Of a stretch of 64,000 nucleotides of DNA, positions 1 through 64,000 are shown in pieces (the stretch's first letter is position 1; the number at the start of each line of letters is the position of its first letter). A model generated the notes under the pieces. It made no database searches and was not told the origin of the DNA. It saw only the letters and a program-made list of their open reading frames with translations. The stretch is from Geosiphon pyriformis uo1 (lineage: Eukaryota > Fungi > Glomeromycota). Where the stretch lies: assembly GCA_016748015.1 (NCBI GenBank), contig JAAOMT010000379.1, positions 71,966 to 135,965 of the forward strand. Reading direction: 5' to 3'. A program made the position numbers and the translations under genes.

Positions 1-1165
1 ATTAAAACAAGTTTAATTTTTGTTGTTGTTGAAATAAACTTTCAGGTTTCATTCAATCGAAAATATGAAGCAATTGAATTTTGAATTTGGACTTTGGACT
101 TTGTCAAAAGTCGGGAATGTTTGACAACGATATGAGAATTTGTTTTTGTGGTCTACAACGGATATACTGGAAATACAATGATCTTGAATTAATGTTGAGG
201 GGAAGGAATTCCAAAATTTTCTGATGAAACTCAAAGTATTCGAAAAATAGAAGCTGTCAGTTTTCCTTTTAATTGAACTATGGTCTTTATCAGGAACGCG
301 ATATTTACAATGAAAGCATCATGACATTTTTTTCTACGATAAAAATTCAACAATTAGAAAACTTGAATTGAATCAGTCGGTTTCCTTTTGAGATGATTTC
401 TCAAATTGACAAAAAATTAAGATTATCCATTTATGCTAGATATTGACTTTCCTTAATTTTGTTTATGTCACCCATAACCTCATTAGATGTAAAATCTAAA
501 TTTCTAGAGAATCTGAATTAACACATTGAATGCATTCTTTTGGTGCAATATTTTAAACAAAAATTTTGTTTGTGCTTTACCTAGGGCAATTAATGCTAAA
601 GCAACTTTTCCCAAAAGAATTAGGGATAGGAAAAGTTTCTCGGTATAGTTTGCATGACTGCATCCCATTATTATGAGGCAGGGATTTTTATTGGGGCTAT
701 GATTGATCCAATTCCATTGGATCCTGTAGGAACCGGGCAAAGTGTAATTTAATAATTTCCAAGGATGGCGTAACGGAACAATCTATTTTTTAGAGCTCTT
801 GGCCACCTTTATTTGTGAATAAACTTAAATTTTATTTTCACTAACTTTAAAAATTCCAAAGCAACTCATTTAAATTTTTAACGTAATGAAACTAAATATT
901 GATTGAGTTGCACAGCAATTAAGAAATATAATGACAAATTGAATTTGAGTTCATACATTCTATATAAATAAAAAAAAATCCACAAATTTGGTAAACAAAA
1001 TATTATCCTTTTTAAATATCTCAATGAGAGCAATTGCCTTGATAAGAATTTTTCATTTTAGAATTTCTGATTTTTCGTTCTTGAAATCATTTTGTATAGA
1101 ATTTGCTTTATTTTTTTTTGATAGTGAAAAATGAGATAAAAATATTTCTCCTGTTTAGCTTTAAC

Positions 1166-1221
<56 letters not shown>

Positions 1222-1228
1222 TAATAAT
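1166..1228. repeat. (AAT)n microsatellite
   Basis: Directly visible run of AAT triplets. Confidence 0.95.
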
Positions 1229-2269
1229 CATGGTGATGAAATTTAAGACTCATTTATAAAGAATTCATTATTTTTTAAGGAGGCTAAAAGGAAGCTAATA
1301 TAAATTTTCTTTATTTCCATAGAAATTGATATTAAGAATAGTATATTAATTTAGGTTTTAACAATTTAAATTATTTGGAAAGATGCTGCTTGATGAAGTT
1401 TTTCTATTCAATTATTTGGATTGATTTATTTATTGATTATTTATACGTGATTTAAAATTTTAAATGTACTATTATTTTTTTCTAGTGCATGTATATCTTA
1501 GAAAAATCTGCCCTTTGTAAAAACCTATGGAATAATAAATAATCATAAATCAATAAATGTTCAATTGAGTAATCAGATAAAACATGTATATAAGCAGGGC
1601 GTTGATTCTCAAAAATTTCATAATTATACTTTAACACAGTTTCTAACAATAATCTTAATTTCATTGGCAGTGATCCTAATATTTCCACTACAAACTCTTT
1701 CTCATTCAATATTGGCCTAAGTAATAATAAAGAATTTAGCTATAATAGACTAAATGACACTTTGTCATCAAACTACGGTGAATACCATGGAAACCAGGCA
1801 TTTAATCTACAACAACATTTCAATTATCTTCAAAAAAGTCTAAATTTAGGTGGGAGCATGAATCATTTGTCCCAAATACTCCAACAACAACATAACCCAA
1901 ATTTTCAACAAGAACAACAATAGCAACAGCAACGACAACACCATAACTCATATTCCTTACAACAACATAACCCAAATTTTTATTTAATGTTAATTCTCAG
2001 TTTGCAATTGTACAACGAGAATTAGCATTTCTTAAGCTTCTTCTTTTTCATCTTACCTTTTTCTTTCAAACTCAAAATCTAAAAAAATTTAAATAATTCT
2101 TCCTTATTGATAGTTCATACCTTTTATTTACAAAGTCATATCATTTTAACTCATTATTAAGTAATAGGTGTATAAAACAAGTGTCAAGCCATTACGAATA
2201 CATTTTTCTATTGTATTCAAATCTGTTTAATAGTTGATTATAGTAGTAAGAGAAAAATGTTATTTGACT

Positions 2270-2615
2270 TTTAGGTTACCAATATTCTAGAAAAACAATA
2301 TTTCAGCTCACAAGTACAAGCTTATGAAAGAAGTCTAAAATAATTTTGGAATTGTGACTTTAACATGGCCTCCATAATCACCAGATCTTAGTACAATTAA
2401 AAATATGTGGAAATATATCAAGTAAAAATACTTGTCCTAATTTTGTGCCACTCCTCTGTATATTCATGCAAAGAGTGCCTTTACATTGCCCAAAACTTCA
2501 CTATAGTTACATAAATTCCTAAGCGGATAATGTAACTATAATAAACTTTGACTGTATTCCTTTATTTGTTTTTTATTTAAAATAAAGGTTTAACTTGTTC
2601 TAAATACTTTGTATA
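2270..2615 (+). mobile_element. Tc1/mariner transposase remnant (catalytic C-terminal part)
   Basis: Manual translation gives IF*KNNISAH (cf. FQQDNAPxH) and GIVTLTWPP*SPDLSTIKNMWKYIK (cf. WPxxSPDLNPIENxW); a TIR-like ttgttctaaatactttg lies near 2597. Confidence 0.75.
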
Positions 2616-4434
2616 TATAATAAAGCCACATGAGTGCAGGATTCACGAATGTTTTATTCAGCAAGTTTACACCATTTACCACCAATCCAATTCTTTAGAA
2701 AAGAGAGGGTCCCAAAGAATTTTTACCTCACTACAGTGCTTTGAGTGTCAACAATGCAGCATGTGTAGTTGAGCCAAAAGCGGGGTTTGTTATTATACAT
2801 GTGTTTGGTGGAATATATAGTATTTCTCTCAAAATGTGTTCTCTAACAAATACAGTGATATAAGTTTAAAATACGAGAATGAAATTGACTTGAGATTAGA
2901 ACTATAGTTCCAGAGGAACTTAAAAATTGTTGCATATACTGTTCTCAAACTATTCTCTTAGAACCAAAAGTTTTTTTACTTGGACTGGTCCTTTGCTGAA
3001 TAGCCTCGTGAACAGCGAGGTTTTTATATTAGATAGATTTGGGAATTGGCTACAATTAGTGGTCTGTTAAGTTGTCTAAGATTATATGATATGCTATCTT
3101 GTCCTTACATAAAGTAAATGTATTCTAATTTGATTTAAGGTCATATTACAAATTTTCCTAGAATCGTAAATATAAAAGAGAATATCTTTGTATTTAAAGA
3201 ACAAGAATTACTAAATTCAAGCAGCACTTTTATGGCTTATATTTATAATCAAGGAGATAAATGCTTTCTCTTCTTTCAAGATTTTCGCCAAAAAATAAAT
3301 TATGCCTTTGACTGCTTATTAACTGAGAAATTATATAAGTGATCACTAATTATGAAAATGTTTCTCGTGCTTCCTTTCAATTTAAAAAGGATCATATTTC
3401 ATATGGCCAAAATACTATCAAATTCATCTGGTAATCTAACATTTTTAAGGAACCGGACTGGTTTCTTGATTTTGATGTTATGTCTGATTCGCATCTAGCC
3501 TCGCTTTTTGTATTTTAGATGACCGTCAATATTTGGGTACCCTTTTAGCGTAATTATCTTCAATATGATGACACAAAGCTCGACTAATCGACAAGATATA
3601 GTGAATATTATCCAAGTAACTTTTCTTTCGGACAGGTTAATGGTCCGAATATTAATATTAATTCACTGTAATATTAATTATTTCAAAAATGAAGTGAAGA
3701 ATTAAGTTATTTGAATAGTAGTATGAAATTTTTTAGTACAGCTGAATACAAAATTATTATACTATCAAGATTGATTTTTATTTGGATTAATATTGAAGCA
3801 TTCATTTTAAGATACTATTATAAAAATTTTCGTTTTATATTAAATAAATAAAGCTTATCAGCCATTGATGAAAGTAAAATCAAGCGTCAAGAAGTATATT
3901 GAGTAAATTTAGGCAAGATAGTTAGCATATAATTTAAACGTTAGCTTATTAATTGTGAATCGAAATATATTATTCAGCTTTAATGAAGACAACATAAATA
4001 ATTTATGAAGAATACTCTTATGCTCAAATAAATATTTTGTTCCATAAAATTGAAAAAATTATTAGTTAAAAAGGAAATTTTTGTCATCTAATTTCTTTCT
4101 ACATTTTCTACAGAATGTTCAAAATTCAACTGGAACTTTTAATTTGTGTCAAAGTATCGGTTCAATAATTAATTATTAGTCTCTTATTTTTTATAAAAGA
4201 AAATGCCAAAAATATGAAAGAGAACAATTAAATAAATTATTAATAAAAATTATTGAATTAAAATTATAAGAATATATTAATAAAAATTTATAAAAAAAAT
4301 TTCTACAGAAAAAATGTAACGTTATTTATTGTAATAAATTAATTTTAAACTAATAAAGTTAAATTATATAACCAAAAAAATGTTATTTGTAATATAAATA
4401 TTAAAATTAAAATTAAAAATCTTGAAAATTAATA

Positions 4435-4793
4435 TTAACGAGCGCCACCTAATAAAAGCTCTAAATTAGACGCAGCTTACGCGTTATTCTACATGTGACC
4501 AGCCACCCGAGCTAATCAAGGCTACACTACACAGACAACATGACAGAACAGCACGAACAGACTCACCTTCCTAAAATACAATTCGGAACAAAATGGCTAC
4601 GTTTCATAAAACCAAAACAAATCAACCGACCCCTATCAAACACTACTCTAAAAACGCTCCTCCTTAGGCGATAGACTCAAAGCACCCCTAACTTCAACGA
4701 CCACAAACCCTTCCGACTGGATCAACCCTCTCCTCCCACATTCAGCACGAAACTCTGAATTGGGCAACCGCGACTCCTGTGGCTAGTCAAAGC
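4435..4793 (-). mobile_element. 5'-truncated LINE 3' end (ORF2 C-terminus plus 3' UTR)
   Basis: Reverse complement contains gctcgggtggctggtcacatgtag, matching the LINE 3' UTR at ~33870 (gcccaagtggctggccacatatag); a GC/CpG-rich island in AT-rich DNA. Confidence 0.7.
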
Positions 4794-5413
4794 AAATTAA
4801 CTTTTTGATATTTATTATCACAATTGCAATTTTATTCTTTAATCTTACAATTTTAGTAATTATACATATTGAATTTTTTGATTTTTTAAATGATATTATA
4901 TTAACTNNNNNNNNNNNNNNNNNNNNNNNNNNNNNNNNNNNNNNNNNNNNNNNNNNNNNNNNNNNNNNNNNNNNNNNNNNNNNNNNNNNNNNNNNNNNNN
5001 NNNNNNNNNNNNNNNNNNNNNNNNNNNNNNNNNNNNNNNNNNNNNNNNNNNNNNNNNNNNNNNNNNNNNNNNNNNNNNNNNNNNNNNNNNNNNNNNNNNN
5101 NNNNNNNNNNNNNNNNNNNNNNNNNNNNNNNNNNNNNNNNNNNNNNNNNNNNNNNNNNNNNNNNNNNNNNNNNNNNNNNNNNNNNNNNNNNNNNNNNNNN
5201 NNNNNNNNNNNNNNNNNNNNNNNNNNNNNNNNNNNNNNNNNNNNNNNNNNNNNNNNNNNNNNNNNNNNNNNNNNNNNNNNNNNNNNNNNNNNNNNNNNNN
5301 NNNNNNNNNNNNNNNNNNNNNNNNNNNNNNNNNNNNNNNNNNNNNNNNNNNNNNNNNNNNNNNNNNNNNNNNNNNNNNNNNNNNNNNNNNNNNNNNNNNN
5401 NNNNNNNNNNNNN

Positions 5414-5810
5414 CAAATTTTATACCAGAAAATTTTTAGAAAATAGGAGTGTGTGACTTTGAATTGAAAAACCTTCAATGCATGTACGGGTTAAAATTGA
5501 CAAAAAAAATTAATAAAATCGTTCAAGACACTAAAACTTTTTTTTAAGAGCTATATACTAAAAAGGTTGCTTACAGTTCCGTGGCAAAAAAAACAGTGCT
5601 TCAAAAGGTTTTTATTGGGCTAGTAAAAAGATTGGAAAAACTTTCCAGAGGAGGTGGCACTTGCTAATATTCGTAGCATGTTTGCCTGTATTCAAGCTCG
5701 TTTAAATGCAGGAGGCGATACTACATATCAATTTTTATATATATTTTGGCATTGATATTAAGGTATTTTGAATAAAAAAATCTTCTGGGGCTGTGTCTAA
5801 AAAATTGTAC
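5414..5810 (+). mobile_element. Tc1/mariner 3' remnant next to an assembly gap
   Basis: Translation DWKNFPEEVALANIRSMFACIQARLNAGGDTTY matches the Tc1 C-terminal SMxxRxxAxxxAxGGxTxY motif. Confidence 0.7.
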
Positions 5811-8800
5811 TATATTTTAAATAACTAGGCTTGAAAGGAAATTATTTAATATTGGTACCAAACATTATTTAATTAATGAAATAATTTCAATTTTGTCGTA
5901 GTTCGACGTCACGCCTCTTTTGACCAATTTCAAACAAAACTTTCGGGCTAATTAAATTAAGTATAAATTCAAATTAAGAATTTAAAAATCCCAAAAATGC
6001 CAGAAATTTTAGCAATAACTTAAAAAAATTGTAAAAATATTAAAAAATTTGTATTCTAAAGATTTATATATATATAGCAGAAGTATTTAAAGCAAAAAAA
6101 ACAAACAAATTAAATTAAAAACAAGTTTAGTTCTATTTTTATAAAATAATTTCTATGATTAGCAATTTAATATTTAAATTTACAATTATTTAATAAATTC
6201 ATTATTTATTTTATTTAAAACTTTATTTCATAAATTTAAACTTATATTATTGGAATTTAATTACTTTTTTATTAATGCCAATAGTATTAATACAATATTA
6301 TTAATAATACTAAAATAATAGTCTTTAATTATGACTATTAAAAAAATATTAATTTTTTCTTTTCTTTTTTTGTTTTGTTTTGTGTTTATTAATTAATTAT
6401 GAAAAAAGTACTAAGATTATAATAACAAAAATTATTTGATATAAAAAATACCAAATATAGATACTATTAAAAAACTAGAATTATTTATCAAAAAGATAAA
6501 ATATATAAATTAATAATAATAATTAAAAATATGTTATTGTAAAATTAAATATATTAAATATTACTATTAATATTTTGTATAATAAAAAATAATTTAAGCT
6601 AATTTATTTTTTTGTGAATTTTAAATAAATAATTTTACAATTAAGTAATAAAACTTTTATTTAAATTTGGTTTTCTATATACATATATTATTTTTTTATT
6701 AATATTTGTTTTATAAAACAATAAAAACTATATTTTTTTACATTTTGACTTTTATAGTTACAATAATTATTGTTTTATTATTATAATTTAAAGTTTTTTT
6801 TTTGAAATATAATCTATTAATAATCTATTATAATCAGTTTTTTTTAAAAAATCACAAATCTAATAATATACAAAAAATTATTATCAAATTAGTTAACAAT
6901 ATAAATTCAATTATATTTTTTTAATTTTGAATTAACTTAAATTGAACTTTTTTATATTGTTAAATAACAAAACAGACTTAATTTTAAATTTGAACAAAAA
7001 ATTTCAGCCTTTTAAATAAAATAAAAACAAAAATAAAATAATTCAAATAAAAAACAAAACTAAATCAAGAATAATTTATTTATAATAAAATATAATTTTA
7101 TTAAATTTTACTAATATAATTATACTAAAATTGTATTTCTCTCAATATATCAATTCTTGTCAATTAAAATTAATTTTTTTTTTGATACAAATAAAAACAT
7201 GAAAATTCATCTGATATTTTATAAATCTATCTGATCATTAAAGTTTCTAAATATTTCTTGCCTAAATTTGAAAATGTGCAGATTGAATTTTTATGCCAAG
7301 TTTACCTTTAAAATTTTGAATTTTCGATTATGCCTACTTTTTTTATGGTTAGCTGGACCAAAAATAAGAATCCAATTAATTATAACTGAAAGTTTAAATC
7401 TTTACATTATATTGTTCCTAAACAAAAGAACCAATAAAGTACTTTTAATTTGTTAATATTTTTACTGTGATTACACTTTATTGAAAAATTTATATTATCA
7501 AAATGATACATAACTTTCCGAATAATAAGATGCATATGTATTGTAAATAGCCATGTTTTCTTGCTTTTAACATTAAAACTATTGACTCAAAATGGTTGTT
7601 CTTTATTAAGCAACCCAAAATTTTTTATTTTTAAATCTTTTATTTCTGATTCGAGACTCCCAATTTTTGCTGCTTTTCCCCTTTCCCATTTGAATTAATT
7701 ATACTGAATTCCACTAGAATTAAGTTGTTTAATATCTCGTGCATTTCACCTGCGATGTACTTGATTTTAAGTAAGTAGTTATTTGGAATTTATTTTAGGC
7801 CTTCAATTTCCAGAATTTGCAAAAACTCTGTTTTTAATTAAAATTTTTGTTGGATTTTATGTGTAAATGATTCAAATTTTTATTTAGAACAGAATATTTT
7901 GCTTCAAAGGTCCCCTTTTTTTTGTTTTTCAAGCTCTTTAAAAGATTTGTTTGTCAATTTTTTAATCGATTAAGTGTTTTTTGATCGATTGATTTTAAAG
8001 CCTAATGTCTTGATTTTCAATTGCTAGTTTTCCTAATGAATCTTAAATTAATAAAATGCTTTTTATTTTTATTTAGCCGGTAAAATGTAATTTTATTAAT
8101 AACGCTCAAAACTAAGTTGAAATGGTGAATAAATATATTTTAAAAATATACAAAAAGTGTTTAGTCTATTATAAATGTTAATAAGTTTTCATGTATTAAG
8201 TTTTATTTCTAGAATGTAAAGGCATTAAGCTAATTTTTTTTTTCCATCAGAACTGATAATTGATAAAATAATTGTTATAAATATAGCATAATTCTTATTA
8301 ATTAAATATTTGTTAAAGGTGTTTTTAGATCCAACTTTTATAACAACTCTTATAAAAAAATAATTCAATAATAACAAATCGATTTTAAAATATTTGGCTA
8401 AAAAAATTATACATAATTTAAATAATATTTTATTTTTTTATTCTTATAGTTCTTTAGTTTTTACAAATAAAATTATTCACATACGTGTTTTTTATGATAT
8501 AGAATAATAGAATAAATATAATTTTTTATTTAAAAATTCTGTAAGGTTTTTAAGTATTAATTTTACAAAGATTATTATTAATTTATTAAACTGTTTTTTA
8601 CCATCTTTCATTTGGCAATTTTTTGTTTAATAATCTTAGTTTTGATATATTAACTTCATTATTAATAACTTAGAATAAATTTTATTTTTTAACATAGAAA
8701 TGAATTCCAATGAAAACAAAAATTAAAAGTGTTAAAAGTTATATTATATTATAATTGAGAATAAAAAAAGTCTTAGTCCTCCTAAAAATTTCGGTTATAA

Positions 8801-9473
8801 ATTTTTTGATAGTTCCAAGCGTTTTTAGGAGAAAAAATTTAAATAATTTAGCAAGAATTGTGGAGCTTTTGGATTTCGTGTTCTATAAGATTCATTTGAA
8901 TTATTTATCTCCATGAAATAATAAAAGAATCAATCAATTTTATTCAAAAAAATGCTTATTGCGAATACAAATATTTCAATACTCTAAAAAAAGATAAAAC
9001 TTTGTATGATTCAAATGTTTATAATATAAATTTGAGGAATAAAAGTAAAAATTTTATCATTAACTTTTTATTATAGATAAAAAATTTGTTAGTAAAATAT
9101 TTTCTCTTTTAATTAAAAAAATTCTTTAACATTAAACAATCTAAAATATTTGGAAAGATGATGTAAGCATGGGAAAATGACCAAATTCACCAATTTTTGA
9201 ATAACTTATTTTAAAATGAAAAGATATTCAAATTAATTTCAAAAATGATTTGATGGTTTGAGAATAAAATAGAATAAAGAAAAAGTTTCAGTCAAGAATA
9301 TTCTGAATTTAAAATCAACAGTTTAGAAATTTCATGCTTTTCAAATAGAGGCTTTGATAATGAGAATTAATTGATCAGTCGATAAAGTGCAGATTAACAT
9401 GTGACTTAAGTATACAGCAATGTGTTAATAGCATAGGGAAAAAGACCGCACACAGACTTCTCATATTTTACCA

Positions 9474-10969
9474 ATGTCGCCCCAACAACACTTTCACGCT
9501 TTATCCAATGATTTTGGGAATTTATTTAACAGTCAGAAGTTCTCTGATATTAGAATTACAGTTGGCGAAGCGCCAAATATTACAACTTTTCGTGCTCATT
9601 CCCAAATTTTAGCAGCAAGATCACCATATTTTACTGTCGCATTCTCTAACAAATGGGTTAAAAGGGATAATAATACCATTATTTTTGCTAAACCTAATAT
9701 TTCAACTGATATTTTTGAAAAAATTATCAGGTAAGGATTTTCTTTTACTTCAAAATATTTTGAAAAACATCAAATTCACATGTCTTATTTTACTGCAGAT
9801 ACATTTATAATGGCGAGATCTCTCTTGATGAACATCAAGTACCTATTATTTTAGAATTGCTTGTTGCCGCTGACGAACTTATTCTAGAGAATCTTATTGA
9901 TCACCTTGAAGACTATTTGATTGAACACCATGCAAAAGAGCTGGAAAAAAATTTCGTCACTTTGCAAAGAACTTCATTTATGCATGACTTTTTCAAAAAG
10001 TTACAAAATTTCCGCACCGAAATAGATGCTAACAATCCAGCTATAGTCCTTAACTCGCAAAATTTTACCTCCCTTAATGAAAATTTTCTTTCCTCAATCT
10101 TAACCCTGGATGACCTAAATATAGAAGAATCTAAGATATGAGAAAAAATTGTGAATGGGGAGTTGCTAAAATTAGATTCAAATATTCAGATGAAAAAAGT
10201 TCTTAACTGGACTGATCAAAACTATAACGCCTTTAAGGAATCCATTGAAAGACTTCTACTTTTAATCCGTTTCTTTCACATATCTTCAGTTGACTTCTAT
10301 CACAAAGTAAAACTATTTGCGAGAATTCTACCTGGAACTTTATACGAAGATCTTTTACATCATTATCTCGTCATCAAAAGTCTGTAGACTGTAGGCCATT
10401 ACGTTGCTCTCGATTAAATATTGATTCAAAGCTTCTTCGATCGCATAATATAAGACAGCTTTGATCATTGGATTCAAGGCAAAGATAAAAATACTCCTTT
10501 TGAAGATCGACTTGGAAATGATTTTCAATTGTTACTTCGAGGCAGTCAAGACGGATTCACTCCAGCCGATTTTCATCGATTATGCGATAATAAAGGAGCA
10601 ACAGTCAGCGTAATCAAAGTGAAAGGAACTGGTCAGCTAATTGGTGGGTATAACCCACAATCGTGGCATTCTAGGGATGAATTTTCGGAGGGAAAAGGAA
10701 GCTTTATTTTTTCCCTTGGAGATGGTAAAGCTGAATATGTTCAACTTAGCAAATTTATTGGAGGATATGGACTTTTATGTGGGCCACATACTGGACCCCA
10801 CTTTGCAGGTGGCAGTATTTTCTTGTTTAGCAATGATTTTCAAAATAGTCCATTGTGCTATTGTGGAAAGACAAAATATTATGAGTATGCTATAATGCCT
10901 GGATCAGAAAATCTACCGGTGAATTTCTCTTTCGAGGAGTATGAAGTTTTCCAAATTATAAAAAGATAA
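9474..10969 (+). pseudogene. BTB/POZ-BACK-TLDc domain protein, pseudogenised
   Basis: BTB motifs (FSDIRITVG, FRAHSQILAARSPYF); a GT-AG intron at 9731-9798 restores IIRYIYNGEISL; BACK region; TLDc (LLRGSQDGF..FHRLCDNKGAT..IGGYNP..EYEVF). Lesions: TGG->TGA at 10139, frameshifts near 10155, 10200 and 10460, and a stop at 10385. Confidence 0.9.
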
Positions 10970-13900
10970 ATTTGTTTTATTTGATTTGATTTGATTCTAC
11001 ATATTCTGAAGACTGTAATATCTAAAAAAAATTTACTGGCAGAGTATTCTATAGCTTACTATTATGAACTTCACAATAAAATTCAAATAATATCATTTGA
11101 TCATTTTAAACATGAAAAATACTTTAGAACTTAAAATTGGTTTTAAATAAGGTAATCTCTGAATTCTAAAGTTTTATCGCAGGCTAAAATTACAAAGATA
11201 AAACGCTTTTTATCTGAGTAGCATTAAAAGATAACTTTTAAATGCATAATTTTGTTTTCCCGCCAATTAAAAATGTTAGTGTTTAGTTTTTTATTGGACA
11301 ATGAAATAAAAAAATGTACTTTGGCAAATCTTCAATAAGGAAACTTTGAGAGCATGAAGGTTTTTAATTAAATATAACTAATAAAAATATTGTATAAACA
11401 ATATTTTTTAAATTGGGTTTATTTTTTAATAAGCTCAAAATAAATAATTTTGCTTCCCTCTTATTTCATTTATAAATTCAATCAAAATCCAATATTCAAA
11501 ATTATCAGTTTGCTTTTGAAACAAAAAATTTCTTAATACAAATTTAACCAATAAAAGTTCTTAACACATGTAGATTATTCAAAATATTTTTAATTAAAAG
11601 AATCAAGTTCATTATTTATTAAAATATTATAGAAAATCTTTTTTAATGATTAAAAAAAATATTTTTATGCTCTTTTTATATATTATATTCTGAAGTATGA
11701 AAAAAATTCAATTGAACCAAAAAGCTGAATATTGCGTGGTAATTGTATTACTAAGCTTTTTTATGATAATTTAATATTTAATCAGTAATTAATTACAATA
11801 TTAATTTTAATAATTAATAATTATGTTTTAAACATAATTTTTTTAAGCTTGAAAAAAGAGTTTTTCAAGTAAATAGAATTCAACAAATTTAAAGTTCAAT
11901 TCTTCCAATTCTTTATTTTTCAATTAATTTTTTTGTTAATAATCGAATTATATGCATTCATTTTGATAACAGTGCTGATTTATTTGTATTTAACACAAAA
12001 TCTCATATTTAATTTTTAACAAAACAATAGTGAAGCTTAAGATTGATTGAAAATTTATTTTCAAGCATCTGTTAAACTTTTTTTTAAAAATTATAACTTG
12101 TAGATGGAATTCTGTATGCCTACTGTTAAATTGATAAGGCGTTTTTGGTATAAATACAACGTTGGAGGAAATCAATTTTTTAAATTATCATTATTTGGCA
12201 AAAAATATTTGCATAGAAAGTTTTTGAATAATAGAGAAGTAATTGTTTTTTAAAGGAAATAACTTATTTTGAAATATATCGCTATATATTATCTCTATCT
12301 AATGTTGAATTCTTGAAAATATTAGAAATTTACAATTAAATGTTTTTGGGATATCTGTTTATATAAGTAATAGCAGATTCAGAGAAATATAGGCTTTTGG
12401 TACATTCTAAAAATTAAATTGTAACTTTCCAAAGTACTTTCAAAATCTGATGTTTTTTATTTGAAGATTGAGAACTGTATTTACCAAAACAATCAAACGG
12501 TCAATAAAACTANNNNNNNNNNNNNNNNNNNNNNNNNNNNNNNNNNNNNNNNNNNNNNNNNNNNNNNNNNNNNNNNNNNNNNNNNNNNNNNNNNNNNNNN
12601 NNNNNNNNNNNNNNNNNNNNNNNNNNNNNNNNNNNNNNNNNNNNNNNNNNNNNNNNNNNNNNNNNNNNNNNNNNNNNNNNNNNNNNNNNNNNNNNNNNNN
12701 NNNNNNNNNNNNNNNNNNNNNNNNNNNNNNNNNNNNNNNNNNNNNNNNNNNNNNNNNNNNNNNNNNNNNNNNNNNNNNNNNNNNNNNNNNNNNNNNNNNN
12801 NNNNNNNNNNNNNNNNNNNNNNNNNNNNNNNNNNNNNNNNNNNNNNNNNNNNNNNNNNNNNNNNNNNNNNNNNNNNNNNNNNNNNNNNNNNNNNNNNNNN
12901 NNNNNNNNNNNNNNNNNNNNNNNNNNNNNNNNNNNNNNNNNNNNNNNNNNNNNNNNNNNNNNNNNNNNNNNNNNNNNNNNNNNNNNNNNNNNNNNNNNNN
13001 NNNNNNNNNNNNNNNNNNNNNNNNNNNNNNNNNNNNNNNNNNNNNNNNNNNNNNNNNNNNNNNNNNNNNNNNNNNNNNNNNNNNNNNNNNNNNNNNNNGG
13101 TTTTTTATAAGTAATAATATGTAGATAGCATAACATTCCGAATCCTATATTGGTTATTATAAAAAATAATTCATTTCTGGCAAAGTTTGTTTTATTCGAT
13201 CTTGTTGTTTTTTTAAGAGATAATATAACTTGCATTTTATAAAAAATTATATTTATCTAAATAAAACAGATAAAAATTTGAGCAAAGAATGATTTTTTAT
13301 TGATTTTAAAAATATAATTATTAACTATTATAAATAGTTATATTATTATATCTTTTTAAATAAGATTTTTAAGTATAAAAGTTATGAACTATAAAGCAAT
13401 TTCTTTACAATAAAATTTATATATAAATATATATTGGAATATTAAATAATCATTATAATTATATGAAAGATTTTAAACTAATAAATTTGCCTCTGCAAAC
13501 TTTATGCATATTTTATAAAATTTTGAGTTTATTAATTTATGTCATGACAAAAAATTTTTAAAAAATAAAATAAGTATTTAAAATTTCAAAAAAACAAATA
13601 TTTTTAATTATTCTTAATAAATTATGAAGGGCTGAATATATATTTATTGAGTTTAAATATATTATCCATGAAGAAACATTTTTATTATTAGCTATTATAC
13701 TTAGAACAAAATATCAAAACGCTAAATATAAGTTTCAATTTTTTTATCTAAGTATAATCATAAATTTAAAATGCATAATTTAGTTGCAACTATAAATATT
13801 TTATTACTGTTTTTACAATAATTATTTTGAAAATGAAATTTTTAAGATGCTTCTAATTTACAAAGTAAAATTATTAATGATTATAATTTTTAGTCAAAGA

Positions 13901-15768
13901 CATTTTTAATAAACTCAAATATTAATTGAGAAATTAAGACAACATGTAATGTAAAAAGCAACACAAACTTGACTTGTTTAGAAAATTGTTTGAAATTTTC
14001 ATATATTGAGGATATAAAACCCGTATCAAAAGACCTCTTCTTTCTGGTAGGTGCGAAAAGATACGTATTTTGATTAGCCATGTTAAATAGGAAAGAGAAC
14101 TTGGGTCTAAATTATTTGATAATTTGTGCCATAAGCACACCCGAAATCTCTCTCAATGGAGAGGAGACAGATATAAANNNNNNNNNNNNNNNNNNNNNNN
14201 NNNNNNNNNNNNNNNNNNNNNNNNNNNNNNNNNNNNNNNNNNNNNNNNNNNNNNNNNNNNNNNNNNNNNNNNNNNNNNNNNNNNNNNNNNNNNNNNNNNN
14301 NNNNNNNNNNNNNNNNNNNNNNNNNNNNNNNNNNNNNNNNNNNNNNNNNNNNNNNNNNNNNNNNNNNNNNNNNNNNNNNNNNNNNNNNNNNNNNNNNNNN
14401 NNNNNNNNNNNNNNNNNNNNNNNNNNNNNNNNNNNNNNNNNNNNNNNNNNNNNNNNNNNNNNNNNNNNNNNNNNNNNNNNNNNNNNNNNNNNNNNNNNNN
14501 NNNNNNNNNNNNNNNNNNNNNNNNNNNNNNNNNNNNNNNNNNNNNNNNNNNNNNNNNNNNNNNNNNNNNNNNNNNNNNNNNNNNNNNNNNNNNNNNNNNN
14601 NNNNNNNNNNNNNNNNNNNNNNNNNNNNNNNNNNNNNNNNNNNNNNNNNNNNNNNNNNNNNNNNNNNNNNNNNNNNNNNNNNNNNNNNNNNNNNNNNNNN
14701 NNNNNNNNNNNNNNNNNNNNNNNNNNNNNNNNNNNNNNNNNNNNNNNNNNNNNNNNNNNNNNNNNNNNNNNNNNNNNNNNNNNNNNNNNNNNNNNNNNNN
14801 NNNNNNNNNNNNNNNNNNNNNNNNNNNNNNNNNNNNNNNNNNNNNNNNNNNNNNNNNNNNNNNNNNNNNNNNNNNNNNNNNNNNNNNNNNNNNNNNNNNN
14901 NNNCCAAAAAACTTCCAATTAGAACGGTTTTGTGTTGAGAATATTTATTTAATTCTCTAAATTACAGAGTTTTAGCCTATTTTTTTAATGTCATTATTTA
15001 ATTACCGGTTTCTTTATGCCCTTTAAATTTTGAGATTTCTAAAATAACTATATAGATTATCAGAATTTCAAATGCTTAAATTTCATTATGATTTTTCCAT
15101 ATCCCACATGCCAATTTAATTTCAATCGAAATAACAATATCATTTTAAAAAATGTTCATTCATTTGGAAGAGAATTACCTTTCCTCGTAAGAAATGTCAA
15201 AATTGAATTTTAATGGCAATATATTTTATTAAAAAATACTGTTTTAACATGTAAGAATAATGCTTAATATATTTTATATAAATAATAATAATAATAATAA
15301 TAGTAATAAATTTACAGTTTTATTTATTTAATTATTTATTTGCCCTAATATTTTTTAAAATAATTTGCTAAATTATTTATTTATTCAGTTATTGACTTAA
15401 CTGTTAATCACTTGTTAAATTAGTTTATTATAAATAAAACATTTTAAAGTTCTAAAAAGTATTAAACAAGTCTTTCTTAAATACTTTCAGTTTAAGATCA
15501 AAAAAATTTTGTTTTTGTTAAAATTAGTTTAAAAAATAAATGTATTTTTTTAATTTAATAAAATTGTTTATTATTACTTTTAAATAAGATTGTATTTGTT
15601 AATTTAAATAACTTTGAAAAACTAATTCAAATATTTTTTTTTAAAGAAATTATTTTTAATTGTATTTATATTGAATTTAATTTTGTGTTTTTTGCTGGGT
15701 CAAGTGAAATTTAATTACTAACAGGAATTTATTAAAGTTAAATATATTTGCAAATAGATTTTCTCAAA

Positions 15769-16898
15769 ATGGCGAATTAAGCTCTAGTTATGTCAGCTAT
15801 AGCAACCAAAATTGTTGAAAAAATACAATCTTAATTTAAAGATAAGTAGATCCAAATTTATTCAGTATACTTTTAAGTTGCTTAATGAACTTACAGATAA
15901 TAGAAAGAGGAATCAAGCACAAAGATGCCTCAAAGATGATTTCAAATTTAGTAATAAGCAGATAAATATATTGATTCCTATGCAAAAAAGTGGCTGGCAA
16001 AAAGACATAAATTTTACAACTCTAAGTAAGATTTCACATAGTGAAGCTGGACACTCCGACTCTATGCCAAATTCAGAAGAAACTATCAAAGAACTGGCTT
16101 AGTATATTTTGCACAATAATTTCAGCATAAAAGATGTAAAAGCTGAAACTCATAATTTGGTTAAATCAGTACCAAATGCTAATGTCATTTCATTACATCT
16201 TTCTCGATTCAGAAGAAAATTACAAAATCTCAGTGCTTTATCTGATATTATTGAGGCAACAAGATTTCCTAATATTATGAAAAAACCAATGAAATTCAGA
16301 GAGATCAGTGAAGAAAAGCTAAAGAACTTAAAAGAATCAATTATCTAGACTATTTCATATTAGAATCAGTAAAAGAGAAATTAAATAGTTATGTTGTATC
16401 TACTGCATCTAATTATCAAGTTTTTACTAATATTATGATAATGCTTAGTATGTGCTCTGTTAAAGTTAGAACTTTATGTATTACAAATAAAAACATAATC
16501 GACTATATAAAAAATTAGAATCAGCAAGATATCTACAAACATTTAGGTCTCTTGAAAAAAATCAAAAACATGCTAAAAAATTACTAACCTGAATACAAAA
16601 TGCTATATCTTCTAAAAAACTTGGCAATTCAGAGATCTTAAAGACTAAATGGTTCAATGTATTCTTAAAAAACTATAATTTTATTACTTGCTACTTACAA
16701 AAAATAGGTGCAGTTTATGCTGTTATGGTACATGGGACAAAAAATTTAGTCCATGTTATGACAATCACCCAAAAAGCCTTAAGGTATTCACCTAAAAATA
16801 ATACTTTTCCAACACAAAACTATGTTGTAGTCAATTACAGAAAGAGAGGCACTTTACCTAAGAAAACAAGACCATTCTAACTATATAGTGAAAATTAA
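15769..16898 (+). pseudogene. Intron-less tyrosine-recombinase-fold gene (degenerate)
   Basis: C-terminal translation ...IMIMLSMCSVKV...DYIKN...YLQKIGAVYA...ALRYS...QNYV; reversing C->T/G->A changes gives M-R-P-A-E, G-Y-x-K, L-R-K, L-R-H and N-Y, i.e. an R-K-R-H-Y catalytic series in the expected order. Confidence 0.6.
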
Positions 16899-17239
16899 GA
16901 GTCAGAAACTCACCCTTTACAGGCCTCATACTCTTTACTTTTATTACATATACACTAGAGTTCATTATTCGACTAAAGTTGAAAACATAAATTTCATTTA
17001 TAATTGACAAAAAACATTATTATTTTATTTAAAGCTTGAATCTTATTTTTTTTGGATTTTTAACTGTTTAATTTGATTTTTGTGACTGTTTTCAAGTAAA
17101 TTTTTACTAGTAGTTTTTCTTTTTTGTTAAATGAATTCAAATAAGTTGTAAAAACTTATAAAATTTTTTATTTTTAAAAAACTGTTTAAAGATAATTTTG
17201 GAGTTTAAGCTTAAGTTAAAGATGCTAAAAATAATATAA

Positions 17240-17345
17240 TAATAAATAGTGTTTTGCTAAAATCTGCTTCTGGTGTTTGCATATTTTTGGCAGCCAGTTT
17301 TGGTGTATTAGGTACTGTTTTTGTAAACTTTAGAATTATATAATC
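17240..17345 (-). mobile_element. Small Gypsy gag-region fragment
   Basis: Minus-strand KTVPNTPKLAAKNMQTPE resembles KTIPNTPILTKTTTKHLQTLE at ~29200-29280. Confidence 0.35.
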
Positions 17346-18129
17346 CAAAAAAATATGGACCAACTACTAAAACTACAAGATATATTTGATCTGGAAAAAT
17401 TTTAACTTGCACATGACAGACTACTCATTACTCTTATCTATTTTGTGTTATCAGTTCCACAATTTGAAATTTCACACAGTAAAGAAACCATAGTATTTTC
17501 GAGATGATAAAGCATGGATGGCATAGATATTTTGATAACAATAAAATTAATTTTAAACAAAACAAATAAAAATAAAATAAAATAAAATAGAATTTTAATA
17601 TTTTATTTATAGTCATATATTAAAATTAGTAATTTAAGTTGTTAATAAAATTATGCTTTTAATATTTGTTAATAAATAAAAAATATTAAAAATTTTGATT
17701 TATTACAATAATAATGTGTTTTAAAATAAAATAAAAAAAACTTATTAAAAAAATTCATTTTATATATTAAATTTATATATATTTAATTTGTTTTTTATTA
17801 AAAATTTTTTTTATATTATTTTAATTTATATATATTAAAAAACTTTTTTTATATAACTAATAAAAAAATTAATAATTAAATTAATAATTAGATAAATAAT
17901 TATATTTAAAAAAAAATAATTAATTATATAATATTGTTAGTAGTAATTAGACTATATAAAATTTAATATGAAAACAAAATAAAGATTTAAAAAATCTTTC
18001 TCTTGTCAATCTCTTGACCATGACAAAAGCAATAATATTTTTTTTGAAGACACTGCTTTGCTTTTATTTTCTTTCTTTTCCCTTTTGGTTACCTAAATCA
18101 TTTCATTTGTATTACCTCTCTTTTTAGTG

Positions 18130-21100
18130 ATGGATTCAGCAAGCTTATCTGCTGGTGGTTCTAGTTTGGTTTTAGCTGGATTGGGTTTCTGGTCTAGTAT
18201 TAGTATTAAGAAAAAAACACGTGTTGAGAGTGTGTACTCTTGTGGTTCTGCATTCAAAAAAACAAAAAAACCTGGGGTTTTTGATGTGGTGGTTGACTTG
18301 TTGGCTGGACCTCTGTCTGCTGACATGCTGCAAGCCAATAGTGATTAGCATGCTAAATTTTAGGGCAGTGAAATGGACAGCAAAGAAAACAGTGTAAGTA
18401 AAGTGTCGGATGTAAAAAACATGAAAAACATGGTTGCCAAAAAAACAAGCTACATTGATTCCAACACTTCTAAGACAAATGACATGGTAGACAACGCTAC
18501 TCCAAGAATGATGCACACCAAAACTTACATCTTAGGAAAACTGCTGAAAGAACTGTCTTTTGATATCTTGAATAATGATGGTACAGAGTTGGTGCTCCTG
18601 GCACCTAAATTTATTGGTTCTAATAGATTGTTATTAGCTGATTCACATGTTGGAGATGTTTGGAATTTTGATTCAAAAAAATCTTTTGCATTGGATGTTG
18701 ATCTTTTTGCAGTGCCTGACAAAACCCTTGGTGATAAGTTATTATATCTTAAGAAAATTTTCTATTGAATTGATGGTTTTGGGGGAGTTTCTACTTCTTT
18801 AAAATTTCCTGGAATTATCAGATCATCTTTTACTTTAGAATTCAGTTTCAAAAAGACAAGGAATCTGGCTGTCAATAAAAAAATTTTAGTCAATAATGAG
18901 GTAAGAAAAATAAACAAACATTTGGATCGGGAAGTGATAATCAAAAAGATCCCAGTAGATCTTTCCAAATCAGCAGTTGTATCAGTTTTTTTTAGATTTG
19001 ATAAGATTGTATCAGTAAGAATACAGTTAATTGGTCTCTGGCAGAAAGTCTGGGTAGAGTTTGAGTCATTAGATGTGGCTAGCATGGTTGCTGCCAAGTG
19101 GTTAGTTTTCATGGGAAAAGATTCTGTAAGAGTAACATTGGCTGTTGGGGATAAACAAACATGGATTTCTAGAGATTATTATAGGGCTTTGCTTTAAACC
19201 TTGCCTATTGGTACTACTGCCCATGATTTGTCTGAGCTGTTAGCTTTTTATGGTGGTAGAACATGTTTTATTGGCCACAATCCTGTTTCATATGCTTGTA
19301 ATAGATGTGCAGTGGTTTGTTTTAATAGTAAAGAATTGAGAAATAATGCCATTAGTTCTCTACTGGTTTTTAAGGAAGTAAATTTAAGATAAGCTGGTCT
19401 TTTTCTGGCTTGTTGTGCTAAGTGTGACCAATTTGGTCATGTTTTTGATGATTGTTTTATGGGTGAAAACTCTGATGCTCATAGAAAAAGGGTGGTAACT
19501 TTTCATGATCAGGTCCGCTTAACCAGTATATATAGGAAGAAGTAGGCACTTATTGTTCATCCAGTGTTTTTTGGTGGTAAAACTTGGGCACAGGTTGCCA
19601 GCAGTTCTCCTGCTTGTAGTTTTTTTTTATCTTCATTAAATGTGGGTGTGGTATTAGGCACAAATACCTCTCACATAACTTCTGCTCCTTTTGATGTCTC
19701 TGGTTTTAATGATTATTTGGCTTCTTTGGAGCACTCTCTGGAGCTAGTAGTGGACCAGGTTTCTGACATCTTAAAGAAATTAGGTTCTGTTAACCCAGTG
19801 CCTTTGCCTTCTGTTTCTCATGTATCTCCTCTGGTTGTTTCTAATTCTTTAACATTGGATTTTGTTTCAGACATGGTTTTGGATGGAGTATTGGCACCAC
19901 TTGTTTTTCCTCTCCTTAAAGTTGATATTGTGTTTTTTGATTTCAGTCCCAGCAGTTCAAAGGTCTTAACCACCAAAGTGTGTGGTTTAGAGTCAAAGAT
20001 GGTGGCTTTGGAAGTATTGATCCATTTGGTGTTGGCTAAGTTAGATCTTTTAGGCTCTGGTTTGGGTTCTCTATTTTCTTCTTTTTTCCAATGAGTGGTA
20101 TGATTTAGAAATTTGCTGCATGTAACATTTAAGGTATTAAAGTACCTGCTAAGCAAGAAGATGTTGTTTAGTGGTACTTGAGCTCAGATAATATAGTGTT
20201 TTTTGTTACAGAAACTAAGCTATATTCTAGTGTTAAATCTTAAATTGCCAATAAGTTTAAAAGTGTCCAGATATTCACATCTGGTTTAGAAAAAGGTTAT
20301 CTTGGTGCTAGTGTAGCTGTTATTATGAACAATTTCTTGGCTTGTTATGTTTCTAAGGTAGAAAAGATTCCAGATAAGATTATTTTAGTGTGACTCCTAT
20401 TTAAAGGCAAGCTTTTGGTCACAGTCTTGGGCTTGTATGTGGGCACATCAGCTGGAATTAGGTTCAATCAGGCTTCAGAGGTAAACTTTCTCATTGCTAA
20501 GGCTGTTAACTTTAGCACTTTTATGGTATTGGGTGGAAATTTTAATGAAAATAGATCTGGGAGGAGTGCAAGTTTTAAATTCTGTTCGAATTTAGGATTG
20601 GTCAATTTTTTCATGGGCCATTTTTTGGCCAAGGCTGCTATATAGAACAATTCAAGAGAGATTAAGAGAACTATTGACTACATTTTTGTTAATAGGAACT
20701 TGAATTCAGCCATTGCAGGTCATGCAATTAGCTCTGTTTTTGATTTCTTTGATACTGATTACAAGGCTGTTATGGTGTTTATTAGTTTGGGTGGCCTCTT
20801 AGATGGTCGTCTGAATAGCTTGCACAAACAAGCAAATAAAAATCATTAGAAATTCAATATTAAGGATGCAGATGACACCAAGTAAGCGAAGTTTAGGGAT
20901 TGTGCGGCTTCCAAGCTATTGTTGGTGGAAAGTGAACTTTCTGATGTAGAAACATGTGGTAAAATAAATATTATATGGACTATTCTGGAAAAAACAGTGG
21001 TAAATTTGGCTGATAAGATATTTTTGAGGCACTAGTTCAGTGAGTTTCAGTGTTTAAGAAACAGATATTCTTCCAGGTTTTATGGGTTGGAAATGTTGGC

Positions 21101-21553
21101 TGCCAAAATTATTAAGAAATTTAGTTCTAGTAATGCTGCTGGAGTTAATTGTTTTGTAAAAACTTGGTTAACCTTAGATGAAGCCAAAGCCTGTGCTTTT
21201 GCTGACCTGATTCTCTCGAACAAACATCTTGTGTCTATTCTCAAACATTTGTCCTTGGTTTGTAAAAGTTATAGAAAGTTTAAGATGTATGAATTAAAAT
21301 TGGCTGAGGAGACATCTATTAGAAGAGCAATAGAGAAGTGAATAGAAAAATTTTGTTCTAATAAAGGTAACATAATTAGAAGCATTCTAGACTAACCCTT
21401 TCGTAAGGTGGTACTGGATCATTTGATGGTGAATGATAAGTTGGTCATGGAGCTGACCAAGATTAAATCTAATGTGGATAGAATCATGGAGGGTTGGACA
21501 AGAAGGTAGATGGTGCTCCCAACTTTGTCTGATTGCTGGGCCTGCCAGTATGC
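18130..21553 (+). mobile_element. LINE (non-LTR retrotransposon), 5' half: ORF1 and ORF2 AP-endonuclease
   Basis: ORF1 fragments with a CX2CX4HX4C knuckle (CAKCDQFGHVFDDC, ~19414-19455); ORF2 from 20091 shows APE motifs (CNI*GI, VTETK, LGGNFN, TIDYIF); many TAG/TGA stops. Confidence 0.9.
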
Positions 21554-22278
21554 TGTTACTGGAGGTTTTTGGTCTCTTTTCTTAAATGTTGTTTATGCTT
21601 GTTTGCTGTGAATTCACATTTTCTAGATGTAGTTGAACCTCCAGTAACTGAATTTATCTTCAAATTATCTCCTATAATTTGAACTGCTGGGCTTATAGTG
21701 GAATGGCCAATTCCGTGCCAGTTACTTGATTGAAGTTACATTGTAGTAAATATCAACTCTTTCCCAAGAATTACTTGTTTGAAAGCTCATTAAAAATGTA
21801 TAGTTACTTTGCTGTAAAAGTCAATTCTTCTACAGGAATCTTGTTTGTAGACTACCCTAATAATTGTAATAAGAAAAAAACAAAAAAATAAAAGAAATGT
21901 TTTCTATTCAGACCTGGAGTTACTAACAGTTTACTGAAATTGGTAGCTAATCAATTTCAAAACATTAGTTGGATTTTTAGAGATTTTCCAAGTGTAATAA
22001 TTAAAAAATTTGGTTTTTCAAATTATTTGATATTTATTTCTTTTTGTGTGTATAGGAATGGTTCTAAGTGCTAAATCTAAAGTAAGATACATTTTCTCGA
22101 AAAGAGAAGCTCTTCTTTTATACAACTTGTTATAACACTATTTTATGAATTTAAACTTTGCTATTTTTTACAATTTCACTGAACTAAAGATACATTTCGG
22201 CAAACTACAAGTTATTTCTGCAAACTATTAAATATTTCGGTGAACTATCAATTATTTCAGCAAATTTCTACAAATTTT
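21554..22278 (-). repeat. 3' LTR (lacks ~220 bp present in the 5' LTR)
   Basis: Aligns with 29705-~30460, then similarity stops. Confidence 0.9.
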
Positions 22279-22699
22279 GTGTTCTTTCTATAAAGGTAAT
22301 ACTTTTGTGAATTTGGGGTTAGATTTGTAACTATTTCTGTTTGGATATAATTAATATGTTTTTCAGTGATAGTAATGGATAATTCGGGTAACATTAATTT
22401 TTGAGATAACTGTTGAATATTTTGAGGGATAGTCATTATAATAAAATTGGAAAAATAAAATTGAAATTATTTTTAGTATGTGGGTTTTTTTTTTTTTTTT
22501 TTTTTATGTTATTTTTGTTTTTCATTATGCTTTGTTTTGTTTTTGTTGTGACATTTTTTCTAAATTATAAGGGAATAACTATAGTAAAATTGAATTTAAG
22601 TGTTCAAGTTGAGAGGTTGTTTAATAACAACTATTGGTTCTAAGTTTTGAGGAATATCTTTGGGATTGATTAAAGGAGAATGTGTACCAATTTGTGGAA

Positions 22700-23980
22700 T
22701 TAATGGTTCAGGATTGTTTCTGGAATTATAGTGTTTCAAACAATCTTTATGGCAACTTTTGTTAGGATTTTGTTATCAAGTTTTAGCTTGTATGATCCGT
22801 TGCCTAGAATTTCATGAATAAAGAATAGCCCATCTTATTTATTTTCAAATTTTTCACTCCATTGTTTTTCAGCTTTAGTTTTGTGTAAGAGAACTTTGTT
22901 TCCAACTTTAAATTCATTGGTGACTGAAGGCAATTTGTTGTCATGCCATTCTTTTTGTTAAGCTTGGGAGTGTTTAATATGGGTGGCTGCTATTCGTTGT
23001 TTTCCTTCCAACATGCTAAGCAGAGTGTAGGCTCTTCGTTGAAGTGTTTCCTGGAAATTGTTTTTATTGATTGGTTATGCTGGGTATGTTTCCACTATAA
23101 AATTAATTGATAACATTGCTGTCCTTCCATAAGTTAAATCAAATAGTGTGTGTTTTGTGGTATTTTGTTTTAGTGTTCTGTATGCTAGTAACACTGATGG
23201 AATAAAGATATCCCATTCTTGCTCAAAATTGGTTGAGACTTTGGCTAATGACTCACACAATATTCTGTTAAAATGTTTCGCAAGTCTGTTTGTCTGTGGA
23301 TGGTAGGGCAAAGACAGAGGTCTTTTGACATTGAATCATTCACAGATTTTTTGAATTAGATTGTTCACAAAATGTGTTCCTTGATCGGATAAAAGTTTGA
23401 TTGAGCATTCATATCTACAGATAATGTCTTCATAGATGAAATTTGCTACTGATTTTGCATCTGCTCATTGAATGGCTCTGGCTTTGGGCCATTTAGTGAG
23501 ATAGTCTACAGCTATTACAATATAACAGTTTTTTTGGTTTGTGATAGGTAGTGGTCTGACTAAATCGATACCAACTTGGTCAAAAGGCTGTCCAACTTTG
23601 ATTGGATTTAAAAATTCTGTAGAACAAGTTTTTCCTCTTCTTTGACAACTATCACAAGATTTAATGTATTCATAAATGTCTTTTCTCATTCAAGGCCAAA
23701 AGTAATATTTTAGTGTTCTCTAAGTAGTACTGTCTTTTCCTAAATGTGCTGATAAAGGGTTTGAGTGCATGTTGTATAAAATAGTTTCTTTTTCATGTTT
23801 TTGTATTAATTTGAGTGGACTGTTTGGGTTTCTGAAGTTTCGATAATAAATAATGTTGTTGTGTAAGAAGTATTGTTTGGCTTGTTGTTGTAACTAACGT
23901 TTTTCATCTGGAGACCAATCTGTTGGGATTGTTAATGTCTCCAGATATTGTTTAAAATTGTTGTAGTTTTCGGGGTTCAT
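22700..23980 (-). pseudogene. Gypsy integrase
   Basis: HHCC zinc domain (MHSN..AHLG..KSCDSCQR), GIDLV, VDYLTKW, SDQGTHF, PYHPQTN. Confidence 0.93.
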
Positions 23981-24049
23981 TGTTTGTTGTTTTGTTGCTG
24001 TTAATTCAAATGGGTATTGGTTCTGTTTTCTAATCTTGCCTTATTCTTA

Positions 24050-25433
24050 AAAGACAATCAACGTTGGCATGGAGTTTTTCTGGTTTGTGGTATATAATGT
24101 ATTGGTAGTTGGCTAAAAATTCTGTCTATCAGGTTTGTTTTGCATTCAGTTGGGTGTTTTTGTTCTGAAGCCATTTGAGCCCAATATTATCAGTAATAAT
24201 ATCGAATTCTTTAGGCCTGAAATAAAGGTTGAAGTGGTGTAGGGCCCAAATTATGGCTGCTGTTTCTAGTTTTGTGGCAGAGTAGTTTTTCTCAGCTGGT
24301 TTTAATGTTCTGTTAGCATAAATGACTATTTACTCATTTCCGTTGTCATCTAATTGTGATAAGATGGCACCAAAGGCAATATAAGAAGCATTTGTAGCTA
24401 ATTGAAATCAGTTACTGAAGTCTGGGTAGATAAAAATTGGAGCTGTTATCAGCTTTTTCTTGAGAATTTCAAAAGCTTTTTGGTGTTCTTCCATCCATTT
24501 GTATTCGATAATTTTAGTAGTGAGCTGGTTGAGAGGTTTTGCAATTTTTGAGAATTCTTTGATGAATTTTTGGTAATAAGAAGCTAATCCAATAAATCCT
24601 TTCAATTCTGTGATATTTCGTGGAGTCTTGAAGTTTTTAACAGTGTTGATTTTTCCAGGGTCTGGTTTAATTTTATCTTTGCTCACAATGTGGCCAAGAA
24701 AGGCCAAATTCATTTTTCCGAAGTAGTATTTTTCAATGTTCAGTTTCAATCCTGCTTTTTGTAATCATTGAAAAACTTTTCACAGGTGTTTTAAGTGTAA
24801 TTCAAAAGATGGTGAATAAACATCAGTATCATTGAAATAGACAACTACTGATTTCTAAAGGAGGCCTTTGTAAACAACATCCATGAGTTTTTGGAATGTT
24901 GCTGGTATATTGCATAATCCAAAAGGCATTACATTGAACTCATAATTTTCTCCTTGAATGGTGAATGCTGTTTTGGGGTGATCTTTGGGATCCATGGCAA
25001 CTTGCCAGTATTCACTCTCTAAATCTAATGTCGAAAAGTATTTGGACTTTCCAAGAGCATCCAATATGTCATCAATTTGGAAAAGAGGGTAGACATCTTC
25101 AATGGTAACACTGTTGAGTTGTCGATAATCAACACAAAATCGTATCTTTCTATTTTTCTTTTTAATTAGGACCACAGATAAGGCTCATGGACTTATTGAT
25201 GGTTGAATAAGCCCATTGTTAAGCATCCATTGTATTTCTTCTTTAATAAATTGGTGGCTTTCTGGAGCAACTTGGTAGGCTTGTTGTCGCCTTGGTTTGG
25301 CATCTCCTGTATAGATTTGGTGTTGAACCAAATCAGTTTTTCCTAAGTCATTGTTGTTTTTGGCAAAGATATTAGCAAATTCTGCAATTAGCTTTTTGAG
25401 CTGGTTCTGTTGTTGTGGTTCAAGTTGTCTCAT
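24050..25433 (-). pseudogene. Gypsy reverse transcriptase and RNase H
   Basis: IRFCVDYRQLN, STLDLESEYWQ, KTAF, VMPFGLCN, VVYFND (mutated YxDD), AFLGH; RNase H ATNAS (TDAS). Confidence 0.95.
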
Positions 25434-25869
25434 GTTGATTCGAGATAGTTTTTCTATGACAACATAGTAGTTTTCAGAGCTGGGATTTGGGTTGATTTTT
25501 GGTAGTGAATGTCCAATGATTTCCGAGAAATTGAGAACTGTTTGGGGTAGTTTTTGTTGAAAGATGTTATTGTAAATGACTCCAATTTCTAAGTTATTTA
25601 ATAAAACTATGGGATAATTGTTGGGATTGTAAAAAGTAACTCAGACTTTCTTTGTTCCTTCTGGAATATAAATGTTTGGGATTGAGATATTATGTTCCAA
25701 GCAGACTTGTTTGTTGGATTCAAAAATTTGTTGTGTGGTTGTTGGCTTTGGACAGGTGTAGATTTCCAGATGTTTCCCAAAGGGTGAAATAGTAATTAGT
25801 TGTGGAAGTCGTAGAATCTAGTGAGATTCACTTTGTTCATTAAGAGCTATATTTACTGAAACTGTGAAT

Positions 25870-26310
25870 TGTCCAGTTGAACCAAAACCATTGGTTCCTC
25901 TTTCACTTTTTCCCAATTGTTCTCTTTGATTGACTAATTGTAAACCCGAAATGTTGATTAAGAATAAATAAATAGCTTGAGCAATTTTTTTGGCATGTTC
26001 AATCTGAAAAGGTTTATCAGTTTCATTTTGTAACATGATTGTAATGTCATCTGTATATTCAGCATCTATGATTCCTTCTTTAATATTGATTCCTTTGCTT
26101 GCCAATGATGATTGTGAAGTGATTTGGACCATTGCTTTTGGTGGGATTTCAAGAGCAATTTTGAGGTTGATTTTGGTAAGGGAATTTGGTTAAAGAACCA
26201 AAGTGTCTTTTCTTGGATATCATAGATCATATTCAGCATCAATTTTATGTGCTTTTTCAGGCTTTATTTCTTGTCTATTGTTGTTGAAGTATTTGAGCTG
26301 TAAAGCAGGC
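25870..26310 (-). pseudogene. Trimeric dUTPase domain within Gypsy pol
   Basis: All five motifs present in degenerate form: AEYDL, QSS, GIIDAEYTD, KIAQ, RGTNGFGSTG. Confidence 0.92.
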
Positions 26311-27299
26311 TGACTTTTGATAAGATAAACAGGTGTCATTTTAATTTTTTCCATTGCTTTAAGTTCACCAAATTTGATTTCATATTTGTCACTTTCACTG
26401 GGTAATAGAATGCTAAGAGCATAGCATTCAGGACACTATTGTTCATCACAAGACATTATGCATTCTTCACATAATTTAATGTTCATTTGCTCTAGCTGTT
26501 GAGCTTGAGCTTTTTTGGTTGAGTAAGTGTGATTTGTGATTTGATAGTACACTTCTACTTCATCTTCATAATCGAATTCAGCTAATTCCAAGATATATTT
26601 GATATATTCAGTTTTTTTTATTTGAAGGACATCTTCTTTGGTTCCTCCATTAATTAAAATTATGGCAAGTTCATAGATCATTTTGGCATCATGGGAGTAA
26701 TGATGAAGTTTGTTGAAGGCGCTATTGTATGTGGCATTGAAAAGTGTTCCACGTTTTACTTTTTCTGCAATAGAAAAAGCATATTGGCAAGTTTGATCGC
26801 AGACTCCTTCTTTAAATGTGACATCAATCCAGTTACATTTATCAGGAAGCTGTTTTCCACAAATAAGACAGGGTGTTCTATCCTATTTTCTGCTTCTTTT
26901 AATTAAGTGGCCCCATCATTCTCGATAGCAGACCTTGCAGTAGTAGCAGGTATGACTTTCATATTCTTTCTCAGGTGAAATACAAGCTCCCATTGATGAT
27001 AGTTTCTTGTAACAGTCCTTATATTTAAAGAGAATGTAGAGGTATTGTTTCCTTGATTCAGGCTTTGAGTAAGAGATATTCTATCCTGGGGTTTCAGGTT
27101 CAGAGTGTGGAGTAAAATGTTCTTGTTCAGTTTCTTTGGCCCAATTAGACATTGATCCAAGAGCCATAAATGTTTTGATTATTGGTTTTTCTTCTTCTGA
27201 TTCAAATTCAAAAGCCGGGGCTTTTTCGGAGCATTTGTTGAATGTACCACAAGTGGCAGGTACTTGGACATATTGTCTTTGGTAAGAGATTTGTAGTTC

Positions 27300-27620
27300 T
27301 TGGGTTTTCCAATCTAATTTTGCATTGGTTTTTTGAAGCCAGTCATTTCTGACAAGGGCTTGATACTGAGGAGTGTTCATTACAAGAACTTTAATTGGAA
27401 TGGTAATTCTATCAAGAGTGAATAGAAAATTGTCAATTTCTCCTACTGGAGTCTTTTTTATGCCATCGACAGTGACAATTACTGTTTAAGCTGGTTGGTC
27501 AACATTTCTTTTTAACTGTTGCATCAACTGGTAAGTAATAATACTTCCAACAGATCCACTGTTTAGGATTAAGCAAATTGTCTTTCCTTTAACTTCAGCT
27601 TCAGTATACATAGCTGTGAT
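27300..27620 (-). pseudogene. Gypsy aspartic protease
   Basis: ICLILNSGSVGSII (DSG mutated to NSG) and ALVRNDWL (cf. LLGxDWL). Confidence 0.85.
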
Positions 27621-27899
27621 TGCTTTTTGTTCATTTGCAGCAGTATTGCTGAGTAGAAATAGGAATTCATTGACTTTGAACTCAAAAGAAAAAATATCAG
27701 AGAGATTGGCATTTTTGGCAATTCTGGCTGGTGGAATAGTGGTGTGATTATGAGAAGGATTTTGTTGTTGTGCTGCAACTCTATCTTCCAAGAGTGCAAT
27801 ATGGTAAAAATTCTGTTCTTCTGGTATTGTTAAATAACTGGGTTGAGTATGATAGTGGTTGGGTCTTGGTTGAACAGAATTTCGGAGAACCAATTGGTT

Positions 27900-28940
27900 G
27901 TTCGAACTGATTCTATTGTTGTTTACTTGGTATCAGTTTTGTGGTGTGAAATTATTTTGTGTAATCAATCTTCAAGCAGGTACCTGATAATATTGTGTGG
28001 GTGGTTGTTGGTATTGCTGTTGGATTGGCTGTGGGATGGGCTGATAATAGTTATTTTGGTATTGAGGTCTTGGTAGATAGTAAGCTGATAGTAGTTAATA
28101 ATAAGATTGCTGTGGTGGAAGGTAATGTTGATTATTCCTCTGTTGTTAGTCTCATTGCAATTTTTTACAATCACATTTTCAGTGTTCTAGAATTCCACAA
28201 TAATGACAATTTTGGATTTGGTTGTTGGATGGTGGTCCAAAGTTGTTTTGATTGTGTCATTGTGGGAGTTGATATCTTTGTGGCTGTTGTAATTGCTGCA
28301 GCAGCTGTTGTTGCTGTTGGTTGGTAAAGTAGTTTTTGACTTTTTTGATTAATTGGTCAATCTTTTTTTCAGCTGCTGAGCTGGTTTCTCCAATAGCCAG
28401 GTTAACAAATTTGGTACAGTTGGCTTCTTCCATAGCCATTTCATAGTTTTTCGCCTGTTGAATAGCAGTGGCTAAATCTTTTGGTGTATGTAGGCAAACT
28501 TTTTTAATAAGTTTGTCTTTTAGTCTAGCAATGAATTGGTCCAAGATTTGTGTATTGGAGTAGTATTCATTAGTTTCCAATTGGCGAATTCTTCTAAGCA
28601 GTTTGTTGAATTTCCCAAAATAGGTCATAACTGATTTACTTGGTTCTTGCTTGATATTTCGAAACTGATTTCGAAGGGTAATGGAAGTGTTATTGTTAGT
28701 GAACTGTTCTAGAAAAGCAGTTTTGAATGCTTCCCAGTGTTCTGGTGGGACTTTCAAGTTTTCAAACCATTTACCAGCCATTCCTTATAAGAAGTATGGA
28801 ATTGCTTTTAACATTCTGGCAGTATTTCAACCATTTGCATCTTCTGCTTTTGAGACTTTGTCAAGCCATTCTTAAGGACTGGTTTTGCTGTCTTCTTCTG
28901 TGAACTCAAGAATTTTTGCAATATATGTGGAGGCCATTTC
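27900..28940 (-). pseudogene. gag: Gypsy gag (capsid domain, zinc knuckle, Q/N-rich linker)
   Basis: AGKWFENL..WEAFKTAFLEQF..LRNQFRNIKQ..SVMTY; knuckle CHYCGILEH*KCDC at ~28168-28210. Confidence 0.85.
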
Positions 28941-29685
28941 TTCTTTATTTTCCAAGTCTTCTGTTTCTTGTTCTGCTTCAGTTTCTTCACTTTCCAAACT
29001 TTCTGAATAATTACTTTCATTTTCCCATAGGTAATCAAGAAGGTTGGCGCTAGTTGAGATTGGTTCTTGTTGTTAAATAGGGCTTTTAGGTGACTGAAAA
29101 TCTTTTATTCTTGAAAATTAAATAAGAGATGAATTTGGTATTTGTGGTTAAGCAAGTGAAATTGGAAATGGTGTGATAGAAAGTGGTAATTTGATGCTGG
29201 TTCCTTGTTCAAGTGTTTGCAAGTGTTTGGTAGTTGTCTTTGTCAGTATTGGAGTGTTTGGAATGGTTTTTGAGTGTTGTTTTGCTTTTTGTTTGCCTTT
29301 GTTGCTTATTTTTGTTTCTGATTCAGAGTCAAAAGAGTATTTGGACTGCACTGGATATTTTTTTTTGCAATACTTGATAATGTTATAATTGAGTTCTTAG
29401 AAGTAAGTGGCAAAGTGTTTCACTGTTAAAGTCTTCAGTTCCTAATCATGAATAGTGCACTAAATTATTGTAGAGGTTGCTTCTAATTTCTGAAATGTTG
29501 TAATTTCCAAAAAAATAATTGTTAATATGATTTTTAATATATAAGTAAAATGTTTTCTTGACAATTTCAATTCCGTCTGGAATGTTGAATCTTTGCTTAC
29601 AATGGGTGTAAATTGACTGGTAATACTCTAGAGTTGCTGTGTCTGGTGTGGTCATCACTTTGAATTTTGTTGTTGCTGTGTTATT

Positions 29686-29702
29686 TCCGTAGGAGAGCAC
29701 CA
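29686..29702 (-). promoter_or_regulatory. Primer-binding site of the Gypsy element
   Basis: TGGTGCTCTCCTACGGA begins 2 nt inside the 5' LTR and is complementary to a tRNA 3' end ...GAGAGCACCA; tRNA identity not determined. Confidence 0.8.
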
Positions 29703-29704
29703 AA

Positions 29705-30684
29705 TGTTACCGGAGGTTTTTGGTCTCTTTTCTTAAATGTTGTTTATGCCTGTTTGCTGTGAATTCACGTTTTCTGGATGTGGTTGAACCTCCAGTAACT
29801 GAATTTATCTTCAAATTATCTCCTATAATTTGAACTGCTGGGCTTAGAGTAAAATGGCCAATTCTATGCCAATTACTTGACTGTAGTTATGTTGTAGTAA
29901 ACATCAACTTTTTTCCAAAAATTGCTTGTCTGGAAGCTCACTAAAAATGTGTAGTTACTTTGTTGTAAAAGTCAACTCTTCTACAGGAATCTTGTCTGTA
30001 GGCTACCTTAATAATTGTAATAAGAAAAAAACAGAAAAATAAAAGAAATGTAAAAGAAATAGGATTTTATCAAGGGAAACATTTTCTATTCAGGCCTGGA
30101 GTCACTAACAGTTTACTGAAATTGGTAGCTAATCAATTTCAAAACATTAGTTGGGTTTTTAGAGATTTTCCAAGTGTAATAATTAAAGAATTTGGTTTTT
30201 CGAATTTTTTGATATTTATTTCTTTTTGTGTGTATAGGAATGGTTCTAAGTGCTAAATCTAAAGTAAGATATATTTTCTCAAAAAGAAAAGCTCTTTTTT
30301 TATACAACTTGTCATAACACTATTTTATGAACTTGAACTTTGCTATTTTTTACAATTTTGCTAAACTAAAAATATATTTTGGCAAACTACAAGTTATTTT
30401 TGCAAACTATTAAATATTTCAGTAAACTATCAATTATTTCGGCAAATTTTTACAAATTTTGGTGAACTTTTTGAATGTTACATAGTTCAGAGTATTGCAT
30501 AATTGATCATCGCAATTAGGTTACATTTATGTTATGTGCAAATTGGGTTATTAATTAAATAATAATTTCAGACATTCTGCTAATGTAATAAGTGATAATT
30601 TGAATGATAATATATGCTAATTAATAATAGGAATTATAAAGATAATTTCATGCTAAATAATATCTCTAATTTTGTCTAATAACA
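29705..30684 (-). repeat. 5' LTR (~980 bp)
   Basis: TG...CA ends; direct repeat of 21554-22278. Confidence 0.9.
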
Positions 30685-30688
30685 ATAC

Positions 30689-33600
30689 ACCTTTGGATTA
30701 TATGGGGAATGACACTTTTTCTGGTGTAATACATTTTATTAGTATAAGTAAGTTGCTTTTGGTCATTGGTGGTTTATTTGATGAGAAGGCTGCTGGCTTA
30801 TTTGGCATCCCTAATGAGTTGTGGAAGCATGGTGGTGATGTAGTAATAAGTTGCCTGTTGAGACTGGTGAATGTGTACTTGAATATGAGTGGTGTGTCTG
30901 TCCTGTGGAGAAAGGCATAGGTTTCGATGATTCCAAAACCCTATGACTGGAATGGAGTTCTTATAAACACTCACTCTATTGCGTTAATTGAGACTTCGAG
31001 AAAGATTCTTTTGACCATATTTTATTTGTTTGCAGTAAATTTGGTGTTCTCCAAAGTGATAACTTTTCTGTGCTAAGGGGCACTTCTACACAGTCTTTAG
31101 TATTTGCTGTTGGGTCTGTTGTTAAAGATGCTCTTGAAAAAAACAGAGAAATTTGGTTGGTTTTATAAGATATATGAAAGGCTTATGATTTTGTTAGTTG
31201 ATACTATCTGAAGACTAGCTTGCTGCAGATCAAGATATATGACAGATTTATAAAATTTTTTGGTAGTATACATGAGAATAGAATTAATAAAGTCATGACT
31301 AATTTTGGTCTGTCTGATGGCTATAGGGTATATGATGAGTTAGATCAAGGCAAAGTTTTTTCACCTCTGCTCTGGAGGATATTTTATGATCCCCTTTTGT
31401 GTGAGATTAAGAGACATGAACATTTGTGTGAGTACTGGATTGATACCAAGTTTGTTTCAAAGTCAGAGAAGATTGAGAGTTGTGATGGGATGACATCTTA
31501 CTTTGCAGCTGGTGCAATTGTTGATGACATGATTTGGGTTGGGAGCTGTCAGACTTTGACTCAATATGCTTTGAATATTGCCAGTAAATTTTTTGAGGTT
31601 AATGGCATTTCCATCAACAATGATAAGACAGTTGCTATCCCCATTAATTAAGGCATTAAAATTGCTTCTTTGAATATTTGTGGTTAGCCAATTTCGATTG
31701 CCAAAAAAGGTGAAGTGCATCATTATCTAGAAATTTTTTTGTTTATTAAGGGACTGTTCAAGCCAAGTGTTGCCAAAGCTCATTCTGATGTTTGTTTTTT
31801 TGTTAATGTTGTGTTGAAGAAGACTATTACTGATAAGCAGTTTTCATATTTGGTGTTAGTGGTCTTGCAGCCTATTGTTAGCTATCAGATTCAGTTCAGT
31901 TTTGTTTCATCAAATGTTTGTCACAAGTGGGATGTCATAATTAGGAAGGGTCTAAAGCTTAAGGCCTGTCTTTCCTGTGACTTTCCCAATGTGGCTTTAC
32001 ATTACTCTTTGTTGTATGGTTTGAAAACCTTTGAGCAGGTTCAGTTTGAGAGTAAATTAGCTACTGTGGTCTTTTTTTCTAATGCTTTGGGCATTCTGGG
32101 GCACTTGTTCAATTATAGATTTTTGGACTTGCAGATTATGGGCTGGGCTCTTTTTAATCTCTTACAGTTTCCTGTCAGGTTACGTGTTAGTTCTGTGAAC
32201 AATTTTTTGGCTGGTATAGTAAAAATTTTCTTGTACAATAAACTGTCTTTGGTGAATAACCTGCCTAATGCCTTCCATAGTCCTGGTGTTTTTCCTATGT
32301 TGATGGTATTGGGAAACACTTTTTACTTCAGTTCTGTGCACTCTTTAAAGTATTTTGGTGTTGTATTTGGTGACAGGCTGCTGGATAAAAAAGGGCAGGT
32401 AATAGACTAGAAAACTTTTTGGCAGTAAAAAAAGCTTAATCTGAGAGATTCTGTCCCTTTCTGGTTCAGATAAACATCTCAATTTCTATGTACTAATGGC
32501 TCAGTGTTATCAAATATAGCACAGACTAATCAACTTCATGGTTTAAACATTTTAGATTCTCAGGAGTTTTTTGTTGTGCAGAGTAGCTTGCACGAGATTT
32601 GGTCTAGTTCATTTGACGTTTTTACAGATGATTCATTAAAAAATTTTGGCTCAGCTAATGTTTTCAGTGGTACAGCTGTGTACTTTTCTGCTGTGGATCT
32701 TAATCTTGGAATAAGGGTTTGGGGTTTGTTGTCTTTTACTTTAGCCGAGTTGCAAGCCATAGCTTTGGCACTAGAGTGCTGTTCATCTTTTTGTATGGTA
32801 GTGGTGCATACTGACAGTCAAGCTATCATTGATGCTTATGTATCTGAAATGTTTACTGCTGTTTCCAACTTCCGTGCTTTATGTTGGGTAAAAAGGCATC
32901 ATATTTTCAATTTGGTTTACGAGAAAGATCTCAATGTAAAGTGAATAAAGGTTAAAAAACATTCTGGGGTTTGTGGCAATGAGAAAGCTAATGCTGCAGC
33001 TGGTATTGCTATATGCTCTCAGTTTTTTTTGCCAGTGGGAGTTCATGAATGATTCTTGATAGCTAAGAACACGGTTGTATTTGGTAATGCCTGGTATTTT
33101 GTTCAAAATTTGTACAGATTTGTTTGTCATGCTCATTGGGAAGCTGGGGCTGGTCATGATATTATCTTGAGTGTGTTGATTGGAAGTGTTGACTGGAAGG
33201 CCACTTCAAAAGTCTTCTATTCTACATTTGTATTTGATGAAAGCTGTTCACTGACAGTTCTCAGTAGCAGTTAAAAAAAAATTGTATAATAAGAGCTATC
33301 CTGATGTGCAGTGTTTGCTTTGTGGTGAGATGAAACTGCTTAATCATGTCTTTTTGTGTGCCTTAGATGTTGGTGTTTGGGAGGAAATTCTGGCTGAAGC
33401 TTCTGCTTTATGGATTTCTTTGGTAGAGGTTAATTTTTTGTCTTCTTCTGCTGTTTTGTGGTTTCTTGGTCTTTGTTCTTCAGACATTGGTCTATACTCG
33501 GTTGTGTGTAAAAGATTTGTCATGAAGGATTGGTGTGCAGAAGCTGTTGGAGTTTTTAATAATAAGAAAGAGGCTGTGAGTGTTGTTGTCAATTATGTGA

Positions 33601-33995
33601 GACGTTTTGTTAAGTTGCATTGTTCTAGAATTTGGCTGGTGAGATCTAAGTATAGGGTAGATATAGAGAGGACTGGTTTGGTTAGAGATGGTAAACTGGT
33701 GTCAGGTCTCACACAGTGTATGGTGCAGATAATATTAGATAGTATAGTTAGAATGCTTAGCATTGCCAATTTTTTTACAGTTAGCTTTGGGTGTCATAAG
33801 TCTTGTCTTTTTTTTTCTGAGTTGGATTGTGATTCATGTGTTATTATAGGTGTATAGTAATGTTTTGTCTGGCCCAAGTGGCTGGCCACATATAGCAAGC
33901 ACATAAACCATATTTAGTTTGAGTCTCTTAGTATGGCTTTATGTATTAGATAATAGTTAGATTTTATTCATTAAATGCATTTAATAAAAAAATAA
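30689..33995 (+). mobile_element. LINE 3' half: RT, RNase H, C-terminal zinc finger, 3' UTR and A-rich tail
   Basis: QGKVFSPLLW and AIVDD (RT); VFTDDSL..AELQAIALAL..HTDSQA..KKHSGVCGNEKAN (RNase H); CLLCGE..HVFLC; stop at 33857; A-rich tail at ~33985. Confidence 0.92.
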
Positions 33996-35849
33996 AAATA
34001 AAAATTAATATAAAAAAATTATTGGCTAATATATATATTAATTAATAAAAATTTTTTTAATTATAAAATTTTTTTTTTCAGTTATAAATTAATTTGAATT
34101 TATATTTATTTTATATAAATTATTATTATTAATTATAAAATTTAATATTTAATATTTTATTTAATTTTAATATATAAATCTTATAAGTTTTACAAAATTA
34201 TTTAAAATTATATTAATATTTCAAATTATTTATAAATTATATTTTAGTTTTTTTATATAAATATTTTTATTACTTTTTGGTTTTTGTTTTTACATATTAT
34301 AATATAACAAAACTCAATAAAATATTTATTATTTAGATTATTAAATTTAAAATAAATACTATAAAAAAAAGTTTAATTAAAAATAAAAACATTTCAACTT
34401 TTAATTTTGTAAAAAATCTTATTAAAAATTAATTGTAAATAACAATAAGATATTTAATTAAAACATTAAATTAACATAGATTTACATATAAGTTGTATTT
34501 AATATAAAATATTTTATTGTTAAATTTATTTAAACAATGGTTAATTTATATTATATGCAAATAAATAGACCATAATTTACTAAATTTATTATTTATTTAT
34601 TAAAAAATTAGTTTTATTGTATTTAAATTCAATTATTTTGTTGATAATTGACAAACTATTACAGATATTACTTTAAAATTTAATTAACATATTTAGTTTT
34701 AATTATTAATTTAAAAATAAAACTAATAATCCAAAATTATTTTATTTGAAAAACTATAAAGTTTAATAATATTTTGGAAAATTAATTGAACAATATTTTT
34801 AAAGATTAACGTTTTTTTATATATTATTATAGTTTACCAATTGATTATTATAAAAATCGAATCTTTTTTATTAATAAAAAACAAATCTGTTATAAAATTT
34901 ATTTATATAATAACTTAAATTTTTAAAACACTTACATTCTTTTGTATTGTAGAAATAATAAAAAAAGTATATAATAAGTTAATTAAAATAACTTAAATTT
35001 ACTAAGATGTTTTTTGTTATAATATTAATAATTTTTTAAGTAGATATTTATTTATTATTTTAAAAACATTAATTAACTTAATTTTGTGTTTTTTTAAATT
35101 ATGCAACTATAACCAAAAAACTTAAAAATAACAACATAAAATAAACTTTTTATAATATTAAAAATTAATTAAAAAGTTTTTATTTAATATTCTCAAAAAT
35201 AATAAATTGATTAATAATAATTTTTAATAATATAAAATAATATTTATTTATAATCAATATATTTTGTTAAATTGTTAATTTTTATTAATAAAACAAGAAA
35301 TAATATTAAAATTAATTAAAATTATTACAATTACATTAAAATTTGATTTAAATATTTAAATATTTACAAAATAATTAAAATCTTAATAAAAACTTTTGTT
35401 TTTATTAGAATTAAAACCAAAATAAAACTGATTAATTAACATCTTCTTTTTTCAATTTACATTAATAAAATTTTTAAATATATGTTTAATTAACTTGTAA
35501 TTAAGCAAAAAAAAATTTATATAAGTATTTTTTAGCTGAATTATCTAAAAAGCTTAAACATTTAAATAAGATAAATTTATTTTATAAAAATAATAAAAAT
35601 ATATATATATAATACAGCAAAACAAATAAAACTATATAACAAATAATTAATTAATTAATCCAAAAAGTATTTAATAATTAATGTTTAATCTACTTAAAAA
35701 CCAAAAATTAGTTTAATTTTTTATATATATTTGAATATTTTTTTTAAATCTTATTATTAATTAACCAAATTAGTAAGTTAATTAAATATTCCAAAATATC
35801 TATTGAATTTTCTTAGTATATTATAGCTTATAAGAAATAACATATAACT

Positions 35850-36340
35850 TTTTTCACAATAAGCCTATATTTAATTATATTATAATTATATTATAAATAA
35901 ACACTCTATCAAAAATTTATATTAAATAAGTTAAATTAAAAATATCTATTTAAGTTTTTACAATTGCCGTTTTTAAAAAATGAGAAATTTTAATATTAAA
36001 AACTTTGTGTTAAATATTATGTTAAATAGTAAATTAAAAACTTATTTTATTCAATATAGAAATTTTTGTAATATAAATAATGTATAATTTTTTCACTGTA
36101 AGCCTACATTTGATTTTTTGAAACCAGATAAATAGAAAAAAAGCTAGTTTTTATTGTAAAAAAGTGGCATTCTATTTTTTTTTGATTATATTACAAATAA
36201 ACACTTTATTAGAAATTTATATTAAATAAAGTAAATTAAATTATCTTTTAGGTTTAAGTTTTTACAATTGTTATTTAGAAAATAAAAAATTTCAATATAA
36301 AAAACTTTGTGCTGAATATCCTGTTGACTAGTGAATTAAA
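35850..36340. repeat. Degenerate ~300-bp direct duplication
   Basis: aacact..aaatttatattaaataa..taagtttttacaattg..aaactttgtg occurs at ~35900-36035 and ~36200-36340. Confidence 0.6.
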
Positions 36341-36473
36341 TTAATTCAAAAAACTGGTTATATTAATGAAATAATCTAATCCCAAAGTAATAAAATTAAG
36401 AGTCGTATTTTAGAAATCACTTTGGACTCAAACATTTTATGAACTTAACAGCTTTTTTATATTGTATTATCTA

Positions 36474-36492
36474 AATAATAATAATAATAATG

Positions 36493-36552
<60 letters not shown>
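36474..36552. repeat. (AAT)n microsatellite
   Basis: Directly visible. Confidence 0.95.
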
Positions 36553-36557
<5 letters not shown>

Positions 36558-38179
36558 CTACAAGAAAATTTTCGGAGAATTTCCAATCTTTAACTTTTTT
36601 AGCTTTGTTTATAGATTCTTATATAACTAAAGTAGTTGTGGAGGAATCACTGAAAGAATATATATTAATATTCGTATTGTTTAGCTCAGGTTGGGCAAAC
36701 ACATATGAATCATCATTGATTCACATGTAACTTAAAACAAATTATAGGGTAAATTGCTTATCCTAAAGGTGGCAATAATACTAATAACCTTAGATTGCAC
36801 CTGGTTATTTTTAATAATAAAAGACATTTGTCATGGTTTAATTTAATCTTTAATTGAAAGTTCGAAATATATGCACAAATGGGTTGCCAAAAAGATTTGG
36901 TGAAAACAAATTTTAACTGATAAAAACACCCAAGAAAGAGAATATGTTTGTCAATTATTATTGGACAGTATTTGTGTTAGAAATTGTTTTAAGCGATTGG
37001 AATTAATGATTATTTAAGAAGAAACAATAGTGATTAAACATATATTGTTGATAACCATTCTGAAGATCAAATTCTCCAGGAAATCAAGCAATAAGAAAGG
37101 TGCTAAAACACCTAAAATCCAATCAGTTTTTAATGAAGTAAACTGATTCAAATGGCTAAATTAGCTTAAAACTCACAAGTATTCAACCAAAGAGGATTAA
37201 AGACATGTTATTTAGAAAAAATCCTGTTTAAGCAATGATTCGTNNNNNNNNNNNNNNNNNNNNNNNNNNNNNNNNNNNNNNNNNNNNNNNNNNNNNNNNN
37301 NNNNNNNNNNNNNNNNNNNNNNNNNNNNNNNNNNNNNNNNNNNNNNNNNNNNNNNNNNNNNNNNNNNNNNNNNNNNNNNNNNNNNNNNNNNNNNNNNNNN
37401 NNNNNNNNNNNNNNNNNNNNNNNNNNNNNNNNNNNNNNNNNNNNNNNNNNNNNNNNNNNNNNNNNNNNNNNNNNNNNNNNNNNNNNNNNNNNNNNNNNNN
37501 NNNNNNNNNNNNNNNNNNNNNNNNNNNNNNNNNNNNNNNNNNNNNNNNNNNNNNNNNNNNNNNNNNNNNNNNNNNNNNNNNNNNNNNNNNNNNNNNNNNN
37601 NNNNNNNNNNNNNNNNNNNNNNNNNNNNNNNNNNNNNNNNNNNNNNNNNNNNNNNNNNNNNNNNNNNNNNNNNNNNNNNNNNNNNNNNNNNNNNNNNNNN
37701 NNNNNNNNNNNNNNNNNNNNNNNNNNNAAACGGACCGACCCTCTCAAAGCGGAAGAAGTTACAACGACATGCCAAGAAGGCGAAGGTCGAGATTTTCTAC
37801 AATCCGGTTAAAGTAAGTTAAATTATATAGTTAATATTTTTTAGCGGCTTCGAGATACATTGCATATATTGTTCGACAGTTGAACTTGAAGTATAGGGGC
37901 AATCATTCGCCTTTCGAGGCAAAGTCTAGGGGCTGATTGAACCCTCCCTCGCAAAGTTTTACTTTATATATTTTACCTTCAAGAATGGGTTACCAAATTA
38001 TTATTGTCCTTTAGCAAGGAGAGAAAGATCCGATACGCTTTCTAAAACCTCCGAGCTATTTATAGGATGAGAAATTTTTTGTGTGTATCCTTCTTATTCT
38101 TTTTGAAATCTATAACTCCTTGAAATATATTACCCCTTTAATATCTACATATATTCATATCTATTATATATTTTTTTCT

Positions 38180-39339
38180 TTGCACAAAACACAAGCGGAG
38201 ACTTGCAAACTTACAAAAAAAAGAAATCCGTGATTATATTCGGTCATGTTGGGTTTATGAGGACATTAAACCTGACGATCTTATCGAAAAACTTTTCGAA
38301 GATAAATTTCAAAGACATTACCGAAATAAATTCAACCGATTTAATTTCCAATGACAATAAAGAATTCTCGGTACCCACTCAATATTTAGAGTTGTTGGAG
38401 TATGAAATTTTTCACGCTAGAGACCCTTTTAGATCAAACCTCTTCAGAACTGTGGAAAAAGTTTGAACAGTGGGCAGGTTTTGAAAAGAATAAAAATTTC
38501 GACATCATTGCTATCACCTATGGAAAAAAAACAAAGCACGCATACGAACTACATATGGAAGCCCAAAAAAGTCCTATGGAACTTTATGATATCCCGAATG
38601 TGTTCCTATGCCGTCCGAACGATAAACTTTTTATAGCGAATGAAGCAACTAAGAAGATTGCGGGTGACGTTCATCTAGACGGTTACAAGTATGTTTCTAA
38701 ACCTAGGTGTTTTAAAAATGCAATTGGTGAAACGATGATAGATTTCTTCGATCTCAACAACCACCTGGCCGTAAAGACTGCACGAGTGATAGTAGATCAA
38801 CATTATAAACAAACCTTAGTGAGCCTTCTCATCGATCTAACCAATTCATCAAGGATTTAATAGAACATTTCGGTTGTTTTACCGATAATAATAATATACC
38901 ATATGTCACTTCGAATCCTGCTTTTACACATTCCCAGGAGCATCGTAAGTGTGTTCAGGATTTGATTCGAGGACTTCAGCCACTTTCCGACGCAGTAAAC
39001 AATTATATTAACAACGCATATCCAGCATTATACGCTAAAATGAAAAAACTCAACTTACGTCTTAACACTCCTAAATTTTTTGGAGCCTTCCCCACTATTA
39101 GTATTAACTTTAATAGCATCTGCCAATTTCATCGAGATCTAAAAGATCATCTTAATACACTCTGTATCGTCTGCCCTCTCAGAACGTTTGAGGGTGGGCA
39201 TCTAGCATTTCCTGAACTAAAGTTGGCAGTTATGGTGAAGCAAGGGAAAATGAATAAAGCGGGATATAGCGATTTGTCTTCGGCTAGGAAATTAAAAATT
39301 TTTTCTAGTTATTCAGGCCATAGTAAATACAGTATATAA
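38180..39339 (+). pseudogene. TET/JBP-type 2OG-Fe(II) dioxygenase, copy 1 (CpG-retaining, C-terminally deleted)
   Basis: GAFPTISINFNSICQFHRDLKD..FEGGHLAFPELKL shows the HxD motif in DSBH context; frameshifts at ~38430 and ~38815; the segment with the distal His and RxS is missing after KQG (~39245). Confidence 0.75.
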
Positions 39340-39922
39340 CGAGGTAATAAAAAATACTTATCTTTAATTTAGGGAGGCTTAACCTCGTTGCTCCGCAACC
39401 CCGAAATCTCTCACGATTCTTGCTCTAACACGCGTGTCCATAGAGTAAAATCCATGGTTCGTAGTTACGCGCGTCTGATCGCATATATTCTATAAACGAT
39501 AATTGCCTCGACTAAAGTCGAGTTTTTCGCACGTGTTATATATGCTAATTTATCCGCTTCACGGAATCGGAGATAAGTCAGCGACTCGCGAAACCTTTGA
39601 TTTCCTCTCCTTATACCAATTTATTTTTGTATATGTCCCTTCGAGTAAATAAAATACTGCTAAACCCGAGTTTCTGTGAAACAGATCTCATGTGCTACAG
39701 ATATTGTGAATAGTGCCGATTCGGACTTGCCAATCATAAGCTAGCTAGTAGACTGCTGATTGTTTTAGCTCGTGACTCATGCATTTTCTTTGTGAAGTTT
39801 TTTTTTCCCAAATCTACTATTCCCATACTTGGACGAGACAGAGAAAAACGTTTTAAAATAACAGTATATCTACATTATGTTTATTTATTGCTCTCTACTC
39901 AAAAACTTTTACAACTGAAAAT

Positions 39923-42045
39923 ATGTCGACTATTGTATTTAACAAAATTTTTGACTTTATGAGAGATGAACCAGTGAAGCATGTCACAGCAGGGTCAGTA
40001 ATTTATATAGGCACAGAAGACGATCAAACAATATCAAAAGATGAACTCTTAAAGCTGACAATTGATGCAATTCGGTCCATGAAAAACATTGCTGGTGAAG
40101 ATTCTGAACGCTTTAGAAAGATTTCTAATATTCCTTTAGAGGTTAGTTATTCTCTTTTTTAGACATTTTTTATACATTATGATGACAACGCAGATATCAC
40201 TTGACAAAGTCAAAATAAATACCCGAGCCTACAAGTACATCAAGTTGCGACTTTCGAACGTAGTGAAAGGTGTTTCGACTCCGTGGAGTAATATTTAGAT
40301 AAGTTAGAGTCCTTGTGGCGGCCGAACAAGGATGACAACTTTAGGATATTTCTGATTGTGCGTGCAAATGGAGGGAGATAATATATACATTATCAAGTTA
40401 TACTAACAAAATATTATTCTGCATCAGTTTGAATGCGCCTATGAAACCATCTGTAGTCTACGTGATATCAAGGCGTTAAAAATGGTATGACAGATTACTT
40501 TTTGTAACAATAATATCTATGAATTTAAACTAATATGTATATATATATAAAGAGTAAACAAGTTCTTGATAATGATACGATAAAGAAAAATAGAAGATAT
40601 TTACAAGGGAGACTTTCAAGTGATTCTTCTTCCCTTTCTGTGGAACTCTATGAAAACATGAAAAATATTTCCATTACAAATCTAACCTGGAAAGATCCTC
40701 TAGCTAGTCGAATTATAAGTGATGATTCCATCATTGTAGAAAATTTGTCACCTAAACAGCATCAAGAGTTTTTGGTAAGAATAACTTCGTTTTTCTCTGT
40801 TGTAATTAAAATTTTAATTAAATTGATCTTTCAACAGAAACCAGCACATAATATGGTCGTCACACTCCCAAACTCGGTCCAAGATAAATGCCATGAGTTC
40901 GTATTAAGGTTTTCAGAAAAATATACTAAAGATTTATGTATAAAACTTGTGCATAATGAGAAATGGAAAGAGTCAGACGAAATTCTTATGGGGGTTACAG
41001 ATAATATTCTTGATGTATTGTAAGTAGTTTTCAAAACGGATAAAGTTATAGAATCCTTGAATTGATAATTTTATATTATTGATTATCAGGGATGATGTTT
41101 GGATGAATCCAGCATTTGGACCAGAACTTATGAAAACACAAAGTGAAGAAACATACATAACAAACATAATAATTCCTTTGATTCGAGCATCATTGAAAGG
41201 GCTTCCATATAGGCAATTTGGATTTATAAGCACGTAAGTTGTTTATTATAAGTGATAATATATTTATCACCACCAAATTCACATTTTTAGAAAATTACTA
41301 TAGTGCGGAGCGACAAAGCATTGCCAGTGCAGATAGGAAAGAGGATGGATATTTCAGAAAACGACCAGATTTTATGTACTTACAAAAACAGGAAGGCAGG
41401 ATATTTGAGCTGGTATTTGGTGAATGCTCACGTTTATTATGTAGTGATACCAAAAAAAAGGAAGATGAAATTAAATTGTGGAGGGAATTGAATGATGGAC
41501 TTTTTTGGGTACGACAAGGGTGTAAACTAGAAAATGATCAATTTGGTGTTGTAGGAATTCAGGTAGCAGGTAAAGTCTTGGTATTGTAAGATTATTTCAG
41601 AATTTTTCATTGTTTGTCAATTTAATAACAAAATATGATATTATAGGGACTGAGATCCAATTGAATGTACTTATCAAAGACAATCTCGATATACACCGAT
41701 ATTATCATCTGAAAAAAACCCAAATTCCAATACAGTGGTCTAAACAAGCTTTATCAACCTTACCTGAATTTGTTGAACTATTGTTGAATTTACGGGTATT
41801 TATTCTAATACATCAAATTTTATTTATATGTACAACAAAAGTAATTTTATTTTATATAGAATATCCTGGTCGTTAATTTATCTCTGTTAATGCAAGTACC
41901 TATAAGTAAAACGCATCGTGTCGAAAAAAGTATCACCATATCATCACTTAGAAAAGAAATACCTGACGAACAAAACAAAAAGAGACAGAGAAGATCCAAG
42001 AAAACATTAGGATCTATTAAGCATAGAAAAACTGCATATTTTTAG
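39923..42045 (+). CDS. Multi-exon gene with C-terminal PD-(D/E)xK-like nuclease domain (Crinkler/REase-like); possibly disrupted
   Basis: Several short GT-AG introns; KRPDFMY..FELVFGECS..KLWRELNDG..GIQVAG; last exon ends at TAG 42043-42045; an apparent lesion near 40290. Confidence 0.65.
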
Positions 42046-42384
42046 AATATAAATACTATAAATGATTGCTTTGTATTTCTATTTGTAATAATAAGAACTT
42101 GGTTATTTTAGGTGTAATCACGTTGGTTATTTTTTTTCCAGATAATATGGAGTGCAGTCTGATTTATCAGCCACATGATCTAGTCTAAAGTCGTGCAACC
42201 CAAAATAGATTTATATAGATATATCTCGAAATAGATTTTACAAGTGTCTTTTATAATTGAAAGCATAATATCAAGCTCTACTCATCCAATTTAAAAGATG
42301 TATTCTATGAGTTGGAGATTCGCTCTTTATGGAAAGCACAAAGTGATATTGTTCTACAATCTTCAAGTTTCATCATAATAGAAT

Positions 42385-43038
42385 CTAACTATCAAGCTTT
42401 AATGGCTGGTTCTAACCTTTGCAAAAATAAAAAGGGTCCTCTTTTGGTCTAGTCAACAAATTGTCAGCTTTGCAAATTTGTATAATATAACTCAGATTCT
42501 TTTTTATTAATTTTGGACAGTTGAAAAAACTTTGTGTTACATAGATTGAACTAATGTTAAAGTAATGTCTCTTAGTAAAGTAAGGGACAATTTTCTCTTG
42601 TATTTTTTTAGGCTCAGTACATAGACTTTCAAATATAATCACTGTCCCTCTTTCGGAAGAAAACTCATCAATTTTTGGTATTTTTTCAGACTTCATTGAT
42701 CAGAATGTAATATTTTCTTGATATTACTTTGGACTATTTAAAATTATTCAGTAACAATCCTTTAGGTATCTATATTTCAGCTCCTTAAGATAATGTCCAA
42801 TCAAAACCAGATTATCATTTTTAATATAGTATATTCCACCTTTTTTCCTATTAAATATTCGATACATCTTGTTTCCAAGTAAAAGACTAATAACTTCATT
42901 AGTTTTCCCCAATCTAGTTTGCCCTGAAACCACCATAGTAAATGACCATTGGCATGTTAAATTTAATCCATTAAACTTCTCTAAATGTTTGTATTTATCT
43001 ACATTCAAAACTATTTTCTCAACTCGATCAAGCTTCAT
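42385..43038 (-). pseudogene. A32/FtsK-HerA-type viral DNA packaging ATPase (degenerate, intron-less)
   Basis: Walker [12 protein letters not shown] (GQTGSGKT after transition reversal); Walker B VIIFESL; [20 protein letters not shown], which becomes YFTxGRHxNISxIYVTQ after reversal (A32 arginine-finger/Gln motif). Confidence 0.85.
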
Positions 43039-43149
43039 TTTAATAAAGATAAGTACTAAATATTAGATCAAAAATTAAAGATCTTTATTGCTATATATAT
43101 ACCGAATTTTTTATTTGCAGAGCAAAGACACTTATGTGCCCTTTGATAA

Positions 43150-43440
43150 ATTATCATTTCGCAAGTAACTTTTCTCTCGCAATATATGCAGAATATAGGA
43201 GAAGGGTCTGCTGTATGTGGAATCTCAATGAGATCTATATCTTTTCACTTACATATATCCCGTTTTTTTTGTCTTGCAGTTGCTGATTTGTCAAATTACT
43301 TTTACCATCAGTTTAGTAGTATAAATAATAAACACTATAATATTGAGATTCTTGGTATTCCTATGCCAATTTTAGCTTTTTATCATATCTATCAGATCAA
43401 AGCCCATCTAAAAATTTAGCCTTATGAGAAAATTGTGTCT
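43150..43440 (-). pseudogene. Vsr/DUF559-like endonuclease of the type common in NCLDVs
   Basis: Manual translation FLDGL*SDRYDKKLKLA*EYQESQYY...QQLQDKKKRDICK*KDIDLIEIPHTAD, cf. LELDGY..LxLAxEYQGxQHY..QxRDxxKxxxCxxxGIxLIEIP. Absent from the ORF track. Confidence 0.75.
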
Positions 43441-43754
43441 GAAATTTTACATAATGTGTTCAGAATTTTATGAAGTCATATGTAATAATCAGGAGCATAT
43501 TAAAAATCTCATCTCGTATATGTCAAGACTGCATAGAAAACCATTTGGAATTCATTAGGAATTATGAGTCTACATATATAATACAGAATTTTTAAATGCA
43601 CATTGAACTCCATACTTTAAATTCAGATGTGTTGTATTTCTCATATAAATTTTATATGTTTCAATGTGATGCATTCAAAAATTCATATCGAATTCTTAGA
43701 TAACTTATAATGGCATATTATGTATATGAAATCTCTTAGTACAAATTCACTAGT

Positions 43755-45810
43755 TGTAATAATGCTACTATTTGGATATTACAAAAAGAAAAAAGTGCTA
43801 AGCCATAGAATAGTACTATGATAAGTTGTATAAAAAAAAAGCTTTCTTTTGAAGAAAATATATTTTAACTAGAATTATTTTTCTTAGTATCAATTTCAAT
43901 TCAGAAAATTGTTACAAATCTATTCAAATAAAAATTCACTTTAAAAATTCAAAATTCTTAATTATTACTCTTTCAAAATTACCAATAATTAAAACTAACA
44001 TTTTAAAATTGATTAGCTACTAATTTCAGTAACTGTTAGTACTTCCAGGCTTGAATTAGAAATGACTTCTTGGAATGTAATTTTATTACTTTTTTTCTTT
44101 AAATTTTCTTTAATTCTTTTATATTATTAGATAGTTTACAGTTGAGATTTTCTGTAGAAAAGTTGACTTTTACAGCAAAATAACTACATATTATTGAGGA
44201 GCTTACAGCTTAAAAATTCTTGTAAAAGAGTTAATCTTTACTGCAAAGTAACTACATTAGTAATTCACATGAAATTTGGCCATTCCATTATAAGTCTAAC
44301 AACAAACATAGTCCAAAGTATCTTTTTATACTTTGGAAGATAAATTAGCTTATTGAAGATTTACCAGCTTCTATTAATAACAGAATTAACAGTAAAACAA
44401 CATTGATAACATTAAAAAAAAAAGATAAAAAACTTTTAATAACATTAAGTGCTTTTTTAAGAACAATACAACAACAATTAAATTAAATTGAAGATCATAT
44501 TTGACATAAAAATTCTAGAATATTATCAGTCAATTTACATCTGCTGCAAACAAAAATTTGGAATACAATATAGAATCAAAGTTGTTAAGAAAATGCTTTT
44601 TTAATACATAAAAAATTGAGTCAATAATTATTTCTTTAAAAATTACAATATTACAAAAGTTAAATAAAATCTTTTTAAAAACTTACTTTTACTATTTAAA
44701 TGTAAAATCAGAAGTCATTAGTGCAAATATTTGCATTATTTATTTCCAAAAACTTCATATTTAGTTAAACAACTTTTAACATATCAAAAAGCATTGCTAA
44801 ATACTTATTAATATTATGAATTAACAATCAACAACTCTGCTATTTTTACACACAAATTAGCTATCTTACTATATTTAAAGACCAAAATTTTTATTAAACT
44901 GCATTTTTGCAATAAAATTGCAGTTTAAACACAAAGCCTTTTTCACAATATTAAAATTTTATTAGCCAAAATAGCTCAAAACAATAACTTATCTAATATT
45001 TTTCAATTTAAAACCGATAAATCACCATTTTTGTTAAATAATATAACTATTTTTGAACAAAAAACAATTACTATAATGTACCCTAAAGTTAAAATTAAAA
45101 GAAAATTAATTTGGTTAATCTTAAATATTAAATTTACTAAAAGTATTATTATTTATCAGTTAATACAAAACTCAAACAAGATGTTAATAAACCAATTCAA
45201 ACAGTAATTATTATTGCTAATAGTATAAAAAAAATACTAATCTAAAAAAGTCGAATACATTGAGTAAATCTTAGAATTTGCTAGATTAAGTTACAAAAAT
45301 AAAGTTGAATTATACTATATAATATTTAATTATTGTTACTTACTAAAAAAAACCCAAATTCAATATTTAAAACAAATAAACATTCAATTATGTGAAAAAT
45401 ACATTATGTTTACAATAACCAGTAATGTTTAAAATACTATATTATTAGCATACCATTACTTACTAAAGAAAATAAATATAAAATTGAATTTAAAAAATTA
45501 AAATTAGAAAAAAAAATCTCAATAATGTTAATTTATCTTATCAAAAGCTTATTTGCATTACAACTCAAGTATTTTAACAACAATAAGCAAAAAATTAAAC
45601 CAGAAAAAGCCCACAAAATAGATGCTAAATATGATTTACGATATTTAGAAAAAGATATCTTGGTTTTACAACCAAAATTATTAACAAAATTAATTTTAAA
45701 ATTGTTTTAAAATCTCACTAGGAGCAATAGTGCAAATTATTTTTCAATCATTATTGACAAGCAAAATTAATATGAGAAAAATAATTATAGATATTAAATA
45801 TACAGAAAAA
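43755..45810 (+). mobile_element. Heavily decayed, internally deleted relative of the dUTPase Gypsy
   Basis: 43770-44444 matches the reverse complement of the LTR, ending ...aataaca followed by the degenerate PBS ttaagtgc; protease remnant LILNIKFTKSII (~45110); dUTPase start LQLKYFNNNKQKIKPEKAHKIDAKYDL (45555-45640). Confidence 0.85.
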
Positions 45811-47789
45811 CTTAAAAATTTAAATTAACTAAATAATTTACAATTCTAATAAATATAGTTTTTATTATACTATATGATTTTGGAAAAGTTTATATTAGAA
45901 TTTTTTAATCATTTTTCTGATTTTATAAAGATGTAAATAATAATTCATCTTTAAATATAGTTTTGGCTAACCAATAAGTTTTTTGCCAATCTTAAAAAAG
46001 ATTGGTTTAGAAAGCAAAATAATAAATAATAAATAATAAATAATAATTATTTTTTAAAATTAAGAAACTGATTTAATGGTCTTTCTAGCAATAATTTTAA
46101 TGTTTACATTGAACTTGGAATACATTTAGTTATTATAATAAATCAAACCATTAATTTTTAAATTTATATAAATTTTTAATTTCTAAATCACCAAAATTCA
46201 AGAAATCACTAAAGTTTACATTTTTGGTTAAAATTCTCTAATTTTTTAAGTAAACTTAAAAATATTTAACTTGAACAATGTTAAGAAACAAAATTATAAG
46301 TTTTTTGTTTAAGAGCTTTTTGTTAGTAGCAGTAGTAGTGAAAAAACGGCAAAAAAAAGCCAAAAACCAGTTTTATTAAATATTTTAAATAAGTATAGAA
46401 AGCCAAAGAATGCTAAAAATGCTCAAAATTTTGGTAATAACAAGAAAAAAATTGCAACATTGAACAGTAAAGCAATGTTTAATAAAGGGTATTAAAAAAA
46501 AGCAGATTGGAAAAGCAGATTATAAATGACATGTTGACACAACTGGCAAAAGTAAAAAATTTGAAATACTTGTTGAAAACTTAACAAAAAATTAGGAAAA
46601 AGAATTTTATTAATCAAGATACAAAACTTAAAAAAATAATATATATTTTTGTAAATAGCTATATTCTTATTGCTGTCTCTTATTCAAAAGTGCTTATTCA
46701 ATGTTAGTGTTAGAAATTTTTTACTTTAAATATTAATTTTATATTGCTATTGCAAGTTTGGCCAAAGAAAATATTTTAATTGTAATTAATACTATTAAAT
46801 CTGTGCAAATATGTTTATATTGAACTTTATAAAGGTATTTTCTTTCATCTAATAAATAATATTTCCTTTCTACCTAATTTTGATTATGTGGTAAAGTTTT
46901 TCTCAAATGTAAATCACAATAATCAGTTTTTTTTTTATATTCTTTTTTCCTTGAACTAATGTTGTTTAACTATAAATAATCTAAGTTGTTTTAGTACTCA
47001 AAGACATCAAATAAATTTTCTATTGTCTTTTTGCTTAAACAAATAGTTCTAACAGATCTGTAAATAAAAGCTTAACCACTGTTACTTAAATACAATAAAC
47101 TAATTCAAAAACATAATACCCAAAGAAACATCATGAATTTACAATTAATTAGCATTTATCAAATAACCTATTAATTTAGATATAAAGATTTCAAATAAAA
47201 ATTAATATAAAGACCAGAGGCAAAATTTATTTTTTTAAAGCACAAATTAGAAAAGTTTTATATATATATTTTAATATGCAAATTAATAATGAAGTGTATA
47301 AGAGTTTCATATTTAAAAAATAGTATTCTAGGTTTTTAAGAGTTTTTGAAAATAATAAGTTGACCAGTTTGAAACTTGTAAATTTTTTTAATTATATATT
47401 AAAAAAAATTCAATATAATAGCCAAGCTAAAAATAGAATAAAAAAAAACAAATTAATTAAAAATATGGACTTGAAATTTGTTAATAATAATAATAAAAGA
47501 AGATAATTAGAAATAGAGTATTGTTTTAGAACAATTAAGATTTATAAATTTGAAAAATCTACATATTTGGTTTCAAATATATGAAATATAGTTAATTAAT
47601 TTTTTTTTAGATACAACAGTTGGTTTAAATTTCAGATTAAAATATATTTATATAGCCATCTTAAGTCTACACAGCAATAACTTATTATTATAAAAACATT
47701 ATTTTCTATACTGTGCAATAAAAAACATAAATTAATACAATATATTTTATTATAAAATTTCAATGAGCTAATTTATTATACTTATTGAG

Positions 47790-49180
47790 ATGATTCTGCT
47801 TATAGTTTTTAATTTTATTGTAAATTTTTGAGAATCCAACTTAGGAGGAGAATATTTTTGCGGTTTCTTATTGTGCCTTTTAATATTATTCACAATTAAG
47901 TAAGTATTATCTAAAATCTCCATCATTGAAAAGAGAGCCAAATTTCCGTTTTTGTTTTATAATAGTGTCATAAATATAGAAGACAATGCTATGTTTTAAC
48001 TTAATCATTATTAGAAAATTTCTATGAACTAAATAACATGACTGAAAAGTGATTTTCTGTTCTTGCTTTACCATAACTGCCAACTTTAGTTCAGGAAATG
48101 CTAGATGCTCACCCTCAAATGTCCCAAGAAGGCAGACAATACAGAATGTATTATAATAATCTTTTAAATCTCGATGAAATTGACAGATTTTATTAAAGTT
48201 AATACTAATAGTGGAGAAAACTCCAAAAAATTTAGGAGTGTTAGGATCTAAGTTGAGTTTTTTTATTTTAGCATATAATGCCAGATATGCATTGTTAAGA
48301 TAATTGTTTACTTTATCAGAAAGTGGCTGAAGTCTTCAAATTAAATCTTGAACACATTTACCATACTCCTAGGAATGTATAAAAATAGTATTTAAAGTAA
48401 CATATAATATATTGTTATTATTAGTAAAACAACCAAAATGTTCTATTAAATCCTTGAAAAATTGATTAAATCGATGAAAAGGCTCACTAAAGTTGTGTTT
48501 ATAATATTAATTTACTGTCATTCATGCAGTTTTTATGGCCAGGTGGTTGTTAAGGTCAGAGAAATCTATCATCATTTTATCAATTGCATTTTTAAAACAC
48601 TTAGGTTTAGAAACATACTTGTAACCGTCTAGATAGATGTCATTTACAACCTTCTTAATTGTTTTATTTGCTATAAAAAGTTTATCATTTGGATAACATA
48701 GGAATAAATTCAGGATATTATAAAGTTCTATAAGATTTTTTGGGGCTTTTATATGTAGTTCATACATGTGCCTTGTTTTTTTTCATAGATGGCAGCAATA
48801 GTGTCAAAATTTTTTAGTCTTTTCAAAACCTGTCCACTGTTCAAACTTTTCTCACAGTTCTGAAAAGTTTTGATCTAAAGGGTCTTTATCATGAAAAATC
48901 TCACATTCTAACAACTCTAAATATTGAGTGAGTACTAAGAATTCTTTATTGTCATTGGAAATTAAATTGGTTGAATTTATTTTGGTAATATGTCTTTGAA
49001 ATTTATTTTTTAAAAGTTTTTTGATGAATGTAGACCTTAGATTAAAGAATGTAAATGGTTGCAATATATTGGCTGATTTAAAATCATCAGTTTTAAAGTC
49101 TTTAGAAACCCAAAATAACCAAATATAATTACGGATTTCTTTTTTTGTAAGTTTAAAAGTTTCTATTTGTGTTTTGTGCT
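47790..49180 (-). pseudogene. TET/JBP-type dioxygenase, copy 2 (C->T decayed, retains C-terminus)
   Basis: Reverse-complement homologue of 38180-39245 (similarity extends upstream, 37750 vs ~49610); adds ITFQSCYLVHRNF..KHSIVFY, i.e. the distal His and (R)xS. Confidence 0.75.
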
Positions 49181-49751
49181 AAAAAAATATATATAATAAA
49201 TATGAAAATATGTAGATATTAAAGAGGTAATAGATTTCAAGGAGTTATAAATTTCAAGAAGAATAAGAAGGATATATGCAAAAAATTTCTTATCCTATAG
49301 ATAGTTCAGAGATTTTAGAAAGTGTATTGGATCTTTTTCTCCTTACTAAAAAACAATAATAATTTGGTAATCCATTCTTGAAGGTAAAATATATAAAGTA
49401 AAACTTTGTGAGGAAAAGTTCAATCAGTTTCTAAACTTTGTCTCGAAAGACAAATGATTGCCCCTATATTTCAAGTTTAACTATCAAACAATATATACAA
49501 TGTATTTCGAACTTGCTAAAAAATACTACTATATAATTTAATTTACTTTAACCAAATCATAGAAAATTTTGACCTTCACCTTCTTGGCATGTTATTGTAA
49601 CTTTTTCCGCATGTTCTGCTTTGTTTATTACTTGATGTGTCTATTGCTTGCTTAATTCCTCCAAAATATACAATAGTTCTAATAGTAAAAAAAACATAGA
49701 ATGAAAAGTTGCTGGTGGAATAAAAGAATAAGACACTTGTTTGAATAACAT

Positions 49752-49838
49752 ATAAATTTTCTTTTGTAAGACTACTGATCAAATCACCATCATGATGTCA
49801 GATGGCAATGATCAGCAGTCTTACTAAAGAAAATTTAT
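49752..49838. repeat. 87-bp imperfect palindrome (30-bp arms, 2 mismatches)
   Basis: ataaattttcttttgtaagactactgatca / tgatcagcagtcttactaaagaaaatttat, with an inner ccatc/gatgg pair. Confidence 0.9.
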
Positions 49839-49924
49839 TGTGTTTTTGTTTTGGAATAGCAGTTTGGAAAATTATTTTATTTTATTTCTTCTAACTTTCA
49901 ATGATTGTTTAGCTCTTGTCACTT

Positions 49925-50200
49925 ATCTGATCTCAAACTTTCATAGATTTAATGTCATTGAAGACCACTCTCAATAAGCAATCATATGAAAAGGAAAAAC
50001 TTTAGCTATAAATTCTGTTTTTCTATCTGCTATGTATCACTTTACAATAAGAGATTTTTAACTTTTTTTTCTTTATATGGTAAATTTATCTAAGATGTCT
50101 CTATAGTATGTGCATTTAGGGAGATAATTGAAAAGTTGTCATCAAAAATTGAAAAAAAACTTGCTGTGAAAGTGCCTTCTATGTGTAATATTAATTCAAT
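49925..50200 (+). pseudogene. Fragment paralogous to the 57.5-59.6 kb gene, lacking the Tc1 insertion
   Basis: Matches the reverse complement of ~58540-58709 plus 59315-59415 contiguously. Confidence 0.8.
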
Positions 50201-50317
50201 ACCTAATATTTTTAAATATTGAGTTTTTATTTCTGTTATTCTATTTTTTTTCTTTTAAAAAAGCCATCTTGATGATTAGAAATATTTGGCCTGCTATTTT
50301 TTTCACTATTCTTTTTT

Positions 50318-51311
50318 TACTCATATTGTTTATGTGGTCTTCAGATGATAGATAATGTCTGAAAGTGTAAAGAAGAGATGTTATGCTTGTCTTCAGACAG
50401 TGACCTTTTCAATACAGTTTTGTTTACTAGTTTACCCTTAGGTGATCAGTCAGCAGAAGTGCAAGTGGAAAAATCTCACTTACCTTCAAGTGGTAAACTT
50501 TCTACTTGTAAAGATAAGCTGCCAAGTTTTGTGTAGTTCTCAGACAGCAAACTGGTGGCAATTTTTTCTCTACCCACATTGTCCATGCAGTTTTCAGACA
50601 GTAGATAATGTCTGGAAGTATGAAGAAAAAATGTCATGCTTGTCCTCAGACAGTGACTTTTTCAACACAATTTTGTTTACTGGTTTACTCTCAGGTGATT
50701 AGTTGGCAGAAGTACAAATAGAAAAATCTTACTTATTCTCAGGTGGTAAACTTTCTACTTGTAAAAATAAGCCACCAAGTTTTGTGTAGTCCTCAAACAG
50801 CAAACTGATGGCAAGTTTTTTTCTATTTTTGTTTTACTCACATTGTTCATGCAGTCCTCAGATGGTAGATAATGCCTGGAAGTGTGAAGAAGAGATGTCA
50901 TTCTTGTTCTCAGACAGTGATCTTTTCAACACAATCTTGTTTACTGGTTTATGCTTAGGTGATCAGTTGCAGAAGTACAAATAAAAAGATCTCACTTACC
51001 CTCAGATGGTAAACTTTTTACTTGTAAAGATAAGTCACCAAGATTTGTGTGGTCCTTAGACAGCAAACTAGTGAAGACTGATAATAGTTGGTATTTTTTG
51101 GTCCAACTAAATCCAGATTTAATTTCTCAATTTGTATTTTTTTGCATTGTATTACTTACTACTTATTAAGTTAACATTATACTCTCAAGATTCAACTAAA
51201 TCAATTTGTGATTACGCCTAATCTAATAAAAGCTTTCTGTAACAGTTATCTTATGTGGTTGAAGGTACAGTATTATTAGAATTTTTAATTAATACATAAA
51301 ACCCAAAACTC
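50318..51311 (+). repeat. Tandem array copy 1: three ~255-bp units plus a ~240-bp unique end module
   Basis: Anchor ccaag(t/a)tttgtgt at ~50522, 50776 and 51038; end module finishes ...atacataaaacccaaaact. Confidence 0.9.
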
Positions 51312-51485
51312 GGTTTTTAAAAATTTCAACAATAGAACTCGAAAACTAAGTTTTTATGTAAAAACCTTATTCAATTATTTGATACTCTGCCAACTCATGC
51401 TGACCAGTTTCTGGATATTATTAATATCTCTTTTTGCAAAACTTTCTGTGTATTTATACTAGGACTTAGGAAAAATATGACCTTG

Positions 51486-52592
51486 ATTTTTATATTAGCT
51501 GTTTTTAATCTATTTATAACTGACAATATTATCTTATTTTAACAAATGCTGCCCTTTTGGAGATGAGGTTTACCAAAATTGAATCCGAAATAGAGCTGGT
51601 TGAGTCTGTGGATATATTGACCACATGTCTTTTAGAATTACTTTATAGTAACTCTGATTTTTGAATCGAATTTTTCCTTAACAGAACTGAGAAGTATGTT
51701 TTCATTTTGTGTACTGTTCTTAGTGTTTATTAGTTTTTGTTTCCATTTTTAACAATAATTTTACACTTTGTTTTCTAAGAAACTCAAAAAGCACTCCAAT
51801 GACAATAAAAAATAGATCTGATCTTCTTGGATATGTTAAAAATGTACTAGTTGGTTCCACTGTTCACAAAACTTTACCTGGATGATCTCAATGTTTGATA
51901 CACAGCTGTTAAGATAAGCATTAATATTGTTTATATTCTTAAAACCATGATTACAAAGAATGTTTTTCCTGCTAATGTAATCCCTCTTGGTAAGCCACTT
52001 AAACTCAGAAATTCTACAATTACTTTCTTTGAAGAGTATGTTAAAAAAGTTGTTTTGAACAGTAGACTCTATGGTTTTTATGGCTGTGTTGATATGTTAA
52101 AGATTATCATAGACTCATTCAGGTCTTGGAAGGACCAATTTTTAGAGCAGGTTGGCCAGAGGAATATATAATCAAACTAAAGACACGTGGAATTGAACAC
52201 CCACCAAAAAATGAGCAAACAACATGGATAATAACATGCAATTTGCTCACTGGACTGAAGAGATTTCATCAATGCAATTACATTCATTGCAACATTCATT
52301 TATTGAATATTGTTTACAATTCAAATAATTCCAAAGGGTATGAAAATGTTCTTATTGATTTAAGCATAGAGATAGAGCAAACAAAGAATTCGACATCTTA
52401 TTGACAGACTGAGATGATGGCACATCTGATCAGAATAATATATACACAACTCTTTTAGACATTTATCATTTAGGCAAGTTATTAAAAGAGCTTAATACAG
52501 TGTTTTCCAATGATAGACAGAACTTTATAAACAAATTAAAAATTAAGATGCTGGAAGCAAATACAGCACTTAAACATCCATAGATTGCTTAA
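51486..52592 (+). pseudogene. Crinkler-type protein kinase-like pseudogene
   Basis: LLTGLKRFHQCNYIHCNIHLLNIV..VLIDL (degenerate HxDxxxxN and DF motifs), DIYHLGKLL, ALKHP*IA*; the 5' boundary is approximate. Confidence 0.7.
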
Positions 52593-55500
52593 TTTGAGTT
52601 ATAAGTAATATATTTGGTGACTTGATCTTTATTTCTTAATCTATGTATATATAGCTTTAGAATACTACAATATTATTAATAAAAATAAAATAGAGCAAAT
52701 AAAACTTTTCCATATTTCTGATTAATAAGTAATGTGTATAGTCTTATTATATTATTAAAAATTTCTTTGGCAAAAGTGATAAGACTGGCTAAAGTTAGAA
52801 TTGATACAGTATGGATGTTTAAAGAAAGGAATATGCTGGTTCCTAGACTTTTTGTTTAATGAAAATGACAGTTTCTTTCTGTTTATGCATAAATTATGCA
52901 TAAAAACTTTCTTTTACAGTAGAAATTGGTAACCACTTATTTAAATGAATTGTTTGGCATAAAGTAAATAATACTTTACTTTTAAATGTGTATTTCTGGA
53001 ATTTATCTGTTAAAACATTAAGCTCTGCTTATTCTGGTGTATTGACTGTATCAGTGCTGATGCAAATACAAACTGGGTGGAAAAAAAATTTCTTAACATA
53101 CTATCAAATAAAGCTTTAAAAAACTCTCTTCATAATAATTGATTCATATTTTATCTCTTATCCTTTGTCTTTTATCCAAATCATGGAAAACAAAAAAATT
53201 AATAAAAATTGTCTATATGCTTATAATTTAAAATAAATAAATAATATCTATTTAAATATTTCATACAACATTAGCCATACTAATTAGAGTATTTATTATA
53301 TTCATTTCTCAATATGATAAAATATACACTTTTATTCTTTCATTAATTTATTATAAAAGAATATTTTCTCACATCTAACTGAGAAAATACGTTTTCATTT
53401 ATCTTTAATCAGTGTCTTTAAGCATATTTAGCACATTAAAAGTTGCAATTTAACACGGAACCAAATTAAGATATAATTAAGTCGAGTCATTAAAATTATT
53501 TGTGATTCATTATAGGAATGATAAGTGTTTTTATAAACTAATTATGATAAAATAGCTGCGANNNNNNNNNNNNNNNNNNNNNNNNNNNNNNNNNNNNNNN
53601 NNNNNNNNNNNNNNNNNNNNNNNNNNNNNNNNNNNNNNNNNNNNNNNNNNNNNNNNNNNNNNNNNNNNNNNNNNNNNNNNNGATTTTTCTTTAAGTTTGG
53701 CTAGTTGATGATTTTACTTCTATTACATGTAATTGGTTCAAGGTTATCTTGAATATATCATCAAAATGAATATGATATTTCAACTATTAATACGAGAATA
53801 TTGATTGTTTAAATAGTCAATTAACATTATAAAAAAGATTTTATACTTTTCTACCTACTTCCTTGAATATTTTTGTTCAATTAAATAGAGATTCGACTTT
53901 TTAATTGATTAGAAAGCCAAAAACCCAATCTCTTATTTCGGATTAGGTTTAATTATTTTGCTTTTAAATATTTAACAATAAAAAAACTTTTCACTCCAGA
54001 AAATTATTTGGTTACAAAATCATCACTAAGAAATAAAAAATTTATTAAACCGCTCAAGATTCTTTTAAATGGCTCTAAATTTAAGTATTATAAAAATAAA
54101 AATCAATCTGAAATAAAATTTTTAAAATTTAGGAGAGAATTTTTGTAGCTAAATGAATTACAAAATTTTGTTTAACATTTAAAAATATAATATTATAGAT
54201 TTTTTAAGCTAATAAATTAAGGACTTCTGTTTTATTATATCTTTAAAAGTTAAAAATTTAGGGAGATTTTAATAGTAAATAGCCATAGCTAGGATGGTAT
54301 GATTGATTTTGTTGGGAAAAATAATATTCCATTTTTTTATTAATTAAAACATAAATGATCATATTGTCATACCATTTCCTTTTACTTCGTGACAAACATG
54401 CATCATTGTTAGAAAGTTGTAGAACTCTTTATTATCCAAATTTTAACTGTTGTACTATTTTATCGTTTTTTTCTTTCTGAGCTACTTTTTGACAAAAGTT
54501 TTTGGGTGTATTTATAATATAGATTATTTAATAATATAAATATGTATTTTTTTACAGTTATTGAAAATAAAATTTTGGAGGAATTTAGCTTTTTTCATCT
54601 TAAGAATTTTCACAATTAAAAAATGTCTTATTTTAATGTGGAATTTGATAAGAGTAATCTGGTGACATCAATATTTTAATTCTGATTACTAATAAGGAAT
54701 AAAAATTTATTAATTAATATGAAGGGAAGAACAATTTATTCTGTTTATGCCTTAAAATATTTTACAAAAGCAAGAGTTTCTAAGAATTTTCGAATTACAT
54801 AAAAGTAAAAGCTTATTGAAACGAGTTAAATATGATATTGTATGTAGCTTGAGAGTGTTTAGCATAATAAATTAGAGAGCAAGTAGTTAGGTGTGAACGT
54901 TTATGAAAGTTTTTCAAGTTCAACTAGCCTCCATATATCAATTACTAATAAAAAAAAAGGTTATGCTTGTTTGTTTAGTATTGCTATGTTTCAGAATTGG
55001 ATGACATTTGAATTACAGATATCTACTTTTTTTATTTTCAATAACCTTTAAATTTAGACCTTTCTTAATTGAATCTTAATTAATAAATTTAAGCTTTTTT
55101 CCTAGTAAAAAATAACTTTTTAAGACAAAATTTATTATTAAGCCTAAATATATTTTACTTGGTAATCATTTATTTTCATCATAATTTCTTGATACTTTTT
55201 TGTTTTAAATTAAAATTTTGCAGACTTTTTAAAATATCATAAATTCATCAAGTTTATTTTTCAAGTAGATGCTTTTGTTTCATATTGTAACAAATATATT
55301 TCTAATTTTTCTTTTTTTCTTAATATTATGATTGCACCTTCAAAGTAAGGCTCGGAAAAATACTTTTGTCAAAGTTTTTTTTAACTTTTCCATTCTTATG
55401 GGCATTTTTATTTTTGTCAAGAATAAAATAAATATATAAGGCGCATAAAATACTAATCAAACTGCTTCTAATTAAAAAATTTCTGAATTTGAATATTGAT

Positions 55501-57526
55501 TACAAATTTCCAACAAAAAAATTATCAACATAGCTCATTATTATTCTTAGTTGAATTAAGAAGGAATTCTTTCCATCTAAACTATTCCCCAAAGTATTGT
55601 TATATNNNNNNNNNNNNNNNNNNNNNNNNNNNNNNNNNNNNNNNNNNNNNNNNNNNNNNNNNNNNNNNNNNNNNNNNNNNNNNNNNNNNNNNNNNNNNNN
55701 NNNNNNNNNNNNNNNNNNNNNNNNNNNNNNNNNNNNNNNNNNNNNNNNNNNNNNNNNNNNNNNNNNNNNNNNNNNNNNNNNNNNNNNNNNNNNNNNNNNN
55801 NNNNNNNNNNNNNNNNNNNNNNNNNNNNNNNNNNNNNNNNNNNNNNNNNNNNNNNNNNNNNNNNNNNNNNNNNNNNNNNNNNNNNNNNNNNNNNNNNNNN
55901 NNNNNNNNNNNNNNNNNNNNNNNNNNNNNNNNNNNNNNNNNNNNNNNNNNNNNNNNNNNNNNNNNNNNNNNNNNNNNNNNNNNNNNNNNNNNNNNNNNNN
56001 NNNNNNNNNNNNNNNNNNNNNNNNNNNNNNNNNNNNNNNNNNNNNNNNNNNNNNNNNNNNNNNNNNNNNNNNNNNNNNNNNNNNNNNNNNNNNNNNNNNN
56101 NNNNNNNNNNNNNNNNNNNNNNNNNNNNNNNNNNNNNNNNNNNNNNNNNNNNNNNNNNNNNNNNNNNNNNNNNNNNNNNNNNNNNNNNNNNNNNNNNNNN
56201 NNNNNNNNNNNNNNNNNNNNNNNNNNNNNNNNNNNNNNNNNNNNNNNNNNNNNNNNNNNNNNNNNNNNNNNNNNNNNNNNNNNNNNNNNNNNNNNNNNNN
56301 NNNNNNNNNNNNNNNNNNNNNNNNNNNNNNNNNNNNNNNNNNNNNNNNNNNNNNNNNNNNNNNNNNNNNNNNNNNNNNNNNNNNNNNNNNNNNNNNNNNN
56401 NNNNNNNNNNNNNNNNNNNNNNNNNNNNNNNNNNNNNNNNNNNNNNNNNNNNNNNNNNNNNNNNNNNNNNNNNNNNNNNNNNNNNNNNNNNNNNNNNNNN
56501 NNNNNNNNNNNNNNNNNNNNNGAAATTAACAAATAAATTTTCAAGATAAAGCTTCTTTATTAATTTGAGCAAGTTTTTAACAACTTTTTTACAACCGTTT
56601 ATTATTATAGATATTTCATTATAAACGGCTATTTAATAAAATTTAATGTTATTTCTTTTTGATTCATTGGTAAGTTTTATTATAAGTTTTATTTTAAGTT
56701 GTTTTCGCTTTGTGATTTAATTAATATTTATTTTTTTCAACTATTTAAATTCTATTACCAATCCTTTTAAATCCAAGTTTTATTTAATTCAAAAAGCTAA
56801 AAAATTATTATTATGTTTTATAAACTAAAATTATCCCAAAGAACATTTACAATCGAATATTTTTTTACTAGCCAATTTTAGTGTGCGCATTTTTCACATT
56901 TTTGTATTTGACTACACATATATATTAAGTTTATTATTAATACTTTAATTCCATATCAAATTTTTGATTTTCCAATTTAAATTTCTAATTCAAATATAAT
57001 ATATATTTATAAATTAATTGTTTTTTTTTGTTTTTCTTAGAATAAAACAAATGACCTATAAAATTTTTATTTTTTTGGATTGAAATCAATCTGATGTTAA
57101 TGAAAAACTTTTGCATTCAATTAAGACAGATAAGCCTTTTTTTTGAAAAATTTAAAAGTTGTGTTTTGTTTAATTAATAGCATTAAAATAATAAATCTTA
57201 ATCTATTTGTAAACATTATACTTTCGGTTTTTGTTATTTAAATTACATATATAAGTAAACCAAATTTTTTCAAAGCATATCTCAATTCAATAAAAAATAG
57301 CAGATCATATATTTTCTAATCATCAAAGTGGCTTATTGAAAAGAAAAAAAAATAGAATAGCCATAGCAAATAGAAAGTCAATATTTAAAAATATTAGATA
57401 AGCAACATTCATGAATAGAAAACGAGAAAAAAGGGTTAGAAGAGCAATTAATGACAATATTATAAAATAAATTGATTATTACTTAGTGAGAAACTGACTG
57501 GTAAAAAATTACAAAATAAATGACAT

Positions 57527-59650
57527 TTATTCTAACTCAGGCACCCTTAACACATCACGAACCTTTGTTTCTTTAGTTCTAAGTACAGATTTATTAATTT
57601 TTTCTATTAACGCCTCCTGCTTTATCATTTCATCCTACAGAAAAGATACCACCATATAAATTACCAGAAATAAAAGTATGATCAGATACCTAATCTAAAC
57701 ACATACATAAAAGATAGCCATCATCCTGAGGACAGCTTTATATTGGCTCCGGGCATTAAAACTGAAAGGTATTGTGGCTCTAGCAAGCTCTGTTACAAGA
57801 AAATGTCCATCAGGAAGCATGCTGAGAGCATAAAGGGTAAGTTGATTGTCTAAAGTGATGGAAATGGAATATTAAAAAATACAACCTCTTAACCTAAACC
57901 ATATACCATGCACTTACTTATTGACTGGGTGCTAAAAACCCTAATCTTTACTGCAAGTTTTACTTCACAATCGAGATAATCCCATAATATTACAATTAAA
58001 TTCAGAATATTAATTCGGAGTGTTTTCTTTAAGTTATTTAAGGTGTGCTTCTCACTTGGATTATAAGAAGGGCCTACAACTTCCATGTGCCAAATATCTA
58101 ATCCATCATAAAATCTTGTTGCCTTAATATCCATTTACACAATTCCAGAATTGGTTGATGACTTCATTATTTTTGCAGTGTGAGCTTGTAATTTGATACA
58201 ATCAAATTCAAGGTTAAGAAAAGTTCTTTCATAATATTTAAATAAAAAAGATACTTGATATACTATGTGTTTTTGTTCCCCTATTTTTCTGCTCATTATA
58301 GAATTGACATCTATAAGATGGTAACTAAATGAAAGCAATTATTGGTATCTTCTTTGATATTAATATACAAATAGATATTAATGTTTACATACAAGTCAAT
58401 GAGAACTTTTTCACAATAAAGTCTAAAACGCTGATCTTCATTCCCTAACAATTTAGCTTAGACTTTAGTTTGGTAATTATCCATTGTTTCTTCGAAGATA
58501 GTGTTAAGATACTTCTCCAAAACAGATGTTTATACAGCAGAATTAATATCATGCATAGAAAATACCTTCACAGCAAGTTTCTCTCCAATTTTTAATAACA
58601 ACTCCTCAATTGTCTCTCCAGATGTACATACTATAGAGATGTTTTGAATAAATTTATCATAATAAGAGAGCAAAGTTAAGAATCTTTTATTGTAAAGTGA
58701 TATGTAGTACAGAGGGTGTCCAAAAGTTTCCGAACAAACTTTGGAGTAACATTCCACATGCTTGAATAATTAGAAAAGCACGAGTTTATTACTAAATTAA
58801 GTTAGTTAATTATTTAATTACGCGTTTTTTATTTTTTAAACACGCGTGTATAATGTTTTTTCGCGACGCGCATAATCGATTTTATTCATACTCGTTTTTT
58901 ATAAAAATGAAATGTAACGCGCATATAAGATTTTTTCGTCGTTTTTATTAAAACGAAATGGGAGCAAAAAAAGAATTAATGATTGCTCAACGTAATACTA
59001 TATGTTTATTACAACAGCATGGCAAGAAATATCGTGATATTGCCAACATAGTCAATTGCAGCTTGACAACAGTTTCGGATACAATAAAACGATTTAAAGA
59101 AACTGGTTCAATTGATTCAAGACCTTGTTCAGGACGTCCACGTTAATTTACTCACCAAAAATATCGCCGACTTAAACGTTTAGTAACACTTAATGGAAAA
59201 ATTTAGAAAATTACTATAAAATTATAAATATGTTGTTTATTTTGTTTTATTTTATAAAAAAATAAATATTATTGTTAAATAAAATCTTGTTCGGAAACTT
59301 TTGGACACCCTCTGTAGATAGAAAAACGGGACTTACTGCTGAAGTTTTTCTTTCTCATATGGTTGCTTATTGGGAGTTATTTTCAATGGCATTAAATCTA
59401 TGAAAGTTTAAGGTGGAGTTGTGGGTGCAGGTAAAAAAATAGGCAAACCAGATCCTAATTGCAAATAGGCTTAGAAGATATTAGTTTTAGCATTAAGGCA
59501 TATCACATTCTGCAGATAATATGTGAGTATTTCATTTAAAATGAGTGTGTATACATGCATACTAATCTATCTTAGTAGTCTTGTAAATGTTAACTGATAG
59601 CTTACATACTTTTTTTGTTTCGAAGAATATGGCCCATGTTTCTGCTATTG
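57527..59650 (-). pseudogene. Multi-exon REase-fold-like gene disrupted by Tc1 insertion and stops
   Basis: GIV*MDIKATR..IWHMEVVGP..KKTLR..VFSTQSI|NQLTLYALSML..LVTELARATIPF; GT-AG introns; the 5' boundary is approximate. Confidence 0.55.
58710..59314 (+). mobile_element. Non-autonomous Tc1/mariner element (605 bp)
   Basis: Perfect 28-bp TIRs (cagagggtgtccaaaagtttccgaacaa), TA duplication on both sides, and a truncated transposase HTH at 58958-59146 (YRDIANIVNCSLTTVSDTIKRFKETGS..SGRPR). Confidence 0.97.
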
Positions 59651-59691
59651 CTACTTCTGTATTAAACTATAATTATTTGAGTTTTTGTATA

Positions 59692-62040
59692 AGTTTTGGG
59701 TTTTATGTATTAATCAAAAATTGCAATAATACTGTACCTTTAACAACATAAGGTAACTGTTACAAAATATTTTTACTGGATTAGATGTAATCACAAGTTG
59801 ATTTAGTTAAATCTTGAGAATATAATATTAACTTAATAAGTAGTAAGTAATATAATACAAAAAAATACAAATTGAAAAATTAAATCTGAATTTAATTGGA
59901 CCATATAATACCAACTATTATTAATTTTTATCAGTTTGCTGTTTAAAAACCACACAAATCTTGGTGGCTTACTTTTACAAGTAGAAAGTTTACTATTTGA
60001 GAATAAGTGAGATCTTTTTATTTGTACTTTTGTTGACTGATTACTTGAGGATAAACCAGTAAACAGGATTGTGTTGAAAAAGTTATTGTCTAAAAACAAG
60101 CATGACATTTTTTTTTTACACTTTCAAGAAATATTCACTGTTTAAAAACCACATAAACAATAAGAATAAAAAAAATTGCCACCAGTTTGCTGTCTAAAAA
60201 CTACACAAAACTTAATAACTTACTATTACAAATAGAAAGTTTACTACTTGAAAATAAGTGAAGTTTTTCCACTTGTACTTTTGCCGACTGATCATTTGAA
60301 GATAAACTAATAAACAAGACTGTATTGAAAAGCTTACTGTTTGAAAACAAGTATAATATTTTTTTTTTACACTTTTAGGCATTATTTACTGTTTAAAGAT
60401 CACATAAATAATATTAATAGAGAAAAATTTGTCACTAATTTGTTGTCTAAAAACTACACAAAACTTGGTAACTTACTTTTATAAGTAGAAAGTTTACCAT
60501 CTAAGGGTAAATAAAGTCTTTTTACTTGTATTTCTGCCAACTAATTACTTAAAGATAAATTAGTAAACAGGATTGTATTAAAAAAGTTATTGTTTAAGGA
60601 CAAGTATAACATCTTTTTTTTATACTTCCAAGTATTATTTACTGTTTGAAAACTACATTAACAATATAGATAAAAAAAAATTATTGTTTAAAAATTACAC
60701 AAAACTTAGTAGCTTATTTTTATAAGTAAAAAGCTCACTATCTAAGAGTAAGTAAAATTTTTTATTTGCATTTCTGCCAACTAATTACCTAAGAATAAAC
60801 CAGTAAACAAAATTGTATTAAAAAAATTATTGTCTGAAAACAAACATAAGATTTTTTTTTACACTTTTAAGTATTATTTACTATTTAAAAACTGCATAAA
60901 TAATATAGGTAAAGAAAAAATTATTAATAATTTACTGTTTGAAGACTACACAAAACTTGGTGGCTTATCTTTACAAATAGAAAGTTCACTACTTGAGAGT
61001 AAATAAAATTTTTTCACTTGTATTTCTGCCAACTGATCACTTAAATGTAAATCAGTAAACAAGATTGTGTTGAAAAGATCACTATTTAAGAATAAGCATG
61101 ACATTTTTTTTCACATTTCTAGATATTATTTACTATTTAAAGATTATATGAACAATATAAATAAAGAAAAAATTGCCATTAGTTTGCTGTTTAAGAATTA
61201 CACAAAACTTGGCAGCTTATTTTTACAAATAGAAAGTTTATCATTTAAGAGTAAATAAAGTCTTTCTATTTACATTTCTGCCAATTAATCACTTGAAATA
61301 AACTAGTAAACAGCATTGTATTGAAAAGATTACTGTCTAAAAACAAATATAACATTTCTTCTTTATACTTTTAGACATTATTTATTGTCTGAAAACTATA
61401 TAGACAATGTGAGTAAAAAAAAATTGCCACTAGTTTATTGTATAAAGACTATATAAATCTTAGTAATTTATCTTTACAAGTAAAAAGTTTACCATCTAAG
61501 AATAAATAAAATTTTTTTATTTGCATTTTTGTTAACTAATTACTTGAAAATAAACCAGTAAACAAGATTGTATTGAAAAGATTATTATCTAAAAACAAGC
61601 ATAATATCTTTTTTTCATATTTCCAGATATTATCTATTATTTAAAAATTGTATGAACAATATGAATAAAACAAAAATAGAAAAAAACTTATTACCAGTTT
61701 GTTGTTTAAAAACTACACAAAACTTGGCAGCTTTATTTTACAAGTAGAAAGTTTATTACTTGAGAGTAAGTGAGATTTTTTTACTTGTATTTTTGTCAAC
61801 TAATTACCTAAAAATAAACCAGTAAACAGGATTGTGTTGAAAAAATCATTGTTTAAAGACAAGCATAATATTTTTTTTTACACTTTTAAACATTATCTAT
61901 CATTTGAAAACTGTATAAATAATATGAGTAAAATAAAAATAAAAAAAAACTCACTGCTAGTTTGCTATCTAAGAATTACATAAAGTTTGATGACTTATTT
62001 TTACAAATAAAAAGTTCACTATTTGAGAGTAAATAAAATT
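59692..62040 (-). repeat. Tandem array copy 2: end module plus ~8.4 units of ~250 bp
   Basis: Inverted relative to copy 1; anchor aaactacacaaaactt at ~59947, 60197, 60450, 60691, 60943, 61196, 61448, 61710 and 61973. Confidence 0.9.
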
Positions 62041-62249
62041 TTTAAGCAGTTCTATTACTTAGTTTTTGCTATTTTACAACTTATAGTTAATTATTATATA
62101 TAGTTTAGTTTTGTTTTAATTAATATTTACTATAAGTAGAATGTTTTAATTAGAAAAAATTTAAAAACTAAATTGCTTAAAAACTTTTTTAATAAAGCTT
62201 TATATTATCTATTACTGTATTATTTAAAATTTTTTAAATAGTTGTAGAC

Positions 62250-64000
62250 TGAAAATAAAGTGACTTTAATTATTCTGTTTGCTAATTTTAAAGGTATTTT
62301 TAGTCATTTTATTGATCATTATTTTTTGGATTTACAGACTTTAGATTGAACTTTAGCCAATTTTTTGCAGTATTCTGTTAAGTTAAGAATCAGTTTTGTG
62401 AATGATTTTTTTTCTAAGATGGTAAAAGTTTTTTTGAATAATAAAATTTTATTGACAAACAACTTGTCATGGATGTTTTATAGTCTAAACAGATTTTTAA
62501 TGTCTAATATCTTGGATAAAGTGGCTTACTATAAGATAATAGTTTTTTGAAATAATTTAGAGTCATTTTTGACAACAGATTTTTGGACAAACATGGTGTT
62601 TTAATGTTTGAAAAAATGTTTTATTAATATAAAAGGCTGAATTTGAAAAGTCTTTTTCTATTTTAATTTGTTGTTGTAGTTAATTTTTTGGGTAAATTAG
62701 AATTTATTGTTGAAAGCAAAATAGATATGTTGGGTTCAATGTTTTATAATATTTTGGATTTGGATAATTTTGGTTTAATTAAAAATTTTTTGCATATAGT
62801 TTAAGTTAATGTTTTTGATATATATACAGATAGCTCACTTAAACATTTAGGATCATTGAAAATAGTTGGAGGAACAGCTATATACTTCTCAAAGTTAGAT
62901 ATAAGCATAAATATTAAAGTTTCTAAAATGTTATTCTTTATTATGACTAAGCTATAGACTTTTGTTTTGGCTTTAGAATATGTGTTTTCTTCTAATATAG
63001 TGATTATAAATCTAGATAGTTAAGTAACTATTAATGTATGTACTTTAAAACTTGGTACTTTTAAACCTAATTTTTGTAACTAGTATTGGATAAAAAAACA
63101 AGAATTTAAATATAGTCTGATTAAAGATCAAAAATTATTTAGGGATTTTTAAGAATGATTAAACTAATAAGCTAACAAAGACTGTTATCTGCTTCTTTTT
63201 GTTTTTTCTTGTTGGAATTTAGAATGTTTCTTGGTGGTTAATAATATAGTTGTATCTGACAATATATATTATTTTGTTTGGAATATTTATAGGGCAATTT
63301 TTATTGTATATTAAGAAATAAATCTTAATGTCAAGATTATTATTGACTTTTTTGTTTATAATGTTGATTAAGTTAAAACCACTTTGGTTTGGTATTTTAA
63401 TTCTTATATTTTTGCTGGTTTTATTAATAAAACTACAGTCTACTTTAGAATTTATATAATAAAAGCTATTTATAAAAAACTTTCAATTATTATTCATAAG
63501 AAGTTATATGACAAATTATATTTAGATGTTTTTTGTTTATTTTATGAGGATGTTGAATTTTTGGATTCATTTATTTACATGTTTAAAAATTACAAACTAA
63601 TAGAGAAATTTGATATTAAATTATATTAAATTTTTGTTATCTTTAGCTAACAGAAAAATGTTTAAGTTTTTTTTTGTGTTATGGTCTTTTTTTTTGTCTT
63701 TTTAATATTAAATTATACATAGTGCTTTTCAAAAACTTTGTTATAAAAATTGGTTTAAAGATGCTTTAGTAATATATATTAATAATATAGTGTCTACAGT
63801 ATTCAATAGATTATATATGAGATTGTTAAATAAAGTAGTTTATATACTAAGTATTATTAAATTGATAGTAGTAAATTTTAGCAAATGTTTGCTTTGTGTT
63901 TTTTTTTTAGTATTAATAATAATTTAATTGTACATATAAGTATTTAATGTTGTTTAAATTGGCTCAAATAACTGGTTACATATAATAAATGCATGAGTTG
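62250..64000 (+). mobile_element. Highly decayed LINE 3' portion (RNase H region to 3' UTR)
   Basis: Collinear with 32050-33900: LQYSVKLRISFVNDFFSKMVKVFL, IYTDSSL (RNase H), HKKLYDKLY; 3' UTR-like ggctcaaataactggttacatata at 63961. Confidence 0.8.

What the first reader, a model, noticed from the sequence alone, without database searches (positions are those of the whole stretch)
37730..49840. Candidate endogenous DNA-virus-like element pairing a packaging ATPase with a TET/JBP base oxidase
Seen: within ~12 kb lie intron-less genes for an A32-type packaging ATPase and an adjacent, co-oriented NCLDV-type Vsr-like nuclease, flanked by two inverted copies of a TET/JBP-type dioxygenase; an intron-less tyrosine recombinase lies ~21 kb upstream. 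Established: A32 ATPases mark Polintons, Polinton-like viruses and NCLDVs; many PLVs integrate via tyrosine recombinases; fungal TET/JBP genes are known mainly as cargo of KDZ/Plavaka transposons, whose transposases are not visible here. Inference: a fungal Polinton-like or NCLDV-related element carrying its own DNA-base oxidase, possibly to counter host methylation silencing. No capsid or DNA polymerase is seen, and the linkage could be chance clustering in a TE graveyard.
Basis: partly seen in the sequence, partly recalled or inferred. Interest (0 to 1): 0.9.

Follow-up and report, generated by a model that had tools for sequence, protein, structure and literature searches.

The report
Relic of Gag-bearing fungal Polinton
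This is a dead fragment of a many-copy, likely Polinton-derived mobile DNA of mycorrhizal fungi, whose intact relatives pair a DNA-virus packaging motor with a retrovirus-type capsid gene; the two broken DNA-oxidase genes beside it may be cargo but are not shown to be.

Summary
The genes are real but all broken. The window is Geosiphon pyriformis by protein match. The A32 ATPase (42362-43041) and the nuclease upstream of it are the eroded core of an element family found in several mycorrhizal fungi. In relatives the nuclease is fused to an rve integrase (14 of 18 loci with 1 kb upstream), not a tyrosine recombinase. Head-to-head with the integrase lies a Gag-like gene (5 of 6 loci long enough) with a retroviral capsid fold, zinc knuckle and retropepsin. 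This fits the Glomus Polinton, published as ATPase-positive but lacking a jelly-roll capsid. The two TET/JBP copies are not terminal repeats: 82.7% identical, intron-containing, one truncated, one with 7 stops, with a spliced gene and a Gypsy relic between them. The recombinase relic lies beyond a LINE and a full Gypsy. TET as cargo stays open: an Acaulospora gene model joins TET to three genes that flank the ATPase in another locus, but TET1 is far less eroded than the ATPase and long contigs were unavailable. No polymerase or terminal repeat was seen.

The parts
42362..43041 (-). A32-type packaging ATPase pseudogene (no intron, 4 internal stops, internal deletion)
   Evidence: nested among Gag-linked ATPases in tree
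43170..43430 (-). Frameshifted endonuclease domain; in relatives the C-terminus of an rve integrase or a stand-alone zinc-ribbon nuclease
   Evidence: DNA profile hit 43018-43422, E 5e-43
43783..45806 (+). Decayed Gypsy LTR plus internal fragments; lies where the integrase and Gag would be
   Evidence: 69-72% to 21554-30461, inverted; contigs of other copies stop matching near 43779
37749..39249 (+). TET/JBP copy 1: intron from 37813, frameshifted, 3' truncated before the distal His/Arg; CpG preserved
   Evidence: (100% to G9A89_020846)
39249..39326 (-). F-box start fragment, co-oriented with the ATPase, abutting the TET1 break; F-box/LRR genes sit beside the ATPase in 3 loci and in Diversispora gene models
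   Evidence: (iE 7e-7); junction spanned by a contig
39900..41900 (+). Intron-containing multi-copy gene convergent on the ATPase; no Pfam family; restriction-endonuclease-like by recalled motif; spliced contig with 0 mismatches
47780..49660 (-). TET/JBP copy 2: full length, 7 stops, heavily C-to-T eroded
15800..16880 (+). Tyrosine-recombinase-superfamily relic (ResT/TelK-like lead); not linked to the element by any test here

Best explanation
The ATPase and nuclease are the dead, retrotransposon-truncated core of a many-copy, likely Polinton-derived element of mycorrhizal fungi whose intact form carries an rve integrase and, head-to-head with it, a retroviral-type Gag-protease, while the two TET/JBP pseudogenes are probably members of a separately multiplied family that landed beside it. 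Shown: the gene order [protease-Gag] <- -> [integrase-zinc ribbon-nuclease] -> [ATPase] -> <- [variable genes] in relatives, the capsid fold of the Gag, and the decay of this copy. Inferred: the intact element inserts by the DDE integrase; Gag, cleaved by the retropepsin, would form the particle in place of the missing jelly-roll capsid and cysteine protease; the ATPase would load DNA into or onto it; a protein-primed polymerase (reported for Rhizophagus, not seen here) would copy it. This copy died by methylation-type C-to-T decay and a Gypsy insertion at 43783.
For: 80 loci kept of 102 relatives in a truncated metagenome scan. Integrase profile hit in 14 of 18 loci with 1 kb or more upstream; Gag-like ORF in 5 of 6 loci with 1850 nt or more (4 by profile; L028 by BLAST; in L007, L028 and L044 only its N-terminal coiled coil is on the contig). 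L044 integrase matches Pfam rve at E 2e-9. The Gag domain model (pLDDT 88.5) has retroviral or retrotransposon capsid domains (incl. domesticated PEG10, Arc, PNMA) as all of its top 32 structural matches, best PEG10 CA Z 10.6, rmsd 2.1 over 80 residues; Foldseek agrees but with no E under 0.001. Longer homologs end in a retropepsin (Asp_protease_2 E 5e-5); no RT domain in 26 of 26 scanned or in the precomputed domains of 117 hits. Window ATPase nests inside the clade with Gag-linked members on three branches (quick tree). Krupovic 2014 Table S1 lists Glomus P_Gi1.2 as ATPase +, MCP -, penton -, protease -. For TET being separate: CpG kept in 37730-40500 (105 of 513 C) but lost in ATPase-nuclease (9 of 218), Fisher p 1.5e-9; TET has an intron while the core has none; no TET hit in 83 loci or 148 ATPase representatives.
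Against: The window copy itself holds no integrase or Gag, so its membership rests on the ATPase tree and the nuclease. Some close relatives have a stand-alone nuclease and no integrase (L043, L058, L080; L040 has neither), so this copy may be of such a subtype. No polymerase, terminal repeat or target-site duplication was seen anywhere; loci are 1-6 kb. The no-TET result has almost no power: only 1 of 80 loci reaches 3.1 kb downstream of the ATPase. P0057 and P0050 link TET to genes of the ATPase arm. The CpG contrast could reflect local lack of methylation at a transcribed gene rather than age. That Gag and ATPase act together is untested.
Confidence: 0.55

Rival explanations
1. Same core, but TET/JBP is true cargo of the variable arm: 37730-43780 is one element (TET, F-box fragment, nuclease-like gene, ATPase, nuclease), and TET oxidises 5mC to keep the element unsilenced.
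For: Acaulospora colombiana gene model P0057 strings together a homolog of the window's 40.4-41.5 kb gene, TET, and three ORFs that lie in the same order on the strand facing the ATPase in L042; its last piece is 81% and 67% identical to the ATPase-adjacent ORFs of L003 and L001, which are in the window ATPase's subclade. P0050 also joins TET to one of these families. TET1 faces the ATPase like the arm genes (35 of 43 loci have a convergent coiled-coil gene there) and abuts an F-box piece typical of the element. 26 of 33 TET homologs keep the HxD..H..R motifs. TET1 sits in the only CpG-preserved stretch from 30 to 55 kb.
Against: Only 2 of 106 TET proteins examined show such fusions (most are metagenome fragments that cannot show one). 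P0057 is a predicted multi-exon chimera and does not show the ATPase. In P0050 TET appears to interrupt the other gene, as an insertion would. The three Diversispora TET tags and nine ATPase tags seen share no scaffold number (lists incomplete). TET2 has no element gene beside it.
Confidence: 0.27
2. The family is an unusual LTR retroelement with an inverted integrase gene that captured a viral ATPase and nuclease; its RT lies beyond the contig ends.
For: Gag with capsid fold, zinc knuckle and retropepsin in retrotransposon order; rve integrase; no DNA polymerase seen.
Against: No RT in 26 long Gag-protease gene models; integrase is on the opposite strand upstream of Gag; its C-terminus resembles Polinton integrases (recalled, not tested); Starrett 2021 Fig. 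5 legend lists Gag and retropepsin among genes of PolB-bearing elements.
Confidence: 0.12
3. One reading: a Polinton-like virus integrating by the tyrosine recombinase at 15.8 kb, or an NCLDV fragment, bounded by inverted TET copies.
For: The ATPase's distant relatives include three IMG/VR contigs at 25-28% identity, two with recombinase-like ORFs and one (L083) with a weak Tet_JBP match (E 0.03) two genes from its ATPase. Removing the LINE and Gypsy would bring the recombinase within a few kb of TET1, on the same strand.
Against: Those viral ATPases fall outside the fungal clade (SH-aLRT 100); the recombinase relic hits none of 80 loci; relatives use rve; TET copies differ by 17% and in completeness.
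Confidence: 0.04

Closest known systems
Glomus/Rhizophagus Polintons (Polinton-1_GI, P_Gi1.1, P_Gi1.2; Krupovic 2014 PMC4028283 Table S1 rows read; Bellas and Sommaruga 2021 PMC7805220 passages read)
   Same: Host group; ATPase present without jelly-roll capsid, penton or cysteine protease (P_Gi1.2); rve integrase in relatives.
   Different: Identity with these sequences was not tested (no reference available). Polymerase and terminal repeats not seen. Neither source's passages mention Gag. Oliveira 2025 (PMC11952901, passages) says Mavericks are expanded exclusively in Glomerales, whereas this ATPase is in Geosiphon, Diversispora and Racocetra.
MELD elements of Starrett et al. 2021 (PMC8502044, section 3.4 and Fig. 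[quoted passage not shown]
   Same: [quoted passage not shown]
   Different: Which element bears that label could not be seen; the section read does not discuss it, and no TET gene is named in the legend.
TET/JBP-carrying fungal DNA transposons (Kojima 2025 PMC12730594: abstract, introduction, part of methods read; Iyer 2014 recalled)
   Same: Multi-copy TET/JBP gene in a repeat-rich fungal region, proposed anti-silencing role.
   Different: Known from Pucciniomycetes, Agaricomycetes and Pezizomycetes with DDE or Helitron transposases; the paper's main text has 0 hits for Glomeromyc, Rhizophagus or Polinton. No transposase was recognised beside either copy here.
Ty3/Gypsy and Ty1/Copia retrotransposons
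   Same: Gag capsid fold, zinc knuckle, retropepsin, rve integrase.
   Different: No RT found; integrase divergent from Gag and fused to an endonuclease; A32 ATPase follows.

Membership tests
Polinton/Maverick | rve integrase | tested here: met
   Met in relatives (L044 rve E 2e-9; 14 of 18 long loci); absent from the window copy.
Polinton/Maverick | protein-primed family B polymerase | not testable with these tools
   No contig extends beyond Gag; no genome held. None recognised in the window's ORF list.
Polinton/Maverick | A32-type packaging ATPase | tested here: met
   PF04665 on homologs.
Polinton/Maverick | double jelly-roll major capsid, penton and cysteine protease | tested here: inconclusive
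   None among recurrent neighbours in 80 short loci; a Gag-retropepsin is the recurrent neighbour instead.
Polinton/Maverick | terminal inverted repeats and target-site duplication | tested here: inconclusive
   The only long inverted repeat around the ATPase is the TET pair; ends are lost to a gap and a Gypsy.
Tyrosine-recombinase Polinton-like virus | recombinase inside the element as its integrase | tested here: not met
   Relic lies 25 kb from the ATPase beyond two retroelements; no hit in 80 loci; relatives carry rve.
NCLDV endogenous element | further NCLDV core genes nearby | tested here: inconclusive
   None in the ORF list read by eye; the six-frame Pfam scan of the whole region could not be run, only selected pieces.
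TET/JBP dioxygenase | Tet_JBP domain with HxD, distal His and Arg | tested here: met
   Met for the family (26 of 33; intact homologs E about 1e-14); both window copies are broken.
TET/JBP dioxygenase | activity on 5mC | not testable with these tools
   Model too poor to use (pLDDT 49.8); no solved relative at E under 0.3.
TET-carrying transposons (KDZ, Plavaka and others) | transposase beside the TET gene within terminal repeats | tested here: inconclusive
   None recognised in ORFs or in TET gene-model fusions; no KDZ or Plavaka profile was run.
LTR retrotransposon | RT-RNase H after the protease | tested here: inconclusive
   No RT in 26 gene models; DNA beyond the protease not available.
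LTR retrotransposon | integrase in the pol frame, same strand as Gag | tested here: not met
   Head-to-head with Gag in 5 of 5 loci holding both.

The most novel reading that the evidence does not exclude
Mycorrhizal fungi of several orders harbour a Polinton-derived DNA element that swapped its jelly-roll capsid and cysteine protease for a retroviral Gag and retropepsin, kept the A32 motor to fill that capsid with DNA, and ferries host-type cargo, TET/JBP dioxygenases among it, in a variable arm: a DNA virus in a retrovirus shell with its own demethylase, and a possible vehicle for the gene-family expansions of these genomes.
Probability: 0.15. Interest if true: 0.9.

Novelty: new variant of a known kind. 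Interest (0 to 1): 0.55.

Why it matters
The Glomus Polinton is a standing exception: a packaging ATPase with no detectable capsid (PMC4028283 Table S1; PMC7805220). A conserved Gag-protease with a retroviral capsid fold next to the integrase offers a testable answer, and a chimera across two virus realms would surprise specialists, although one figure legend in 2021 seems to have annotated it already. The family also reaches Archaeosporales and Diversisporales, wider than a 2025 survey states for Mavericks. An intact, multi-copy TET/JBP family in Glomeromycotina lies outside the three fungal lineages covered by the 2025 TET-transposon survey. The window copy itself is dead and lacks the Gag.

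Tried and rejected
No genome held for co-occurrence counts. IMG/VR scans with integrase, TET (single and alignment) and Gag found nothing; the ATPase found three distant contigs. Prokaryote genome scans with ATPase and TET found nothing. No phage match; no useful PDB sequence match for ATPase, Gag or TET. TET structure model unusable, so no fold search. No RNA holder listed; run X4 laid nothing. TET pair as terminal repeats: rejected (17% divergence, one copy truncated). A weak hit of an arm gene at 35748-35837 (E 7e-4) was not recovered by profile and is set aside. Reversing transitions to rebuild ORFs was not done; intact relatives were used. Five look-ups of earlier findings gave nothing bearing on this locus. 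Zhao 2023 (PMC10640383, passage) found no A32 ATPase in five R. irregularis genomes with giant-virus markers; my named ATPase hits also include no Rhizophagus, though Gag homologs do; this is unexplained. Other papers seen only as term passages: PMC5294986, PMC11075540, PMC4409740, PMC5751038, PMC12344493, bioRxiv 2021.03.30.436303 and 697771; PMC3671162 gave no hits. Supplements of bioRxiv 697771 (maps, accessions) could not be seen and may show the Gag-bearing element in full.

Full report
Setting. The window is AT-rich with six N gaps. TET copy 1 matches G9A89_020846 of Geosiphon pyriformis at 100%. It is a repeat graveyard: a Gypsy with 89%-identical LTRs (21554-30461) and RT and dUTPase domains sits inside a LINE-like element. 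No genome was held, so context came from metagenome loci, gene models and assembled runs.

ATPase and nuclease. The frame 42362-43041(-) has 38 homologs among 158 candidates, several with Pox_A32, named ones from Diversispora and Geosiphon. This copy has four internal stops and a deletion. Of 46 with 300 nt or more upstream, 36 have the nuclease on the ATPase strand; of 18 with 1 kb, 14 have integrase sequence; of 43 with 250 nt downstream, 35 have a convergent coiled-coil gene. In L044 the nuclease is the C-terminus of an rve integrase (E 2e-9) with all three acidic residues; the L007/L022/L028/L061 lineage has lost the third. In the window only the nuclease domain survives; a Gypsy relic begins at 43783.

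The Gag. In 5 of 6 loci with 1850 nt upstream an ORF starts about 50 nt from the integrase start on the other strand. It has a long coiled coil, a domain whose model (pLDDT 88.5) matches retroviral and retrotransposon capsids in all top 32 rows (best Z 10.6), and a zinc knuckle. The capsid part is on the contig in two of the five loci. It has 117 homologs, named ones from Rhizophagus, Glomus, Diversispora, Cetraspora, Gigaspora, Entrophospora and Paraglomus; longer models end in a retropepsin and none of 26 scanned has RT. The window ATPase nests inside the clade whose Gag-linked members lie on three separate branches, and apart from three viral-contig ATPases (quick tree). I infer that Gag linkage is ancestral for the clade.

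What is in print. Krupovic 2014 lists Glomus P_Gi1.2 with ATPase but no capsid, penton or protease (supplement rows); Bellas and Sommaruga 2021 still found no capsid; Yutin 2015 includes a Rhizophagus protein-primed polymerase in a tree legend. Starrett 2021 has a Fig. 5 legend entry for Gag and retropepsin in PolB-bearing elements; I could not see which, and the supplement search was empty. Searches listed no paper whose title or abstract start describes a Gag-bearing fungal Polinton; I opened 15 papers in part, and subscription journals are not covered. So the architecture is probably annotated once but little discussed.

The TET copies. They are 82.7% identical; 159 of 206 substitutions are C-to-T or G-to-A from copy 1 to copy 2, hitting 53 of 106 CpG cytosines against about a quarter in other contexts, as expected from 5mC deamination (inference). 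Copy 1 is frameshifted and ends at 39249 against an F-box fragment; a contig spans that junction. Copy 2 has 7 stops. Both have an intron; a contig of run X2 skips it with two differences from the window. The family is intact elsewhere: 26 of 33 homologs keep the catalytic motifs. Summed contig depth in X1 is several times that of unique contigs over TET, the middle gene and the ATPase, which suggests many copies but is no copy number. The middle gene (39900-41900) has a contig in X2 that skips its introns with no mismatch; the tool guesses X2 is DNA, X1 lacks these joints, so I read it as cDNA.

Is TET cargo? For: gene model P0057 of Acaulospora colombiana joins a homolog of the middle gene, TET and three ORFs found in the same order facing the ATPase in L042; P0050 joins TET to one of them. 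Against: 2 of 106 TET proteins show this, no TET occurs in 83 loci or 148 ATPase representatives, TET has an intron, and CpG is kept over TET1 but lost over the ATPase (p 1.5e-9). The negative counts are weak because only one locus is long enough. I put cargo at about 0.3.

The recombinase. The relic at 15800-16880 has no family hit; the Atlas points to a Mucoromycota family and to ResT/TelK. It matches none of the 80 loci. It is not the element's integrase on present evidence.

Verdict. Observation partly confirmed, interpretation partly supported. A dead member of a likely Polinton-derived family with a retroviral-type capsid gene; new variant of a known kind; interest 0.55. Polymerase, termini, particle formation and TET activity are all untested.

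Noticed in passing
   Followed up: partly
L007:465-2036, L022, L028, L061: A widespread lineage whose integrase lacks the third catalytic acid while Gag, nuclease and ATPase stay open; possibly non-autonomous.
   Followed up: no
window 37730-40500: Only stretch from 30 to 55 kb with CpG observed/expected above 1 over consecutive bins; covers TET1 and the start of the spliced gene.
   Followed up: partly
window 15800-16880: Relic of a Mucoromycota family resembling telomere resolvases (ResT/TelK); its intact members and their context deserve a look.
   Followed up: partly
window 21554-30461 within about 18000-33900: Gypsy with dUTPase, nested in a LINE-like element with a weak RNase H match.
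   Followed up: partly
window 50297-51310 and 59692-62043: Two inverted arrays of 250-264 nt tandem units; a kinase-like fragment (by eye, no Pfam hit) at 52093-52404; contigs skip about 88 nt pieces here.
   Followed up: no
window 49752-49838: Hairpin with 30-nt arms, 93% complementary, just upstream of TET copy 2; could be an element end.
   Followed up: no
window 9432-10969: Apparently intact BTB-like plus TLDc gene (TLD E 5e-12).
   Followed up: no
L004:866-1409; P0483, P0485, P0486: Another uncharacterised Cys/His-rich gene family faces the ATPase in L004 and precedes the coiled-coil arm gene in Entrophospora.
   Followed up: partly
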